The notes under the pieces were generated by a model. The model did not search any database. It was given only the letters and a program-made list of their open reading frames with translations, and had not been told where the DNA came from. Both the position numbers and the translations under genes were made by a program. A stretch of 64,000 bases of DNA, from assembly GCA_046735335.1 (NCBI GenBank), contig JBKPTE010000018.1, positions 4,000-67,999 on the forward strand, written 5' to 3'. The stretch comes from Acidobacteriota bacterium (GTDB taxonomy: Bacteria > Acidobacteriota > Vicinamibacteria > Vicinamibacterales > 2-12-FULL-66-21). The first letter of the stretch is position 1, and the number at the start of each line of letters is the position of its first letter. Shown here one piece after another: positions 1 to 64,000 of the stretch.

Positions 1-488
1 CGGGCAGCGACACGCGCCGCGTGCTTGGCGGCAGCGGCGGCCTCAACGTCCAGGAGACGGTCGCGATCAATCGCCCGATCGAGGAGCTGTACCGCTTCTG
101 GCGCAACCTCGAAAACCTGCCACAGTTCATGCGCCACCTCGATTCGGTGGAGCGCATCACCGACACGATCTCGCACTGGCGCGCGAAGGGGCCCGCGGGC
201 ACGAGCGTGGAGTGGAATGCCGAGATCATCAACGAGGTGCCGAACCAGGTGATCGGCTGGCGCTCGCTCGAAGGCGCGGACGTCGTCAGCGCCGGTTCCG
301 TGAACTTCGATCCGGAGGGCGCGGGACGCGGCACGCGTGTCACGGTCCGGCTGCAGTACAGCCCGCCGGGAGGCAAGGTCGGCGCCGCGCTCGCGCGGCT
401 CTTCGGGCGCGATGCGGAAACGGAGATCCGCGAGGACCTGCGTCGGTTCAAACAGCTCGTCGAAGCCGGAGAAGTCGCGACGCGCTGA
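1..488 (+). CDS. SRPBCC / polyketide cyclase-dehydrase family protein (5' truncated by window edge)
   Basis: ETVAINRPIEELYRFWRNLENLPQFM...WNAEII...IREDLRRFKQLVEAGE is the typical SRPBCC pattern; frame open from window start. Confidence 0.88.
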   Translation, partial: GSDTRRVLGGSGGLNVQETVAINRPIEELYRFWRNLENLPQFMRHLDSVERITDTISHWRAKGPAGTSVEWNAEIINEVPNQVIGWRSLEGADVVSAGSVNFDPEGAGRGTRVTVRLQYSPPGGKVGAALARLFGRDAETEIREDLRRFKQLVEAGEVATR

Positions 489-491
489 AAA

Positions 492-515
492 TGGCGGGTC
501 TTGAAAGGCCCGCCA
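492..515. repeat. REP-like hairpin / possible bidirectional terminator between convergent genes
   Basis: TGGCGGGTCTTGAAAGGCCCGCCA; same stem family as copies at 46766 and 60582. Confidence 0.65.
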
Positions 516-518
516 CCC

Positions 519-1541
519 TCAACATTCGTTGTTCGCAACCGCCGCGCGGTCCGTCAGCGTCGTGACGACCGACGGGACTGCGCGCGGTTTTGTCTCCCTC
601 CCCTTGCGCAGTACGTTTCCGTCCGCTCCGCCCGGTCCCGGCAGCGCGCGTGAAACGATCGCCATGGCGCGCGCGACGGCCGCGGGGACGGCGGCGTTCG
701 CGGCGGCGGCGAGCTTGGCCTGAGGCGTGATCGTGAGCTCGGGATCGCCGTACCGGCAGGCTTCGACAATCTTCGCGGCGGCGCGCTCCGCCGAAATCGT
801 GACGCCGGGGATGGAGCTCGCGACCTTGAACCACGCGTATTCCGCCTCGTGGTTTCCTTTGAACTGCGCGTTCACGGGGGAGCCGGTGCGCATCAGGCCG
901 GGCGCAACCGTCGTGACACGAATGCCGTGGCGATCCACTTCGGCGCGCACCGCATCGGACAATCCGACGAGCGCAAACTTGCTCGCGGAGTACGGCCCGA
1001 GGTGCGGCACGGCGATCTTTCCTCCTATCGACGCGATGTTGACGATCCGCCCAAAGCCGCGGTGACGCATGATGGGCACCGTCTCGATCATCAGGTGCAG
1101 CGGGCCCCAGAAGTGCGTGGCCATCGCATTCTCGAAATCCTCGTGCGCCATGTGCTCGAGCGGCCCCACCTGGATTACGCCGGCGTTGTTGACGAGGACG
1201 TCGATGGCGCGCCATCGCTCGACGACCAGATCGACCGCCGCGCGCACGTCGGCGCGACGGCGCACGTCGCAGCGAATCGTGAGGACCTGGGCGCCGCGCG
1301 CTTCGAGATCCTCGCGTGCGCGCTCGAGCTCGTTCAGATCGCGCGCGAGCAATACGACGCGCGCGCCCTCGGCGGCGAACTGACGCGCGAGCACGAGCCC
1401 CAGACCGCGCGAGCCGCCGGTGATGACGACGACGCGATCCTCGAACGAGACGGCGTGGCGCGCGCGCGCCAGGCGCGAGGCGACGAGCGCCGCGCCGAAC
1501 CCTGCGGCCAGCCCCCACGCGAACTTCTGCTGCGCATTCAT
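519..1541 (-). CDS. SDR family NAD(P)-dependent oxidoreductase
   Basis: TGGSRGLG, NNAG, YSASK motifs; ATG at 1541 overlaps DUF72 stop (ATGA). Confidence 0.92.
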   Translation of the reverse strand: MNAQQKFAWGLAAGFGAALVASRLARARHAVSFEDRVVVITGGSRGLGLVLARQFAAEGARVVLLARDLNELERAREDLEARGAQVLTIRCDVRRRADVRAAVDLVVERWRAIDVLVNNAGVIQVGPLEHMAHEDFENAMATHFWGPLHLMIETVPIMRHRGFGRIVNIASIGGKIAVPHLGPYSASKFALVGLSDAVRAEVDRHGIRVTTVAPGLMRTGSPVNAQFKGNHEAEYAWFKVASSIPGVTISAERAAAKIVEACRYGDPELTITPQAKLAAAANAAVPAAVARAMAIVSRALPGPGGADGNVLRKGRETKPRAVPSVVTTLTDRAAVANNEC

Positions 1542-2275
1542 CTCGGCTCCTCCAGCACGCGCCGGAGCGTCATGGCGTCCCTCGGCGCGTGTCCTCCAAT
1601 GTCGTTGTTGAAATAGGCGAACACATCGCATCCGGCGTCACGTTCGGCATTCAGCCAGCGCGCCCAGTCGCGAAGACGATCTTCGGGATAGCCGCCGCCA
1701 TATTTCGCGCCGGCGCCGTGGAAACGAACGTAAACGAAAGGGCCGATGCGTTCACGCGCGGTAGCCGATCCCGGCATGTCGTGCAGGCAGAGTGCGATCC
1801 CGCGCTGCTCCATCACCTCGCGGATGCCGCGGTCGTACCACGAGGGGTCGCGGAACTCGACGACGTGACGCGCGTCCGGCGGGAGAAGCGCCGTGAAGGC
1901 CTCGAAGCGTTCGAGATCCGCTTTCCAGCCTGGAGGAAGCTGATAGAGCACCGGCCCGAGGCACGTGCCGAGCGCGCGCAGTCGCGTGAACAGGCGATCC
2001 AGCGGCTCGCCCGGGTCCTTCAGCTTCTTCATGTGGGTGAGGAAGCGGCTCGCTTTCACGGCGAACTCGAACCCAATCGGCGCGCGCCGCCGCCACGCGC
2101 AGAACTGCGATTGTTCCGGGAGCCGATAGAACGTGTTGTTGATCTCGACGGTGTCGAAGAACGCCGCGTAGTGCTCGAACCAGCGGTTCTGCGGCAGATC
2201 GGCCGGATAGAACTGGCCGCGCCAGTGCTTGTACTGCCAGCCCGAGCACCCGATTCGTGCGCTCCCCCGCCCCAT
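1538..2275 (-). CDS. DUF72 domain protein
   Basis: IGCSGWQYKHW, VEINNTFYRLP, LYQLPP, YVRFHG, YFNND motifs. Confidence 0.92.
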   Translation of the reverse strand: MGRGSARIGCSGWQYKHWRGQFYPADLPQNRWFEHYAAFFDTVEINNTFYRLPEQSQFCAWRRRAPIGFEFAVKASRFLTHMKKLKDPGEPLDRLFTRLRALGTCLGPVLYQLPPGWKADLERFEAFTALLPPDARHVVEFRDPSWYDRGIREVMEQRGIALCLHDMPGSATARERIGPFVYVRFHGAGAKYGGGYPEDRLRDWARWLNAERDAGCDVFAYFNNDIGGHAPRDAMTLRRVLEEPR

Positions 2276-2288
2276 CAGCCGGAAGAAC

Positions 2289-2302
2289 GCAACCGGTGTA
2301 CC
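2289..2302 (-). promoter_or_regulatory. sigma54-like -24/-12 promoter of DUF72-SDR
   Basis: minus strand GG-TACACCGGTT-GC, 13 nt before ATG. Confidence 0.55.
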
Positions 2303-2312
2303 GCGACCCCGT

Positions 2313-2543
2313 TCACTCGTTGCGGTTCGTTCGCGGGCCGCGAATCTCGCGCTCCGCCGCGAGCCAGTCCTCCCAGTCCTGACCGTGCGATCCGCCGCGC
2401 TCGAGGTACAGCTCGTACGCCCGGCGCTCGATGCGCGTCTGCTCATCGGAACGCTCGGCTGCCGCATTCCTGACTTGCTCCTCGTTCGGCCGCTCGCCGG
2501 AACGCGAAGATGTCGGGTTCTCTGGTGTTCTCATCTTGGACAT
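2313..2543 (-). CDS. DUF2934 domain small protein
   Basis: IERRAYELYLERGGSHGQDWEDWLAAERE signature. Confidence 0.88.
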   Translation of the reverse strand: MSKMRTPENPTSSRSGERPNEEQVRNAAAERSDEQTRIERRAYELYLERGGSHGQDWEDWLAAEREIRGPRTNRNE

Positions 2544-2556
2544 GAGACAGGTGGGA

Positions 2557-2571
2557 TCAACTCATGTGCCA
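2557..2571 (-). promoter_or_regulatory. sigma54-like promoter of DUF2934 gene
   Basis: minus strand TGGCAC-ATGAG-TTGA, 13 nt before ATG. Confidence 0.5.
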
Positions 2572-2674
2572 ATTCGAAACACGCGTGATTCGAAGGCGGC
2601 GCTGAGCTGGCGGACGTCGGTGCACGGGCCCACGCGCATCGATTTGATACGACAGTCGCGCGTTGCCTGCGATA

Positions 2675-3247
2675 TCAGACAGCGGGCGTGCTCGTCTCGT
2701 GCGGTGCCTTCGCGACGACACGGACCACCCACCGAAGCGCCTCCTCGTCGGCGCTCACCTGTGCGACGACGGTCAGGGGCGCGCGCTCCCGCGGACGCAT
2801 GCGGAACGTAATCTCGGAAGTGGTGTCGGGGACCACCCGCAGCACATCCGTGAGAAACGCTCGCCTGTCTTCGCACACGAACACGCTGAGGACCTTGCCG
2901 ACGAGGAAGCGTTGGCTGACGTTGAGGAGCTCGGCGGCTGCGGGATTTGCCTCGATGATTACCGAGTCAGATTTCGTCACCAGGTAGGGCTGCGGCATCC
3001 GGTCGGAGAGGAGCCGGTACTTGCGGTATTGATTGGTCAGCTCCATCCGGAGCTCTTCCGCCCGGGCACGATGTTCGATGATCTGCTCCTGCGCGACACG
3101 CAGTTCCTCGAGCGCCGTCCCGAGATCCGCAATCGCACGATCGAGGAGCTTTGCCGGGTCGGCGGGCTCCGATGCCACGCGGCGCTGAAGGGTCGAAAAA
3201 CGCTGAAGGGCGGAGACGAGCTGCAATTCGAGGGCGTCAACTGACAC
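2675..3247 (-). CDS. coiled-coil + PAS domain protein (no output domain)
   Basis: LEELRVAQEQI coiled coil then PAS (PQPYLVT...IEANPAAAELL...GKVLSVFV); GTG start with AGAGG RBS. Confidence 0.75.
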   Translation of the reverse strand: MSVDALELQLVSALQRFSTLQRRVASEPADPAKLLDRAIADLGTALEELRVAQEQIIEHRARAEELRMELTNQYRKYRLLSDRMPQPYLVTKSDSVIIEANPAAAELLNVSQRFLVGKVLSVFVCEDRRAFLTDVLRVVPDTTSEITFRMRPRERAPLTVVAQVSADEEALRWVVRVVAKAPHETSTPAV

Positions 3248-3439
3248 AGGACCTCTTTTCCGTAACGCGCCATCATAATCCCCAATTGCCGGTGACGACT
3301 TGCAGTAGAGCACCGGCACATGCCCAATCGCCGCGGAGACGACCTCGCGCGGGACCTGCCGCGCCGACGTAATTCGTCCCGCCATTGCCGAGCACGGGCA
3401 GGAGCTCGTCCTCCGTCTTCCGGAGGAGACGCCAAACAT

Positions 3440-3844
3440 CAGCACCGAGCTGAACTCGGCGAACGCCTTCCTGGAAAGTGTGTTCACGAGCCTCGGGCAG
3501 GCGGTCGTGGTCGTGGACCGAGAGATGCGCGTGCAGGTGTGGAACCCGGAAGCGTCGGATTATGGGGACTGCGCTCCGACGAGGTTCGCGGCACCTATTT
3601 CTTCGGACTGGAAATCGGACTGCCCGGTACCGAGCTGCACCAACAGACGCTCGATGTGGTGAACGCATCGGCCGCGCGACGCGAGCTCACCGTGAACGCG
3701 ACGAACCGCAAAGGCCGCCGGCTCCTGTGCCGCGCCAGCGTCATGCCGTTGAGAAGCGCGGACGCGATCGCCGGCGCGATTCTCCTGATGGAAGAGATGC
3801 AGGCCCCCCGAGTAGCCCTCCGTCGTTTCCGCGTGCGCGACTGA
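3440..3844 (+). pseudogene. frameshifted C-terminal PAS fragment of a CheR-PAS-type protein
   Basis: ELNSANAFLESVFTSLGQAVVVVDREMRVQVWN in one frame continues as LWGLRSDEVRG...EIGLP...ATNRKGR...GAILLMEE in another; 1-nt loss near 3560; no intact N-terminus. Confidence 0.65.
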
Positions 3845-3899
3845 TCGCCTCGACACCGCCAGCCGACGCGCCAATGACGATGATGTCGTGCCTGGCCAC
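3839..3899 (-). pseudogene. N-terminal stub of CheB-type methylesterase
   Basis: GGAGG RBS + GTG, HDIIVIGASAGGVEAI (CheB catalytic-Ser motif), then similarity is lost. Confidence 0.65.
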
Positions 3900-3943
3900 A
3901 CGTCCTCCTGCTCCGGCGTGGTTCATAACCGTTCCATGTGCAC

Positions 3944-4828
3944 TCAGGCGTACCGCCGCACCTGTGCGGCGCAGAACTCAGCGAAAGGACGAACGTCCCG
4001 GGGCGGGCTGGTGTGGTGGGGACGAACGCCTTCGGCTTCGGGGGTAAAGCAGAAGGTGACCGTCACGTCGAACGGTTCGAGCGCGCGCATCTGCCGGTCG
4101 AACCACGCCTGCGCGCCGGGACGAACGCTGTCTGCCCAGCTCAGGCCTGTACGCAGATACGTTACACCCAGTGCCTTCATCCAGCGCACCGCATCCTCGA
4201 GGCGGTGGTCCTCGAAATGGAACCACTGGCAGATGCCCAGTTCCGGCGTGTAGTTCGGGAAATCGTGCAGCGCGAGCTTCGGCGTGCCGTCCTCGCGCAG
4301 GAGGCCCATGTAGAAGTGACGGTAGTACGACGAGCCCTCGGCCTCGCGGTGGCGCGTGGTCGCGGGCCAGGCACGCGGCAGGTCGAACAGGCTATACCAG
4401 TGGATGCGGTTCGATCGTCCGGTGAGCAGCTCCGCGCTGCGGCGCAGTCCGAACTGCTGCACTTCCTCCGCACCGAAGCTCGAGACGCCGACTTCGGAGA
4501 TCCACACCGGCTTCGGCGTGACCGCCTCGATCTCGGCGAGCTTGCACGGCCACTCGTGGATCTGCCAGTGGTTCCAGTCCAGCGGAAAGCCGTGGACGGC
4601 GACGGCATCAACCGCGTCGACGGCGCCCGCGTGCTGCAGGTTGCGCAGGAACTCGGGGTCGATCGGCGACATCCCGCCGAGCACGCGGGTGAGGTTCGGG
4701 CGTTCCGCTGCGATCGCGTCCGACGCGGTCCGCACCAGGTCCGAGAAGACCCGCCAGCCCTGATCGACCTGGAAGTCCCAGTGGGAGAGGTTGTTGGGTT
4801 CGTTCCACAACATCACCGCTTCAACCAC
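3944..4828 (-). CDS. clan GH-A-like glycoside hydrolase (beta-xylosidase-like), last gene of the cassette
   Basis: WNEP acid/base motif, VHGFP, VWISEVG nucleophile motif; GTG start with GGAGGAG RBS. Confidence 0.8.
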   Translation of the reverse strand: MVEAVMLWNEPNNLSHWDFQVDQGWRVFSDLVRTASDAIAAERPNLTRVLGGMSPIDPEFLRNLQHAGAVDAVDAVAVHGFPLDWNHWQIHEWPCKLAEIEAVTPKPVWISEVGVSSFGAEEVQQFGLRRSAELLTGRSNRIHWYSLFDLPRAWPATTRHREAEGSSYYRHFYMGLLREDGTPKLALHDFPNYTPELGICQWFHFEDHRLEDAVRWMKALGVTYLRTGLSWADSVRPGAQAWFDRQMRALEPFDVTVTFCFTPEAEGVRPHHTSPPRDVRPFAEFCAAQVRRYA

Positions 4829-5577
4829 GCCGGCAACTCCTCCCCATACCGCTCCACGCTGGCGCGGCGACGGCAGATGAACACTTCTTCTTCGGGCTGG
4901 TCGACGATCCCGAACCCGGCGCTGCGCAGCATCGCCTGCGCGCACGCCTGATTCGGAATCCACCAGTTCGTCGGATCGTGCGCGTACCTGCGCTCCACGA
5001 AGTACAGGCGCGGGTACGCGGGGTCCTCGAACTGCTCCGTCTGCGAGAACTCGTAATCGCGTTCGAACGGTTTCACGGCAGGGCTCCCGCGCAGCATCGA
5101 CTGGAACACGAGCAGGTCGTCCACCATGCAGTCGTGCAGGATGTCCAGCGCGAGCAGCGGATGACGCAGGTGGTAGAGGACGCCCATGAACAGCACGATG
5201 TCGAACCGTTCACCGAGCGTCGGCAGCTCGTACACCGAGAGCTGGTGGAACTCGATGTCGGCGTCCACGACCTCGGCGGCGAACCGCGCCTGTGCGAGGT
5301 AGCGTGCATCCGAGTCGACGCCCACCACGCGCGCCGCGCCGCGGCGCTTCATCTCGAGGCAGTAGAATCCCGCGTTGCACCCGACATCGAGCACCGTCTT
5401 GCCGGACAGATCCGCGGGGAGCGCGTGCGAGAAGCGCTCCCATTTGACCGCGGGGTAATCGCCGAGGAAGTGATTCGGCGCCGTCGGGACGCCGCCCAGA
5501 TTGATGTTGTGAAACCAGTCGCCCAGCTCGCGAATGCGATCGCGAATGGCGTCGGTCGTCAGGCCGGAGACGCTCAT
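4813..5577 (-). CDS. SAM-dependent methyltransferase, TIGR04290 (Rta_06860)-like
   Basis: WFHNINL...APNHFLGDYP, VLDVGCNAGF, FMGVLYHLRHP, DPTNWWIPN. Confidence 0.88.
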   Translation of the reverse strand: MSVSGLTTDAIRDRIRELGDWFHNINLGGVPTAPNHFLGDYPAVKWERFSHALPADLSGKTVLDVGCNAGFYCLEMKRRGAARVVGVDSDARYLAQARFAAEVVDADIEFHQLSVYELPTLGERFDIVLFMGVLYHLRHPLLALDILHDCMVDDLLVFQSMLRGSPAVKPFERDYEFSQTEQFEDPAYPRLYFVERRYAHDPTNWWIPNQACAQAMLRSAGFGIVDQPEEEVFICRRRASVERYGEELPAWLKR

Positions 5578-6665
5578 CGCACGGCCTTCGCCGAGGCCGA
5601 GGCACCTCTGAAGAGGTGCCCTACGTGGCCTTCCAGCTCCATCGCGCGGTGCGCGGCAGTGTGTGCGGAGAGGACGCGAGCGCGCGCACGGGCGGCCATC
5701 GAGGTGCGAGTCTCTTCGTCGATCTCCCGAAGGTAGCCGAGCGTCTCGCGGGCGCTGCGCGCGATGAGCAGCTCGACGTCTGGCGTGAAGAACTGCTCGA
5801 TGCCTTCCCACGCATCGCTGATGATGGGCGTGCCGCAGGCGGCCGCCTCGAACAAGCGCACGCTCGGGGAATATCCGGCGCGCACCATGTCCGCCCGCGT
5901 CACGTTCAGCGTGTAGCGCATCGCGTTGTAGAACCGCCGGTGCTGATTGGGCGCGAGATGGATGACGCGCTTCACGTTCCGCGGCCACACGATCGAGTCG
6001 GGATACTGCGGTCCGGCAACGGCAAAGTGTCCTTCCGGCCATCGTTCCGCGGCCTGCAGCATCAGCCGATCGAGAACGGGCTGGCGATCGTCGCTGTAGG
6101 TGCCGAGGTATCCCAGGTCCCAGCGCGCACGCCGCGGCTCCGGATAGTAGAGATCCGGATCGACCGAGCAATGGAGCGCGCGCGCGTGGGGAGATCCATA
6201 CTGGCGTTCGAGCCGGTCGAGCGTCGGGCCGCCGGTGAAGGACAGATACAGGTCGTAGCGGGGAATCTGACGCGTGGCGAGGTACTCCGCGCCGCCGGCT
6301 GCAAGCCGCGCGAGGGTCACCGGTGTATCGATGTCGTAGAACGCCGTGAGCCCGCCGGCGGTGCGCAGCACGAGATCGCCAACCTCGATTCCTTCGGGCA
6401 CGTACGATCCGACGATCGCGAGATCCGCCTCGTGCAAGTCCGCCGCGGCCTTCTCCGCCAGCTCCGCGAGGCTCTCGTAGATGACCGCGCGGCAATACGG
6501 CGGCTCCGGCAGGTCGCGATTGTCCGCGTACCACGGAAGGTTGCGCTCGAAAAACACGATCTCGTGCCCGCGGCGCGCAAGCGCACGCACGAGCGCGCGA
6601 TACGTCGTCGCGTGGCCGTTGCCCCACGACGAGGTGATCGACAGCCCACAGATGGCAATCTTCAT
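5574..6665 (-). CDS. CgeB-family glycosyltransferase
   Basis: GLSITSSWGNGHATTYR, YDIDTP, YLGTYSDDRQ, SVRLFEAAACG. Confidence 0.9.
   Translation of the reverse strand: MKIAICGLSITSSWGNGHATTYRALVRALARRGHEIVFFERNLPWYADNRDLPEPPYCRAVIYESLAELAEKAAADLHEADLAIVGSYVPEGIEVGDLVLRTAGGLTAFYDIDTPVTLARLAAGGAEYLATRQIPRYDLYLSFTGGPTLDRLERQYGSPHARALHCSVDPDLYYPEPRRARWDLGYLGTYSDDRQPVLDRLMLQAAERWPEGHFAVAGPQYPDSIVWPRNVKRVIHLAPNQHRRFYNAMRYTLNVTRADMVRAGYSPSVRLFEAAACGTPIISDAWEGIEQFFTPDVELLIARSARETLGYLREIDEETRTSMAARARARVLSAHTAAHRAMELEGHVGHLFRGASASAKAVR
5601..5624 (-). repeat. GTAG-type REP palindrome inside CDS (encodes VGHLFRGA)
   Basis: minus strand GTAG-GGCACCTCT-TC-AGAGGTGCC. Confidence 0.75.
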
Positions 6666-7807
6666 ACGGTTCGTACGCTCCCGGTTCCGGCGCGCGACGA
6701 GGTCGGCTCCTCTCCGTCCCGCTGCGACACCGTCGCGACGATGTCGAGCAGCTCGTCGACGCGGTGCGCGCACGTATGGCGCTCGAGCACGGTGCGGTGG
6801 CCGTGCTGCGCGATCGCGGACGCGAAGTCCGAGTCTTGCAGCAGTCGCGCCATCGCGCTTCGCATCTCGCCCGGCGTGCGCACCATCAGAAAATCTCCCC
6901 CCGCGGTGAAGAGGCCTTCGCAGTCGTCCCACGAGCAGGACACGAGCGGAATCCCGCACGCGAGCGCCTCGAAGACCCGAATGGTGGGAATGCCCGGGAG
7001 CGCCTCGACGTACGGCCGCCGTGGAATGTGAACGGTGAGCCGGAACTGCGCGTAGACCTCGGGCGCGCGGTAATTCGGGAGCCATCCCCGGTAGTCGACG
7101 CCTGCGTCCGCAAGCTCGCGACGCGCACCCTCGGGGTACCGGACGCCATGGACGCACGTGCTCAGCCGCAGCGCGCGCGCGGGCTCGATCAGGAACTGCC
7201 GGATCTCCGCCGACCGCTCGTCGTCGCCCCAGTTGCCGATCCACACAAGATCACCGGTCTTGTCGGCCTCGAGCGGATGGAAGACGCGCGGATCCGCCGC
7301 CTCGTGCCACGTCCACGCACGGCGCGACCAGCCGTTCTCGACGTAGCGCTCGCGGATGACTTCACCAAAGGCGAGGACGCCGTCGTAGTCCTCCAGCGCG
7401 TAGCTGGCCATCTCGTCCGGTTCGGTGACCGATCGATGATGCGTATCGTGAAACAGCAGCGCGAAGCGGCCGCCCCTCCTTCGCATGTGGCCGATGCGCT
7501 CCACGAGATCGTGGCTGTTCCACTCGTGGACGATGACCACATCCGCCCCGTCGAGCGCGTCCTCCAGGTCCAGCGACGAGGCGTCGTAGCGTGTAGACCG
7601 GAGCGTGGGATAGCTCGCACGGTACGCATCCACGGCCTTCGGGCCTGCCTCGAGGACGAGATTCTGCACGCTCCACGCGTCGCGCGGCTCGAACGCTCGA
7701 AGCTCGTGCCCGCGGTCGATCAACTCGGACGCGACGCCGCGCAGGAAATGCGCGTTCCCGTGGTTCCAGTCCGATGCGAGCGAGTGGCAGAACAACACGA
7801 AGCGCAT
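6662..7807 (-). CDS. CgeB-family glycosyltransferase
   Basis: HSLASDWNHGNAHFLRG, FHDTHHR, IGNWGDDER, TIRVFEALACG. Confidence 0.9.
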   Translation of the reverse strand: MRFVLFCHSLASDWNHGNAHFLRGVASELIDRGHELRAFEPRDAWSVQNLVLEAGPKAVDAYRASYPTLRSTRYDASSLDLEDALDGADVVIVHEWNSHDLVERIGHMRRRGGRFALLFHDTHHRSVTEPDEMASYALEDYDGVLAFGEVIRERYVENGWSRRAWTWHEAADPRVFHPLEADKTGDLVWIGNWGDDERSAEIRQFLIEPARALRLSTCVHGVRYPEGARRELADAGVDYRGWLPNYRAPEVYAQFRLTVHIPRRPYVEALPGIPTIRVFEALACGIPLVSCSWDDCEGLFTAGGDFLMVRTPGEMRSAMARLLQDSDFASAIAQHGHRTVLERHTCAHRVDELLDIVATVSQRDGEEPTSSRAGTGSVRTV

Positions 7808-9585
7808 CAGACGCCAGGCCTTCCGGAGACGTCGGTCAATTGCGTCGCCAGGTCGCGATAAAGCGCGCTGGTCTCGAGCAGCGCCTCGTGCCCGCCAATC
7901 GCGACGATGCGGCCGCGGTCCATCACGACAATGCGGTCCGCGTTCCGGACGGTCGACAGCCGATGGGCTACGACGAACGTCGTTCGCCCCTTGCGCAGCT
8001 TCTCGAGGCCGGCGAACACCTCGCGCTCGCTGAGTGTGTCGAGGGCGGCCGTGGGCTCGTCGAGAATCAGGATTGGCGCGTCCTTCAGGAACGCGCGCGC
8101 CATGCTCATGCGCTGGCGCTGCCCGCCCGACAGCGTGAACCCGCCCGTGCCGAGTTCGCTTGCGTAGCCTTCGTCCAGCTCGATGATGAAGTCGTGCGCA
8201 TGTGCGTTGATCGCCGCCTGCTGCACGTCCACCGGGCTGGCGTCGAGGCGCCCGTAGCGCAGGTTGTCGAAGACGGTGCCCGACATCACGATCGCATCCT
8301 GCATCACGATCGACACCTGTTCGCGCAGATCCCTCAGGCGCAGGGTCCTGAGGTCGATCCCGTCGATCAGCACGCGTCCGGACGACGGCTCGTAGAACCG
8401 CGGGATCAGGCTGACGAGCGTCGTTTTGCCCGCGCCGGAGGGCCCGACGAGCGCCACCAGTTCCCCCGCGTGCACCGTCAGGTTGACGTCGCTCAGCACC
8501 GGACGGTTCTCGTACGAGAACCACACGTGCTCGAACGTGACCTTTCCCGTGAACCTCATCGTCTGGCGTCGATCGCGCTGATCGATCGGCTCCGGCATGA
8601 TCGCGAGCGTCTCGCGGACGCGGCCCGCGCTGACGAGCGCCTGGTGAATCGTCCCCGCCGTGTTCGCGATCCCAGCCAGCGGCCCATAGACGAAGCCGAG
8701 ATACGCGAGCGCCACGAGGAGCGTTCCGACGGTCAGCGAGCCGCGCAACACCAGCAGGCCGCCGACGATGATCACGAGCGTGCTGCCGATCACCGTCAGG
8801 GTCCCGACGACGAGCGAAAAGACTGCTTCGGCGGTCGACAGGCCCACCCGCGCGCGCATCGCTTCCTCGGTCTCGCGCGAGAAGCGTGCGCTCTCGTACG
8901 GCTCGCGCGCGAAGCTCTTGATCAACCGGATTGCAGCGAAGCTCTCGTGCAGCCGCGCCGTGAGCCGCGACTCGAGCTGCTTCGTGCGCTCGGCGCCTGG
9001 ACGGAGCCGCCGGCCGGCCCAGCGAATCCAGACCAGCATGAACGGCACGACCGAGAGCGAGACCAGCGCAAGCGAGACGTTGATCTTCATCAGGATCCCG
9101 AACATCAGGACGAGCGTCACGGCGGAGAAGGTCATCGGGAAGACGCCGCGCAGCAGCATCTGCTCCAACGAGGCGGCATCCGCCTCGAGCCGGTGGACGG
9201 CGTCACCGACGGGCATCCGCGAGTGATGGCGCAAGGCAAGGCCCTGCAGGTGATCGAACAGCTCCTGGCGCAGGTCACGCGTCAGAAGATGTCCCGTCAC
9301 GCTGAAGAGCCGCGTATGCGCCATCAACACCGCCTGGTGGGCGAACTGAATCAGAATCCCTGCCACGGCAATCGCGATCAGCATCGAGGCGCGGCTGCCG
9401 GGCACGAGCCCCGGAAGCCGGAGCACCCATGCCGCGGGCGGCATCGGCCCGAGCGCCTGATCGACGATGGCTTTCATGGGCCAGGGCAGCAGGACGCGCA
9501 GCGCCACCTCGACCACCGACAGCGTGGCCAGCAGTGCCACGCGCCCGCGGTACGGCTTCAGGTGTTCAATCGCCCAGGTAAGCAC
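7807..9585 (-). CDS. ABC exporter, fused TMD-NBD (MsbA/PglK-like)
   Basis: hydrophobic N-terminal domain; GPSGAGKTT, LSGGQRQR, ILILDEPT, VAHRL. Confidence 0.93.
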   Translation of the reverse strand: MLTWAIEHLKPYRGRVALLATLSVVEVALRVLLPWPMKAIVDQALGPMPPAAWVLRLPGLVPGSRASMLIAIAVAGILIQFAHQAVLMAHTRLFSVTGHLLTRDLRQELFDHLQGLALRHHSRMPVGDAVHRLEADAASLEQMLLRGVFPMTFSAVTLVLMFGILMKINVSLALVSLSVVPFMLVWIRWAGRRLRPGAERTKQLESRLTARLHESFAAIRLIKSFAREPYESARFSRETEEAMRARVGLSTAEAVFSLVVGTLTVIGSTLVIIVGGLLVLRGSLTVGTLLVALAYLGFVYGPLAGIANTAGTIHQALVSAGRVRETLAIMPEPIDQRDRRQTMRFTGKVTFEHVWFSYENRPVLSDVNLTVHAGELVALVGPSGAGKTTLVSLIPRFYEPSSGRVLIDGIDLRTLRLRDLREQVSIVMQDAIVMSGTVFDNLRYGRLDASPVDVQQAAINAHAHDFIIELDEGYASELGTGGFTLSGGQRQRMSMARAFLKDAPILILDEPTAALDTLSEREVFAGLEKLRKGRTTFVVAHRLSTVRNADRIVVMDRGRIVAIGGHEALLETSALYRDLATQLTDVSGRPGV

Positions 9586-9597
9586 CCGGAGCCCGGC

Positions 9598-10344
9598 TCA
9601 CAATCGCGCCTCTTTCAGGAAGCGCTCCTCGCCCAGCAGCGCCACGGCCTCGCGATAGCCGCGCACCGTCCCGACGTCCACGTACGACTCTCCCTCCGGC
9701 ACGCCCAGCGCGCGGCCTCCTTGCGCGATCCACGCGTTCACCAGCGTCCCCACGTACTCGTCGCGGCACTCGCGCGCGCGCCAGAGATCGAACAGCTCGC
9801 GGAGGACCGACCCCGGCATCTTGAACGCGCCCCAGATCCAATGCGATGCCGCGCCGGTGCGCTTCACCTGGATCTCCTGCACCCGCCACGCGGCATCGCA
9901 CACGACCGCGTCGAATAGTTCCGGACGCTCCACCGGGAACAGCAGGAACGACAGTTCCTCGTCCGGGAGCCGAGCGAGCGCGTCCTCCGGAAACCAGATC
10001 GTGTCGGGCAGCCCGATCAACACCTGATCGTCCGGCGCGATGAGCGGAAGCGCACGGAAGATCGCGTCGCACAGCCCCGACGCGTGCGGCTGCACGCTGT
10101 AGAAGACGGTGGCGGAGAACACCCCGCCGCCGTAGTACTCCAGGATGTCGGACTTGCCCGGAGAGATGACGAAGCACAGCTTGTCGGCGCCCCCGAGCAC
10201 GAGGCGCTCGACGAGGTACTCGCTCACAGCACGCGGACGCTCGCGATCGCCATCGCGGCGGCTCCCGACAGGGAGCAGCTCCTTCGAGAACGCCAGCGGC
10301 TGCATGCGGCTTCCCTGACCGGCAGCAGGAATTATTCCCCACAT
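9598..10344 (-). CDS. sugar-phosphate nucleotidyltransferase family protein
   Basis: GIIPAAGQGSRMQPLAFSKELLPVG, GLPDTIWFP, YVDVGT. Confidence 0.9.
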   Translation of the reverse strand: MWGIIPAAGQGSRMQPLAFSKELLPVGSRRDGDRERPRAVSEYLVERLVLGGADKLCFVISPGKSDILEYYGGGVFSATVFYSVQPHASGLCDAIFRALPLIAPDDQVLIGLPDTIWFPEDALARLPDEELSFLLFPVERPELFDAVVCDAAWRVQEIQVKRTGAASHWIWGAFKMPGSVLRELFDLWRARECRDEYVGTLVNAWIAQGGRALGVPEGESYVDVGTVRGYREAVALLGEERFLKEARL

Positions 10345-10349
10345 GATCG

Positions 10350-10447
10350 AATCCCTAATCGCTAATCCTCAATCCTCAATCAACAATCCGCAATCCTCAA
10401 TCCGGACCCCGGATCCCGGATCGCGGATCCCGAATCCCGGACTCCGA
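10350..10447. repeat. degenerate heptamer tandem array (AATCCTC grading to ATCCCGG)
   Basis: about 14 consecutive 7-mers; overlaps 3' end of CDS 10380-11540. Confidence 0.85.
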
Positions 10448-11540
10448 CGCCCGCGAGGCCGGCATCGGTCGTAGCCGCACCGACGCCGCTCAGAATGTCC
10501 TCCAATTGGCGCGCGCGCGTATCGGCCGTATGTTGGGCCAGCGTGCGCTCGCGCGCGGCGTGTCCGATCCGCGCGCGCTCCTCGTCGGACAGATCGAGCG
10601 CGTGCAGCACGTCCTCCGTACCGCGGGCGATGTAGATTTCGCGGCCCGGCTCGAAGAAGGTATCGAGCCCATCCCAGGTGTCGCTCACGACCGGCGTCGA
10701 ACACGCGGCAGCTTCGAACAGCCGTCCGGACGGACAGAAGCCCATCTCGGCCATCGGCCCGCGCGTGATGTTCAGCGTCCAGCCCGACGAACAATAGAAA
10801 GCCGGATGATCGGGCGGCGGCATGTGGCGCAGATAGTAGATGTTCGGCGTCCACGGAAAGTCGATCGGATACATCGATCCCGCGATCGCGAAGCGCCGGT
10901 CCGGACGCCGCCGGGCCGGCTCGATCAGGAGGCGGTCCAGCGCGTCCTGCCGATCGGTCGCGAACGTTCCCAGGTACGACAAGTCGAACAACCGGTCGGG
11001 ATCCGGCGCCACCGGGCGATGAACGTCGGGATCGACGCTGCCGTAGAGCGGCGCGACCGCTCGCGCACCCAGCTGTTCTCGAAGCGCATCGAGCGCGCCC
11101 CCGCCCGTGAAGCTCAGGACGAGGTCGAACGGCGCGAAGCCGCCCTGCGGAATGTAGTCGACACGCTCCCCGCGCGCGAGGCGATCGAGCGTCACCGGGG
11201 TATCGAGGTCGTAGAACACCTTCAGGGCCGCCGGCGAGTCGAGCACGAGATCGCTGGCCGTTTGAGCGTCCGGACAGTACGACGTCACCATCGCCACGTC
11301 TGCGTGCGCGACCGCCTCGCGGGCCGACGAGATCGTGTCCTCCCAGGCCTCATACAGCCGCAGATCGCAGCCCGCCGGCATCGTCGCGTCGCGGTGCGCG
11401 GCATAGTACGGCACGTCGCGCTCGAAGAAGGTGACGCGATGGCCGCGGACGCCGAGCGCGCGGCAGAGGCCTCGCCAGATCGTCGCGTGCCCGTTGCCCC
11501 AGGACGAGCTGATCGTCAGGCCAAAGACGACGATGTTCAT
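10380..11540 (-). CDS. CgeB-family glycosyltransferase
   Basis: GLTISSSWGNGHATIWR, YDLDTP, YLGTFATDRQ, SGRLFEAAAC. Confidence 0.9.
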   Translation of the reverse strand: MNIVVFGLTISSSWGNGHATIWRGLCRALGVRGHRVTFFERDVPYYAAHRDATMPAGCDLRLYEAWEDTISSAREAVAHADVAMVTSYCPDAQTASDLVLDSPAALKVFYDLDTPVTLDRLARGERVDYIPQGGFAPFDLVLSFTGGGALDALREQLGARAVAPLYGSVDPDVHRPVAPDPDRLFDLSYLGTFATDRQDALDRLLIEPARRRPDRRFAIAGSMYPIDFPWTPNIYYLRHMPPPDHPAFYCSSGWTLNITRGPMAEMGFCPSGRLFEAAACSTPVVSDTWDGLDTFFEPGREIYIARGTEDVLHALDLSDEERARIGHAARERTLAQHTADTRARQLEDILSGVGAATTDAGLAGVGVRDSGSAIRDPGSGLRIADC

Positions 11541-12619
11541 GCGGCCACGCGGGCGCCGAGCAACGCTTCGAGCTGCATGGCACGATGATCGTACGTATGT
11601 TCCGCGCAGACGCGCCGTCGCGCTGCCTCGCCCACGTCCCGTGCGCGCGCAGGGTCGAGCGCGGCAACGTGTGCGGCCACGGCGCCGCCCGAGTCCGCAA
11701 CGAGCACCTCGCGTCCCGGTTCCAGGAACAGCTCCATACCGACCCAGGCGTCGCTGATCAGACACGCGCCGGCGCCGGCCGCTTCGAAGACGCGCGTTGC
11801 CGGCGAGAATCCGTACCGCGCCATGCTGTCGCGGCTGATGTTGAGGACCGCGCGCGGCGTGCAGTTGAACGCGTTGTGATCGCGCGTGTAGACGTGGCCG
11901 ACATACCGCACGTTGGGCGGCATCGGCTTGTCGTGCCATCCGTTCCCGCCGAGGAGGAACGTCTCGCCCGGCAGCGCCGAGGCCGCCGCGAGGAAGAACT
12001 CCTCGACCCGCGCCTCGCGATCGGGGAGCCGGTTGCCGAGAAACCCGAGCGTCGCGTCGAAGCGCAGGTCTGGCGCGACCGGATGGTGCGTCGAGACGTC
12101 GAGCGCGTTGTAGATCGGCACGCACATGCGCGCCCCGACCGCGGTGTAACCGCGGACGACGGGATCGCCGCCGCCGTACGTCAGCACGAGATCGTACTGC
12201 GGCACGAGCGCGCGAAACGGATCGTCGCGGTTCTGCTCGAGGCGATCGAGTGTCGCCGGCGCATCGACGTCCCAGAAGATCGCCGTCGCGTTCGGGGCCC
12301 GCACGTCGAGGACGGCGCGTTCCAGCACAGCGTCGAAAACGCCAACGCCGCTCGTCTTCACGATGATGTCGGCGTCACGAGCGCTGTCGAGGGCGCGATG
12401 CACGCCGTCCTCGTCGGCGGGGTATACGCGGATGCGCGCCCAGTCCGGATCCGGAATGTCGCGGTGCTGCTGGCGATCGTAGGCGTCCGGCTCGTAGAAG
12501 GTCACCTCGAACCCGCGCGCGTGCAGGGCGCGGACGATGCCGCGGTAGTACGTTGCCGCGCCGTTCCAGTACGCCGACACCAGGCTCGAGCCAAAGAACG
12601 CAATCCGCGGTCGTGTCAT
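11537..12619 (-). CDS. CgeB-family glycosyltransferase
   Basis: GSSLVSAYWNGAATYYRG, WDVDAP, FLGNRLPDRE, ATRVFEAAGAG. Confidence 0.9.
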   Translation of the reverse strand: MTRPRIAFFGSSLVSAYWNGAATYYRGIVRALHARGFEVTFYEPDAYDRQQHRDIPDPDWARIRVYPADEDGVHRALDSARDADIIVKTSGVGVFDAVLERAVLDVRAPNATAIFWDVDAPATLDRLEQNRDDPFRALVPQYDLVLTYGGGDPVVRGYTAVGARMCVPIYNALDVSTHHPVAPDLRFDATLGFLGNRLPDREARVEEFFLAAASALPGETFLLGGNGWHDKPMPPNVRYVGHVYTRDHNAFNCTPRAVLNISRDSMARYGFSPATRVFEAAGAGACLISDAWVGMELFLEPGREVLVADSGGAVAAHVAALDPARARDVGEAARRRVCAEHTYDHRAMQLEALLGARVAA

Positions 12620-13753
12620 TCAGGTTCTCTCCGAAAGGGCCGCCCTAGGGTCGTGGCGCGGCCCTGCCAGGGCCGCGATCTCCTCGTACACACCAGCGTA
12701 CGCCGACGCCATGCGCTCGACGGTGAACCCCTTCGAGCGCTCGTGGGCACGCGCGGCCAGGTCCCTGCGAAGGGCGGCATCGTCGATCAATTCGTCGATC
12801 GCGCGAACCAGCGCGTCTCCGTCGTCCGGGTGGACGAACGCGGCGGCGCCGTCCCAGTTCTCGCGCAGGCTGGCTATGTCGCCGAGCACGAGCGCGCAGC
12901 CCGCGGACGCCGCTTCGAGGACGGACAGGCCGAACGGCTCGTATCGCGCCGGCAGCACGTAAATTGCCGCACGAGCGAACCACTCGTTCATCTCTCCTGC
13001 GGAGAGGCGTCCCAGATACCGGACGGCGTTGCTCGATCGACACTCGGCGCCACCGCTGTCGCCAGCGACATACACCGGCCAGCGCAATCGCGGCGCGGCC
13101 CGGCAAAGCGCGTCGATGTTCTTGGCCTGGTCCCAAATCCGGCCTGCACTGAAGATGAATTCGCGGCTGCGACTTCCGCGGCTGGAACTTCCGCCTTCAG
13201 GCGGAAGAGACGCGGCCCTCCCATTCGGAATCACTCTGCCGTTCGGCACCGCGCCATACTCCTGCTGCAGGGCATCGAGCATCGCGCGCGTCGGCGCGAC
13301 GACGATCGCCGCTCCGGCGAGGCCATCGCGCACGCGCTCGCGATACGTGTGCCACGAGGATGGCGCGGCGCCTCCATGAACACCGCGCCACCAGGACGCA
13401 ACGCACGAATGAGCCGCGACGACGACCGGCGCACGCCATGGCAGCATGCCGTGGCAGTATCCGTTCAAGTGCACGACGTCGGGGCGCCACTCGTTTTCGA
13501 GAGCCAGCAGCCACCCGGCCGCCGCGTCGACGTCGGGCCACGGATCGTCCATCCATTCGAGCGCGAAGTCCCCTTCGCGCACGTCAATCCCTCGCCGGGC
13601 GGCCTCGCCGTGCTGGTCAGCGGACAGCCGCGGCCCCATCGTCGCAATCGTGACGGTGATGCCGCGGACGCGGAGTCCGCAGGCGAGATCGAGCGCATAC
13701 GTCCACACGCCTCCGACACCGTCGGCGGTCATGAGGACGCGACCGACGCACAT
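12620..13753 (-). CDS. GT4-family glycosyltransferase
   Basis: MTADGVGGVWTY, AGRIWDQAKN, YEPFGLSVLEAA. Confidence 0.9.
   Translation of the reverse strand: MCVGRVLMTADGVGGVWTYALDLACGLRVRGITVTIATMGPRLSADQHGEAARRGIDVREGDFALEWMDDPWPDVDAAAGWLLALENEWRPDVVHLNGYCHGMLPWRAPVVVAAHSCVASWWRGVHGGAAPSSWHTYRERVRDGLAGAAIVVAPTRAMLDALQQEYGAVPNGRVIPNGRAASLPPEGGSSSRGSRSREFIFSAGRIWDQAKNIDALCRAAPRLRWPVYVAGDSGGAECRSSNAVRYLGRLSAGEMNEWFARAAIYVLPARYEPFGLSVLEAASAGCALVLGDIASLRENWDGAAAFVHPDDGDALVRAIDELIDDAALRRDLAARAHERSKGFTVERMASAYAGVYEEIAALAGPRHDPRAALSERT
13188..13207. repeat. palindromic repeat inside the GT4 inter-domain linker
   Basis: CTTCCGCCT-TC-AGGCGGAAG perfect 9-bp stem within low-complexity peptide SLPPEGGSSSRGSRS. 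Confidence 0.6.
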
Positions 13754-15045
13754 CAATGCAGCTCCAGTTCCGACAGCGGCCGCGGCCGGGCGTCCTGGAT
13801 GTCGCTGAACTCTTCGAAGCGCGAGAGGTAGTGCTCCATGGCGCGCTCCCACGCGTTGTCGTCAGGCGCGCCCCACCGGCGCGTGTAGTCGGGCGAGCCC
13901 GGATACGGGAACATCGGCACCGGCTTGTTCGCCCACACACCGAACCCCTGCAGGTGCTCCCGCCAGGCTTCGACATCCGCGGGATCGTCGCTGCCCGACT
14001 CCAGCAGGTTCGCCTGCACGAACGGCACGCGGCCGCGGGCGTAGACGAGCCGTTCGGCAAGCTGCTCCGTCGTCAGGCGACTGCCCTTGTCGAGCAGATT
14101 GCGTCCTTCGACGGTGATGCTCTCGACGCCGGCTTCGATCGACACGCAACCTGCCCGGCCGAGGAGATCGATCATCGCGTGGTTCCAGAGGTCGATGCGC
14201 GTCTGCACGCCGAACACGAAGGGCCGATCGACGAATGCCTCGAGCAGCTCCCGATTGGGCAGGAAGATTTCGTCGATGAAGTACACGTAGCCGACGCCCA
14301 GCGCGAGCAGCGCGTCCAGCTCTTCGAGGATCGTTGCCACGGGACGCTTCCGGTAGTCGTTCCGGAAGTTGTCCTTCGCGCAGAACGAGCAGTGGTACGG
14401 ACACCCGCGCGAGACTTCCATCTCCGCACCAGGACTGTCCGGCTCTCGATCGAACCGATGGTGATGGTGGCGGTGGCGTGCGACGTCTTCACGCGTCCAT
14501 CGGAGCGCCGGCAGTGATGCCATGTCGACGGCATGGGGCGTGCCCTGCACCCGCAGGCCGCCATGGACGACATACGCAAGCGACTCGATGCGCTCCCATG
14601 CCGCGCGAGGAGACGCCAGCTTCGGCAGGATGTCCTCACACTCGCCGAGGACGGCGACGTCGGCGTCCAGCTTGCGAAGCGCCGCGCCTGGCGTCGTCGA
14701 TGCGTGCGGCCCGACGACGACGGTCAGCGGGCGCCGCGACAGCTTCGATCGAATGGCGCGGAGGGTGCGCTGCGGAATCCTCAGCTCCGGCGGCGCACAC
14801 CGCCAGAACAGGTAACTCGGCGCGGTCGTGACGACGAGCACGTCCGGCGCGAACCGGGCGATGTCCGCCGCAAGGCGATCCTCGCCGAGCGCATGCAACT
14901 GGCCGTCGGCGACGAGCACGTCGTGGCCTTCGGCTTCGAGCAGTGCGCGCGAATAGCCGTACTCGAGCGGCAGGTGCGGCTCGCGGCACCCGAAATAGAT
15001 GCTGCCGTCGAACTGCCAGTTCGGGTTCACGAGCGCGAATCTCAT
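13753..15045 (-). CDS. B12-binding radical SAM protein, TIGR04295 (rhizo-twelve)-like
   Basis: IYFGCREPHLPLE, TTAPSYLFWRC, HRHHHHRF, CPYHCSFC (CxxxCxxC), WANKPVPMFPYPGS. Confidence 0.9.
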   Translation of the reverse strand: MRFALVNPNWQFDGSIYFGCREPHLPLEYGYSRALLEAEGHDVLVADGQLHALGEDRLAADIARFAPDVLVVTTAPSYLFWRCAPPELRIPQRTLRAIRSKLSRRPLTVVVGPHASTTPGAALRKLDADVAVLGECEDILPKLASPRAAWERIESLAYVVHGGLRVQGTPHAVDMASLPALRWTREDVARHRHHHHRFDREPDSPGAEMEVSRGCPYHCSFCAKDNFRNDYRKRPVATILEELDALLALGVGYVYFIDEIFLPNRELLEAFVDRPFVFGVQTRIDLWNHAMIDLLGRAGCVSIEAGVESITVEGRNLLDKGSRLTTEQLAERLVYARGRVPFVQANLLESGSDDPADVEAWREHLQGFGVWANKPVPMFPYPGSPDYTRRWGAPDDNAWERAMEHYLSRFEEFSDIQDARPRPLSELELH

Positions 15046-16130
15046 GACGCGACCCTGCCCGCGGCCGCTATACGCGGTTCGACGACGTCGCTGGCGACGA
15101 GCCAGGAGAGCAGCCGCTCGACACCTTGTCTGACGGTCACGCGAGGCGCCCACCCCGTGAGGCGCTCGAACTTGGACGTGCTCGACACGTAGTACCGCTG
15201 ATCTGCCGGCCGCCACGGCTCGATCGCGAACGTCGGGCGCTCGCCGGTGAGATCCGCGATGAGATCCATCAGCTCGACGAGGCTGATCGTGTTCGACGGA
15301 CCGCCGCCGATGTTGAACGCGTCGCCCGCCGTATCTTCGATCCGTTCGTGCGCGAGCAGCATAGCGTCCACGAGATCCTCGACGAAGAGGACGTCACGCA
15401 CCTGCAGGCCGTCGCCGTACAGCGTCAGCGGGCGGCGGCGGAGCGCCTGAATGAGGAAGTGCGCCACCCAGCCCTGGTCTTCGGTCCCGAACTGGTGCGG
15501 TCCGTAGATGCAGCTCATTCGGAAGACGGTGGCCGGAACGCCGAACGTGCGCGCGTAGTCGAGCACGTACTGCTCCGCCGCGCCCTTCGAACAGCCGTAC
15601 GGACTGTGGAAATCGAGCGGACGCGCTTCGCTTATTCCGCCAAGCACGAGCCGCTCCTCTTCCGGCTCGTAGCGCGAGCCCCGGCGGCGCAGGCGCACGT
15701 CGTCGAGATCGCCGTAGACCTTGTTCGTCGACGTGAACAGCAAGGTCGGCGGCGCGTCGGCCGCGCGAATTGCTTCGAGGAGGTTCAGCGTGCCGCGCGC
15801 GTTGACCTCGAAGTCGAGGAACGGGTCCGTCAGGCTGGTCGTGACGGCCACTTGTGCCGCGAAATGAAATACCTGGTCGACGCCGCGAACCGCGCGCCGG
15901 AGCGCCGCTTCATCGCGGACGTCGCCGCGGACGAACTCGACGCGCTCACCATGCCGCGCCTGGATCCAGCGCAGGTTCTGCTCGACCCCCGCGCGCGACA
16001 GGTTGTCGAACAGCCGCACGCGCCGTCCCTTGCGCAGCAGGCGATCGGCGACGTTGGTCGCCACGAAGCCGGCGCCCCCGGTGATGAGCGACGTGCCGGT
16101 AGAGGCCGGAACACGAATGGGGCGGGTCAT
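15042..16130 (-). CDS. NAD-dependent NDP-sugar epimerase/dehydratase (CDP-paratose 2-epimerase-like)
   Basis: TGGAGFVA, AAQVAVTTS, STNKVYG, YGCSK, EDQGWVAHF. Confidence 0.92.
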   Translation of the reverse strand: MTRPIRVPASTGTSLITGGAGFVATNVADRLLRKGRRVRLFDNLSRAGVEQNLRWIQARHGERVEFVRGDVRDEAALRRAVRGVDQVFHFAAQVAVTTSLTDPFLDFEVNARGTLNLLEAIRAADAPPTLLFTSTNKVYGDLDDVRLRRRGSRYEPEEERLVLGGISEARPLDFHSPYGCSKGAAEQYVLDYARTFGVPATVFRMSCIYGPHQFGTEDQGWVAHFLIQALRRRPLTLYGDGLQVRDVLFVEDLVDAMLLAHERIEDTAGDAFNIGGGPSNTISLVELMDLIADLTGERPTFAIEPWRPADQRYYVSSTSKFERLTGWAPRVTVRQGVERLLSWLVASDVVEPRIAAAGRVAS

Positions 16131-17236
16131 ACCGTGAGCCCCCGCGCGGCCAGCTCCTGGCTGGCTTCGTCGACGCGATCCTCGGCCGCCTGATTTTGCA
16201 GCCACTCGGCCAGCTCCACGAGCCCGTCTTCGAGCATCACCTTCGGGTCGTAGCCCAGCACCTCGCGTGCCTCGGAGATCTCCGCAAAGCAATGACGGAT
16301 GTCCCCGACGCGATACTTGCCGCATATCTCAGGCGCGGCGCGCTTCCCGAGAATCCCCGCCAGCATGTCGGCCACCTGGCGCACGGTGTAGGACTGGCCG
16401 CTGCCGACGTTCAGCGCGCGTCCATCGGCGCTCGGCGACTCCAGCGCGAGACGGCACGCCTGCGCGATGTCGTACACGCTGACGAAGTCGCGGCGCTGCT
16501 GGCCGTCTTCGAAGATGAGCGGCGCGTTGCCGTTCATCAGGCGCGACGCGAAGATCGCGAGGACGCCGGTGTACGGGTTCGAGAGCGCCTGGCGCGTTCC
16601 GAACACGTTGAAGAACCGCAGCGCGACCGTGGGGATGCGATACGCGCGCCCGAGCATCAGGCACATGCGCTCCTGGTCGAACTTCGAGAGCGCGTACACG
16701 GACGACAGCGACGGCGATTTCGACTCCGGCGTCGCGACAGGCGTCAGCGCTCCCCCCGTCTCGTCGTACAGCTCCCATTCGCCGCGGCGCAGCTGCTCGA
16801 GCGGACGCTCACGCACTTCGCGGCTCGTGCCGTCGGCGGCCTGATACAACCCCTCGCCGTAGAGGCTCATGCTCGACGCGACAATCAACCGCTGGACGGG
16901 GCGCTTCACCAGCGCCTGGAGGAGCACCGCGGTACCGAGGTTGTTCACCGACGTGTAGTGTTCGATCTCGTACATGCTCTGGCCGACACCGACCGCGGCG
17001 GCGAGATGAAACACGGCGTCAATGCCTTCGAGCGCGCGGCGCACGGCGGCGGCATCGCGCACGTCGCCGCGCTGCAGCTCGACGTCGGCGTTGAGATAAC
17101 GTGGGCGCGCGGCATCGGCGCCGTGCACCTGCGGATCGAGACTGTCGAGCGCGCGAACGCGATGGCCGCGCTGCAGGAGTTCGTCCGCGAGGTGCGATCC
17201 GATGAAGCCCGCGCCGCCCGTTATCAGAATTTTCAT
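16127..17236 (-). CDS. NAD-dependent NDP-sugar epimerase/dehydratase
   Basis: TGGAGFIGSH, VGVGQSMY, YALSK, NPYTGV. Confidence 0.92.
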   Translation of the reverse strand: MKILITGGAGFIGSHLADELLQRGHRVRALDSLDPQVHGADAARPRYLNADVELQRGDVRDAAAVRRALEGIDAVFHLAAAVGVGQSMYEIEHYTSVNNLGTAVLLQALVKRPVQRLIVASSMSLYGEGLYQAADGTSREVRERPLEQLRRGEWELYDETGGALTPVATPESKSPSLSSVYALSKFDQERMCLMLGRAYRIPTVALRFFNVFGTRQALSNPYTGVLAIFASRLMNGNAPLIFEDGQQRRDFVSVYDIAQACRLALESPSADGRALNVGSGQSYTVRQVADMLAGILGKRAAPEICGKYRVGDIRHCFAEISEAREVLGYDPKVMLEDGLVELAEWLQNQAAEDRVDEASQELAARGLTV

Positions 17237-17309
17237 GAACCCTCGTCCTTTCGCGCCGGCCAACGGTGGTGTCCGGCTTGCTTACGGGAATGAACGTCGG
17301 AAGGTAAGT

Positions 17310-17325
17310 AGCAAAGCAGGTTCCA
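17310..17325 (-). promoter_or_regulatory. sigma54-like promoter of the 12-gene cassette
   Basis: minus strand TGGAAC-CTGCT-TTGCT (GG-N10-GC). Confidence 0.6.
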
Positions 17326-17367
17326 GTTTTCCGGCTCATGCGCATAACGTCAGCCGCTCTCAGCGTC

Positions 17368-17387
17368 ATATGCGCATCTGCGCGTAT
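17368..17387. promoter_or_regulatory. imperfect palindrome, candidate ArsR operator
   Basis: ATATGCGCA-TC-TGCGCGTAT immediately before the ArsR ATG. Confidence 0.5.
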
Positions 17388-17393
17388 CGCGAT

Positions 17394-17702
17394 ATGAAGA
17401 CTCTGTCGACTGAGCGCATGAATTTGATCGCGAACCGCGCCCGGGCGCTCGGCGATCCGACGCGCGTGCGCATCCTCTCCGTGCTGGAAAACGGCGAACA
17501 GGCGGTCGGCCAGATAGCAGCGGCGGCGGACACGCGGCAGTCCACAGCATCCAAGCACCTGCAGGTGCTCTTTCACGCGGGGCTCGTGCAGCGACGGCGG
17601 GATGCGAGCGCGGTGTTCTACTGGCTCAGTTCGGCCGAACTGCTGCGGTGGTGCCGTTTCCTGGCGACGCGGAAGCTCGAGGTGGCGGGGAAACGGCGCT
17701 GA
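17394..17702 (+). CDS. ArsR/SmtB family transcriptional regulator
   Basis: ALGDPTRVRIL...QSTASKHLQVL...GLV...VFYWL. Confidence 0.88.
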   Translation: MKTLSTERMNLIANRARALGDPTRVRILSVLENGEQAVGQIAAAADTRQSTASKHLQVLFHAGLVQRRRDASAVFYWLSSAELLRWCRFLATRKLEVAGKRR

Positions 17703-17771
17703 CGTGCCGTATGATTTTGTTGCAGACTCAGGTGTGCTGCCTTACAGCGCGGCCGTTCGGCAACCGCTGAC

Positions 17772-18371
17772 GTGGAACGTACGACCGTCTTCCTCATCCG
17801 CCACGGGTTGACCGACGCCGTCGGCAGACATCTCGTGTCCCGGACGCCCGGCATTCACCTCAATTCCGACGGACGCGCGCAGGCCGAACGCGTTCGCGAT
17901 CGGCTCGCGTCGCGTCGCGTGGACGCGATCTACTCGAGCCCGATCGAGCGCGCGTTCGAAAGCGCGGAACCACTCGCCGCCTCTCGCTCGCTGCCGATCA
18001 CGATTGCCGAAGGCCTGATCGAAGTGGATTTCGGTGAGTGGACCGGCCTGAACTTCGAGGATCTCGCCGGACGCAGCGACTGGCGGCGCTTCAACGATGC
18101 GCGCTCCACCGCCGTCGTGCCCGGCGGCGAGCGCCCCTCAGACGTCCAATTACGCATCGTCACCACGCTCGACGATCTCCGGAAACGCCACGCAGGCGAG
18201 TCGATCGCTGTCGTGAGCCACGCAGACGTGATCAGGAGCGCGGTGCTTCACGTCGCGCGCACATCGCTCGACCATTGGTATGGCTTCGAGATCAGCCCCG
18301 GGTCGATTACGACGATTACGTACGAAGTGAATGGTGTTGCCCGCCTGTTGGGCGTCAACGAAGTACCGTGA
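17772..18371 (+). CDS. histidine phosphatase family protein
   Basis: LIRHG, SSPIERA, EVDFGEW, VSHADVI. Confidence 0.9.
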   Translation: MERTTVFLIRHGLTDAVGRHLVSRTPGIHLNSDGRAQAERVRDRLASRRVDAIYSSPIERAFESAEPLAASRSLPITIAEGLIEVDFGEWTGLNFEDLAGRSDWRRFNDARSTAVVPGGERPSDVQLRIVTTLDDLRKRHAGESIAVVSHADVIRSAVLHVARTSLDHWYGFEISPGSITTITYEVNGVARLLGVNEVP

Positions 18372-18376
18372 CGGAT

Positions 18377-18430
18377 GTTGGAGGTTGGAGGTTCGTAGTT
18401 GGAGGCTGGTAGCTGGAGGCGGGAGGTTGG
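18377..18430. repeat. heptamer tandem array (GTTGGAG/GCTGGAG)
   Basis: about 8 degenerate 7-mers. Confidence 0.75.
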
Positions 18431-18536
18431 CTTGCCCGCCGTAGCGCCAAGCACGCAGGCGGGAGCGCCCGGGGCCCGAGCGAGGCGGCAGCGTGAAACG
18501 CGGCGCAGCCGCCGCCGAGCGCTGCCAAAGAAAGGT

Positions 18537-18552
18537 TGGTGGTTGGTTTGCA
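18537..18552 (+). promoter_or_regulatory. sigma54-like promoter of the xox-cox operon
   Basis: TGG-TGGTTGGTTT-GCA; would favour the ATG at 18567 as true start. Confidence 0.4.
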
Positions 18553-20423
18553 TGACCCCATCCGCGATGCGGACGTCCCTGCGTGTCGCGCTGGCTGTCG
18601 GTGTGATTGCAGCAGCCTCTGTGACCGGTAGTTGTCAGAAGCAGACGCTCGACACCTCGCGGCCCGGATCCGCGCGGGCCCTCAACGGCAAGCTCAGCGA
18701 GCCCGATCTCCTCAAGGCCCAGGCTGACGATGGGCAGTGGGTGATGCCCGCGAAGAACTACGCGTCCACCCGATTCAGCGGTCTCGAGGAGATCAATACC
18801 GGCAACGTCCGCCAGATGGGTGTCGCGTGGACCTTCTCGACGGGCATGGTCGCCGGCCACGAAGCCGCCCCCCTCGTCGTCGGCGACACGATGTATCTCG
18901 TGACGCCGTTCCCCAACATTGTTTACGCGTTCGATCTGACGAAGCCCGGCGCGCCGCTTCGATGGCAGTACGACCCGAAGCCGCTCGGCGCGTCGAAGGG
19001 CGTGGCGTGCTGCGACGTGGTCAGCCGCGGCGTCGCGTACTTCAACGGCAGCGTGTTCCTCAACACGCTCGACGGACGAACGATCGCGATCGACGCGCAG
19101 ACGGGTCAGCCCAAGTGGATCACGCCCCTTGCGGACATCAACAAGGGGGAGACCATCACGATGGCGCCGCTCGTCGTCAAGGGCAAGGTCCTCGTCGGCA
19201 ACAGCGGGGGGGAGTTCGGTGTCCGGGGATGGCTGACCGCGCTCGACGCCGACTCGGGGAAGGTCGCGTGGCGCGCATACAGCACAGGTCCCGACAAGGA
19301 CGTCCTGATTGGACCGTCCTTCAAGCCGCACTATGACCAGTACCGCGGAAAGGATCTGGGGCTTTCGACCTGGCCCGGCGAAGCGTGGCGTATCGGCGGC
19401 GGCACCGTGTGGGGGTGGATCAGCTTCGACCCGGATCTCAATCTCATCTACTACGGCACGGCGAACCCCGGGCCGTGGAATGCCGATCAGCGCCCCGGAG
19501 ACAACCTGTGGACGGCCGGCATGTTCGCGCGCGATCCCGATACCGGCGAGGCTCGATGGTTCTATCAAACGAGCCCGCACGATCTGTTCGATCACGACGG
19601 CGTCAACGAGGTGATCCTGGCGGATCTGCAGATGGGCGGTCAGACTCGGAAAGTGCTGATGCGCGCGGATCGCAACGGGCTCTTCTACGTCATCGATCGC
19701 ACGACCGGTGAAGTGCTCTCGGCGACGCCGTACGGCTACGTGAACTCGAATCGCGGCGTCGACATGAAGACCGGCAAGCTGATTCCTGTTCCAGAAAAGG
19801 CCGTCAAGCAAGGCGTCGTCACGCGCGACATCTGCCCGGCCGCGCCCGGCATGAAGGACTGGCAGCCGATGTCGTTCTCCCCGCGGACGGGTTACGTCTA
19901 CATCCCGCATCAGAACCTGTGCATGGACTCGGAAGGCATGTCCGCCAGCTACATTGCGGGCACGCCCTACGTCGGTGCGAGCGTGGTGTACAAGGCCGGG
20001 CCGGGCGGAAATCGCGGAGAAATGTCGGCGTGGGATCCCGTTGCAGCCAAGCCGGTATGGGCCGTCAAAGAGAATTTTCCCGTCTGGAGTGGATCACTCG
20101 CCACCGCGGGGGACGTTGTCTTCTACGGGACGATGGATGGATGGTTCAAGGCGCTCAACGCGAAGACGGGCGATCTGTTGTGGCAGTTCAAGGTGGGCTC
20201 CGGCGTCATCGGTCAGCCCGTCGCGTACAAAGGCCCTGACGGCCACGAGTACATCGCCGTGCTCGCCGGCGTCGGGGGATGGCCGGGCGCGATCGTCACT
20301 GCCGATCTCGACGTGCGCGATGCCACGGCCGCCAACGGCTGGGGAGGCGCGCTCGGCGATCTGAAGTCCGCGACGACTCGCGGCGGCATCCTGTACGTGT
20401 TCTCCATCGGAGGGACGCACTGA
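18552..20423 (+). CDS. xoxF: PQQ-dependent methanol/alcohol dehydrogenase, lanthanide (XoxF) type; start 18552 or 18567
   Basis: ACCDVV vicinal disulfide, GGEFGVRG, GTANPGPWN, D-H-D-G motif with the extra Ln-binding Asp; no mxaI; followed by J and cytochrome c genes. Confidence 0.85.
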   Translation: MTPSAMRTSLRVALAVGVIAAASVTGSCQKQTLDTSRPGSARALNGKLSEPDLLKAQADDGQWVMPAKNYASTRFSGLEEINTGNVRQMGVAWTFSTGMVAGHEAAPLVVGDTMYLVTPFPNIVYAFDLTKPGAPLRWQYDPKPLGASKGVACCDVVSRGVAYFNGSVFLNTLDGRTIAIDAQTGQPKWITPLADINKGETITMAPLVVKGKVLVGNSGGEFGVRGWLTALDADSGKVAWRAYSTGPDKDVLIGPSFKPHYDQYRGKDLGLSTWPGEAWRIGGGTVWGWISFDPDLNLIYYGTANPGPWNADQRPGDNLWTAGMFARDPDTGEARWFYQTSPHDLFDHDGVNEVILADLQMGGQTRKVLMRADRNGLFYVIDRTTGEVLSATPYGYVNSNRGVDMKTGKLIPVPEKAVKQGVVTRDICPAAPGMKDWQPMSFSPRTGYVYIPHQNLCMDSEGMSASYIAGTPYVGASVVYKAGPGGNRGEMSAWDPVAAKPVWAVKENFPVWSGSLATAGDVVFYGTMDGWFKALNAKTGDLLWQFKVGSGVIGQPVAYKGPDGHEYIAVLAGVGGWPGAIVTADLDVRDATAANGWGGALGDLKSATTRGGILYVFSIGGTH

Positions 20424-21244
20424 TGCTGCGCGGTGCCGCGTGGGCCGTGCTCGTCGCTCTCGGCGTCACCGCCTGCGGCGGGGCCGCACCCGCGCCCGCA
20501 TTCCGCGTCTGCGCCGACCCAAACAACCTGCCCTACTCCAATCGCGACGGCCAGGGCTTCGAGAACCGGATCGCACAGCTTCTCGCAGACGACAGCGGGG
20601 GAACCGTCGAGTACACCTGGTGGGCGCAGCGGCGCGGATTCCTTCGGAACACGCTCGCCGCCGATTCGTGCGACATCGTCATCGGCATGCCCACGTCCGC
20701 CGAGCGCGTCTTGACGACGCGTCCGTACTATCGATCGAGCTACGTCTTCGTCGACCGGCGCGAGCGCGGGCTGCAGCTCGCCTCGCTCGACGATCCGCGC
20801 CTCCGCCGCCTGAAGATCGGCGTGCAGATGATCGGCGACGACTTCACGAACAGTCCTCCCGCGCACGCGCTCTCGAATCGCGGGCTCGTGAACAACGTCG
20901 TCGGGTTTCCGGTGTACGGCGACTACTCGCAGCCGGCGCCGCTCGCCGGGATCGTGAGCGCGGTCGATCGAGGCGATATCGATGCCGCGATCGTCTGGGG
21001 CCCGCCGGCAGGGTATTTCGCAAAGTCGAGCCACAACCCGCTCGAGGTGACGCCCGTGTCGCCGCACGCCGACGCGCCGTCGCTCCCCTTCGTGTTCGAC
21101 ATCTCCATGGCCGTCCGCCCGGACGATCGCGCGCGCCGCGATCGGCTCGACGAGTTCATCGTCCGGCGTCGCGCCGACATCGACTCCATCCTGGACGCTT
21201 ACGGCGTTCCTCGGGTCGATGCGCGACAGGAGACAGCGCAGTGA
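20423..21244 (+). CDS. xoxJ: XoxJ/MxaJ-like periplasmic binding protein
   Basis: RVCADPNNLPYSN...GFEN, WWAQRRGF, TRPYYRSSYVF, WGPPAGYF. Confidence 0.85.
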   Translation: MLRGAAWAVLVALGVTACGGAAPAPAFRVCADPNNLPYSNRDGQGFENRIAQLLADDSGGTVEYTWWAQRRGFLRNTLAADSCDIVIGMPTSAERVLTTRPYYRSSYVFVDRRERGLQLASLDDPRLRRLKIGVQMIGDDFTNSPPAHALSNRGLVNNVVGFPVYGDYSQPAPLAGIVSAVDRGDIDAAIVWGPPAGYFAKSSHNPLEVTPVSPHADAPSLPFVFDISMAVRPDDRARRDRLDEFIVRRRADIDSILDAYGVPRVDARQETAQ

Positions 21245-21771
21245 AGCGAATCGTCGTATGCGTGGCGTTTGCGATCGCTGCGACAGCGTGCGAACGCGAA
21301 GCGCGCCGCTATCACGAGCTGCCTGCCGCGGCGAACCGGGAGACTGCCGTGCGCGTCACGTCGCTTCAGCCCGGATCGCCGGAGCAGCAGGCCGAGGTGA
21401 AGAGCCCCTATCAAGGGAACGCGTGGGGCATGGGCGAAGGGAAACGCCTGTATTCGCAGTTCAACTGCGCCGGCTGTCATGGCCTGAACGGCGGCGGCGC
21501 GATCGGTCCGGCGCTGATGGACGACAAGTGGATCTACGGCAGCAGGCCGGACCAGATCTACGCAACGATCTCGCAGGGCCGGCCGGACGGGATGCCGGCG
21601 TTCGGCGGACACATTCCGGCCCAGCAGATCTGGCAGCTCGTCGCGTACGTCGAATCGATGGGCGGCCTGGTGAATCCGAAGAATGCGCCGGGCAGGAACG
21701 ACGATCAGAGCGCAGCCCTCTCCGAGAACCGTCAGGCGCCGCAGAACCCGGTCCAGACGGGGCACCGCTGA
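21241..21771 (+). CDS. c-type cytochrome, XoxG-like electron acceptor
   Basis: NCAGCH heme motif, GPALMDDKWIYG, GMPAF; GTG overlaps xoxJ stop. Confidence 0.85.
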   Translation: MKRIVVCVAFAIAATACEREARRYHELPAAANRETAVRVTSLQPGSPEQQAEVKSPYQGNAWGMGEGKRLYSQFNCAGCHGLNGGGAIGPALMDDKWIYGSRPDQIYATISQGRPDGMPAFGGHIPAQQIWQLVAYVESMGGLVNPKNAPGRNDDQSAALSENRQAPQNPVQTGHR

Positions 21772-22709
21772 TGCCGCACATCCAGTCGGTCCTCTCTCCG
21801 TCGGGCATTCAGGCGGCGCGCATCAACCATGTGTGGTGGGTGATGCTGATCGTCTGCACGGTCGTGTGGGTGCTCGTCGCGGGGGCGACGCTGCTCGCGG
21901 TCGCTCGCGGGCGAAAGGCCGCGTCCACGGCAACCGACGGACAACTGACGTTCATCGTGGGCATCGCCGCCGCTGTCACGATCGTCGTCTTGATCGGCCT
22001 GCTGTTCGACACAATCGTCATCGGCCGCTCGCTCGAAACGATTCGTACGGCCGACGCGCTCCGGATCCAGGTCAAGGGGTACCAGTGGTGGTGGGACGTC
22101 CAGTACGAGAATCCTGTTGCCGGCCTTCGCGTCACGACCGCAAACGAACTGCACATCCCTGTCGGCCGGCCGGTCGCGATCGACCTGCTCTCGTCCGACG
22201 TGATCCACAGCTTCTGGGTGCCGAACCTGCAGGGAAAGATCGATCTGGTGCCGGGGCGCAAGAACGAGCTGTGGCTTCAGGCCGACAAGCCCGGAATCTA
22301 TCGCGGCCAGTGCGCTGAATACTGCGGGGCTCAGCACGCGCACATGGCGCTCCTGGTGACCGCGGAATCCGAAGAACAGTTTCAGCGCTGGCTCACCGCG
22401 AATCGCGCGAGCGCTCCCCCCCCGCAGACGCCGGAACAGGTCCGCGGGCGCGACGTCGTCGAGCGCGGGCCCTGTGCGATGTGCCACGCCGTGCAAGGCA
22501 CATCCGCCGGGGCGCATATGGGGCCGGATCTCACGCACGTCGCATCGCGCAGCACGCTCGGCGCGGGAACGGTGCCGAACACGCGCGGATACCTCGCCGG
22601 CTGGATCATGGATCCGCAGCACATCAAGCCGGGCAATCACATGCCGCCCACGGGCCTCGGCGACGAGGAACTGCAGGCCGTCCTCGCGTATCTGGAGACG
22701 TTGAAATGA
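21771..22709 (+). CDS. coxB: cytochrome c oxidase subunit II with fused cytochrome c (caa3-like)
   Basis: GYQWWW, DVIHSF, CAEYCGAQHAHM CuA motif, C-terminal CAMCH. Confidence 0.93.
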   Translation: MPHIQSVLSPSGIQAARINHVWWVMLIVCTVVWVLVAGATLLAVARGRKAASTATDGQLTFIVGIAAAVTIVVLIGLLFDTIVIGRSLETIRTADALRIQVKGYQWWWDVQYENPVAGLRVTTANELHIPVGRPVAIDLLSSDVIHSFWVPNLQGKIDLVPGRKNELWLQADKPGIYRGQCAEYCGAQHAHMALLVTAESEEQFQRWLTANRASAPPPQTPEQVRGRDVVERGPCAMCHAVQGTSAGAHMGPDLTHVASRSTLGAGTVPNTRGYLAGWIMDPQHIKPGNHMPPTGLGDEELQAVLAYLETLK

Positions 22710-24715
22710 GCGTACGTCCGGAGGCGTACGACAAGTCGCATCTGAGCGGCCGGCCGGTTCTGGTCGAAGACGACCCGCGCCTTCAGGCGGATGCGCTCGC
22801 GCGCGAGCACGCGGAGCTGTCGCGCACGTGGGCGTGCGCGCGCGGGTTCGTCGGCTGGCTCTCGGAAGTCGATCACAAGGCGATTGGCCGCCGCTTCCTC
22901 GTGACGGCGTTCGTCTGGTTCGTGCTCGGCGGCTTCCTCGCCGCCGCAATGCGGATCCAGCTCTCGCGGCCCGACAACACCTTTCTCGGCCCCGATCTCT
23001 ACAACCAGATCTTCACCATGCACGGCACGACGATGATGTTCCTGTTCGCCGTGCCGGTGATGCTGGCGATGGGGATCTATCTGGTGCCGCTGATGGTCGG
23101 CGCCAGGGCGATCGCGCTGCCACGGCTGGTCGCCTACGGGTACTGGATGTTCCTGTTTGGCGGGATCTTTCTCTATACGATGTTCGCCATCAACACCGGC
23201 CCCGACAACGGCTGGTTCAGCTACGTGCCGCTCGCCGGTCCCGAGTTCGGCTACGGCAAGCGGGCGGACACCTGGGCGCAGCTCATCACGTTCAGCGAGC
23301 TGTCCTCGCTCGTGATTGCGACCGCGCTCATCTGCACCATCTTCAAGCTGCGCACGCCGGGCATGTCGCTCAACCGGATGCCGCTCTTCGTGTGGTCGAT
23401 GCTCGTCGTGTCGATCATGATCCTCTTCGCGATGCCCGCGGTGATGGTCTCAAGCACGTCCCTCATCCTGGATCGGCTCATCGGCACGCATTTCTTCAAT
23501 CAGGCCGAAGGCGGCGACCCGATCCTCTGGCAGCACCTCTTCTGGTTCTTCGGGCACCCGGAGGTCTACATCATCTTCCTCCCGGCGCTCGGGATGATGT
23601 CGCACATCATCTCGACGTTCACCGGACGGCCGGTGTTCGGGTACCTCGCGCTGGTGCTGTCGCTCATCGCGACGGCGTTCATCGGGTTCGGCGTCTGGGT
23701 CCATCACATGTTCGCGACGGGGCTGCCGCAGCTCGGCACCAGCTTCTTCACGGCCGCGAGCATCATGATCGTGGTGCCGACCGGCATCCAGACGTTCTGC
23801 TGGATCGCGACCGTCTGGACCGCGCGGCGCCTCCGCCTCACCACGCCGATGCTGTACGTCCTGTCGTGGTTCTTCATCTTCATCATCGGCGGGCTCACCG
23901 GCGTGATGCTCGCCTCGGTTCCGCTCGATCGCCAGGTTCACGACACCTTCTTCGTCGTCGCACACTTTCATTACGTCCTCATCGGAGGATCGATCTTTCC
24001 CCTCCTCGGCGCCGTTCACTTCTGGTTCCCGAAATTCACGGGACGGATGCTCAGCGAAGCGCTCGGGAAGACCGCGTTCTGGCTGCTTTTCGTGGGATTC
24101 AACCTGACCTTCTTCCCGATGCACCTGCTCGGCCTCGAAGGCATGCCGCGGCGGGTCTACACATACCCGACGGCCATGGGTTGGGGCGGCATGAACCTGC
24201 TCGCGAGCATCGGGGCCGCGGTCATGGCGGTCTCGCTCATCCTCTATTTGATCAACGTGATCGTCAGCCTGCGCGCCGGCGCGCTGGCCGGCGACAATCC
24301 GTGGGCGTCCGGAACGCTGGAATGGGGTACGACATCTCCCCCACCGCCGTTCAATTTCGCGCCGCAGCCGGCCGTCGCGGGGCACGAGCCGCTGTGGTCC
24401 CCCGAGCTCGCGCCGCCGCCGGTGATTGGCCTCGCGACGGACAAGCGCGAGGTGCTCGTCACCTATCTGCTCGACGCCGAACCCGATCATCGCTACGAGA
24501 TGCCCGGCCCGTCCATCTGGCCGCTGCTCGCCGCGATCGCGACCACCGTGCTTTTCATCTGGTCGATCTTCTCCGCGTGGGGCGCCGTTTGGGGCGCCAT
24601 TCCGGTGTTCGTCACGCTCGTCGGGTGGTTCTGGCCGCGAGACGGCATGAAGCCCCGCGAGATGGAGCGCGTCGCCGGCGCCGGCCGGCTGACGCCCACG
24701 GAGATCACGTCGTGA
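22706..24715 (+). CDS. coxA: heme-copper oxidase subunit I
   Basis: TMHG, GHPEVY, WVHHM, VAHFHY, GMPRR. Confidence 0.95.
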   Translation: MSVRPEAYDKSHLSGRPVLVEDDPRLQADALAREHAELSRTWACARGFVGWLSEVDHKAIGRRFLVTAFVWFVLGGFLAAAMRIQLSRPDNTFLGPDLYNQIFTMHGTTMMFLFAVPVMLAMGIYLVPLMVGARAIALPRLVAYGYWMFLFGGIFLYTMFAINTGPDNGWFSYVPLAGPEFGYGKRADTWAQLITFSELSSLVIATALICTIFKLRTPGMSLNRMPLFVWSMLVVSIMILFAMPAVMVSSTSLILDRLIGTHFFNQAEGGDPILWQHLFWFFGHPEVYIIFLPALGMMSHIISTFTGRPVFGYLALVLSLIATAFIGFGVWVHHMFATGLPQLGTSFFTAASIMIVVPTGIQTFCWIATVWTARRLRLTTPMLYVLSWFFIFIIGGLTGVMLASVPLDRQVHDTFFVVAHFHYVLIGGSIFPLLGAVHFWFPKFTGRMLSEALGKTAFWLLFVGFNLTFFPMHLLGLEGMPRRVYTYPTAMGWGGMNLLASIGAAVMAVSLILYLINVIVSLRAGALAGDNPWASGTLEWGTTSPPPPFNFAPQPAVAGHEPLWSPELAPPPVIGLATDKREVLVTYLLDAEPDHRYEMPGPSIWPLLAAIATTVLFIWSIFSAWGAVWGAIPVFVTLVGWFWPRDGMKPREMERVAGAGRLTPTEITS

Positions 24716-25311
24716 CCCGCGCCGCGCTCGACGTCTCGCAGCTTCCCGAATACGCCTTCGGCCAGCGCAGCCTGATGTGGTGGGCGACCATGTGCCTGAT
24801 CGCAATCGAGGGCACGGCGTTCGGGCTGCTGATCGTGACGTACTTGTATCTGAAGGGGCGCGTGCCGCACTGGCCTCCCGGCCTCGGCAATCCGGCCTTG
24901 CGCTGGGGAACGCTGAATCTGATCGTGCTGCTCGCGTCCGCGGTGCCCAACGAACTCACGAAGAAGGCCGCGGAGCGGCTCGACCTTCGAGGCGTCCAGC
25001 TCTGGATCGCCATCTCCATCGCGTTCGCGGTTGCGTTCAACGTCATTCGTTTCGTCGAGTTCGGCGCGTTGAACACCAGATGGGACACCAACGCCTACGG
25101 CTCCATCGTCTGGTTCCTTCTCGGCACTCACACGGTCCACGTCCTGACGGATCTGCTCGATACGTTCGTGCTCGCCGCCGTGATGTTCGTGGGACCGGTG
25201 GACGAGCACCGGTTCGTCGACGTCAGCGAGAACTCCATGTACTGGTACTTCGTCGTGCTGACGTGGATCCCGATCTATGCCGTCATCTACCTTGCGCCGC
25301 GATTCGTCTGA
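24712..25311 (+). CDS. coxC: heme-copper oxidase subunit III
   Basis: AIEGTAF, YGSIVWFLLGTHTVHV, YWYFV. Confidence 0.88.
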   Translation: MTRAALDVSQLPEYAFGQRSLMWWATMCLIAIEGTAFGLLIVTYLYLKGRVPHWPPGLGNPALRWGTLNLIVLLASAVPNELTKKAAERLDLRGVQLWIAISIAFAVAFNVIRFVEFGALNTRWDTNAYGSIVWFLLGTHTVHVLTDLLDTFVLAAVMFVGPVDEHRFVDVSENSMYWYFVVLTWIPIYAVIYLAPRFV

Positions 25312-25675
25312 GTGGTCGCACGCCGGGAAGCTGACGCCGCTCTGGATCGGCGTCCTCGCGGGTCCGCTGATGTGGGCGGTGCTGCTCGAGACGAACTACG
25401 TGCTCTCGTACGTGGCGTGCGAGCAGCGGCACAAATGGATGCTCCACCTCGCCACCGCGATCGCGATTCTCGTCGTCGCGGCCGCCGGCTTGCTCGCGTG
25501 GCGTGCCGCGCCGCCGCTGGGCGGCGGCACGGAGGAACCCACCGCCGACAGGGACCGAACCCGGCTGCTTCGAGCACGATTCATGGGGCTCGGCGCCGTG
25601 CTGCTCTCGGCATGGTTCATCCTCGTCATGCTGTCGACCGAGATCGTCATTTCGATCCTCGAGGTGTGCGCGTGA
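25277..25675 (+). CDS. small membrane protein in the oxidase operon
   Basis: three hydrophobic segments; overlaps both neighbours. Confidence 0.7.
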   Translation: MPSSTLRRDSSEWSHAGKLTPLWIGVLAGPLMWAVLLETNYVLSYVACEQRHKWMLHLATAIAILVVAAAGLLAWRAAPPLGGGTEEPTADRDRTRLLRARFMGLGAVLLSAWFILVMLSTEIVISILEVCA

Positions 25676-26610
25676 GCGCGCGCCGGCCCGCGGCAACGAT
25701 CGCCGGAATGCTGCTGTTGACGGCACCGGTTCTGGCGCACGACGGTCACGAGCTTGCCGCAGAAGCAATCCGCCAGTGGACGTTCGATCCGCTCGTTATC
25801 GTTCCGCTCATCGTGACCGCAGCGTTGTATGCCGTTGGCGTCGTGCGGTTGCGGCAGCATCCCGGCGCCCGCCGGGGCCTGCCCTCGTGGCGGATCGCGT
25901 CGTTTGCCGCCGGGTGGCTCACGATCGTTCTGGCACTCGTGTCCCCCGTCGCGTGGCTGTCGGAGATTCTTTTCTCCGTTCACATGACGCAGCACACGCT
26001 GCTCATGCTGGTCGCGGCACCGCTGATGATGTTCGGGCACCCGCTCTTCGTGTGGCTCTGGGCGTTCGACGCGCACGCGCGCGAGCAGATCTGCGCGGCC
26101 GTGCTGCGCCGTTCGGTGCGAAGCGCATGGCATGCGGTTACCGGCCCGCTCAGCGTGTTCCTGATCAACGCGGTCGCGTTGTGGATCTGGCACCTTCCCG
26201 TGCTGTACCAGACAGCGCTCCGCCACACGGGCGTCCACGCCCTCGAGCATCTCTCGTTCCTGCTCGCCGCGTCACTCTTCTGGTGGGGCATGGTGCACGG
26301 CCGCTACGGACGGATCGGGTACGGGCTCGGCGTGTTGTACGTGTTCCTGACCGGCGTGCACAGCAGCGCCCTGGGCGCGCTGCTCACGATATCCCCGTCG
26401 GTGTGGTACGGCGACTACGCCCGGCAGGCTGCACTCTGGCGGATCGACGCGCTTGCCGATCAGCAGCTTGCGGGGCTGCTGATGTGGATTCCGGCTGGCG
26501 TCATCTTCATGATCTTCGGGCTGGCGCTGTTCGCAGCATGGCTCGGCGAATCGGAGCGCCGCGTCATGCTGGGGCGCACGGAAGCGGTTCGGCGGCATCA
26601 TGCGCGCTGA
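25672..26610 (+). CDS. ctaG: caa3-type CtaG cytochrome c oxidase assembly factor
   Basis: FSVHMTQH, WIWHLP, HALEH, DQQLAGLLMWIP. Confidence 0.88.
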   Translation: MSARRPAATIAGMLLLTAPVLAHDGHELAAEAIRQWTFDPLVIVPLIVTAALYAVGVVRLRQHPGARRGLPSWRIASFAAGWLTIVLALVSPVAWLSEILFSVHMTQHTLLMLVAAPLMMFGHPLFVWLWAFDAHAREQICAAVLRRSVRSAWHAVTGPLSVFLINAVALWIWHLPVLYQTALRHTGVHALEHLSFLLAASLFWWGMVHGRYGRIGYGLGVLYVFLTGVHSSALGALLTISPSVWYGDYARQAALWRIDALADQQLAGLLMWIPAGVIFMIFGLALFAAWLGESERRVMLGRTEAVRRHHAR

Positions 26611-26980
26611 CGCGGCCGCTTTGATCGCCGTGTTCACCGCGCTTGCCGCCTGCGCCGCGCCGCGCGAGGACATTCGGACGTCGGCGATTACACTGACCGG
26701 CGGGGATCCCGATCGGGGCAAGGCAGCGATCACCAGATACGGCTGCCCGAGCTGCCACAACATTCCTGGCGTCCCCGGCGCGACTGCGACCGTCGGGCCG
26801 CCGCTCGACAACATCGCCGTCCGATCGGTGCTCGGGGGCCACCTCACGAACACGCCGGACAACATGGAGCGCTGGATTCAGAAGCCGCAGGAGGTGGACC
26901 CGAAGAACGTCATGCCGGATATGAGTGTGACGGACCAGGATGCGAAGGATATTGTGGCGTTTCTGTATACCTTGCGGTGA
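26600..26980 (+). CDS. c-type cytochrome (lipoprotein)
   Basis: LAAC lipobox, GCPSCH, GPPL, MPD. Confidence 0.88.
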   Translation: MRADAAALIAVFTALAACAAPREDIRTSAITLTGGDPDRGKAAITRYGCPSCHNIPGVPGATATVGPPLDNIAVRSVLGGHLTNTPDNMERWIQKPQEVDPKNVMPDMSVTDQDAKDIVAFLYTLR

Positions 26981-26981
26981 T

Positions 26982-27068
26982 GGTTCACGGGGTTCACAGG
27001 GTTCAAAGTTCGGGGCCGGGTTCTCCAGGTTCTAGGTTCTAGGTTCTAGAGGTTCTAGGTTCCGGTTC
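26982..27068. repeat. GGTTC(T/A) short tandem array between convergent genes
   Basis: about 11 GGTTC/AGGTTCT-like units. Confidence 0.75.
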
Positions 27069-27507
27069 AGCGTTCACGATCGAATGAGACGAGCGTGGAG
27101 CGCTGAGCGATCAGAAGGGCCCGAATCGCGCGGGCCACCTGGGATGGCAGGCACGGACGCGGCAGGCACGCGTCGGCGCCCGCCGCGCGAGCGCGAAGCG
27201 TTTCCTCTTCCGGCCTTCCGCTCAACGCGATGATGGGAATATCCGCGGTGCGCGGGTGCGCCTTGAGCTGACGGATCGTCTCGAAGCCATCGACGCCGGG
27301 AACGCCGAGGTCGAGGACGATGATGTCGGGGCCGCTGACCTGCGCTTCGGTCGGAATGCCGCGCTCGTCGGCCGCCACGATCACGTGCAGTCCGCAGAAC
27401 TCCAGATACTCGCGGTACAGGGCCCTGACGTCGCGCTCGTGGTCGATGACGAGCACGACCGCGGACGCATCGGGCGTGAATGGCGGCGGATCGGGGACGA
27501 AGCGCAC
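27067..27507 (-). CDS. stand-alone CheY-like response regulator (start uncertain)
   Basis: VLVIDHE, PDIIVLDL, DGFETIRQLK, IPIIALS; conserved KP is RP here. Confidence 0.8.
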   Translation of the reverse strand: MRFVPDPPPFTPDASAVVLVIDHERDVRALYREYLEFCGLHVIVAADERGIPTEAQVSGPDIIVLDLGVPGVDGFETIRQLKAHPRTADIPIIALSGRPEEETLRARAAGADACLPRPCLPSQVARAIRALLIAQRSTLVSFDRER

Positions 27508-27518
27508 ATACCGCGAAA

Positions 27519-27534
27519 TGCCGCCCCCGTGCCA
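27519..27534 (-). promoter_or_regulatory. sigma54-like promoter of the receiver protein
   Basis: minus strand TGGCAC-GGGGG-CGGCA, 12 nt before GTG at 27507. Confidence 0.4.
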
Positions 27535-27619
27535 ACCGCCCATGCATGATGTTCAGCGGGATTAACGGAGAGTTTGCGGCCTGGGTTCACCGCAGAATTG
27601 TGGCGAGAATTGCAATTCT

Positions 27620-27765
27620 GGCCGCAGACTCACGCGGACTCAGTTGGCCGCAGACTCACGCGGACTCACGCGGATTCAGTTGGCCCCAGACTCAGGCCGC
27701 GGACGACGCGGACTCACGCGGAATCATTCAGGCCGCGGACGACGCGGGACGCGGACTAACGCAGA
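27620..27765. repeat. degenerate 9-10-mer array (CGCGGACTCA / CGCAGACTCA)
   Basis: about a dozen related units with higher-order duplication. Confidence 0.8.
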
Positions 27766-28718
27766 ATCTCCTTGCCGAGGCCGCGCGGCGACCAGCCCTC
27801 GACGATCGTCTTTGCCATGCGTGCGATGAGCAGCTCGGCTTCGTTCTCGGGCGTCCAGCTCTGGTCCTCGTTGTCGTAGCTGAACACCGAGATGACGATG
27901 GGGCCGTCCTTCGTGTAGACGATCCCCACGTCGTTGCGGACGCGATCGAGGCTGCCCGTCTTGTTCGCGATGTGGCTCGCGACCTCGGTCGTGTCCGCGT
28001 CCTCGAGGTAGTGCGGAATGCCGTTGCGCCAGAACTGGTGCTCCATGATGTCGACCATGCGCGCGCACAACGCCGTGTCGCCGAGATCGCAGCGCTCGAT
28101 CGCTTCGAGGATGCCGGCCATCTCGCGCGCGGTCGTGCGGCCGATCCCGAACGGCTTCAGTTCGGGGCGCTGATCGCCCTGCTCCGAGTGGCCGATCGGG
28201 CGGATGCTCGTAGTCAGCGGAAAGCCCAGCGAACGCAGACGGGCGTTGACGCGCTCGCGGCCGACGTGCGCCAGCACCAGGTTCGTGGCCGTGTTGTCGC
28301 TCTGCGTGATCATCAGGACGATCGCCGTCTCGAAATTGACGGTCGCGGGCGTGTGATACAGCAGCAGCACACCGGAGCCCGAAACCTGGTCCTCCTTCCG
28401 TAGTGTCAGGTCGTCGTTGAACGACACTCGTCCTTCCTTCACCTGATACATCGCCTCGAGCATGATGGCCACCTTGATGACCGAGGCCGTGTTCACCGGC
28501 CGATCCGGGTCGATCGCGACGGTCTGCCCGGTGCGGAGCGCCCTGGCGTAGAGCGACACCTTCCCGTGATGGTGCGCCGCCAGATGGTCCATCAGGTGCT
28601 GCATCGTCTCGTCGCGGCGCTCGTCGGACCGCGTGCCGGCCTGCTGCGCCCGCGCGATGCCCGGTGCGACGAGCCCGATCGTGAGGATTGCAGCGGAGAG
28701 CGCTCGAACGATGGCCAT
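27756..28718 (-). CDS. class A beta-lactamase-like serine hydrolase, secreted
   Basis: signal peptide, SVIK, SDN, KTG motifs. Confidence 0.88.
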   Translation of the reverse strand: MAIVRALSAAILTIGLVAPGIARAQQAGTRSDERRDETMQHLMDHLAAHHHGKVSLYARALRTGQTVAIDPDRPVNTASVIKVAIMLEAMYQVKEGRVSFNDDLTLRKEDQVSGSGVLLLYHTPATVNFETAIVLMITQSDNTATNLVLAHVGRERVNARLRSLGFPLTTSIRPIGHSEQGDQRPELKPFGIGRTTAREMAGILEAIERCDLGDTALCARMVDIMEHQFWRNGIPHYLEDADTTEVASHIANKTGSLDRVRNDVGIVYTKDGPIVISVFSYDNEDQSWTPENEAELLIARMAKTIVEGWSPRGLGKEILR

Positions 28719-28729
28719 CGCGTACTCCG

Positions 28730-30127
28730 TCAGTGCGCCGCGGCGACCGCTTCGCCGGCCACCGCCTTGACGATGTCGCCCAGCACCTGTTTGGCGTCGC
28801 CGAACGCCATGAGCGTGCGATCCAGGTAATACAGCTCGTTTTCGATCCCCGCGAATCCGGGATTCATCGAGCGCTTGATGGCGATGACGCTTCTCGCCTT
28901 GTCCGCGTCGATGATCGGCATGCCGAAGATCGGGCTCGACTTGTCGTGCCGCGCGGCGGGGTTCACGACGTCGTTGGCACCGACGACGAGCGCGACGTCG
29001 GTCTGCGCCATCTCGGGGTTGATGTCGTCCATCTCCGCCAGCGCTTCGTAGGGAATCTCAGCCTCGGCGAGCAGCACGTTCATGTGGCCGGGCATCCGGC
29101 CGGCAACGGGATGGATCGCGAAGCGCACGTCGATGCCGCGCTTCGTCAGCAGATCGTACAGCTCGTGCACCCGGTGCTGCGCCTGGGCGACGGCCATGCC
29201 GTAGCCCGGAATGATCACGACGCGGTCGGCGCTCAGCAGCAGATCCGCGACGTCCTGCGGCGTGGCGCTCTTGACGGTCTTCGCCTCCGCTGCCTGCTGC
29301 CCCGCCTGCACCTGGCCGAAGGCGCCGAACAGGACGTTCGTGAACGACCGGTTCATCGCGCGGCACATGATCACGGAGAGGATGAAGCCCGACGATCCGT
29401 CGAGCGCGCCGGCCGTAATCAGGAGCTTGTTCTGGAGCACGAAGCCCATCGCGACCGCCGAGAGCCCGGCATACGAATTCAGCAGCGAGATGACCGTCGG
29501 CATGTCCGCGCCGCCGATCGGGATTATGAGGAGCACCCCGAACACGAGTGAGAGCACGATGAGCACGGCGAACGCCTGCCAGTACTCCGTATGGATCGTC
29601 AGATAGACACCCGATGCTGCGGCAATCGCGAGCAGCAGCAGGTTGACGAAGTTCTGGTTGCGATACGTGATGGGCCGCGTCGGAATCACTTCCTGGAGCT
29701 TCCCCGCCGCCATGAGGGACCCGGTGAAGGTGAGGAACCCAAGGATGCACTCGAGCGCGATCGCGCCCGTCCTGAACGAAGTGAGGCCGCCCTGGTGCAT
29801 CCACAGGGAGTACTTCGCGACGCCGACCAGCCCCGCCGCGAGGCCGCCGAACGCGTGCGAGAGCGCGGTCCGCTGCGGCACGGCCGTCAGCGGCACCAGC
29901 GCGAGCGGAATGCCCGCAATCGTGCCGACGACGAAAGCGATGGCGATCCAGGAATAGCCGACGATTTCGGGCGCCATCAGCGTGCCGCCAATCGCGGCGG
30001 TCATGCCGATCACACCCGCGAGGACGCCGCGCCGCGCCGTTCGCGGGTGGTTCAGCCATCGCAGCGACAGGATGAACAGCGCTGCGGCGATGAGATACCA
30101 CAGCTCGATGAGATGGTAGGAGATCAC
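28730..30127 (-). CDS. pntB: NAD(P) transhydrogenase subunit beta
   Basis: IGGADMP, PGYGMAVAQ, HPVAGRMPGHMN, GANDVVNP. Confidence 0.96.
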   Translation of the reverse strand: MISYHLIELWYLIAAALFILSLRWLNHPRTARRGVLAGVIGMTAAIGGTLMAPEIVGYSWIAIAFVVGTIAGIPLALVPLTAVPQRTALSHAFGGLAAGLVGVAKYSLWMHQGGLTSFRTGAIALECILGFLTFTGSLMAAGKLQEVIPTRPITYRNQNFVNLLLLAIAAASGVYLTIHTEYWQAFAVLIVLSLVFGVLLIIPIGGADMPTVISLLNSYAGLSAVAMGFVLQNKLLITAGALDGSSGFILSVIMCRAMNRSFTNVLFGAFGQVQAGQQAAEAKTVKSATPQDVADLLLSADRVVIIPGYGMAVAQAQHRVHELYDLLTKRGIDVRFAIHPVAGRMPGHMNVLLAEAEIPYEALAEMDDINPEMAQTDVALVVGANDVVNPAARHDKSSPIFGMPIIDADKARSVIAIKRSMNPGFAGIENELYYLDRTLMAFGDAKQVLGDIVKAVAGEAVAAAH

Positions 30128-30420
30128 TTGCTGCGCTCCTTCTCACGGAACATCTTCAGCATCCGGTCCGTGAGGAGAAAGCCGCTGACGATGTTGGTCA
30201 TGGAAGCGGCGACGGCGACGGTGCCGAGCACCGTCGTGAACGTGGATTCCTGCTCGCCGGCGATGAGAATCGACCCGACCACCGCAATCGCCGAGATCGC
30301 GTTGGTCAGCGACATCAGCGGCGTGTGCAGCAGGCGGCTGACGTTCTGGATGACCTGAAATCCCACGAACGTCGCCAGCATGAACACGAACAGCATTGAC
30401 CAGAGATCGAGAGCGGGCAC
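30124..30420 (-). CDS. pntAB: NAD(P) transhydrogenase alpha subunit, membrane part (alpha2)
   Basis: LHTPLMSLTNAIS, NIVSGFLLTDRMLKMF. Confidence 0.93.
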   Translation of the reverse strand: MPALDLWSMLFVFMLATFVGFQVIQNVSRLLHTPLMSLTNAISAIAVVGSILIAGEQESTFTTVLGTVAVAASMTNIVSGFLLTDRMLKMFREKERSK

Positions 30421-30535
30421 GTGAGCTCCTGTGAGGCGGCGCCGCGATGACGGTGCGGACGCCGTAGCGGAGTCTACCGGAGCGGAGAGAGACGCTCAAG
30501 ATCGGGGCGGTCGAGGCCGTTGGCCGGGCGGTTGA

Positions 30536-30728
30536 GACCGTTGGTTCGAGGCTTCGCGGAGGAAAGCGTAGGAGCACGCCGTCGGGGATCACGAAAAACG
30601 CTGCGCAGGCCAGTGACAGGGCGGGGGGATGGGGGTCCCCACGCCACGTTCCAGTGACGCCAAGCCGGAGCAGCGTTTTTCCGGCGTGCGAGGCCGCTTT
30701 CCGGAGTGAATGCCTCGAAGCAACGGTC
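30536..30728. repeat. ~190-bp nested inverted-repeat element (MITE-like or structured RNA)
   Basis: four nested arm pairs: GACCGTTG(G)TTCGAGGC/GCCTCGAA(G)CAACGGTC, GGAAAGCG/CGCTTTCC, GCACGCCG/CGGCGTGC, GAAAAACGCTGC/GCAGCGTTTTTC. Confidence 0.7.
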
Positions 30729-30779
30729 GAAATGCCAGCTGACCGCGCGGTGAACGGCTGGCGTAAGATCAGCGCCCAA

Positions 30780-33224
30780 ATGCGTCTCGCCGCTTCGGTC
30801 CTGCAGGATATCCGGTATGCCTGGCGAATGCTGCGGCGCCAGCCCGGGTATGCGTTCGTCGTGATCGCCACGATGGCGCTAGGCATCGCGGCGACGACCG
30901 TGCTCGTCAGCATCGCGTATGGCGTGCTGCTCAAGCCGCTGCCGTGGGCCGACGCGCCGCGCCTGGTGCGGCTCTACGAGACGCGTCAGGGCAGCACGGG
31001 GCGGCTTCGTCCGATGATGACGAACGCGACGTATCTCGCGTGGCGCGACTCGCCCGCTACGCTCGATGCGATCGGCGCGTGGACAACGAGCCCGCTCACG
31101 GTCGAAGGGCCAGCCCCCGAGCGCGTCCGCGTGGCATTCGTGACGCCGAGCCTGATGCCGATGCTTGGAGCGAAGGCCGCAGTGGGCCGCACGTTCCAGG
31201 AGGGCGAGGAGGATCCTGGGCGCGCGCAGCCGCTGATCCTCTCGCACGGATTCTGGCAGACGCGGTTCGCCGGACGCGCGGAGGTCATCGGCCGCACCGT
31301 GCGCCTCGACGATACGGCTTACACGGTCGTCGGCGTCATGCCAGCGGCGTTCGCGTTTCCCGACCGCGAGACGCGCGCGTGGGCTCCGCTCTATGTGCCG
31401 CCGGTCACCTCGCCCAACACGCACGGAAGGCTGCTGAAGATCTTCCAGGCGATCGGACGCCTGCGCGCGGGCGTGTCGGCAGAACAGGCCGCCGCGGAGG
31501 GAATGGCCCGCGGGCGCAGCGCACCGAGCCCGGGCATGGTCGCGGTGGCCGTGTTCGGCAGCAGCGGCCCCGTCGACGTCAGGGCCGTTCCGCTGCTCCA
31601 GGCGCTCACCGAAGAGGTCAGGCCCGCCATCCTTGTTCTTCTTGCGGCCGTTGCACTCCTGCTCGCCACGGCGACGGCGAACGTCGCCAGCGTGCAGCTC
31701 GCGCGCGCGACGGTGCGGCGGCGCGAGCTGGCGATCCGCACGGCGCTCGGCGCGGCGCGCCGTGTCCTGGTGAGACACACGCTCGTCGAGAATCTGCTGC
31801 TGGGCATCATCGGGGGCGCCGCCGGACTCCTCGCGGCCGCGATAATCCACCGGTCGCTGCCGTCGATCCTGCCCGCCGATTTTCCGCGTCTGGACGACCT
31901 CGCGTTCGATTGGCGCATCCAGATCTTTGCGATCGCGATCTCCGTCGCGGCCGGACTCGCATGCGGCTGTCTGCCGGCCTGGCACGTCGCACGAAACGGG
32001 GTCGTTCCGGCGCTGGCCGAAGACGGGCTCGCGCGCGTCGGGGTCGGCCTGCGATCGCGGACGTCGTTGGTGCGCGCCATCATCATGGCCTCTCAGGTCG
32101 CCATCGCGTGCGTGCTGTTGATTGGAGCGCTGCTGCTCGGCCGAAGCCTGGCGGGCCTCTCGCGCGCGGAGCTTGGCTACGACGCGTCGAATCTGCTCAC
32201 CGCGCGGCTGCGGCTTCCGGATCCTGAGTACGCAGGCGAACGTCGCGTGCTCACGCTCGATCGAATCGTCACGCGGTGGCGCAGCGTGCCGGGCGTCACC
32301 CAGGCCTCCTATGCGACGGTCATCCCGTTCGGCGACGCCGAGATGGTGTCGTCGTTCCCGGTCAAAAAGCGCGACGGCACCAGCGTGCAGGTGCAGACCG
32401 GGCTGCGCAGCATCGACGCGGCATACTTCTCGGCGCTGGCCCAGAAGCTCCTGGAAGGGCGCGCGTTCACCGCCAACGACACGCGGGCGGGCGCACCGGT
32501 CGCGATCGTGAACCGCGAGTTCGCGCGCCGCTTCCTGGACGGCAAAGCGCTCGGATGGTGGCTTCCAGGCCAGGAGTCGCCGCTGACGATCGTCGGGGTC
32601 GTCGAGGACACCGTCAGGCATCACGTCACCGATGCCTCTCAGCCCGAGGTGTATCGGCCCGCTGCGCAGCTGCCGCCGGCTGATTCCGATCTGAACCTGA
32701 TCGTCCGCACGACGGGCGATCCGCGCGCGATCGTCCCCGCACTCCGCGCCATCGTCGCCGACACGGCCGCCAGCGCGCCCATCGACTCGATCTCGACGAT
32801 GCAGGATCTCGTGGGCAGCAGCCTGGCACGGCCGCGCCTCTACGCCGTCCTGCTCGGAAGCTTCGCGGGATTTGCGCTGGCGATTGCGGGCGTGGGCCTG
32901 TTCGGCGTCCTGTCCTACAGCGTCTCGCAGCGCTCGCGGGAGATCGGCGTCCGCGCCGCGCTTGGCGCCCAGGTCAGCGACATTCTGCTGCTGGTGCTGC
33001 GGCAATCTCTCGGCATTGCGATCGCGGGCCTCGCTGCAGGCGTCCTGCTGTCGCTCTGGCTGTCGGCGACGCTCCAGAAGTTCCTCTATGGCGTCACGCC
33101 GTACGATGCGGTGAGCTTCGTCGTCGTCGGCGTCGTGCTGCTGGTGATGGCGCTCGCCGCCAGCGCCGTTCCGGCGCGCCGCGCGGCGCGCATCGACCCG
33201 GTCAGAGTGCTCAGAGGGCAATAG
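30780..33224 (+). CDS. ADOP-type duplicated ABC permease (MacB/FtsX domains)
   Basis: QDIRYAWRML, ANVAS..RRRELAIRTALGA, REIGVRAALGA, PARRAARIDP; no adjacent ATPase. Confidence 0.9.
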   Translation: MRLAASVLQDIRYAWRMLRRQPGYAFVVIATMALGIAATTVLVSIAYGVLLKPLPWADAPRLVRLYETRQGSTGRLRPMMTNATYLAWRDSPATLDAIGAWTTSPLTVEGPAPERVRVAFVTPSLMPMLGAKAAVGRTFQEGEEDPGRAQPLILSHGFWQTRFAGRAEVIGRTVRLDDTAYTVVGVMPAAFAFPDRETRAWAPLYVPPVTSPNTHGRLLKIFQAIGRLRAGVSAEQAAAEGMARGRSAPSPGMVAVAVFGSSGPVDVRAVPLLQALTEEVRPAILVLLAAVALLLATATANVASVQLARATVRRRELAIRTALGAARRVLVRHTLVENLLLGIIGGAAGLLAAAIIHRSLPSILPADFPRLDDLAFDWRIQIFAIAISVAAGLACGCLPAWHVARNGVVPALAEDGLARVGVGLRSRTSLVRAIIMASQVAIACVLLIGALLLGRSLAGLSRAELGYDASNLLTARLRLPDPEYAGERRVLTLDRIVTRWRSVPGVTQASYATVIPFGDAEMVSSFPVKKRDGTSVQVQTGLRSIDAAYFSALAQKLLEGRAFTANDTRAGAPVAIVNREFARRFLDGKALGWWLPGQESPLTIVGVVEDTVRHHVTDASQPEVYRPAAQLPPADSDLNLIVRTTGDPRAIVPALRAIVADTAASAPIDSISTMQDLVGSSLARPRLYAVLLGSFAGFALAIAGVGLFGVLSYSVSQRSREIGVRAALGAQVSDILLLVLRQSLGIAIAGLAAGVLLSLWLSATLQKFLYGVTPYDAVSFVVVGVVLLVMALAASAVPARRAARIDPVRVLRGQ

Positions 33225-33322
33225 AGGGCGGCCACGGTTTCACGCAGCGGTCGCCATGAGCAAGAGGACGCGGGGCGGCATCGCCGCAGCACGGACGTCG
33301 CCGCCGCGCGACGCGCGGCGAG

Positions 33323-33399
33323 AGATCAGCCAACCGGACCGGATACAAACACGGGGGATGAGTGTTTCCGTGTTTGTATCGGATCCGGTTGGCTGATCT
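33323..33399. repeat. long intergenic inverted repeat (32-bp arms, 13-nt spacer)
   Basis: AGATCAGCCAACCGGAccgGATACAAACACGG ... CCGTGTTTGTATCggaTCCGGTTGGCTGATCT. Confidence 0.85.
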
Positions 33400-33547
33400 G
33401 CCGGCAGCCGGCCACAGGCCGGCGCCGGCGAACGTCCGACAGGTCTGCGACCTCTGCTCCCTGCGACCTCCGCGTGAGGTCCGTCGGCTCCTGTGAAAAA
33501 AGCGTGTCGCAAGCGCCGAGGCTGCCCAGCCGGTACACTGGATTTGG

Positions 33548-34276
33548 ATGACTGCGCAGGACCCCGCTTCGGACGCCGCTCATCGCGTCCTCGTCGTGGA
33601 AGACGACGAGCACATCAGAGATCTGGTGATGCTGCACCTGCGTCTCGAAGGGCACGACGCGGTGCCCGCGGCGGACGGGACGGAGGGGCTTCGGCTCGCG
33701 CGCGCCGAGCCGTTCGGCTTGATCATCCTCGACATCATGCTGCCGGGGCTGGACGGCGTGACCGTGTGCCGCGCGATCCGCCGCGATCAGAAGAACGGCG
33801 ACGTGCCGATCCTGATGCTGACGGCGCGGCGTGAGGAGGCGGACAAGGTCCTCGGCCTCGACAGCGGCGCGGACGATTACCTGACGAAGCCGTTCGGCAT
33901 CCGCGAGCTGGTGGCGCGGGTTCGCGCGCTGTTGCGGCGTCGCCGGACGCGGCTCGAGCAGCTCGCTCACGCGGCACCGGTGAGCGCCGGCGGCCTGACG
34001 GTCGATCCGTCGCGCCGCATGGCAAGGGTCGCCGAGCGCGAGATCGAGCTGACCGCGCACGAGTTCGATCTGCTGTACGTGCTCGCGGCTAACCGCGGCA
34101 TCGTGTTCAGCCGCGACGCGCTCGTGCTTCGCGTCTGGGGCGGCGACACGCACATCACCGCCCGAAGCGTGGACACGTTGATCAAGCGGCTCCGCAAGAA
34201 GATCGAGGACGACACGGGAGAGCCGCGGTTGATCCTGACCGTCTGGGGTACCGGCTACAAGTTCGCCGATGTTTGA
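33548..34276 (+). CDS. OmpR-family response regulator
   Basis: VEDD, LDIMLP, GADDYLTKPF, TVWGTGYK. Confidence 0.95.
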   Translation: MTAQDPASDAAHRVLVVEDDEHIRDLVMLHLRLEGHDAVPAADGTEGLRLARAEPFGLIILDIMLPGLDGVTVCRAIRRDQKNGDVPILMLTARREEADKVLGLDSGADDYLTKPFGIRELVARVRALLRRRRTRLEQLAHAAPVSAGGLTVDPSRRMARVAEREIELTAHEFDLLYVLAANRGIVFSRDALVLRVWGGDTHITARSVDTLIKRLRKKIEDDTGEPRLILTVWGTGYKFADV

Positions 34277-35723
34277 GCGCCTCTGGTTCCGCAGCCTCTA
34301 TTCGCGAATCGCGTTCGGCTTCATCGCCCTGCTCGCGGCGCTGATGCTGGCGCAGATGCTGCTCTTTCTCTGGCTGACGAACCGCTTCTCCCCGAATGTC
34401 AATCGCCCGCCCGCGCAGCTCGCCGGCCTCGTCGCCGCCGACATGTCGGCACAGCTCGCGTCGCATCCCGACCTCGAGATCGAGCCGTACCTGCGCGAAC
34501 GCTACGGGCGTGCATACCAGCCCTTCGGCGTCGTCCTCCGCGACGGACGGCGAGGATCGAATCGGCCGACGGCGCTGCCGCACGATCTCCTCGCCGAAGC
34601 GCACATCTACATGCGGCGCGAGTTTCGCGAATCTCACGGGGGGCCCGGGCGGGACCGGCCGCGTCCGGCGTGGGTGCGGACGGAATACGCACGCATCACC
34701 GTCGAAGGCGAAGACGTCGGCGTCGTCGCGGTGCCCGCCAATCCGCCGCCGGTATTCATCGGGCTGTGGGAGCTGGCGCCCACGCTGACATGGGCGGGAC
34801 TCGCGCTTCTCGGGGTGGGTGCGGTGTGCGCGGCGCTGCTGATTTTCGGGCCGACGCACAAGCGTCTCCGCACGCTGGAGCAGGCAGCCAAAGCACTGGG
34901 GGAAGGCCGCACGGACGTCCGCGCCAGCGAATCGGGCGGCGACGAGGTCACCTCGCTCGCGCGCACGTTCAACAGGATGGCGGCGGATCTCGAGAGCCGC
35001 GCCGAGGCGCTCGGCGAGGCCGACCGCGCACGACGTCAACTCCTGGCCGATGTGTCGCACGAGCTGATGACGCCGCTGTCGGCAATCCGCGGCTACGTCG
35101 AGACGCTCGCCATGCCGGAGCTGACGCTGGACGTCGCCACACGCCGCCAATACCTCGACATCGTCGCGAAGGAGACGCACAAGCTGGAAGCGATCATCGG
35201 CGATCTGCTCGATCTCGCACGCCTCGAAGGGGGCGGCGATACGCTCAAGCGGGAAGCGGTTCCCGTGGCGGACCTCTTCGCGCGCGTCGCCGAGCGGCAC
35301 GCCCGCGTCGTCAACGAACGGGAGATCGAGCTGTCGATGGATTCAGGGAACGGGTCTTTGGCGATCGACGGCGACGCCGCGCGCCTGGAGCAGGCGCTGC
35401 AGAACGTCGCGGCGAATGCGATTCGACATACGCCGCGCGGCGGCCGGCTCTCGCTTGGCGCGGAGCGCGAGGGCGATCGCATCCGCATCATCGTCACCGA
35501 CAGCGGCCCGGGGATTCCGCCCGAGCACCTGCCGCACATCTTCGATCGGTTCTACAAGGCGGATGGCTCCCGCGCGGGCACGACGGTGCCATCCGGCAGC
35601 GGCCTCGGGCTCTCAATCGTCCACGCAATCGTCGAGCGCCATCAGGGCGAGGTGCGCGCGTCGAACCCTCCGGGGGGCGGCGCGCGCTTCGAATTGATCC
35701 TGCCGGCGGCGCCGCACGTGTAG
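34269..35723 (+). CDS. HAMP-domain sensor histidine kinase
   Basis: two TM segments, DEVTSLARTFNRM, VSHELMTPL, DSGPG, GSGLGL. Confidence 0.95.
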   Translation: MFERLWFRSLYSRIAFGFIALLAALMLAQMLLFLWLTNRFSPNVNRPPAQLAGLVAADMSAQLASHPDLEIEPYLRERYGRAYQPFGVVLRDGRRGSNRPTALPHDLLAEAHIYMRREFRESHGGPGRDRPRPAWVRTEYARITVEGEDVGVVAVPANPPPVFIGLWELAPTLTWAGLALLGVGAVCAALLIFGPTHKRLRTLEQAAKALGEGRTDVRASESGGDEVTSLARTFNRMAADLESRAEALGEADRARRQLLADVSHELMTPLSAIRGYVETLAMPELTLDVATRRQYLDIVAKETHKLEAIIGDLLDLARLEGGGDTLKREAVPVADLFARVAERHARVVNEREIELSMDSGNGSLAIDGDAARLEQALQNVAANAIRHTPRGGRLSLGAEREGDRIRIIVTDSGPGIPPEHLPHIFDRFYKADGSRAGTTVPSGSGLGLSIVHAIVERHQGEVRASNPPGGGARFELILPAAPHV

Positions 35724-35734
35724 GGCAGCCGATT

Positions 35735-36595
35735 CTAGAACGCCCGCCCCACGCCGCTGGCCGAGAGGCTCACGTTCAGCGTCTCGGTATCGCCGGCGCG
35801 AATCGTCACCGTCGACGAGTACGTGCGGAAGCCGTCCTTCCTCACGTCGACGCGATGCGGTCCCGCTGGGAGCTGCACGACCAGCCGGCTCCCTCCTTCC
35901 GGACTGTCCCAGCGCTCGCCGTCGATTTCGACCACCGCGTCGGACGGCTGGACCCGCAGCGCCAATGTGCCAAAGCCGCTGCTTTCGGCGCCGGGGTCAC
36001 GATCGCGATCCGGCAGCGGACGCGTGCGTCCCGGTCCCCGCGGCGGAGGATAAGACGACGGATTCTGGCCGGGCGCGATGGCGGACGCGGTCGGACGCGG
36101 CTCGCCCGCTTCGCCCGGCGGAAGCGGCTCGAGCGCCGCCTGGAACTTGTAGCTTTCGCCCGGCCGGAAGAGCGTCTTCTGGCGGTACGGCCGATAACCC
36201 TGGAGGTAGACCTCGAGCTCGTGCTCGCCTGGCGGCACGTCGAGCCGTTGGAAGATGCCGTCGAAGTCGTCGACTTGCCCGACGTAATAGCCATCGAGAT
36301 ACACCTCCGCCTCCTTCGGCATCACCTGAATGCGCGCCGACGCGTAGCGGCGTCCATACCAGTAGCCCCCAGGATACGGGGGATAGAGTTGATACGCGCC
36401 GTAGAAGGGATAGGCGGGGTACCAGCCCCAGAAGAAGGGATCGTAGAAATAGGGGCGATAGAATCCGTCGCTCACGACGACGACGGCGCTCGATCGCGGC
36501 CTGACGAAGCGGCGCTGTGCCGTCGCCTCCGCCGGCCACGCGGTCAGGAACGTGAGGCCGACGCACACCACGAATAGCAGACGCTTGGGGTTCAC
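35735..36595 (-). CDS. secreted PEGA-domain protein
   Basis: signal peptide, Tyr/Pro-rich segment, two PEGA repeats (AEVYLDG, AVVEIDG); GTG with GGAGG RBS. Confidence 0.82.
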   Translation of the reverse strand: MNPKRLLFVVCVGLTFLTAWPAEATAQRRFVRPRSSAVVVVSDGFYRPYFYDPFFWGWYPAYPFYGAYQLYPPYPGGYWYGRRYASARIQVMPKEAEVYLDGYYVGQVDDFDGIFQRLDVPPGEHELEVYLQGYRPYRQKTLFRPGESYKFQAALEPLPPGEAGEPRPTASAIAPGQNPSSYPPPRGPGRTRPLPDRDRDPGAESSGFGTLALRVQPSDAVVEIDGERWDSPEGGSRLVVQLPAGPHRVDVRKDGFRTYSSTVTIRAGDTETLNVSLSASGVGRAF

Positions 36596-36624
36596 GGGAC
36601 CTCCGAGGCAGGGCGGCTGAGACA

Positions 36625-36640
36625 AGCAACGCAAGTGCCG
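36625..36640 (-). promoter_or_regulatory. sigma54-like promoter of PEGA gene
   Basis: minus strand CGGCAC-TTGCG-TTGCT. Confidence 0.6.
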
Positions 36641-36645
36641 TGCGA

Positions 36646-36816
36646 GTGCTCTGACCCCAGTTGGGTGCTCTGACCCCCAAGTCGGTGCTCTGACCCCGGA
36701 AGTGCTCTGACCCCGAGGTCGGTGCTCTGACCCCGGAAGTGCTCTGACCCCGAGGTCGGTGCTCTGACCCCGGAAGGTCGGTGCTCTGACTCCCGTCCTC
36801 GGACCCCCGTCCTCGG
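36646..36816. repeat. array of 13-bp GTGCTCTGACCCC units with 4-9-nt spacers
   Basis: 7 exact + 1 near-exact + 2 decayed copies. Confidence 0.9.
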
Positions 36817-37046
36817 CGGCAGACACACGATGTGCTCCGCGGAGGACGAGGGTGGGCCGTCACGGCCAGATTTCTTCGCGGTCCGCCACCGGTTTGCCAC
36901 ACACACGGGCCGTCAAATCTATTAAGCTAGTCGCCATGGGCCGTCATTCCGCATCGAGTTGGTCACCGCGACTCCTCCCGATCGGCGGCTGCGCGATACG
37001 CGGGTGACGGCCCGCCTGACATCTCCCCCGCTCTGAGGGTTCCTGA

Positions 37047-38843
37047 GTGCCGCGGGTCCCCGGATCCTTCCGTCTCCATTTGCGATGCTGGTGGTGTGCG
37101 GGGATCGCGTTCACGCTCGCTGCGCTCACCGGTTCTGCCTTCGCTCAGCGCGCTGCGCCGTCGTCCACCAGCGCGGCCGCGGATACCGTTCCCACCATCG
37201 TCCACGTCGACGTTGCCGTCACGGACGCGCGCGGAAAGCCGATCGCAGGCCTCGCGACGAAGGACTTCGTCCTGAAGGACGAAGGGATCGTGCAGACGAT
37301 CGATTCCGCAGACGCGCGGAAACGGCTGCCGCGCCGGCTCGCGCTGCTGCTCGACGAGTTCCACGTCGGCGAGCAGCGCGCGGCGCGCGTCCGCGACGCG
37401 CTCGCGACGTTCGTGGACGAGCATCTCGGTCCAGACGACATGGTCGTCGTCCTCAAGCCGCTCGACTCGCTGCGGACCATCACGCTCACGAGCGACCGCG
37501 AGGAGATCCACGCCGCGATCGCGACCTTCGAGGGACGCGCGGGCAACTACACGCCCCGCACCCCGCTCGAAGAGCAGACGGTCGGCCGCGCGCCGGCCCT
37601 CGCTGAGCGCGCGCGGGCGCAGATCGTCCTCTCCGCGATCCGCGCGCTCGCCCCGCGCGTCGGCACCGCCGCCGGACGACCCGCGATCATCCTCGTGAGC
37701 GAAGGATTCGCCGAGCGCGAGCGCGCGTACGCGGTCCGCGCGCTGCCGGACGCGGGCATGGTCGAACGGTTTGCGAACCGCTACGACGTCCCGATCTACG
37801 CGCTCGATCCGCGCGACGCGGCATCGGACGCGCCGGACGAAGAGGCAGGCACGATGCTGAGGAGGCTCGCGCGGCAGACCGGCGGGCTCGTGTTCGAAGG
37901 GAGCGATCTCGAGCCTTCATTGGCGCAGATCGCGCGCGAGCTCGACGCCGGCTACACGCTCTCCTACCGGCCGTCCCAGGGACCTGACGGCAAGTTCCAC
38001 ACGATAGACGTGCAGGTGCGCCGGCGCGACGCGCTCGTGAGGGCGCGCAGCGGCTACGTCTCGCCGCCGTCGGCGGAGATGCGGCGGGCGATGCGTGCGG
38101 CGGCGACGGTCGACACGGCCCTGCCGCGTCCGCTGCGTCAGAGCCCGTTGATCAATGTGTGGTCAGGCGTCACGCGGGCGTCCGACAACCGCGGCCGCGT
38201 GGTCGTGACGTGGGAGCCTGGGCGCAGCCTCGGCGGGACGATGAAGTCGAGCGCGGTGACCGTCGCGCTGAAGGCCACCACGAAGGACGGAGCGCCGCTG
38301 TTCGAAGGCGTGCTCGCTCCCGTGCGCGGCGCGCTCGCGAGCGCCGGCATCCCTGCGGACCGCGCGGAATTCGATGCGCCGGCCGGGCGCGTGCAGCTCG
38401 ATATGACGATTCTCGGCGAGCGCGGCGAACAGCTCGACATGGACGCGCGCGATCTCGACGTTCCGCCGACTGGCGGCGCGCGCACGCTGCTGCTCCCGCC
38501 CGTGCTCCTCGCGACGCGCTCCGCGCGCGAGTTCCGCGAGGTGAGCGCGGACGAAAACGCCGTCCCTGGTCCGTCGCGCGAATTCAGCCGCACGGAACGG
38601 CTCGTCGTGCGCGTGCCCGCATTGGCCCCGGGATCCTCGACGCCGCGCGTCACCGCGCGGCTGCTGAATCGCAGCGGTCAGGTCGTCCGCGACCTCGCGC
38701 CGCTCGACGAGACGCGCGGCGGCGTCGTGCAGTTCGATCTGCCGCTCGCGCCGCTCGCGCCGGGCGATTACTTCCTCCTCGTCACGGCGATCGCGGACGC
38801 CGGCGCTGCCGAAGAGCGCGTGAGCCTGCGGATCACGGGGTAG
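37047..38843 (+). CDS. VWA-related acidobacterial secreted protein (start uncertain)
   Basis: VDVAVTDARGKPIAGLATKDF, LLLDEFH, LVSEG, LARQTGG, YTLSY, DGKFHTIDV..VRARSGY. Confidence 0.82.
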   Translation: MPRVPGSFRLHLRCWWCAGIAFTLAALTGSAFAQRAAPSSTSAAADTVPTIVHVDVAVTDARGKPIAGLATKDFVLKDEGIVQTIDSADARKRLPRRLALLLDEFHVGEQRAARVRDALATFVDEHLGPDDMVVVLKPLDSLRTITLTSDREEIHAAIATFEGRAGNYTPRTPLEEQTVGRAPALAERARAQIVLSAIRALAPRVGTAAGRPAIILVSEGFAERERAYAVRALPDAGMVERFANRYDVPIYALDPRDAASDAPDEEAGTMLRRLARQTGGLVFEGSDLEPSLAQIARELDAGYTLSYRPSQGPDGKFHTIDVQVRRRDALVRARSGYVSPPSAEMRRAMRAAATVDTALPRPLRQSPLINVWSGVTRASDNRGRVVVTWEPGRSLGGTMKSSAVTVALKATTKDGAPLFEGVLAPVRGALASAGIPADRAEFDAPAGRVQLDMTILGERGEQLDMDARDLDVPPTGGARTLLLPPVLLATRSAREFREVSADENAVPGPSREFSRTERLVVRVPALAPGSSTPRVTARLLNRSGQVVRDLAPLDETRGGVVQFDLPLAPLAPGDYFLLVTAIADAGAAEERVSLRITG

Positions 38844-38935
38844 CAACAGAGCTTCTCCGGATCCCGTCCATTGAATGGATGGACTTCACGAATTTGAATC
38901 CGCCGCCCGGCGTCCATCACGCCCGCGACGGCATT

Positions 38936-39061
38936 CGTCACTGACGCCGTCACTCGTCAAGCCGAAACGATCCTCGTCACTCTGACGCCGCCGTTCGACC
39001 CGCACGGCGGTCGCCCCTCGAAATCCGCGACTCGTCACAGATCGCGGGCGCGCCGATTGCT
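38936..39061 (+). promoter_or_regulatory. sigma54-like promoter with upstream CGTCA palindromes
   Basis: GG-CGCGCCGATT-GC at 39047-39060; CGTCA-C-TGACG 38936-38946 and CGTCA-CTC-TGACG 38975-38987. Confidence 0.5.
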
Positions 39062-39117
39062 CAGCGCGCCGCAACGCCCTGATGTGTCGACGGAGGCGTT
39101 TCAGACAGGAGCATCCC

Positions 39118-42090
39118 ATGACGAGGCATTCGAGACCGCTGGCGTTCGCGCTCGCGGCCGTCTTCTGCGTGAGCATCGTGCCGGCGGCGCTCGCACAGCA
39201 GACTGCCGGCAACGTCGGCGGGCGGATCGTGGACCAGCAGAACTCCGCAGTCCCCGGCGCAACCGTCAATGCCACCAACACGCAGACCGGGTTCACGCGA
39301 TCGGCCGTCTCCGACGCCGAAGGGCTCTATCGCCTCTCGGCGCTTCCCGTCGGCACGTACGATCTGGATATCGTGCTCCAGGGGTTCACGACGATGCAGC
39401 GCAAGGGGATCATCGTGAACGTGGGACAGACGATCGACGTCGACTTCACGCTCCAGGTGGCGCAGGTCGCCGAGAGCGTGAACGTGACGGGCGCGTCGCC
39501 GCTCGTCGAAGTCTCCTCGTCGTCGGTCGGCGGCGTCGTCGACGTGCAGAACATCGAGAGCCTGCCGCTGAACGGACGCCAGTTCGCGAACCTTGCGATG
39601 ACCATCCCCGGTGTGGGCCTCGGGTTCCACAGCGACCCGACGAAGAGCACGCAGTTCTCGCCGCAAATCGCCGGCGGCAACGGCCGCAACGTCAATTACC
39701 AGATCGACGGCGGCGACAACAACGACGACACCGTCGGCGGACTGCTGCAGCTGTTCCCGCTCGAAGCCATCCAGGAGTTCAACTTCCAGACGGCCCGCTA
39801 CAAGGCCGAATACGGCCGCAGCAACGGCGGCGTGATGAACATCGTCACGAAGAGCGGCACGAACCAGTATCAGGGGAGCTGGTTCTCGCTCTTTCGCGAC
39901 AAGTCGATGAACGCGCGCACCGAGACGGAGAAGATCACCGACGTGCCCAAGCAGGACTACCGCCGCTGGCAGTACGGCGGATCGTTCGGCGGCCCCATCG
40001 TCCGCAACCGCGCGCACTTCTTTGCCGCCGCCGAACGGACGCAGCTCGATACGAGCCAGTCGGTCGACACGTTCGGGCTGTTTCCGGATCAGGATGGGGT
40101 CTTCACGACGCCTATTCGCGAAAATCTCCTGACCGCGAAGGGAACGGCGAACGTCGGCGCTTCGCAGTACCTGACGGTGCGCTACGGGCGAAACACGAAT
40201 TCGCAGCCGTACGGCGCGGGACCGCAGGCGCTCGTCAACAACTGGGGCGTGAGCGCGAACACCTTCAACTCCATCAACGTGAACCACAACTGGGTGCTCG
40301 GTGGGACGCGGCTGAACGAGGTCGTCTTTCAATACGCGGACTTCGCGAACGCGATCACGGCGAACAGCCTCGATCAATACCAGGTGTTCCCCAACGGCGT
40401 GACGATCGGGCAGAACCCGAACACGCCGCAGCAGACGCAGCAGCGGAAATGGCAGTTCCGCGACGACTTCTCGTGGCACGCGGCGGGAATGGGCGGCCTC
40501 GGGCACGACTTCAAGGCCGGCGTCAACTTCGTGAACGAGCCACGGCTCTTCATCACGTTCAATACCGGAACGGGCGGGTACGCGTATCAGCACCTCGACA
40601 ACACGCTGAACGGGCCGATCTCGCAGGTGACGCTGCAGGGCGGGTCCGCCGAAACGAACATCCCGACGAAACAGTTCGCGACCTACATGCAGGACGATTG
40701 GCGGGTGTCGCCGAAGCTGACGCTCAATCTCGGGCTCCGCTACGACCTGAACACGGGGTTTGCGATCGACCAGAGCCTCGACCCAAACTACGCCATGCTC
40801 GCCGACGCGGGAAGCCGCGGCCTGCTCGTCGGGCTGCCCGGTTTCGAAGACTTCGGGAAGAGCCCGAAGGAGGACTACGACAACATCCAGCCGCGCGTCG
40901 GGCTTGCGTACGATTTGCACGGCGACGGACGAGACGTGCTGCGTATTGGCTACGGACGCTACTTCGACTTCGGCTACACGAACTCGAACATCCTGTTCGC
41001 GGCGATCAACGCGACCGGCATCGGCGCCGGCACGGTGTTCGAGGTGAACAACGCCAGCGGCATCAGGAATCCGGACGGCAGCTTCTTCAGGGTCGACGAT
41101 CCAATCGGGAACATCGAGGCGCTGAACGAAGCAGGCGGCGCGCTGCCGCTGAACCGCCACGTCGCCTCGCCTCGCATCAAGCAGCCGTACACCGATCAGA
41201 TCTCGGCCGGCTGGTCGCACCAGTTCGACCTCGCGACAGTCCTCGACGTCGACTACGTGCACGCCGAAGGGCGGGAGATCGGCTGGCGTCCGCGCCTCAA
41301 CGCGCGGCATCCCGCCGAGGCGCTCCGTCCGCTCGCGCAGCTCGGAATCGTCCCGAGCCCCGAGGACATCGCGATTGCGATCAGCCGCGGCCGGAGCCGT
41401 CACGACGGCCTGAACGTCGGGCTGCGCCGCCGCATGAACCGCGGTCTTCAGCTCTCGGCGTGGTACTCGATCTCACGGTCGCTGAGCACGACCGGGAACA
41501 GCGGCGACGAGCTCGATGTGATCAACATCCAAAACTCGGCCGATCCGTTCAACGACGTCCAGTTCGGTCCCTCACGCCGCTCCGACGCGCGCCACCGCGT
41601 CACGATCAGCGCGATCGCGAACCTGCCGGGCGGCCTGCAGGTGTCGCCTATCTGGCGCTATCACTCCGGGTTCCCCGTCAACATCATCGAGGGCGTCGAT
41701 CTGAACAACGACGGGGTGAACGACGATATCCCCGCCCGCGCGTATGCGTTCGACGGAATCGGCACGGCGCCGAAGGACATCGGCGAGTGCAAGACGATCA
41801 ACTGCGGTCGCGGCGCCTCGTTTTCGCAGCTGAACCTTCGCGTGACGAAGGCGATCCCGCTCGTCGGACACCTCCGCGCCGAAGCCATCGGCGAGGTGTT
41901 CAATCTCTTCAACGCGAAGAACCCGTCCGGCTTCGGTCCGACGACGCAGTTCCGCGACCCGCGGCTGCTCATCAACGCGGACAACACGACGTCGCCCAAT
42001 CCGAACTTCCTGCAACCGTCGACGTACGCCGGCGATTTCCAGGAACCCGAGCAGCGCGTCGGGCAGATTGGATTCAGGATTACGTTCTAG
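39118..42090 (+). CDS. Oar-like TonB-dependent receptor with carboxypeptidase-regulatory-like N-domain
   Basis: VPGATV, LPLNGRQF, AEYGRSNGG, KSGTN, QDDWRV..LTLNLGLRYD, C-terminal RITF. Confidence 0.92.
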   Translation: MTRHSRPLAFALAAVFCVSIVPAALAQQTAGNVGGRIVDQQNSAVPGATVNATNTQTGFTRSAVSDAEGLYRLSALPVGTYDLDIVLQGFTTMQRKGIIVNVGQTIDVDFTLQVAQVAESVNVTGASPLVEVSSSSVGGVVDVQNIESLPLNGRQFANLAMTIPGVGLGFHSDPTKSTQFSPQIAGGNGRNVNYQIDGGDNNDDTVGGLLQLFPLEAIQEFNFQTARYKAEYGRSNGGVMNIVTKSGTNQYQGSWFSLFRDKSMNARTETEKITDVPKQDYRRWQYGGSFGGPIVRNRAHFFAAAERTQLDTSQSVDTFGLFPDQDGVFTTPIRENLLTAKGTANVGASQYLTVRYGRNTNSQPYGAGPQALVNNWGVSANTFNSINVNHNWVLGGTRLNEVVFQYADFANAITANSLDQYQVFPNGVTIGQNPNTPQQTQQRKWQFRDDFSWHAAGMGGLGHDFKAGVNFVNEPRLFITFNTGTGGYAYQHLDNTLNGPISQVTLQGGSAETNIPTKQFATYMQDDWRVSPKLTLNLGLRYDLNTGFAIDQSLDPNYAMLADAGSRGLLVGLPGFEDFGKSPKEDYDNIQPRVGLAYDLHGDGRDVLRIGYGRYFDFGYTNSNILFAAINATGIGAGTVFEVNNASGIRNPDGSFFRVDDPIGNIEALNEAGGALPLNRHVASPRIKQPYTDQISAGWSHQFDLATVLDVDYVHAEGREIGWRPRLNARHPAEALRPLAQLGIVPSPEDIAIAISRGRSRHDGLNVGLRRRMNRGLQLSAWYSISRSLSTTGNSGDELDVINIQNSADPFNDVQFGPSRRSDARHRVTISAIANLPGGLQVSPIWRYHSGFPVNIIEGVDLNNDGVNDDIPARAYAFDGIGTAPKDIGECKTINCGRGASFSQLNLRVTKAIPLVGHLRAEAIGEVFNLFNAKNPSGFGPTTQFRDPRLLINADNTTSPNPNFLQPSTYAGDFQEPEQRVGQIGFRITF

Positions 42091-42096
42091 GGGAGC

Positions 42097-42176
42097 GCGG
42101 CCCTTTCAGGGCCGCCTTCCACGGCGGCGCACTATTGTAGGCGTCCCGCGCTCGCGCACCTAAAGATGCGCGCTAC
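42097..42176. repeat. pair of REP palindromes between convergent genes
   Basis: GCGGCCCT-TTC-AGGGCCGC at 42097-42115; minus-strand GTAGCGCGCATCTTTAGGTGCGCG at 42153-42176. Confidence 0.75.
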
Positions 42177-42230
42177 GAGTGAGATGCGGGCTACGAGTGA
42201 CTGTCCGCGTCGTCCGCGTTCGTCTGCGGC

Positions 42231-43553
42231 CTAGAACGCCCACTCTGCGCCGATGAGGGGACTCAACCTGTCCGTCAGGCCGTTGCTGCTCGCCGCGAAC
42301 GCCAGGTTGAAGTTGATCAGCAGCCGCGACGCCAGGTTCGCCTTGATGCCGACGGCGCCGTGCGTCGTCCAGTACGACGCCGTGTCGAAGCGCACGTCGG
42401 GGAGCGTTTCCCGCCCCGCCGGCCCCGTCGCGAGAAACTCGTACGTCGACAGCCGCGGCGAGTTGAGGATCCGCTGCCCGAGCACGTCGAAGACGAGGCT
42501 CAACCGCGGATTCAGCGAGATGTCCGTTCCAGCGGCGTACCCGATCTGATCGGGCAAATCGCCCTTCACGCGCGAGCGGACGTCGCCGGCGAGCAGGCTC
42601 CGGCCGTTCCACTGGTATGCGACGTTCAGGTGCGGCGCGACGCTCCCGAAGGCCCCCGAGATCGCAACGAACGGCCGCAGGCCCGGTGCGCCTGCGCCCA
42701 GGAGGTTCTCCTCGTCACCCGTCGCCACGCGGACGTCGAGGCCCGCGGCAAGCGACCGCGTTCCTTCCTTCATCATCGTCCCCTTGACGCGCACCAGGAG
42801 ATCGCCGACCCCCGTCGCGGTCCCCGACGAGAAGAACTGCCGGGAGCTGCCGCGCCCGTCGAGCGCGTTCTCGTCGTGAAAGTAATGGACGGCCGTGTTC
42901 CCGCCCGTGCCGAGGCGTTCGATGGTCGCATTGGACAGCAACGACAGCTGGGTGCGGACGAGCGGCAGTGCGAGCGAGACATCGAGGCGGTCCGTGATCC
43001 CGTACGTCAGCGCGCTCGTCATCTGGCCGACGCTCGACGTGATCGTGTTCATCGTCGAAATCACGTCAGAACGGCCGCCGGTCGTCTGGTAGGCGTCGTG
43101 GCGGAAGATCGCGGGGATCGCGGAGAGCGACACGCCGTCGAGATGATCGAAGGAGAAGTACTGATAGTTCATGCCGAAGGCGATCCGGCCCCGGCCGATG
43201 GTCTCGCCGCGATCGGCGAGGATCGGTCCGAAGCTCCGCGTCGACCGGATGAACGTGCCCGTGCCGGCGTCGAATTGATAGATGAAGCCCGACGCGGGCG
43301 ACGGCACGGGGAGCGACGTCAACTGGCTGGTCAGCGCGATGTTCACCAGGCGGAAGTCCGACTGGAACGCGCTGTTGACGTGTGCCCCGTGCGTGCTGCC
43401 GTCGAGGAGGACCTCGTCGCTGCTGACGACCAGTCCGTTGGGACCGAACACCTCTTCGAAGAGCGTGGCGAGCGTTGCGGGCCGCGTCTGCGCGACGGCC
43501 AATCCCGGAACGAGAACCCACAGGGTGCAGAGCACCACGACCGTTCTACGCAT
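42231..43553 (-). CDS. putative outer-membrane beta-barrel / transporter-like protein
   Basis: signal peptide, amphipathic strands, YGITDRLDV, GVGDLLVRVK, C-terminal EWAF. Confidence 0.7.
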   Translation of the reverse strand: MRRTVVVLCTLWVLVPGLAVAQTRPATLATLFEEVFGPNGLVVSSDEVLLDGSTHGAHVNSAFQSDFRLVNIALTSQLTSLPVPSPASGFIYQFDAGTGTFIRSTRSFGPILADRGETIGRGRIAFGMNYQYFSFDHLDGVSLSAIPAIFRHDAYQTTGGRSDVISTMNTITSSVGQMTSALTYGITDRLDVSLALPLVRTQLSLLSNATIERLGTGGNTAVHYFHDENALDGRGSSRQFFSSGTATGVGDLLVRVKGTMMKEGTRSLAAGLDVRVATGDEENLLGAGAPGLRPFVAISGAFGSVAPHLNVAYQWNGRSLLAGDVRSRVKGDLPDQIGYAAGTDISLNPRLSLVFDVLGQRILNSPRLSTYEFLATGPAGRETLPDVRFDTASYWTTHGAVGIKANLASRLLINFNLAFAASSNGLTDRLSPLIGAEWAF

Positions 43554-43577
43554 CGGCGAATCCTTTCGTTGCCACTC

Positions 43578-45986
43578 TCAGCGAAGCGGAGTGAAGCGAA
43601 TACGTTCGATGACCCAATTGTTCCCGTTCCGGCGCAGCTCCATGACGCACTGCGATTCGCTGTGGAGCCGCTGCCCTTCCACCGTCAGGATGTTGTAGCG
43701 CCTGAGGAACGTCGCGGTCGCGGTCGCGCCAGACACCTGGACGTGCGGATCGGCGATCTCGACGGAAATCTGGCTGGCGTGCCTGAATTCGTCGCGGATC
43801 CTCTCCTGCGGCGGACCGCCGAGCGACGGCCAGAGGCGCTTCAGATCTTCGAGGCTCCGCGCCTCGAGCGCGCCCTTGTAGCGCTCGAGCACGTCGTTCA
43901 CCCGCTCTTCGGCGCTCGGCGAGCGGCTCGGCAGGTCCGGTGTGGTCGTAGGTACCGGAGCGCTCCTGATGGGGGGCTGCGCGGATGGCACGCCCCCGGG
44001 CTGTTGTTGACCCGCAGAGGGCGGCGGAGGTGTGGGCGCCGGCGGCTGCTGTTGGACCGGCGGCGCCTGCGGCGGCTGCGCTTGCGCCGGCGGATTCTGC
44101 TGGGGCGCGGGCTGCTGTTGCTGCGGGGCAGGCGGCTCCGGCTTCTCAGGCTCGGGCACCGGCGCCGTCTCACGCTCGCGTTGGGCGGGCGCCGGCGCTG
44201 GAGCGGCAGGGGTCGTCGGCTGCTGGGCGGCGCGCTGCGATGCGGCGGCTGATTCGCTCCGGGCGGTCGTTTCGGCGCTGCGATAGAGGCCGCTTGCTTC
44301 GTAGAACCGCGTGGCTGCTTCGGCCAGGCGGCCCGACTTGTACAACCGCTGCGCCTCCTGCTCCGTCCGCAGCGCCGCACGATATGCCGCCGGCGCGAGC
44401 GCCTGTGCCCTCGCGCCCTGCGCGGCGCTCCGAGCCTCCGTCATGTGCTGGCGCGCTTCGTCCGCACCGCGGCCACGTATGCGGGCGCCGGCCTGATCCA
44501 TGATCCGCCGCGCGTCGGCGTTCTCCGGCGCAATCGCGAGCACGTCGCCCGCCGCCCTCGACGCTGCGGCGAAATCGCCCGCGTCGAACGCATCGCGTGC
44601 GTGCTGGAGCGACGCCTCGATGTTGCGATCGCGGGCGGTGTCCCGAATCCGGCGCGCTTCCGCGTGCTGCGGCTGCTGCTTCAGCACCATCTCGGCGTAC
44701 CGCTGGGCGGCGGGATAGTCGCTTGCCTGGAGCGCCCGCTCCGCCTGCTGCACCAGATCCGCCATCGGATCGGCCGGGGCTGCGACCGAGGCGGAAGCGG
44801 GTGCCGGCGTGGCTGGCGTTGACGATCGATGGCGTGCAATCCAGATGGCGCTTCCAATCGCCGCAATCGCCACGACGATCAGCAGCGGCACGAGCACGCG
44901 ACGGGTGCCGTCACCCCCTGTCCACACCGCCGTGCCGCTCCCCGGAACGGCGGACCCGCTCACCGGCGCCTGACCCGACCCCGCGGCGACGTGCCCGGAA
45001 CCGGATCCCGGCGGCAGCGCCTGGCCTGACCCCGGCGTCGCGGTGCGGCCCGGATCGGTCGACGGGCGGATGGGCACGCCGCCGGATCCAAGTCCGCCGG
45101 ATGGCGGCCGCGTGGCCGGCAGATCGCTGACCGTCGTGGATCCGGAGGGCGGACGCGACGGGCCGCCCAGTTCCAGGACGTACTGGTGCCGGTACGCGGC
45201 GAGATCCGCCTTCAGCTCGCTCATCGTCTGGTAGCGTTCGTCCTTCGGCTTGGCGAGGGCGCGCTCGACGATCGCGATCAGCTCGCGCGGCAGGGTGGCG
45301 TCGATTTTCCAGAGCGGCTCGGGAAATTCCTGAAGAATCTTGTAGAGCGTCGACGCGAACGAATCCCCTTCGAACGCCTTGCGCCCGCTCAGCAGCTCGT
45401 AGAGGACCACCCCGACGGAGAACACGTCCGACCGCTGATCGGCACGCTCGCCGCGCACCTGTTCGGGCGCCATGTAGTTCACGGTGCCCATGAGCATGTT
45501 GGTGTTGGTGAGCTGCGACGACATCAGCCGCGCGAGGCCGAAGTCCAGAATCTTCACCGTGCCGCGGTCGGTGATGAAGATGTTCGCCGGCTTGACGTCG
45601 CGATGGACGACGCCGCGGGCGTGCGCGAACTCGAGCCCTTCGCAAATCTCGATGGCGAGATCGAGCTTCCGCCCGAGGCCCATCTTCTCCGGGCGGTGGA
45701 GGCGGTGCTGCAGGTCTTCCCCTTCGAGGAACTCCATCGCGAGGTACGGCTGGCCGTCGACCTCGCCCAGATCGTGAATGGTGATGATGTTCTTGTGCGA
45801 GAGCTGGCCCGCGGCCCGCGCTTCGCGGAAGAACCGTTCGCGCGCTTCGGGCGTCAGGTCCGCGGGGCTCGAGATGACCTTGATCGCGACCACGCGTTCG
45901 ATGAGCGTGTCGAATGCGCGATACACGATCCCCATGCCGCCCTGCCCGAGCTTTTCCTGGAGCTGATAGCGGCCGATGGTCTGCAT
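43578..45986 (-). CDS. membrane-anchored Hanks-type Ser/Thr protein kinase
   Basis: LGQGGMG, VAIK, HRDVKPAN, DFG, YMAPE; TM; TPR-like and Pro/Gln-rich external region. Confidence 0.95.
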   Translation of the reverse strand: MQTIGRYQLQEKLGQGGMGIVYRAFDTLIERVVAIKVISSPADLTPEARERFFREARAAGQLSHKNIITIHDLGEVDGQPYLAMEFLEGEDLQHRLHRPEKMGLGRKLDLAIEICEGLEFAHARGVVHRDVKPANIFITDRGTVKILDFGLARLMSSQLTNTNMLMGTVNYMAPEQVRGERADQRSDVFSVGVVLYELLSGRKAFEGDSFASTLYKILQEFPEPLWKIDATLPRELIAIVERALAKPKDERYQTMSELKADLAAYRHQYVLELGGPSRPPSGSTTVSDLPATRPPSGGLGSGGVPIRPSTDPGRTATPGSGQALPPGSGSGHVAAGSGQAPVSGSAVPGSGTAVWTGGDGTRRVLVPLLIVVAIAAIGSAIWIARHRSSTPATPAPASASVAAPADPMADLVQQAERALQASDYPAAQRYAEMVLKQQPQHAEARRIRDTARDRNIEASLQHARDAFDAGDFAAASRAAGDVLAIAPENADARRIMDQAGARIRGRGADEARQHMTEARSAAQGARAQALAPAAYRAALRTEQEAQRLYKSGRLAEAATRFYEASGLYRSAETTARSESAAASQRAAQQPTTPAAPAPAPAQRERETAPVPEPEKPEPPAPQQQQPAPQQNPPAQAQPPQAPPVQQQPPAPTPPPPSAGQQQPGGVPSAQPPIRSAPVPTTTPDLPSRSPSAEERVNDVLERYKGALEARSLEDLKRLWPSLGGPPQERIRDEFRHASQISVEIADPHVQVSGATATATFLRRYNILTVEGQRLHSESQCVMELRRNGNNWVIERIRFTPLR

Positions 45987-46091
45987 GTCGACAGTCAGGT
46001 TTCGAACTGGAGACGCCCGGACGGAACCGCGATGATAGCAGTCTCTGGAAGGGGGTCACAACCGGGGCGCGCTATGATGATTCAGGCGCGA

Positions 46092-46766
46092 ATGCGGCGG
46101 ATTGCCTTGTGTGCGGCGCTTGCGGTGGCAGCCGGCTCGATCGGCACGGGAGCCGAGGAGACGTATCGGCCCGCCCGCCTGGCGGACGGGAGGCCGCCGG
46201 CCTCTCCCGCGATCACGATTGCGGGCGGCGGGGAGGTCCTCCTCGAACTGAGCGTCGATCCGCAGGGCCGCGTGTCGCACATCGACCGCCTGCGGACAAC
46301 GCCGCCGTACACCGACATGGTGGCGGAAGCGGCGGAGACCTGGCGATTCACGCCCGCCGGGGCCTTTTCGGACCGCAACGGCCGTCGGCTCGTGGACGCT
46401 CGCGTGCTCGTCGCCGCGGTGTATCGGGCGCCGGCCCTCTACAACGGACGCACCGTCGGCGAGTTGCCGAAGGACGTCGCGAAGCCCTCCATATCCGTCC
46501 CGGTTCCGGAGGAACTGCTCCCGCCCTCCTATCCGCCAAACGGATCCGGAGACGCCATCGTGCTGCTCGAAGCGGAAATCGGGGCCGACGGAACGATCAA
46601 GGACGTGCGCGTCGTCCACTCGGGCGGCGGGTTCGATGCGGCGGCGCTCCAGGCGGTGCAACGCTGGACGTTCCGGCCGGCGCGATCGCTCGACGAAGGG
46701 CCGCTCCCATCGTTCGCCTACGTCATCGTCGGCTTCCGGCAGCCGATCCAGCCGGGGATCAGGTAG
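46092..46766 (+). CDS. protein with two TonB C-terminal-like domains
   Basis: GEVLLELSVDPQGRV...WRFTPA and IVLLEAEIGADGTI...WTFRPA. Confidence 0.78.
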   Translation: MRRIALCAALAVAAGSIGTGAEETYRPARLADGRPPASPAITIAGGGEVLLELSVDPQGRVSHIDRLRTTPPYTDMVAEAAETWRFTPAGAFSDRNGRRLVDARVLVAAVYRAPALYNGRTVGELPKDVAKPSISVPVPEELLPPSYPPNGSGDAIVLLEAEIGADGTIKDVRVVHSGGGFDAAALQAVQRWTFRPARSLDEGPLPSFAYVIVGFRQPIQPGIR

Positions 46767-46868
46767 GCGGGCCTAAGAGGCCCGCCCTACGATTGTGCAG
46801 ATGTAAGGCAGGCCTAAGAGGCCCGCCCTACGATTGTGCAGATGTAGGGCGGGCCTCTTAGGCCCGCC
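46766..46868. repeat. REP cluster (two direct + one inverted copy)
   Basis: GGC(G/A)GGCCTAAGAGGCCCGCCCTAC at 46766 and 46807, inverted GTAG copy 46844-46868, repeated spacer GATTGTGCAGATGTA. Confidence 0.9.
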
Positions 46869-48903
46869 TCTTTCCAAGCTTCACCAAGACAGCTCCATGC
46901 CGCGGCACCGTGGTCGTATAGGCATCCGTCACGGCGGGCACATCCTTCTGGGTCCACAGCAGTCGAACCGGCTGCGAGCCCGTGAGCCCGAGATCCGACA
47001 GCTTGACGGTCATCGAGACCGGGACGGGACCGCGGTTGAACAAGCCCACCGCCATCGTGCCGTCCTCGAGCGGACGCGCCCAGACCTGGGTCCACCCGTC
47101 GCTCGCGATGCGTCCTGCGGCCTTGCCGAGGACGTCCTGATCGACGCCGAGCACCTCGCGGTTGCCGAGCAGGTCGATCGTGAACGTGTCCCCCTGCGAC
47201 AGATCCGCGCCGATCAGCATCGGCGCGGCCTGCAGCGCCCAGAGGGAAATGTGCGTGATCTGCTCGTCGGGCGTCAACTGCGTCGGGCGGGGCGATTCGC
47301 CGCGGCCCCACCCCACCATGCCGACGACGAGCATGTCGGTATCGTTCCAATGCCCCGGACCCGCGTACTTTTCATGTCCGGTCTGCTGAAAACCGATCGA
47401 CGACATCGACGGCCACGTATCGGTGATGTCTCCGGTGACGCGCCACAGGTTCCCGCCAACCTCATCGCCCCACTCCCACACGTTCCCCATGCCGTACTGG
47501 CACATCGAGAAGACGAAATCGCGGTCGAGCGTGTCGAGCGCGGCGCGCATGACCTGGTACGGCTTCTTCAAACCTTCGAGATTCGTCCGATCGGGCTGGA
47601 TCTCCGTGTACGAGCACCAGTCGTACTTGATGTAGTCGAATCCCCACTTGCTCCACGTCTTCGCGTCCTGCTCCTCGTGCTGCCAGCTTCCCGCGTACTT
47701 CTGCTGACACGTGCGCGGTCCAGGCGACGAATAGAGTCCGATCTTCAATCCCTTCGAATGGACGTAGTCCGTGAGCGCGTTCATGTCCGGAAACTTATCG
47801 TTCGAGGTGATCTCGCCGTCCGCATTCCGCGCGCCTTCCCAGGCGTCGTCGATGTTGACGTAGGTGTAGCCCTGTGCGGCGAGTCCGGTCGAGACGATCG
47901 CGTCCGCTGCCGCGCGCACCTTCGCATCGTCCACCTTTGCGGCCCACACGTTCCACGAGTTCCAGCCGAGCGGCGGGGTCAGCGCGAGCGCATCGGGCCC
48001 GGCGACGATCGTGATGTCGCCCGTGGTCTTGCCCTTCGGCCCGCTCACGGTGACGTGCACGGCGGTCCGGCCGGTCTCCTTCAGCGAGCCGCTGATGATT
48101 CCCGTCTTCGGATCGAGTTGCACGCCTGCCGGGAGATTCGCCGCCGAAAACGTCAGCGGGCCGTCGCCCCCAGCAGGAATGCGGAACAGGAACGGACGTC
48201 CGGGTGTGGCGCCGGTGATCCGCGGGTAATTCAATTGCGGCACGGAGGATCGGCTGGACGCGATTGGCGGAGGAGCACCCGCCTCCGGCTGCACGACGCG
48301 AGGCTTCTCCTGGCGACCCGGCACCATCGTGATGACGGCACCGGCCCACTCCGCGCTGTCGCCCTGCGTTCCGTCGTTCGCGTCAATCGTCGCGAGCACG
48401 AGCCGCTTCGCGCCGGTGAGGTCGACCGAGAGCATCTTCGGCGCGTCGCCGCCGCGCATGACGCCGGTGTCTTCGATCTTCTTTCCGTCGACCCACACGC
48501 CGAAGATCACGCTTCCCTGCGGCGCCTTCACGCTGTCGTCGATCCCGACCATGGCCATGAAGCGCGCCGCCGCCCCCCCGAGATCGATTTCCAGATCGCC
48601 GTCGGACTGAAGCGGTACCGCGTGCGGGTAGGTGATGCCGCCGAGCACGAACGTCAGCGGCGGCGGAGGCGCCGTTTGTCCGCGGCCGCCGCGCGGCCGG
48701 CGCAGCGGAGCGATGGTCAGGTCGAGACTGTCGAGCCAGACGCCGTTCGGCGGAGAGTCATTCCCCTGCAGCGCGTTCGTGGATCCCTGTAGTGCGCTCG
48801 TGGCCGCGGGCCTCTCGGGCCCGCGCGCTGCCGCCGCGTGTCCGAACGCACCGGCAACGACCAGCGCGGCAATAGAGGCGATCGCGGGTGCGGGGTTCGT
48901 CAT
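46858..48903 (-). CDS. GH27 alpha-galactosidase-like enzyme with NPCBM and Ig domains
   Basis: LTPPLGWNSWN, IDDAW, YIKYDWC, WRVTGDI, GHWNDTDML. Confidence 0.92.
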   Translation of the reverse strand: MTNPAPAIASIAALVVAGAFGHAAAARGPERPAATSALQGSTNALQGNDSPPNGVWLDSLDLTIAPLRRPRGGRGQTAPPPPLTFVLGGITYPHAVPLQSDGDLEIDLGGAAARFMAMVGIDDSVKAPQGSVIFGVWVDGKKIEDTGVMRGGDAPKMLSVDLTGAKRLVLATIDANDGTQGDSAEWAGAVITMVPGRQEKPRVVQPEAGAPPPIASSRSSVPQLNYPRITGATPGRPFLFRIPAGGDGPLTFSAANLPAGVQLDPKTGIISGSLKETGRTAVHVTVSGPKGKTTGDITIVAGPDALALTPPLGWNSWNVWAAKVDDAKVRAAADAIVSTGLAAQGYTYVNIDDAWEGARNADGEITSNDKFPDMNALTDYVHSKGLKIGLYSSPGPRTCQQKYAGSWQHEEQDAKTWSKWGFDYIKYDWCSYTEIQPDRTNLEGLKKPYQVMRAALDTLDRDFVFSMCQYGMGNVWEWGDEVGGNLWRVTGDITDTWPSMSSIGFQQTGHEKYAGPGHWNDTDMLVVGMVGWGRGESPRPTQLTPDEQITHISLWALQAAPMLIGADLSQGDTFTIDLLGNREVLGVDQDVLGKAAGRIASDGWTQVWARPLEDGTMAVGLFNRGPVPVSMTVKLSDLGLTGSQPVRLLWTQKDVPAVTDAYTTTVPRHGAVLVKLGKRRA

Positions 48904-48928
48904 GATCCGGCAGGTTATCGTACGCCCG

Positions 48929-49261
48929 TTACGGCTGCCCGCCGTCGCGCGGCCGCTCGTCGACGCGCGTACCTTCCCAGAGCGGCGCGCCGGTGAGCGC
49001 CGCCGCGCGCGCGATCACGTGTGCGCCGACCGAGGTCGTCAACATCGTAAATGCGGCGATGCTGATCGCGCGGATGACCACCCACGCATCGGGCCTGAGC
49101 AGCACGAGACCTGCGAGGAGGCATCCGAGCCCGAGCGTCGATGCCTTCGTGGACGCCTGCATCCGCGTGAACACGTCCGGCATGCGCAGGACGCCGATGC
49201 CGGCGAGCAGCGCGAGCGTGGCGCCCGCGACGAAGAAGACGCTGGCGATCGCCGCGATCAT
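48929..49261 (-). CDS. mrpG: Mrp Na+/H+ antiporter subunit G
   Basis: GVLRMPDVFTRMQASTKASTLG, AHVIARAA. Confidence 0.92.
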   Translation of the reverse strand: MIAAIASVFFVAGATLALLAGIGVLRMPDVFTRMQASTKASTLGLGCLLAGLVLLRPDAWVVIRAISIAAFTMLTTSVGAHVIARAAALTGAPLWEGTRVDERPRDGGQP

Positions 49262-49524
49262 GACCGTCCTTCCCGCTCGACGTATCGCGCATAGGCGACC
49301 GTTCCCACGAAGCTGACCAGCGCGATGACCATCGCAACGTCCAGGAACGCGTGCTCGCCCGTCGCCGCCGCCGTCACGACGGTCAGCCCGACGATCAGGA
49401 CGCCGATCAGGTCGAGTGAAATGACGCGATCCGGCACCGTGGGACCGCGCAGCACGCGCACGAGCGAGAAGATCGCCGCCAGCGCGAGGAGCGCCAGGGT
49501 CAGCGGCATCACGACGTTCAGCAT
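49258..49524 (-). CDS. mrpF: Mrp antiporter subunit F
   Basis: RGPTVPDRVISLD, FVGTVAYARY. Confidence 0.92.
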   Translation of the reverse strand: MLNVVMPLTLALLALAAIFSLVRVLRGPTVPDRVISLDLIGVLIVGLTVVTAAATGEHAFLDVAMVIALVSFVGTVAYARYVEREGRS

Positions 49525-49532
49525 GGGACTCC

Positions 49533-50006
49533 TCAGGCTAGCAGATCGAGGACGCGGCGCTCGAATCCGCGTTTGATCTCGTCGCGCGCCGCGTCCGGGG
49601 TGTCGATGTACATGACGTGCACGTAAAGGGTGCGCCGATCGGGTGACACGTCGAGCGCGACGCTCCCGGGCGTCAGGTTGATCAGCATGGAGAGCAGCAG
49701 GATCTCGGAGTCGCGGGTCGCGTCGAGCGGGACCGCAATGATGCCGGGCTTCATGTAGAAGCGCGGCGTCGCGACGTCCACCGCCAGCCGGAGATTCGCG
49801 CGAGCGAGCTCCCACGCGAAATACGCGACGAGGCCGACGGCGACGTGCAGCCGGCCGATGTACCGCGACTCGGCGAGCACGTGGCCTTTCATCAGAAACA
49901 GGAGGACGGCATAGCCGACCGCGTACCCGATGAGCAGGTTCCCGAGCGTGAACTCTCCCTGGAGCGCCGTCCACGCGAGCGCGAGCAGGAGATTCGCGAG
50001 CAGCAC
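49533..50006 (-). CDS. mrpE: Mrp antiporter subunit E
   Basis: PGIIAVP, INLTPGS, LYVHVM. Confidence 0.92.
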   Translation of the reverse strand: MLLANLLLALAWTALQGEFTLGNLLIGYAVGYAVLLFLMKGHVLAESRYIGRLHVAVGLVAYFAWELARANLRLAVDVATPRFYMKPGIIAVPLDATRDSEILLLSMLINLTPGSVALDVSPDRRTLYVHVMYIDTPDAARDEIKRGFERRVLDLLA

Positions 50007-50008
50007 GA

Positions 50009-51484
50009 TCAGCGCCCTCCGAGCACGGCCTGCACGTACGCCGCGGGCCGCAGCAACTCGTCAGCCGCGCGCATCGTGAGATCGAACACGGGCCCGGCGG
50101 CGATCGTCAACCCCAGCGTCAACGCGGCAAGCACGGCGGCCGGCAACACGACGAGGCGATCGAGGCGTCCGTAGCCCGAGTGCGGCGGAGCGGGCTTCCA
50201 GAACGCCTCGTCCCAGAGCCTCGCCATCGACAGGAGCGTCAGCAGGCTGACGGTCAGCGCAATCCCGGCAATCCAGTAGTGCGCGCTCGCCAGCGCGGCT
50301 GCGATGATGCCAAGCTTCGCGATGAATCCCGACAGCGGCGGCACGCCGGCGAGCGAGAACACCGGCACCATCGCGAGCGCGGCGACGATCGGCTGGCTCT
50401 GGAAGAGTCCTCCGAGCGCGCCGAGATTCGCGGTCCGGCGCTGACGCAGGAACCATCCGCCCACAAGGAACAGCGCCGTGATGACGAGGATGTGGTGGAC
50501 CATGTAGAGAATCGACGCCGCGAGCGCTTCCTGCGTTCGCAAGGCGAGTCCCACTGTGGTGTAGCCAATGTGCCCCACGAGATTGAACGAAAGCACCCGC
50601 CTGAAATCGATCTGTCCGAGCGCGGCCATCAACCCGACGATCATCGTCGCTGCCGAGAGCACGAGCAGCACGCCGTACACCGGATGGGTGTTGCCGTCGA
50701 AGAGAAGGGGAAAGATGCGAATCATCGCGTAGACGCCCACCTTCGTCAGGAGACCGGCGAACAGCGCGCCAACCGCCGGCGGCGGCGTCGGATACGACGC
50801 TGGCAGCCAGAAGAACAGCGGAAACAGACCGGCCTTGATGCCGAATGCGGTCAGGAACAGCGCCGAGAGCGCAGCGTCGAGCGCCGGCGTGCGCCGTTCG
50901 GGCCACGCGCGCGCGAGATCCGCCAGGTTGAGCGTCCCCGCCTGGCCGTAGAGCAGGCCGATCGCCGTCAGTAGGAACGCGGAGGCCAGCAGGTTGAGCG
51001 CGACATAGATGAACGCCGCCTGGAGCTGGGCTCGCGTGCGGTGCAGCGCCATCAGGACGAACGAGGCGATCAGCATCACCTCGAACCAGACGTACAGGTT
51101 GAACAGGTCGCCGGTGAGGAACGCGCCGCAGACGCCCATCAGCAGCACGTGAATGAGCGCGTGATATCCGAGCGCGGCGCGGCGCGGATCGACGCCCGAA
51201 AACGACTGCGCCGTCACGACTGCGCCGACGATGCCGACCATCACGATCAGGAGGGCGCTGAACGTATCCGCGACGAGCGTGATGCCGAAGGGCGCAGGCC
51301 ATCCGCCAATCTGGAGCACTTGCGTTCCGTGGCTGACGACCAAGGCGAGAATCGCGATCCCTGCGGCAAGAATTCCCAGCGCGCCGCCGAACGCCACGCC
51401 CTGCAGCAGCCGCGGCCGGTACGGCAGGAGCTGCAGCGCAATCGCCGTCGCGAGCGGGAGCGCGATCGGCAGGACGAGCAGCAT
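50009..51484 (-). CDS. mrpD: Mrp antiporter subunit D
   Basis: GDLFNLYVWFEV, KAGLFP, LLTKVGVY, GVPPLSGFIAK. Confidence 0.94.
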   Translation of the reverse strand: MLLVLPIALPLATAIALQLLPYRPRLLQGVAFGGALGILAAGIAILALVVSHGTQVLQIGGWPAPFGITLVADTFSALLIVMVGIVGAVVTAQSFSGVDPRRAALGYHALIHVLLMGVCGAFLTGDLFNLYVWFEVMLIASFVLMALHRTRAQLQAAFIYVALNLLASAFLLTAIGLLYGQAGTLNLADLARAWPERRTPALDAALSALFLTAFGIKAGLFPLFFWLPASYPTPPPAVGALFAGLLTKVGVYAMIRIFPLLFDGNTHPVYGVLLVLSAATMIVGLMAALGQIDFRRVLSFNLVGHIGYTTVGLALRTQEALAASILYMVHHILVITALFLVGGWFLRQRRTANLGALGGLFQSQPIVAALAMVPVFSLAGVPPLSGFIAKLGIIAAALASAHYWIAGIALTVSLLTLLSMARLWDEAFWKPAPPHSGYGRLDRLVVLPAAVLAALTLGLTIAAGPVFDLTMRAADELLRPAAYVQAVLGGR

Positions 51485-51843
51485 CAGTCGCGATCCGGCA
51501 CGATGCGATCGATGTCTTCGGTTGCGGCCGACACGTGGACGCGATGCGCGAGCACGAGCGCGAACGCGAGGACGCCGAATCCAATGACGATCGCGGTGAG
51601 GATCAGCGACTGCGGTACGGGGTCGGCAAAGGGCGTGGCGCCTCTAAAGAGGCGCCCTACATCGCCTTCTGGAATCAGCGGCGGCCAGTTCCGCGTGAGC
51701 CCTGCGGCCGTGAAGATGAGGAGGTTCGATCCGTGCGAGAGCAGCGCGAGGCCGATGATCAGCTGCGCGAGGCGGCGCCTCAGCATCAGGTACAGTCCGG
51801 TGGCGTACAGCACGCCCGAGACGATCGCCAGGAGCAGTTCCAC
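51484..51843 (-). CDS. mrpC: Mrp antiporter subunit C
   Basis: DPVPQSLILTAIVIGF. Confidence 0.93.
   Translation of the reverse strand: MELLLAIVSGVLYATGLYLMLRRRLAQLIIGLALLSHGSNLLIFTAAGLTRNWPPLIPEGDVGRLFRGATPFADPVPQSLILTAIVIGFGVLAFALVLAHRVHVSAATEDIDRIVPDRD
51637..51660 (-). repeat. GTAG-type REP palindrome in frame inside mrpC (VGRLFRGA)
   Basis: minus strand GTAG-GGCGCCTCT-TT-AGAGGCGCC. Confidence 0.8.
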
Positions 51844-51844
51844 G

Positions 51845-52264
51845 TCACTCCTCCTGCGACGCGAGGTCGATCAGCATGAACGCTATCGTCAACACGACGC
51901 CGATGACGGCAAGGAAGACGCCGACGTCGAAGACGAGCGGCGTCCCGACGGGGACGCCCGCGCCGCCAAGGGTTCCCCACAGTGCGCTCATGAACGGCCT
52001 GCCCATGAAGGCGGACGGCAGCACGCTGGCGAGCGCGACCGAGAGGCCGATGCCCAGCAGCGTCGACGCGTCGATCATCAGGACGCGGCGCGACGCCTCG
52101 ACGCCGTACGCCGTGGCGTGGAGGATGAACGCCGCCGACACGACGAGGCCGCCGACGAAACCGCCGCCCGGCGCGTTGTGCCCGCGCAGGAGGAGAAAGA
52201 CGGCAAACAGCAACAGCAGCGGCATCAGGACGCGCGTCGCGGTCTGGAGAATCGAGGACCTCAC
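51845..52264 (-). CDS. mrpB: Mrp antiporter subunit B
   Basis: [23 protein letters not shown]. Confidence 0.93.
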
Positions 52265-54558
52265 GACCGCCGCTCCAGGCTGATGCTGAGGAGCGCGCGT
52301 ACGCCGATCGCCACCGTCACCAGCACGGTGATCTCCCCCATCGTGTCGAACCCGCGGAAGTCCACGAGAATGACGTTCACGATGTTGCGGCCGTGGGCGA
52401 GGACGGGCGCATTCTCCGCGAAGTACGACGACAGGCGCGACGAGGTCCCGGAAGCGCCGACGAACAGCACGAGCGTGGTGATCACGGCGCCCGCCGCGAG
52501 CGCGACGATCGCGTCCCGCGATCGGACCAGCGTGCTCGACAGCTCGCTGAAATCGCGATGCCGCCGGAAGACGAGGACGAAGATGACGACCGTGAGCGTC
52601 TCGACGGCGAACTGCGTCATCGCCAGGTCGGGCGCGCCGAACAGCGCATAGATGAGCGCCACGCCGTAGCCGACCGCCCCAAGCGAGAGGACCGCCCCCA
52701 TCGTCGATCGCGCCTGCGACGCGGCGACGGCGGCCACCGCGACGAGTAACACGACGAGCGCCTCGTGAACGTGAATGGGCGTCCACCGGTTCGGCGCGGG
52801 GAGTCCGCGCGCCGTCGCCAGCGCCGCGACGACGAGCGCGACGGCCGTCGCGATGACGAGGAGCAGGTATCGCCGCAACGAGGCGCTCTGCAGCATCGGC
52901 GCCAGCACGTTGCTCGCCCGATCCAGGACCGCCAGCGTGCCGGAATACAGGCGCTCCGCGCGGATGTCGTAGCGCGCACCTTTAGTTGCGCGGACGATCG
53001 CGGCGTAGCGCGGAACCTTAGTTCCGCGGAACACCCCAATCGCTCCCGCAAGCGTCAACAGGCTGAGCCACAGCGTCGGCGTGAAGCCATGCCACACCGC
53101 CAGGTGCACGGATGCTGGCGATCCAATGACGCGCGTGACCGCCAGCGCGACCGGCGCGTCCGCCAATCCCGGCAACACCCCGAGCGTGAGCCCGAGCGCG
53201 CCAAGCACCAGCGGAGCGAGCCAGAGTGAAACCGGCGCTTCATGGGCAGCCCGAGAAGGCGCGCCGACAAATGGACCGATGCCGGCCATGAGTCCCGCGG
53301 CCCCCAGGAGCGCGCTCGCAACCACCGCGACAGCGAGCAACAACACCGACCCCGAGACCGCGTCGTAGAATTGCTCCTTCGCGACGAACCCGACGAACAG
53401 CGGCACGCCGGTCATCGACAGGGCGGCCAGCGCTCCCGTGAGTGCGGTCAAGGGCATCTGCCGTCGAAGGCCGCTCAGCCGCGTCACGTCGCGCGTCCCG
53501 GTCTCGTGCTCGATGCCGCCGGCGACGAGGAACAGCGCGCCCTTGTAGCACGCGTGCGCGAGCAGATACACGAGCGCCGCGGCCACCGCATCCCGCGTAC
53601 CGATCCCGACGAGCAGCATCAGCACGCCGAGCGCGCTGACGGTCGAATACGCGAGGATGCGCTTCAGATCCCGCTCCACGACCGCCCTCCACGAACCGCC
53701 GATCATCGTGATCGCACCCGCGATCGCGATCGTGCCGGCCCAGAGCGCGGTCCCTCCCAGGATCGGCGTCATCCGCGCGGCCAGATAGACGCCTGCCTTC
53801 ACCATCGTTGCGGAGTGCAGATACGCGCTGACGGGCGTCGGCGCCTCCATCGCGTTCGGAAGCCAGAAATGGAACGGGAACTGCGCGGATTTGGTAAAGG
53901 CCGCGAGGAGCACGAGCACGGCGATCGCTCCATAGAGCGGGTGATCCACGAGCGTCGCGTGCCGCGCCAGCAGCTCGGACACGCTCGTCGTGCCGGTGAT
54001 CTGCGAGAGCAGCACGGCGGCCGCAAGCAGCGCGAGCCCGCCGGTTCCGGTCACGAGCAGCGCCTGCATCGCGGCCCGCCGCGCTTCGGAGCGCTCGTGC
54101 TCGAAGCCGATCAGGAAGTACGACGTGAAACCCGTCAGCTCCCAAAAGACGAAGAGCGCGATCACGTTGTCGCTCAACACCACACCGAGCATCGAGCCCA
54201 TGAACGCGAAGAGGAACACGTGAAACCGTCCCCGTAACGCGACGGCTTCCATGTACGTCGCCGCGTAGAGCACGACGAGCGTTCCGATTCCCGTGATGAC
54301 AATGGCGAAGAGAAGCCCGAGGCCGTCGAAATGAAAGCCGAGCGTGAGGCCGAGCGCCTCGGCCCACGGAAGCGATGCGGTGAACGGTCCGCTGACCGCC
54401 ACCGTCCGAAACATCACGACGAAGTAAATTGTGAGCGCTGCGGGAACGGTCGCGAGCGCGCTGGCGAGCCGCGAGCCGCGAGAGCCGGCCCAGCCGGCGA
54501 GCGGGAGCACGATGAACGGGCTCAGGACGAGCCCGACGTGAACCGGCGCGAGCGTCAA
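52261..54558 (-). CDS. mrpA: Mrp antiporter subunit A
   Basis: [45 protein letters not shown]. Confidence 0.95.
52969..53028 (+). repeat. two GTAG-type REP palindromes in frame inside mrpA
   Basis: GTAGCGCGCACCTTTAGTTGCGCG (52969-52992) and GTAG-CGCGGAAC-CTTA-GTTCCGCG (53005-53028). Confidence 0.8.
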
Positions 54559-54592
54559 GCCGCCACTATACCGGGATCACGTCGGATCGCGA

Positions 54593-56992
54593 TCACTCCG
54601 CGCGGAGCGCATCAATGGGGTTGACGCCGGTTGCCTGCCGCAGCGGTACGATCACCGCGACGATCGAGACGGCGATCAATGCGACGACGCCGATGCCGAG
54701 CGCGCGCGGATCCTGCGGCGCGACGCCGAAGAGCACGGTGCGAAGGAGCGGCGCCGACCAGAGCGTCAGCGCCAGGCCCGCTGCGACGCCGATGGCGACG
54801 AGGACGCTCGCGTTCGTGAGCACGCCGCGTGCGACGTCGCCCGTCGATGCGCCGAGCGCGAGCCGTACGCCGATTTCGCGGCGCCGTTCGGCGATCATGA
54901 GCATCAGCAGGCCGTAGAGCCCGAGGGCAGACAGCCCGAGCGCCGCGCCGGCGAAGACCGACAGCAGCTGCGAATCGAGCCGCGGTTGATCCAGCGAGGC
55001 GTCGACGATGTTGGACACGGGACGAAGACCGAACAGCGGCCGCGCGGGAGCGACGCTGCGAACGAGCTGACGAATCTCGGACGCAACGGCGCCTGCATTG
55101 CCGTCGGTACGGACGACGTACTCCGGATCGGGCCACGCGCCCGCTCCGATGCACACATAGAGGTAGGGCGACAGGGGCGCAGCGGGTCCGTCCTCGATGA
55201 CGTCGCCGACGACCCCGACGATCCGCCAGGCGCTCTGGGCAACCGGCATGCGCGCGGTGCGTCCGATCGGCGGAACGCCGCCCGCGAACTGATCCACGAA
55301 GCGCCTGTTGACGAGCGCCGTCCGCGGCGCGTTTACGCCCGCGCGAATGTCGGGACACCAGTCCCCCGCCACGAGCGGCACCTGCAGCGCATGAAGATAT
55401 CCGGGCGTCACGCTGCGCTCCCCCACCGTGAACATCCCGTTCTGATCCGGCCCAGTCAGTCCGTCCACGGCCATCTGGTATCGCAGCGTCGCGCCGGTCG
55501 CGGGCAGGAAGTTCGTGAATCCCGCCTCCCGAACGCCGGGCAATCGCTGCAGCTCGCGCACGAGCCGCTCCTGCAGCACGCCGAGCGCGTCGCGATCTTC
55601 GCCCCACGAGGCGCCCACGTGGAAGGTCAGGACGTTCTCCGTCGAGAAGCCCGTCTCGACCCGCGAGAGCGCGCCGTAGCTGCGAACGAGCAGGCCCGCG
55701 ACGCCGGTCAAAACCACGCCGAGCGCAATCTGCGCGATCACGAGCGTCCCCTGAAGACGGTGACGCGTGCCGACGAGGCCGCGGCCCGCCCCAGTCAGGA
55801 TGGGTGCCCCATGACGCCGCGTGGCGTGCAGCGCCGGCAGCAGACCGAAGAGCATCGCGGAGACGAATGACGCGACGGCGGAGAACACCAACGCGCGCGA
55901 GTCGAGGTGGGCTTCGGAGACTCGCGGGATGTCCGCAAAGATCCGCGTCAGGATCTGCGTCAGCCAGACGGCAATCGCCGTCCCGACGATCGCGCCGAGC
56001 AGCATCAGGAGGACGACCTCGCGCGCGATCGCGGCGACGACCTGTCCCCGCGACGCGCCGATCGCGCTCCGGATCGCCAGCTCCGGCGCGCGCCGGCGCA
56101 GTTGAACGAGCATCAGGCCGGCGGTGTTGCCTACCGCGATCAGCAGGAGCAGCGCAACGGCCGCGAGCAGGAGGATGAGCGCACGGCGGTAGTCCCCGAC
56201 GCGGACGTCCTTCAGGCTGCGCACCTCCACGCCCCAACCCTTGTCGGTGGACGGAAATTGCTCCGCGAGCGTCCGCTGCGTGCGCTCCAGATCCGCACGC
56301 GCCTGATCGAGGCTGACGCCGTGCTTCACGCGCCCGACGCCGCCGAGGAAGCGCGCCTCGCGGGCGTGCAGCAGTTGCGGCGAGAGCTGCGCGGGAAGCC
56401 AGACGTCGAGGGACGTCGGCGCAAACGCGGAGCCGCTTGCGAAGATCGAGGGCATCACGCCGACGATCGGCCAGTCGACGCCGCGGATCTTGAGCTGCCG
56501 GCTCGTCACATCCGGCGCGCGGCCATACCGGCGCGTCCAGTAGCCCTCGCTGATCACCGCGGCTTTCGGTCCGCTGTCGAGTTCCTCCGCATCGGCGAAT
56601 GCACGGCCGAGGATCGGCGTCATGCGGAAGACGTCGAAGTAGTGCGGCATGACGCGGCGTCCCGCGAGCCGCTCCGGCTCGCTGCCGCTCGTGTCGGTCA
56701 TGTTCTCGGAGTAGCTGCCCGAGATCGTGTCGAATGTCTTCGTCCGCCGATTCCAGTCGTCGATGCGCGCGGGCGCGACGAGGCTCACACGCTCGCGTCG
56801 CGAAGGAGCCGCTTCGTACACGGTGACGAGTTGATCGCCGTCAGGAAAGGGCAGCGGACGCAGGACGATGGCGTCGACGAGCGAGAACACGGCGGTAGTG
56901 ACGCCGATGCCGAGACCAATCGTCACGACGGCTGCGGCGGTGAACGCGCGTCGCCTCGCGAGCGCCCGCCAGGCCTGAGCAAACTTCCGCAT
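54593..56992 (-). CDS. ADOP-type duplicated ABC permease
   Basis: FSLVDAIVLRPLPF, ELAIRSAIGA, RREIGVRLALGA, NPIDALRAE. Confidence 0.9.
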   Translation of the reverse strand: MRKFAQAWRALARRRAFTAAAVVTIGLGIGVTTAVFSLVDAIVLRPLPFPDGDQLVTVYEAAPSRRERVSLVAPARIDDWNRRTKTFDTISGSYSENMTDTSGSEPERLAGRRVMPHYFDVFRMTPILGRAFADAEELDSGPKAAVISEGYWTRRYGRAPDVTSRQLKIRGVDWPIVGVMPSIFASGSAFAPTSLDVWLPAQLSPQLLHAREARFLGGVGRVKHGVSLDQARADLERTQRTLAEQFPSTDKGWGVEVRSLKDVRVGDYRRALILLLAAVALLLLIAVGNTAGLMLVQLRRRAPELAIRSAIGASRGQVVAAIAREVVLLMLLGAIVGTAIAVWLTQILTRIFADIPRVSEAHLDSRALVFSAVASFVSAMLFGLLPALHATRRHGAPILTGAGRGLVGTRHRLQGTLVIAQIALGVVLTGVAGLLVRSYGALSRVETGFSTENVLTFHVGASWGEDRDALGVLQERLVRELQRLPGVREAGFTNFLPATGATLRYQMAVDGLTGPDQNGMFTVGERSVTPGYLHALQVPLVAGDWCPDIRAGVNAPRTALVNRRFVDQFAGGVPPIGRTARMPVAQSAWRIVGVVGDVIEDGPAAPLSPYLYVCIGAGAWPDPEYVVRTDGNAGAVASEIRQLVRSVAPARPLFGLRPVSNIVDASLDQPRLDSQLLSVFAGAALGLSALGLYGLLMLMIAERRREIGVRLALGASTGDVARGVLTNASVLVAIGVAAGLALTLWSAPLLRTVLFGVAPQDPRALGIGVVALIAVSIVAVIVPLRQATGVNPIDALRAE

Positions 56993-57035
56993 GCCCCTTC
57001 GACGGTCCACCGCCGCGCCGGTTGACCGCCCCCGG

Positions 57036-57160
57036 GCTCTGACCCCGAGCTACGGGGCAAATTGCCACACCCGGGGGTCAGAGCTCGAGCGGCTGTTTCG
57101 CCGTAAGTCATGACCTCCGACCCACTAGTCGCCGACGCGCAGCTCGGGGGTCTGACCCCG
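57036..57160. repeat. inverted GCTCTGACCCC copies and GGGGTCTGACCCC palindrome
   Basis: 57036-57046 pairs with 57074-57084; same core as the 36646 array. Confidence 0.65.
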
Positions 57161-57193
57161 GTTTCGGGGCGTTGCGTCAACCGAGGTAGTCAC

Positions 57194-57232
57194 TTGACAA
57201 TTATTTCTAATAGTCATATTGTTATTTCCAAT
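57194..57232 (+). promoter_or_regulatory. sigma70 promoter overlapped by a repeated operator-like motif
   Basis: TTGACA-17nt-TATTGT; ATTATTTCTAAT (57200) and GTTATTTCCAAT (57221) 21 bp apart. Confidence 0.75.
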
Positions 57233-57236
57233 TGTA

Positions 57237-57713
57237 ATGACGATCGGCCAGAAGCTCCGCGCACTGCGCCATCTCGAGGGACATCTGCGGGGACTTGGGC
57301 GCGAGATGACGCAGAGCGAAGTCGCGCGAGCGATCGAAGCGGAGCTCGGCGATCGCATCAGCCAGTCGTATCTCTCGCTCATCGAGAACGACTCGCGCCC
57401 TCACCTGTCATCCCACTCGCGCGGCCTGCTCGCGCGCTTCTTCAAAGTTCACCCCGGGTACCTCGTCAGCGATCCGCCCGGATACCGTACCGAGCTCAGT
57501 CCCGAAGTCGGCGGCATCGAGAACACCGTCGACCGCTGGCTCTTCGACGGAGCGGCGCGGTTCGCCAGCGACCAGGCGCTCAGCGCGGCGCTCGAGCGTG
57601 TCGCCGGATCCGACGATTCGCGCGGCTGCCTGCTGCTGCTCGGAGAGCTCCTCGCGGTCCCGGGCCTCATCGATCAACTGTCGAAGACGCTGATGGCAAA
57701 GGAGCGTCCATGA
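57237..57713 (+). CDS. XRE-family HTH transcriptional regulator
   Basis: IGQKLRALR...MTQSEVA...ISQSYLSLIEN. Confidence 0.88.
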   Translation: MTIGQKLRALRHLEGHLRGLGREMTQSEVARAIEAELGDRISQSYLSLIENDSRPHLSSHSRGLLARFFKVHPGYLVSDPPGYRTELSPEVGGIENTVDRWLFDGAARFASDQALSAALERVAGSDDSRGCLLLLGELLAVPGLIDQLSKTLMAKERP

Positions 57714-58324
57714 ACTGGCCCGCACTCTTTCTCGGCAGCTTCGTGATTGGGTTGGTGTTCAGCGTCGTCTCGTTCGCGATGGGCGTGGCGGGATTCGATC
57801 TGCACGGCCACGCGCCGTTCGTGCACCACCCGCAGATCCCCCACGCACCGGGCCACGCACCAGACCTCGCACACGCTCACGCGCACGCGCGCGGCGACGG
57901 CGTGTCGCCGTTCAACTTCGCGACGCTGATGGCTTTCCTCGCATGGTTCGGCGGCACCGGCTATCTGCTCACGTCCCAGTTCCGCTGGCTGGCGCTGCCG
58001 TCGATGGCGGTCTCGACGATCGCCGGCATCGCCGGCGCATCGCTCGTGTTCCTCCTGATGTCACGCGTGCTCTGGTCGCCTCACGAGAACATGCGCATCG
58101 CCGATTCGCAGATCATCGGCGTCCTCGGGCGGGTGACGCAGCCGATCCGGGCCGACGGCATCGGCGAACTGATCTACTCGAGCGGCGGCACGCGGCGCTC
58201 CTGCGGCGCCCGCAGCGCCGATGGGCAGCCAATCGAAAAGGGCGCCGAAGTGATCGTCACCGCGTACGAGCGCGGCATCGCCTCGGTCAGGCGCTGGGAA
58301 GATCTCGCGGCGGAAAAGCTGTAA
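57710..58324 (+). CDS. NfeD/YqiJ-like membrane protein with His-rich loop and C-terminal OB fold
   Basis: TM segments, His-rich loop, G..GRVTQPI..GIGEL..ARSADGQPIEKGAEVIV. Confidence 0.8.
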   Translation: MNWPALFLGSFVIGLVFSVVSFAMGVAGFDLHGHAPFVHHPQIPHAPGHAPDLAHAHAHARGDGVSPFNFATLMAFLAWFGGTGYLLTSQFRWLALPSMAVSTIAGIAGASLVFLLMSRVLWSPHENMRIADSQIIGVLGRVTQPIRADGIGELIYSSGGTRRSCGARSADGQPIEKGAEVIVTAYERGIASVRRWEDLAAEKL

Positions 58325-58350
58325 CCGACGGGTCTTAAAGGAGGCCCTCT

Positions 58351-59796
58351 ATGGGGATGGGACTTGGATCGTTCGGGACGGGATTCTGGGTCATCGTCGG
58401 GCTGATGGTGCTGAGCGTGATCCTGCTCTCCTCTTTCCTCGCGTCGCTCTATCGGAAGGCAGGACCGCACGAAGCGCTCATCGTCTACGGCTTCCGCGGC
58501 ACGCGCATCGTCAAGGGGCATGGGACGGTCATCTTCCCGATGATCGAAGCGTGCCGTCAGCTGTCGCTGGAGCTGATGTCGTTCGACGTCGCCCCCGTGC
58601 AGGACCTCTATACCAAGCAGGGCGTCGCCGTCACGGTCGAAGCGGTCGCACAGATCAAGGTGAAGTCGGACGTCGAATCGATTCAGACGGCGTCGGAGCA
58701 GTTCCTGACGAAGACGCCGGATCAGCGCGAAAGCCTGATCCGCCTGGTCATGGAAGGCCACCTGCGCGGGATCATCGGACAGCTCACCGTCGAACAGATC
58801 GTGAAGGAGCCCGAGATGGTGGCCGAGCGGATGCGGTCCACCTGCGCCGACGACATGAACAAGATGGGGCTCGAGGTCGTGTCGTTCACGATCAAAGAGG
58901 TCCGCGACAAGAACGACTACATCGTCAACATGGGCCGGCCGGACGTGGCGCGCATCAAGCGCGACGCCGACGTCGCGGCGGCGGAAGCGGACCGAGACAT
59001 CGCAATCAAGCGCGCCGAAGCGACGCGAGCGTCGGCGATCGCCAAGGCCCAGGCCGACCAGGAGCGCGTGCTCGCCGAAACGCTGTCGCAGGCCAAGCAG
59101 GCGGAGGCCGAACGGGACCTCGAGATCAAGAAGGCGAACTTCCTCGAGACGGTCAAGAAGCAGCAGGCGCAGGCGGACAAGGCCTACGAGATCCAGACGA
59201 ACGTCATGCAGCAGCAGGTCGTGGCCGAAGCCGTCCGCGTCCAGCAGGTCGAGCGCGAACAGCAGGTGAAGGTGCAGGAAGCGGAAATCCTGCGCCGCGA
59301 GAAGGAGCTGATCGCGACCGTCCTCAAGCAGGCCGAAATCGAGCGGCAGCGGATCGAGGTGCTCGCCGATGCCGAACGCGAACGTCTCAAGACGGAGGCA
59401 GAAGGCCACGCGGCCGCAACGAGGGCGCAGGGCGAGGCCGAGGCGGAGATCATTTTCAGGAAGGGGGACGCCGAGGCGCGTGCGATGAACGTCAAGGCCG
59501 AAGCGTTCCAGGAGTACAACCAGGCGGCCGTCATCGACAAGCTGCTCACAGGCCTGCCCGATGTCGTCCGTGCGCTGGCGGCGCCGCTGTCCAACGTCGA
59601 CAAGATCACGATCGTCTCGACCGGCAACGGCAACTCGGCGGGCCTGCACAAGGTGACGGGCGACATCACGGAGATCGCCGCTCAGGTGCCGGCGCTCTTC
59701 GAGGCGCTCTCCGGCATGCCGATGAACGAGCTCCTCTCGAAGGTGCGCAAGATTGGAGATAAGGCGCCGCGTGCGGATCAAGCGGCCGGAGTCTAG
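58351..59796 (+). CDS. flotillin (SPFH) family protein
   Basis: N-terminal TM, SPFH domain, AEA-rich coiled coil, APLSNVDKITIV. Confidence 0.93.
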   Translation: MGMGLGSFGTGFWVIVGLMVLSVILLSSFLASLYRKAGPHEALIVYGFRGTRIVKGHGTVIFPMIEACRQLSLELMSFDVAPVQDLYTKQGVAVTVEAVAQIKVKSDVESIQTASEQFLTKTPDQRESLIRLVMEGHLRGIIGQLTVEQIVKEPEMVAERMRSTCADDMNKMGLEVVSFTIKEVRDKNDYIVNMGRPDVARIKRDADVAAAEADRDIAIKRAEATRASAIAKAQADQERVLAETLSQAKQAEAERDLEIKKANFLETVKKQQAQADKAYEIQTNVMQQQVVAEAVRVQQVEREQQVKVQEAEILRREKELIATVLKQAEIERQRIEVLADAERERLKTEAEGHAAATRAQGEAEAEIIFRKGDAEARAMNVKAEAFQEYNQAAVIDKLLTGLPDVVRALAAPLSNVDKITIVSTGNGNSAGLHKVTGDITEIAAQVPALFEALSGMPMNELLSKVRKIGDKAPRADQAAGV

Positions 59797-59818
59797 TTAG
59801 AAGGCAGAAGGCGCTGGG

Positions 59819-59896
59819 CCGCCCGCGAAGCGGGCGGACAGGCCAAAGGCCGTCGCGCGAAGCGCGTAATGCGCGTGGGGGTGGGACCCCACGCGC
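59819..59896. repeat. cluster of four short hairpins between flotillin and pspA
   Basis: CCGCCCGC-GAA-GCGGGCGG, GGCC-AAA-GGCC, CGCGC-GAA-GCGCG, GCGCGTGGGG-GTGGGA-CCCCACGCGC. Confidence 0.65.
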
Positions 59897-59917
59897 GCTA
59901 AGAATGGGAGCACTGCA

Positions 59918-60577
59918 ATGGCCGTACTCGAACGCGTGGCAACGCTGGTCCGGGCGAACCTCAACGATCTGATCGATCGCGCCGAGGACCCGGAAAAGAT
60001 GATCAAGCAGGTGATCCTCGACATGGAGAACCAGCTCCTGCAGGTGAAGACGCAGGTGGCGGTGGCCATGGCGGATCAGCACCTGCTGCGCAAGAAGCAG
60101 CAGGAGCACGAGGATCAGGCGGCGGAGTGGATGAAGAAAGCGGAGCTCGCCGTGGACAAGCAGCAGGACGATCTGGCGCGCGCGGCGCTCGCGCGCTATC
60201 AGAGCTTCACGAAGCTCGCCGAGGACTACGGACGCCAGAGCGACGATCAGAAGCTGCAGGTCGATACGCTCCGGAACGCGCTCGAGAAGCTCGATCAGAA
60301 GCTGAACGAAGCGCGCGCGAAGAGCGACCTCCTCGTCGCGCAACACCGGCGCGCCCTCGCGCTCGACCGCGCGAGCCAGGCGCAGCTCGCGATCGGCGAT
60401 CGGTCGACCGCCGCCGACTTCGATCGCCTGCGGTCGAAGGTCGTCCGCAGCGAGGCCATCAGCCAGGCCAAGGCGGAGCTCGTGGCCGACGATGTGGATC
60501 GGCGCTTCGAGGCGCTGCAGAAGGACGACGAGATCGGCCGGCTGCTGGATGCGCTGAAAGCGCGGCGAGGGGCGTAG
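59918..60577 (+). CDS. pspA: PspA/IM30 family protein
   Basis: ANLNDLIDRAEDPEKMIKQ, KAELAV...DDLARAAL. Confidence 0.93.
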   Translation: MAVLERVATLVRANLNDLIDRAEDPEKMIKQVILDMENQLLQVKTQVAVAMADQHLLRKKQQEHEDQAAEWMKKAELAVDKQQDDLARAALARYQSFTKLAEDYGRQSDDQKLQVDTLRNALEKLDQKLNEARAKSDLLVAQHRRALALDRASQAQLAIGDRSTAADFDRLRSKVVRSEAISQAKAELVADDVDRRFEALQKDDEIGRLLDALKARRGA

Positions 60578-60581
60578 GAAA

Positions 60582-60634
60582 GGCGGGTCTGAGAGACCTG
60601 CCCTACAGCGTGGGCCGGGTCTCTTAGACCCGGC
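60582..60634. repeat. inverted REP doublet
   Basis: GGCGGGTCTGAGAGACCTGCCCTAC and GTGGGCCGGGTCTCTTAGACCCGGC. Confidence 0.75.
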
Positions 60635-60645
60635 ACCGTGATATC

Positions 60646-62448
60646 GTGCGCGCCATGCCGCGCGCTGCTGCAACGCTCACGACCGCGCTCCTGTTCGGCG
60701 CGCTGCTGACGGCCGACGTCGGCAGCGCGCAATTCCGCACGCTGAACGATCGTTACGCGCCGCCCAGATTCACGGCGCTCGACGACTGGAAGCCGCGCGC
60801 GGCGTACCTGCGCGAGCACATCCTCGCCTCCGCCGGCCTGCTGCCTTCCCCCGAAAAGACGCCGCTCAATCCGGTCGTCTTCGACGAGATCGACCACAAG
60901 GACTACACCGTCTCGAAGGTGTACTTCGAAAGCCTTCCGGGGTTCCTGGTCACCGGCAACCTCTATCGTCCGATCGGCGACGGCCCCTTCCCTGCCGTCC
61001 TGAGCCCGCACGGCCACTGGGCATACGGTCGGCTCGAGAACACGGACCTCAATTCAGGACCGGGGCGCGCGATCAGTCTCGCGCGGCAGGGATTCGTCGT
61101 CTTCACCTACGACATGGTCGGGTACAACGACAGCCAGCAACTGCCGCACCGCACGTTCAGCGGCAAGCGCGAGTACCTGTGGTCGCTCAGCGTCGGCGGC
61201 CTGCAGCTCTGGGACAGCATCCGCAGCCTCGATTTTCTCGAATCGCTCCCCTACGTGAAGCGTGACGCGATTGGCGTGACCGGCGAGTCCGGCGGCGGCA
61301 CGCAGACATTCCTCGTCGCGGCCGTCGACGACCGCGTCGCCGTCGCCGTTCCCGTCAACATGATCTCGCTGCACATGCAGGGCGGCTGCATCTGCGAGAA
61401 CCCGCCGGGCCTGCGGCTCGACACGAACAACGTGGAGATTGCCGCAACGATCGCGCCGCGTCCGCTCCTGATGGTCTCGGCCACGGGCGACTGGACGAAC
61501 GAAACGATGGAGCTCGAATATCCCGCGGTGCGCGCGATCTATGGGCTGTTCGGCGCCGAGGATCGGGTGAAGGCGGTGCAGTTCAAGGCGGAGCACAACT
61601 ACAACAAGGACAGCCGCGAGGCGATGTACGCGTGGATGGCGCGATGGCTGCAACATCAGCCGGCCGATGTCGTCCGTGAAGAGAAAGCGTTCACGCCCGA
61701 TGCGCCGCCCGACCTGCTCGTCTTCCATCACCGGGCGCTGCCGTCCAACGCGGTCACGCGGGAGCAGCTGACGACGAACTGGATCGATGCGGCCACACGT
61801 CAACTCTCCACGATGCCGGTCGACGTCCGTACCCGCCTCCTTCGCCACGCGCTGGGCTACGGGGACGCGCCGCCGCCTTCGCGCTCCACGCCAGGGCGGA
61901 CAAGCGCACCCGCAGCCGCACAACGCACGCCGCACACGCACACCGTTCTCCTCGCCGGCGACGACCCGGTCGTCGCGCGGAGGCTTCGCGCGCGCGCGTT
62001 CACCGTCCAGCCGATCGCGTTCACGCCGTTCGACGCCGAGGCCGCGGCGAAGATCGACCATTTCGACACGTACAACCGCACCGCGGCAGGCGCCAACGTC
62101 GCGGACATCGTCAACGCCGTTCGGGAGCATCCGGGTGCCGCGCTCGTCGCCAGCGGCGATGCCGCAGCGGCGGCCCTCCTCGCGGCTGCGGTCGTCCCGG
62201 TACCGATCGCCGTGCTGGATCTCGGCGGCGTCGACCGGACCGACGACTGGTTCGCGGACCACTTCTACATTCCGGGCCTCCGCCGCGCGGGCGACTTCCA
62301 GACAGCCATCGACGGGGCGCGCGGTACCCTCGTCCTCCACAACGCGCGGCCCGACCTGGGTCTCCACGCGCCCGCCCTTCAGCAGCAGGCGCTCACGCCG
62401 GACGGCATCGCCTCGGCGATCCGCGCGCACCTCGACCACAGCCGCTAA
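60646..62448 (+). CDS. secreted alpha/beta hydrolase (acetylxylan esterase-like)
   Basis: FESLPGFLVTGNLY, PHGHW, GESGGG nucleophile elbow, APRPLL, HNY. Confidence 0.82.
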   Translation: MRAMPRAAATLTTALLFGALLTADVGSAQFRTLNDRYAPPRFTALDDWKPRAAYLREHILASAGLLPSPEKTPLNPVVFDEIDHKDYTVSKVYFESLPGFLVTGNLYRPIGDGPFPAVLSPHGHWAYGRLENTDLNSGPGRAISLARQGFVVFTYDMVGYNDSQQLPHRTFSGKREYLWSLSVGGLQLWDSIRSLDFLESLPYVKRDAIGVTGESGGGTQTFLVAAVDDRVAVAVPVNMISLHMQGGCICENPPGLRLDTNNVEIAATIAPRPLLMVSATGDWTNETMELEYPAVRAIYGLFGAEDRVKAVQFKAEHNYNKDSREAMYAWMARWLQHQPADVVREEKAFTPDAPPDLLVFHHRALPSNAVTREQLTTNWIDAATRQLSTMPVDVRTRLLRHALGYGDAPPPSRSTPGRTSAPAAAQRTPHTHTVLLAGDDPVVARRLRARAFTVQPIAFTPFDAEAAAKIDHFDTYNRTAAGANVADIVNAVREHPGAALVASGDAAAAALLAAAVVPVPIAVLDLGGVDRTDDWFADHFYIPGLRRAGDFQTAIDGARGTLVLHNARPDLGLHAPALQQQALTPDGIASAIRAHLDHSR

Positions 62449-62456
62449 CCGACGCC

Positions 62457-62486
62457 TTGACACTGCGTTAGCGCAAGACATACGCT
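62457..62486 (+). promoter_or_regulatory. sigma70-like promoter of TonB-dependent receptor
   Basis: TTGACA-18nt-TACGCT; GGAGG RBS downstream. Confidence 0.5.
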
Positions 62487-62527
62487 TTGGGGTTCGAGCA
62501 CTACTAACCAAAGAGGGAGGAAGGAAT

Positions 62528-64000
62528 ATGTCGTTTTACCGGCGCGTACTGGGTTGCAGCGCCGTGTTCGCAGGCATGCTGGCGCTGGCACTGCCGGCAG
62601 CCGCTCAGTTCGACCGGGGCCAGATCTCCGGTCGCGTACGAGACGCACAGGGTGCCGTGGTACCCGGTGCCACCGTCGTCGCGCAGAATACGCAGACGCA
62701 GATCGAGGCGACGACCGTCACCGACGGAACGGGGTTCTACACGTTCCCGAACCTGACGGCGGGCAAGTACAACGTCAGCGCGGAGCTGCAGGGTTTCAAG
62801 AAGGCGCTCCGGCAGAACGTCACGCTCGACGCGGCGGGCTCGCTGACGCTCGATTTCACGCTCGAAACCGGCGCGGTCACCGAATCGGTGACGGTCACGG
62901 CGGAGAGCGCTCCGCTCCAGTCCGACGTCGCGCTGCGCAAGACGATCGAATCGAAGGACATCGAGCAGCTTTCGTTCAACGGCCGCAACCCGATCGGCGT
63001 CGTCGGCCTGAAGCCGGGGGTCATCGGCGGCAACTTCAACAACTACAATTTCTCGGACCTGGGCAACGGCGGCTTCAGCATCAACGGCAGCCGCAGCGAC
63101 GAGAACAACATCACCGTCGACGGCGCCACGGCGATCCGGACGCGGTCGAACGGCGCGATCGTCGGGATCCAGAACGTCGACGCGTTGCAGGAAGTGCAGG
63201 TCCTGACGGGCGATTACATGCCCGAGTACGGCCGCGTGAGCGGGGGCCAGATCCGCATGATCACGAAGAGCGGCGGCAACCGGTTCAGCGGCAGCGGATC
63301 GTTCTTCTACCGCGACGACAAGCTGCAGGCGAACACCTGGACGCGCAACCACAGCGCGAACCAGACCGACCGCCAGACCGCGCCCTTCAACTACAAGCAG
63401 TACGGCTACTCGGCGGGCGGCCCGATCATGAAGGATCGGCTGTTCTTCTTCGCCGCGCAGGAGTGGGTGAACTACCTCGCCGGCCAGACGAACCTGGCGA
63501 CGGTGCCGACCGCGAAGATGCGCCAGGGGGACTTCAGCGAACTGCTGACGGCGAACAATGGATTCTTCAGCTCGCCGCAGATCATCCGCGACCCGGGCAC
63601 CGGCCAGCCGTTCCCGGGCAACATCATCCCGAAGGATCGCCTGAGCGCGAACGGGCTGGCGCTGCTGAGCGCCTACCCGCTGCCCACGCCGGGCTTTCAG
63701 CAGGGCACGTCGAACGCGATTCTCAACAGCGAGAACCCGCAGGATCAGCGGAAGGACAACTTTCGGTTCGACTACCACCCGAACAACAACAACATGATCA
63801 CGTATCGCTACGGGAAGTACAGCTGGACGGCGGTCGACGCCTTCCGCGGCACGTTCCCGTACGCGCGCACGGACTGGGATCGTCCCAATACCACGCAGAC
63901 GTTGAGCTGGACGAGCACGATCAAGAGCAACCTGGTGAACGAGGCGAGCTATACGTATTCGCTCGACCAGGTGTTCATCAATGTGTTCAAGAGCGATCTG
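62528..64000 (+). CDS. Oar-like TonB-dependent receptor (3' truncated by window edge)
   Basis: ATG 62528: MSFYRRV...AQFDRGQISGRVRDAQGAVVPGATV...NGRNP...PEYGR; frame open to window end. Confidence 0.9.
   Translation, partial: MSFYRRVLGCSAVFAGMLALALPAAAQFDRGQISGRVRDAQGAVVPGATVVAQNTQTQIEATTVTDGTGFYTFPNLTAGKYNVSAELQGFKKALRQNVTLDAAGSLTLDFTLETGAVTESVTVTAESAPLQSDVALRKTIESKDIEQLSFNGRNPIGVVGLKPGVIGGNFNNYNFSDLGNGGFSINGSRSDENNITVDGATAIRTRSNGAIVGIQNVDALQEVQVLTGDYMPEYGRVSGGQIRMITKSGGNRFSGSGSFFYRDDKLQANTWTRNHSANQTDRQTAPFNYKQYGYSAGGPIMKDRLFFFAAQEWVNYLAGQTNLATVPTAKMRQGDFSELLTANNGFFSSPQIIRDPGTGQPFPGNIIPKDRLSANGLALLSAYPLPTPGFQQGTSNAILNSENPQDQRKDNFRFDYHPNNNNMITYRYGKYSWTAVDAFRGTFPYARTDWDRPNTTQTLSWTSTIKSNLVNEASYTYSLDQVFINVFKSDL

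Follow-up and report, generated by a model that had tools for sequence, protein, structure and literature searches.

An A1-derived oxidase lacking the signature residues of both canonical proton channels, and a possible proton route through subunit III

Oxidases of the A family are defined by two proton channels, the D and the K channel, and single mutants in these channels cripple the model enzymes. The locus described here raises the question of how such an oxidase is supplied with protons, and whether it still pumps, when the signature residues of both channels have been replaced. In PMC11214002, how the input channels are coupled to pumping still counts as a long-standing question. The DNA analysed, referred to as the window, is a stretch of 64,000 nt from an Acidobacteriota bacterium (2-12-FULL-66-21; assembly GCA_046735335.1, contig JBKPTE010000018.1, forward strand).

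The operon comprises xoxF, xoxJ, xoxG, coxII, coxI, coxIII, a small protein, ctaG and a cytochrome c (Table 1). In the dehydrogenase, the motif DHDGVN, with its extra lanthanide-type Asp, aligns with DYDGVN of 4MAE, the best PDB match (667 bits). Judged from this Asp and the shared gene set, the operon itself is of an already published type, described as the XoxF3 system (Voutsinos 2024, PMC10875860) and as COX operon type a-II (Degli Esposti 2014, PMC4013037). Proton channels are not discussed there: the word "proton" is absent from the main text of PMC10875860 and "channel" from that of PMC4013037.

Table 1. Features of the operon and its oxidase subunits (window positions; single positions in brackets are codon starts)
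Feature	Position	Strand	Remarks
XoxF-type PQQ alcohol dehydrogenase	18552..20423	+	TIGR03075 644 bits; start codon inferred
XoxJ-like periplasmic binding protein	20423..21244	+	TIGR03871 302 bits
XoxG-like cytochrome c	21241..21771	+	PF13442/PF00034
Subunit II, CuA site and fused cytochrome c (caa3 type)	21771..22709	+	TIGR02866, PF00116+PF00034
Subunit I (669 aa, intact ORF)	22706..24715	+	TIGR02891 CtaD 676 bits vs cut-off 670.75
Lost D-path entrance: I124 (23075), A135 (23108), V142 (23129)	23075..23131	+	also L120 (23063), A207 (23324)
Clade-specific polar TM4 residues Q192, T195, E198	23279..23299	+	E198 codon 23297-23299
S250/T251 in TM5	23453..23458	+	S250 aligns with I250 of R. sphaeroides
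HPEVY motif (H284, E286, Y288)	23555..23569	+	sequence alignment
Q362 replacing the K-path lysine	23789..23791	+	codon CAG
Subunit III, five helices	24712..25311	+	PF00510; model pLDDT 94.8
Subunit III helix 4: canonical H140, H143, then new T146, D147 (25150), D150 (25159), T151	25129..25164	+	
Subunit III helix 5 start: new D170, E173, N174	25219..25233	+	canonical YWHFVD Asp lost
Small hydrophobic protein, two conserved Cys, between coxIII and ctaG	25277..25675	+	start uncertain
Caa3_CtaG copper-delivery factor	25672..26610	+	PF09678 200 bits
Second small cytochrome c	26600..26980	+	PF00034

Residue numbers of subunit I coincide with those of E. coli CyoB up to 362 and with those of R. sphaeroides 1M56 over 196-290. 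Subunit I retains H106, H284, H333, H334, H420, H422, E286, Y288, S299, T359, D408, H412, R482 and R483, and the residues of O2 chemistry, including the six His ligands and the TM6 Tyr (Y288), are invariant in 120/120 homologues (69-98% identity); an earlier sequence-only reading had likewise found the six His, HPEVY (E286/Y288) and the RR pair intact. Along the D path, the changes are N124I (R. sphaeroides N121), D135A (D132), N142V (N139), S145G, Y61 to F64, and N207A. The first three of the Asn/Asp losses and the replacement of K362 by Gln had been proposed in that reading, and they hold at an ungapped register against mycobacterial CtaD and CyoB: Q362 is present in all 120 homologues, position 124 is I, V or M in 120/120, and position 135 is D or E in just 3/120, two of which have D itself. 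An alignment restoring D, N or K at these sites was looked for and not found, and misalignment was rejected on the ungapped registers against CyoB, CtaD and 1M56. At positions 120, 124, 135, 142, 145, 204 and 207 taken together, 117/120 close homologues carry no Asp or Glu; among Q362 loci further away, 44/44 retain one acid or more there. The subunit I model (pLDDT 92.7) has 12 core helices and two C-terminal helices, and its Foldseek matches are A-family oxidases with 2YEV on top. N207A, an invariant new Glu (E198) and new acids in subunit III are additional to the earlier reading.

Subunit II keeps the CuA motif, and, as that reading had noted, its TM2 aligns without an equivalent of E89/E101, the K-channel entry Glu. 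Among the loci with TM2 covered (from a set of 80), the E89 motif occurs in 0/39 Q362 loci as opposed to 23/23 K362 loci.

What kind of oxidase is this? With A1-type caa3/aa3 enzymes (T. thermophilus caa3 2YEV, mycobacterial CtaD, R. sphaeroides 1M56, E. coli bo3) it shares the fold, the six His, the TM6 Tyr, GHPEVY (the XGHPEV motif with E286), the RR pair, a CuA subunit II with fused cytochrome c and a five-helix subunit III, and it descends from within A1. However, the D-channel set D135, N124, N142, N207 and Y61 reads A, I, V, A and F, and K362 and subunit II E89 are missing, though T359, S299 and Y288 are kept; new are E198, Q192, T195 and S250, together with D147, D150, D170, E173 and N174 of subunit III. 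In place of the A2 motif YSHPXVY it has FGHPEVY. B-family oxidases have no D channel, and their lysine position holds a neutral polar residue, but sequence affinity (T. thermophilus ba3 is much more remote, at E about 1e-11 vs 1e-133), E286 and the retained subunit III all speak against membership, and the subunit II entry Glu is absent here. The NO-reductase classes (cNOR, qNOR, eNOR, sNOR, bNOR, nNOR, gNOR) are defined by an absent active-site Tyr (PMC11214002), whereas Y288 is present in 120/120 homologues.

Two further comparisons are closer. Iron oxidisers, among others, have A-family oxidases without a K channel (bioRxiv 2020.03.01.968255; PMC8239418), in which K354/K362 and subunit II E78/E89 were lost together, as here. 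In those enzymes the residue at the lysine site is apolar, small or aromatic, and the D channel is kept, with no significant D-channel change according to a supplementary legend; the supplementary table of K-channel variants contains no Gln at that position; here, Q362 is combined with a lost D entrance. In the engineered variants N139D, N207D and D132N/N139D (PMC7196763), acids were moved along the D path, and a natural N207E is present in 34/44 Q362 relatives. By contrast, the lower path of the present enzyme is free of acids, and the new acids sit in another subunit.

In a tree rooted on an A2 paralogue, with neither a B nor a C outgroup included, the Q362 clade is recovered at 100/100 among canonical A1 sequences. 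From its sequence, subunit I is assigned to this clade, which is large, derives from A1 and is marked by Q362, a polar TM4/TM5 lane and, in most members, E198. Within it, a single branch carries the loss of D135 and the gains of Q192 and of the subunit III acids. Rhizobial members that still have E120/E207 already carry these acids, whereas those of the lower D path were lost afterwards, a pattern expected of a bypassed channel. The coincidence of D135 loss with the gain in subunit III is a single evolutionary event: an independent-contrast test found one independent pair (sign test p = 1), so that statistical support is not possible.

The acids at positions 147, 150, 170 and 173 of subunit III are each present in 120/120 close homologues; N174 likewise is found in 120/120, and in 31/32 D135-less loci. 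They occur in 30, 32, 31 and 31 of 32 D135-less loci, as compared with 0, 1, 3 and 0 of 14 D135-keeping Q362 loci, none of 2 W286 loci, and 0, 0, 2 and 0 of 21 others; D/E150 alone is found in 32/32 vs 1/37, where subunit III was detected in only 14/31 D135-keeping Q362 loci and 19/36 GTDB K362 loci. Among 35 distant representatives in which a subunit III domain is present, none has an acid at 147 or 150, although three do not cover those columns. Exceptions include a locus with just two of the four acids (L015) and, among 50%-identity representatives, one lacking both D135 and Q192 (P0243) and another lacking D135 and the subunit III acids (P0253). In solved subunits III, positions 147 and 150 are Gly and apolar. 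In 20 K362 relatives, the stretch of columns 147-156 is apolar and the first Arg/Lys stands at 157 in 15/20, which suggests that D147 and D150 lie within the membrane on the positive-inside side, and we therefore infer that the acids occupy the cytoplasmic half. All four fall within helices of the subunit III model, whose Foldseek ranks 1-45 are oxidase subunit III chains.

A second set of new polar residues is found in subunit I. E198, a Gly in canonical enzymes, is present in 120/120 close homologues (Q192 in 120/120, T195 in 118/120), and in 44/44 Q362 but 0/36 K362 loci; among 50%-identity representatives, however, only 25/29 Q362 proteins have it. In the register against 1M56 it lies four residues past the V194 position. 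V194, I250, L246 and F108 of R. sphaeroides line a cavity toward F282/E286, and I250 is an O2-channel residue (PMC4256069). The lane carries either E254 (TM5) or Q192 (TM4) but never both in 40/44 Q362 loci, 120/120 close homologues and 106/119 members of the W286 sister family, compared with 2/36 K362 loci. It belongs to the whole Q362 clade, is older than the loss of D135, and runs toward the periplasmic side.

The gene is under purifying selection, with dN/dS of 0.07-0.39 in 21/21 pairs, which argues against the relaxed selection that would have undermined the earlier reading; 244/516 columns are at least 95% conserved across the 120 homologues, no internal stops occur in the 17 best matches from 151 genomes of the order, and identical substitutions recur in several phyla. 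Together with the invariant O2-chemistry residues, these dN/dS values suggest an active site that is being maintained and has to be supplied with protons. The earlier interpretation is partly supported: the evidence favours a divergent and conserved subfamily with an alternative proton delivery, for which candidate residues can now be named.

Our preferred reading, offered tentatively from the alignments, is that the enzyme may still be an O2 reductase, taking protons via subunit III to E198 and E286 with reduced pumping. The enzyme, an intact caa3-type oxidase, would likely draw the electrons for O2 reduction from the dehydrogenase and cytochromes encoded beside it. Cytoplasmic protons would enter subunit III at D170/E173/N174, pass by D150/T151 and D147/T146 to H143/E33, cross to the polar lane of subunit I (Q192, T195, S250, T251), and proceed to E198, E286 and the active site; with a single input route, fewer than four protons per O2, or none, would probably be pumped. 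With a little more reserve still, this might represent a third channel architecture of the A family, in which both canonical channels are shut and uptake has moved, in a widespread subfamily, to a D170/E173-D150-D147 ladder leading to E198-E286. The crossing to E198 is the weakest step, as the canonical subunit III glutamate faces the inside of its own helix bundle. Also against this reading stand the single coincidence, the exceptions among loci and representatives, the limited detection of subunit III in D135-keeping Q362 and K362 loci, and the greater age and periplasmic course of the TM4/TM5 lane. To our knowledge, subunit III is not a proton conduit in any enzyme studied, and a literature search found no paper on these subunit III acids. 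Precedents exist for movable entry groups, since D132N/N139D restores pumping (PMC7196763), and for alternative proton entries, either without subunit III or via a QcrB loop (PMC8361435).

The four or five carboxylates buried in subunit III, together with Asn, Thr and His, would also suit a cation site. The acids might bind Ca, Mg, Mn or Na in a structural, regulatory or transport role while chemical protons take a lysine-free K-type lane (S299, T323, S352, T/S359, Q362, Y288), as in B-family oxidases, which a single K-type channel serves (PMC11214002). We consider this rather unlikely, and a Na+-moving version highly improbable. The helix 4/5 hairpin would set D150 about level with E173/N174 in a tight carboxylate cluster. 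Q362, T323, S352 and S299 are each present in 120/120 close homologues, and in the sister family, where W286 caps the D path, Q362 is found in 119/119, T323 in 118/119 and S352 in 119/119, which points to a common non-D route. However, such a lane would have no protonatable entry group (besides the missing E89, E300 occurs in 1/44 Q362 vs 36/36 K362 loci), T323 is I or V in 12/44 Q362 loci, position 359 varies (S/T/A/N), and a cation site leaves its appearance on the D135-loss branch unexplained.

Alternatively, periplasmic protons might descend the TM4/TM5 lane (K185/D188, Q192, T195, S250, E198) to E286, making the enzyme a non-electrogenic electron/O2 sink that would serve the periplasmic dehydrogenase without back-pressure by the proton gradient. 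The clade-wide lane in the periplasmic half fits this idea, cNOR works without cytoplasmic channels (PMC11214002), and the enzyme is accessory: the same genome encodes an A2-type oxidase with D135 and K362 (paralogue C147, motif YSHPAVY), and each of the 10 genomes in the order that carry a copy (64% identity or more) shows two or more matches to subunit I. Yet it gives no account of the subunit III acids on the cytoplasmic side, the outer acid of the lane was lost on the D135-less branch (E254 to I), and D135-keeping relatives have a full cytoplasmic ladder (D135, E207, E120) besides the lane. We regard it as unlikely.

Less probable again is another chemistry, most plausibly H2O2 reduction as in cytochrome c peroxidase, in which a polar substrate would enter by the former O2 channel, now polarised. 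R. sphaeroides K362M loses oxidase but keeps peroxidase activity (Vygodina 1998, as cited in PMC7601700), S250 and probably E198 make the O2-channel wall polar, and some loci have stress-type neighbours. Against this, the His-Tyr pair that marks O2 reductases relative to NO reductases (PMC11214002) is invariant, iron oxidisers also have lysine-free A-type oxidases, and the search for stress promoters described below was negative. Finally, a decaying gene or inactive enzyme, with the substitutions as mere drift, is scarcely credible and was rejected on dN/dS and column conservation, despite its patchy occurrence (10/151 genomes of the order, often on plasmids) and the near-inactivation of model enzymes by equivalent single mutants.

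The earlier description of the subfamily as xoxF-linked stands for the closest members, since xoxF adjoins the gene in 6/6 acid-free relatives from the same order, but not for the clade as a whole: at thresholds of at least 45% identity and at most 7 kb, xoxF accompanies just 5/44 Q362 GTDB loci, some of them truncated. Unlike the published XoxF3 and COX a-II systems, this oxidase clade occurs without xoxF too; other Q362 loci adjoin FdhF/YdeP oxidoreductases or alternative complex III. Hemerythrin, CsbD, Ku/LigD and DUF4142 genes neighbour some Q362 loci. These neighbours, and motifs upstream of two operons, suggested general-stress (EcfG) control, which was not supported: with loci too near a contig end dropped and operon starts approximate, GGAAC-N15-18-CGTT lies upstream of 2/51 Q362 vs 1/33 K362 loci, and the R. 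etli PB0005x/PB0006x tags are absent from six EcfG-regulon supplements of PMC3892343.

The clade forms a natural series, from K and D kept, through K lost and D rebuilt with glutamates, to D135 lost with subunit III acids gained, and then a lower D path free of acids, with the sister family carrying E286W. The lineage would offer a natural test of proton uptake and pumping in such oxidases. Metabolic annotation treats soil XoxF3 modules as ordinary pumping oxidases, and the answer decides how much energy these abundant modules conserve. Cultured, genetically tractable hosts carry the D135-less form with subunit III acids, namely S. medicae WSM419, R. etli CFN42 (RHE_PB00063-66) and M. japonicum MAFF303099; PMC4274787 had left the operon of R. 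etli untested. The small protein encoded between coxIII and ctaG, mentioned in PMC10875860, was matched at 21 loci, every one of them Q362.

The subunit I encoded in the window scored above the CtaD cut-off in a family profile search, and the solved structures that it matched best were A1 oxidases (E ~1e-133; ba3, ~1e-11). Its numbering coincides with that of E. coli CyoB, to which it was aligned, up to position 362, and with that of R. sphaeroides 1M56 over 196-290. The alignment showed that six His, E286, Y288, S299, T359, D408, H412 and R482/R483 are kept, in agreement with the sequence-only reading, which had found the metal ligands, the HPEVY residues and RR intact. That reading was also correct about both channels: the D-path signature is lost (R. 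sphaeroides N121, D132 and N139; here N124I, D135A and N142V, together with S145G, N207A and Y61F); the codon at 23789-23791 is CAG, replacing K362 by Gln; and subunit II, which keeps its CuA motif, lacks the K-path entry Glu. The structure model (pLDDT 92.7) matches A-family folds. Because both channel signatures fail, the enzyme, which descends from A1, is an A-family variant and not a canonical A1 member; the departure is real and conserved.

Features of the window discussed here (window coordinates)
Coordinates	Strand	Feature	Observation
9598-17263		Glycosyltransferase-, NAD-epimerase-, nucleotidyltransferase- and radical-SAM-like ORF cluster	Upstream of operon; read from translations only
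22706-24715		Oxidase subunit I	Intact, 669 residues
24712-25311		Subunit III	Ordinary five-helix fold (structure model, Foldseek)
25277-25675		Small membrane protein	Two conserved Cys; 21/21 matched loci are Q362 loci; could be a clade-specific subunit IV
27756-28718	-	Class A beta-lactamase-fold protein (PF13354)	Far under the cut-off of every named beta-lactamase family
28730-30420	-	NAD(P) transhydrogenase subunit-like ORFs	Downstream of operon; read from translations only
50001-56000		AT skew	Sustained at ~+0.26 across 6 kb

The 120 best-scoring of 7,996 homologues (69-98% identity; the close homologues below) all share the same metal ligands, E286, Y288 and Q362, and in this set conservation reaches 95% or more in 244 of 516 core columns. 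The dN/dS ratio (Nei-Gojobori; window gene and six relatives) was 0.07-0.39 in 21/21 pairs, with dS probably underestimated at a GC3 of 0.91. The relaxed selection that the sequence-only reading had allowed for was therefore not seen.

Of 600 GTDB matches, the best 80 comprised 44 Q362 and 36 K362 loci. E198 was present in 44/44 and N124 in 0/44 of the former, while the latter had N124, D135, N142 and N207 in 36/36 and E198 in 0/36; where the region was covered, the subunit II Glu motif occurred at 0/39 Q362 versus 23/23 K362 loci. With the diagnostic columns removed, the Q362 sequences form one clade (support 100/100) that nests within canonical A1 sequences. In it, the W286 form branches as sister group to those with E198, and all D135-less members share one branch (97/93, and 95/96 under a mixture model). 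The root of these trees, which include a quick one, is an A2 paralogue or an actinobacterial A1; the two that gave the values for the D135-less branch were built from subsets of 48 and 32 rows, respectively. Most D135-keeping Q362 members carry a ladder D135-E207-E120-E198. As the lower D path has at least one acid in all 44 GTDB Q362 loci versus none in 117/120 close homologues, the window group is the end of a graded series.

At 50% identity, 45 of 150 representatives have Q362. Glu198 is found in 25 of the 29 Q362 representatives covering position 198, so the E198 rule has exceptions. Four representatives (P0245, P0255, P0267 and P0307) show other states: E198 combined with H362 or I362, or Q362 combined with G198 and unaltered N124/N207; these are possibly early steps of the series. 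At several Burkholderiales loci (L009-L011, L016, L035, L064 and L007), Glu/Asp at position 204 is the sole lower D-path acid; in R. sphaeroides, G204D is a blocking mutation. The W286 oxidases are a family of their own, in which the D path is capped at the top: W286 and Q362 occur in 119/119 homologues and D135 in 118/119. T198, T247, E254, T295, T320, T323 and S356 are also conserved in this set.

Several polar residues of subunit I were gained. Q192, T195 and E198 in TM4 and S250 and T251 in TM5 are almost invariant among the close homologues. Either E254 or Q192, but never both, occurs in 40/44 GTDB Q362 loci, 120/120 close homologues and 106/119 W286-family members versus 2/36 K362 loci, and this mutual exclusion suggests neighbouring positions that swap. 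According to PMC4256069, the R. sphaeroides O2 path toward F282 and E286 is lined by V194, L246, I250 and F108; since S250 aligns with I250 and V194 lies one turn from E198, E198 probably faces the O2-path cavity. The K lane no longer has E300 or the subunit II Glu; T323 is gained in 120/120 close homologues and 32/44 GTDB Q362 loci.

After the canonical H140/H143, subunit III reads T146-D147-x-x-D150-T151, and its helix 5 begins D170-x-x-E173-N174. Where the acids D147, D150, D170 and E173 stand, solved subunits III carry Gly and apolar residues; they also contain an Asp in YWHFVD, which is lost here. The four acids occur in 120/120 close homologues, where T26, E33, N80, T146 and N174 are invariant too. 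At 147/150/170/173, acids were found in 30/32/31/31 of 32 D135-less loci (the window, 8 order relatives, 17 GTDB loci and 6 plasmid records), 0/1/3/0 of 14 D135-keeping Q362 loci, neither of two W286 loci and 0/0/2/0 of 21 other loci, subunit III being detected at just 14/31 D135-keeping Q362 and 19/36 GTDB K362 loci. With those columns removed, the subunits III that have the acids still group as a separate clade (100/99). Because natural subunit I+III fusions exist, and helix 4 of K362 relatives is apolar through 156 with Arg/Lys at 157 in 15/20, we infer that D147 and D150 sit in the half of the membrane toward the cytoplasm, with D170/E173 close to the surface on that side.

According to PMC7196763 and PMC7601700, single D132N or K362M nearly stops model enzymes, and N139D or N207D uncouples pumping, which is restored in D132N/N139D; according to PMC8361435, proton entry groups can also come from outside subunit I. 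As the active site is intact and the enzyme is under selection, some proton route is needed. Taken together, the gains are most simply explained, plausibly though tentatively, by a relocated entrance: protons would enter at the subunit III acids and pass via the TM4/TM5 lane (Q192, T195, S250 and T251) to E198 and then E286. In the tree, these acids are already present in members that still have E120/E207, indicating that the old lower path was emptied after the new acids arose. Against this account, D135 loss and acid gain coincide in one event, a single independent pair (p = 1), and the proposed crossing from subunit III to subunit I is probably its weak point. The first helix of subunit III presumably packs on TM4/TM5 of subunit I.

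Alternatively, the subunit III carboxylate cluster, with its Asn, Thr and His, fits a bound cation; such a site combined with a lysine-free K lane, with presumed residue equivalents in the B family, is unlikely, though it deserves consideration. Proton uptake from the periplasmic side, with no charge separated, seems more doubtful, and peroxide or other chemistry more improbable again. Gene decay is highly improbable, given the dN/dS values, the invariant active-site residues and the confident model; a small remainder of the probability falls to none of these readings.

The papers bioRxiv 2020.03.01.968255 and PMC8239418 report A oxidases without the lysine and say that they keep the D channel. 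The Gln variant is absent from the whole of supplementary Table 3 of PMC8239418, and the accessible sections of PMC6431628 and PMC11214002 leave the channels of the Q362 clade undescribed. We found no description of the K-to-Q clade, E198 or the subunit III acids in the open full-text literature, which was queried on topics other than subunit III; subscription work, such as Degli Esposti 2020 (BBA) and the papers on HCO classifiers, may bear on this, as may supplements on bioRxiv.

The operon is tight, in the order lanthanide-type PQQ dehydrogenase, XoxJ, XoxG, subunit II plus cytochrome c, subunits I and III, the small membrane protein, CtaG and cytochrome c; the same layout appears as an XoxF3 system and as COX operon a-II in PMC10875860 and PMC4013037, respectively. 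The best-named homologues of subunit I are from Vicinamibacterales. The host genome encodes heme A synthase and three further subunits I: an A2 enzyme that has both D135 and K362; a second PQQ-dehydrogenase-linked oxidase (L002:6292-8187, G000:C63) with Q362, E286W and intact D135/N124/N142/N207; and a third oxidase (L004:15829-17541, G000:C52) in which K362 is replaced by Ile while the D entrance and E286 are intact. The subunit II of this last enzyme retains the entry-Glu motif.

The sequence-only description of an xoxF-linked subfamily holds for the order's relatives without a lower D-path acid, where xoxF adjoins the gene in 6/6, but not for the wider clade, as only 5 of the 44 GTDB Q362 loci have xoxF within at most 7 kb. 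Other Q362 loci adjoin FdhF/YdeP or alternative complex III genes. Copies at ≥64% identity occur in 10/151 genomes of the order, and all of these genomes contain one or more further subunit I matches. The enzyme looks like an accessory oxidase that works with varied donors. Four loci with D135-keeping Q362 oxidases (L036, L040, L052 and L080) carry alternative complex III genes (Fe-S subunit, NrfD and ActD) upstream of coxII, an association normally reported for A2 oxidases.

Stress-regulon (EcfG) control, hinted at by neighbour genes, was not supported by promoter-motif comparison or by a search of the PMC3892343 supplement, and the motif is not general upstream of Q362 operons at the loci compared. 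GGAAC...CGTT motifs of EcfG type do precede operon genes in S. medicae and Bradyrhizobium sp. 195 (L086:4808; L133:6670, 11807 and 12671). The R. etli operon, given as untested in PMC4274787, is flanked by annotated glycosyltransferases and a UDP-glucuronate decarboxylase (L132:12772-17898).
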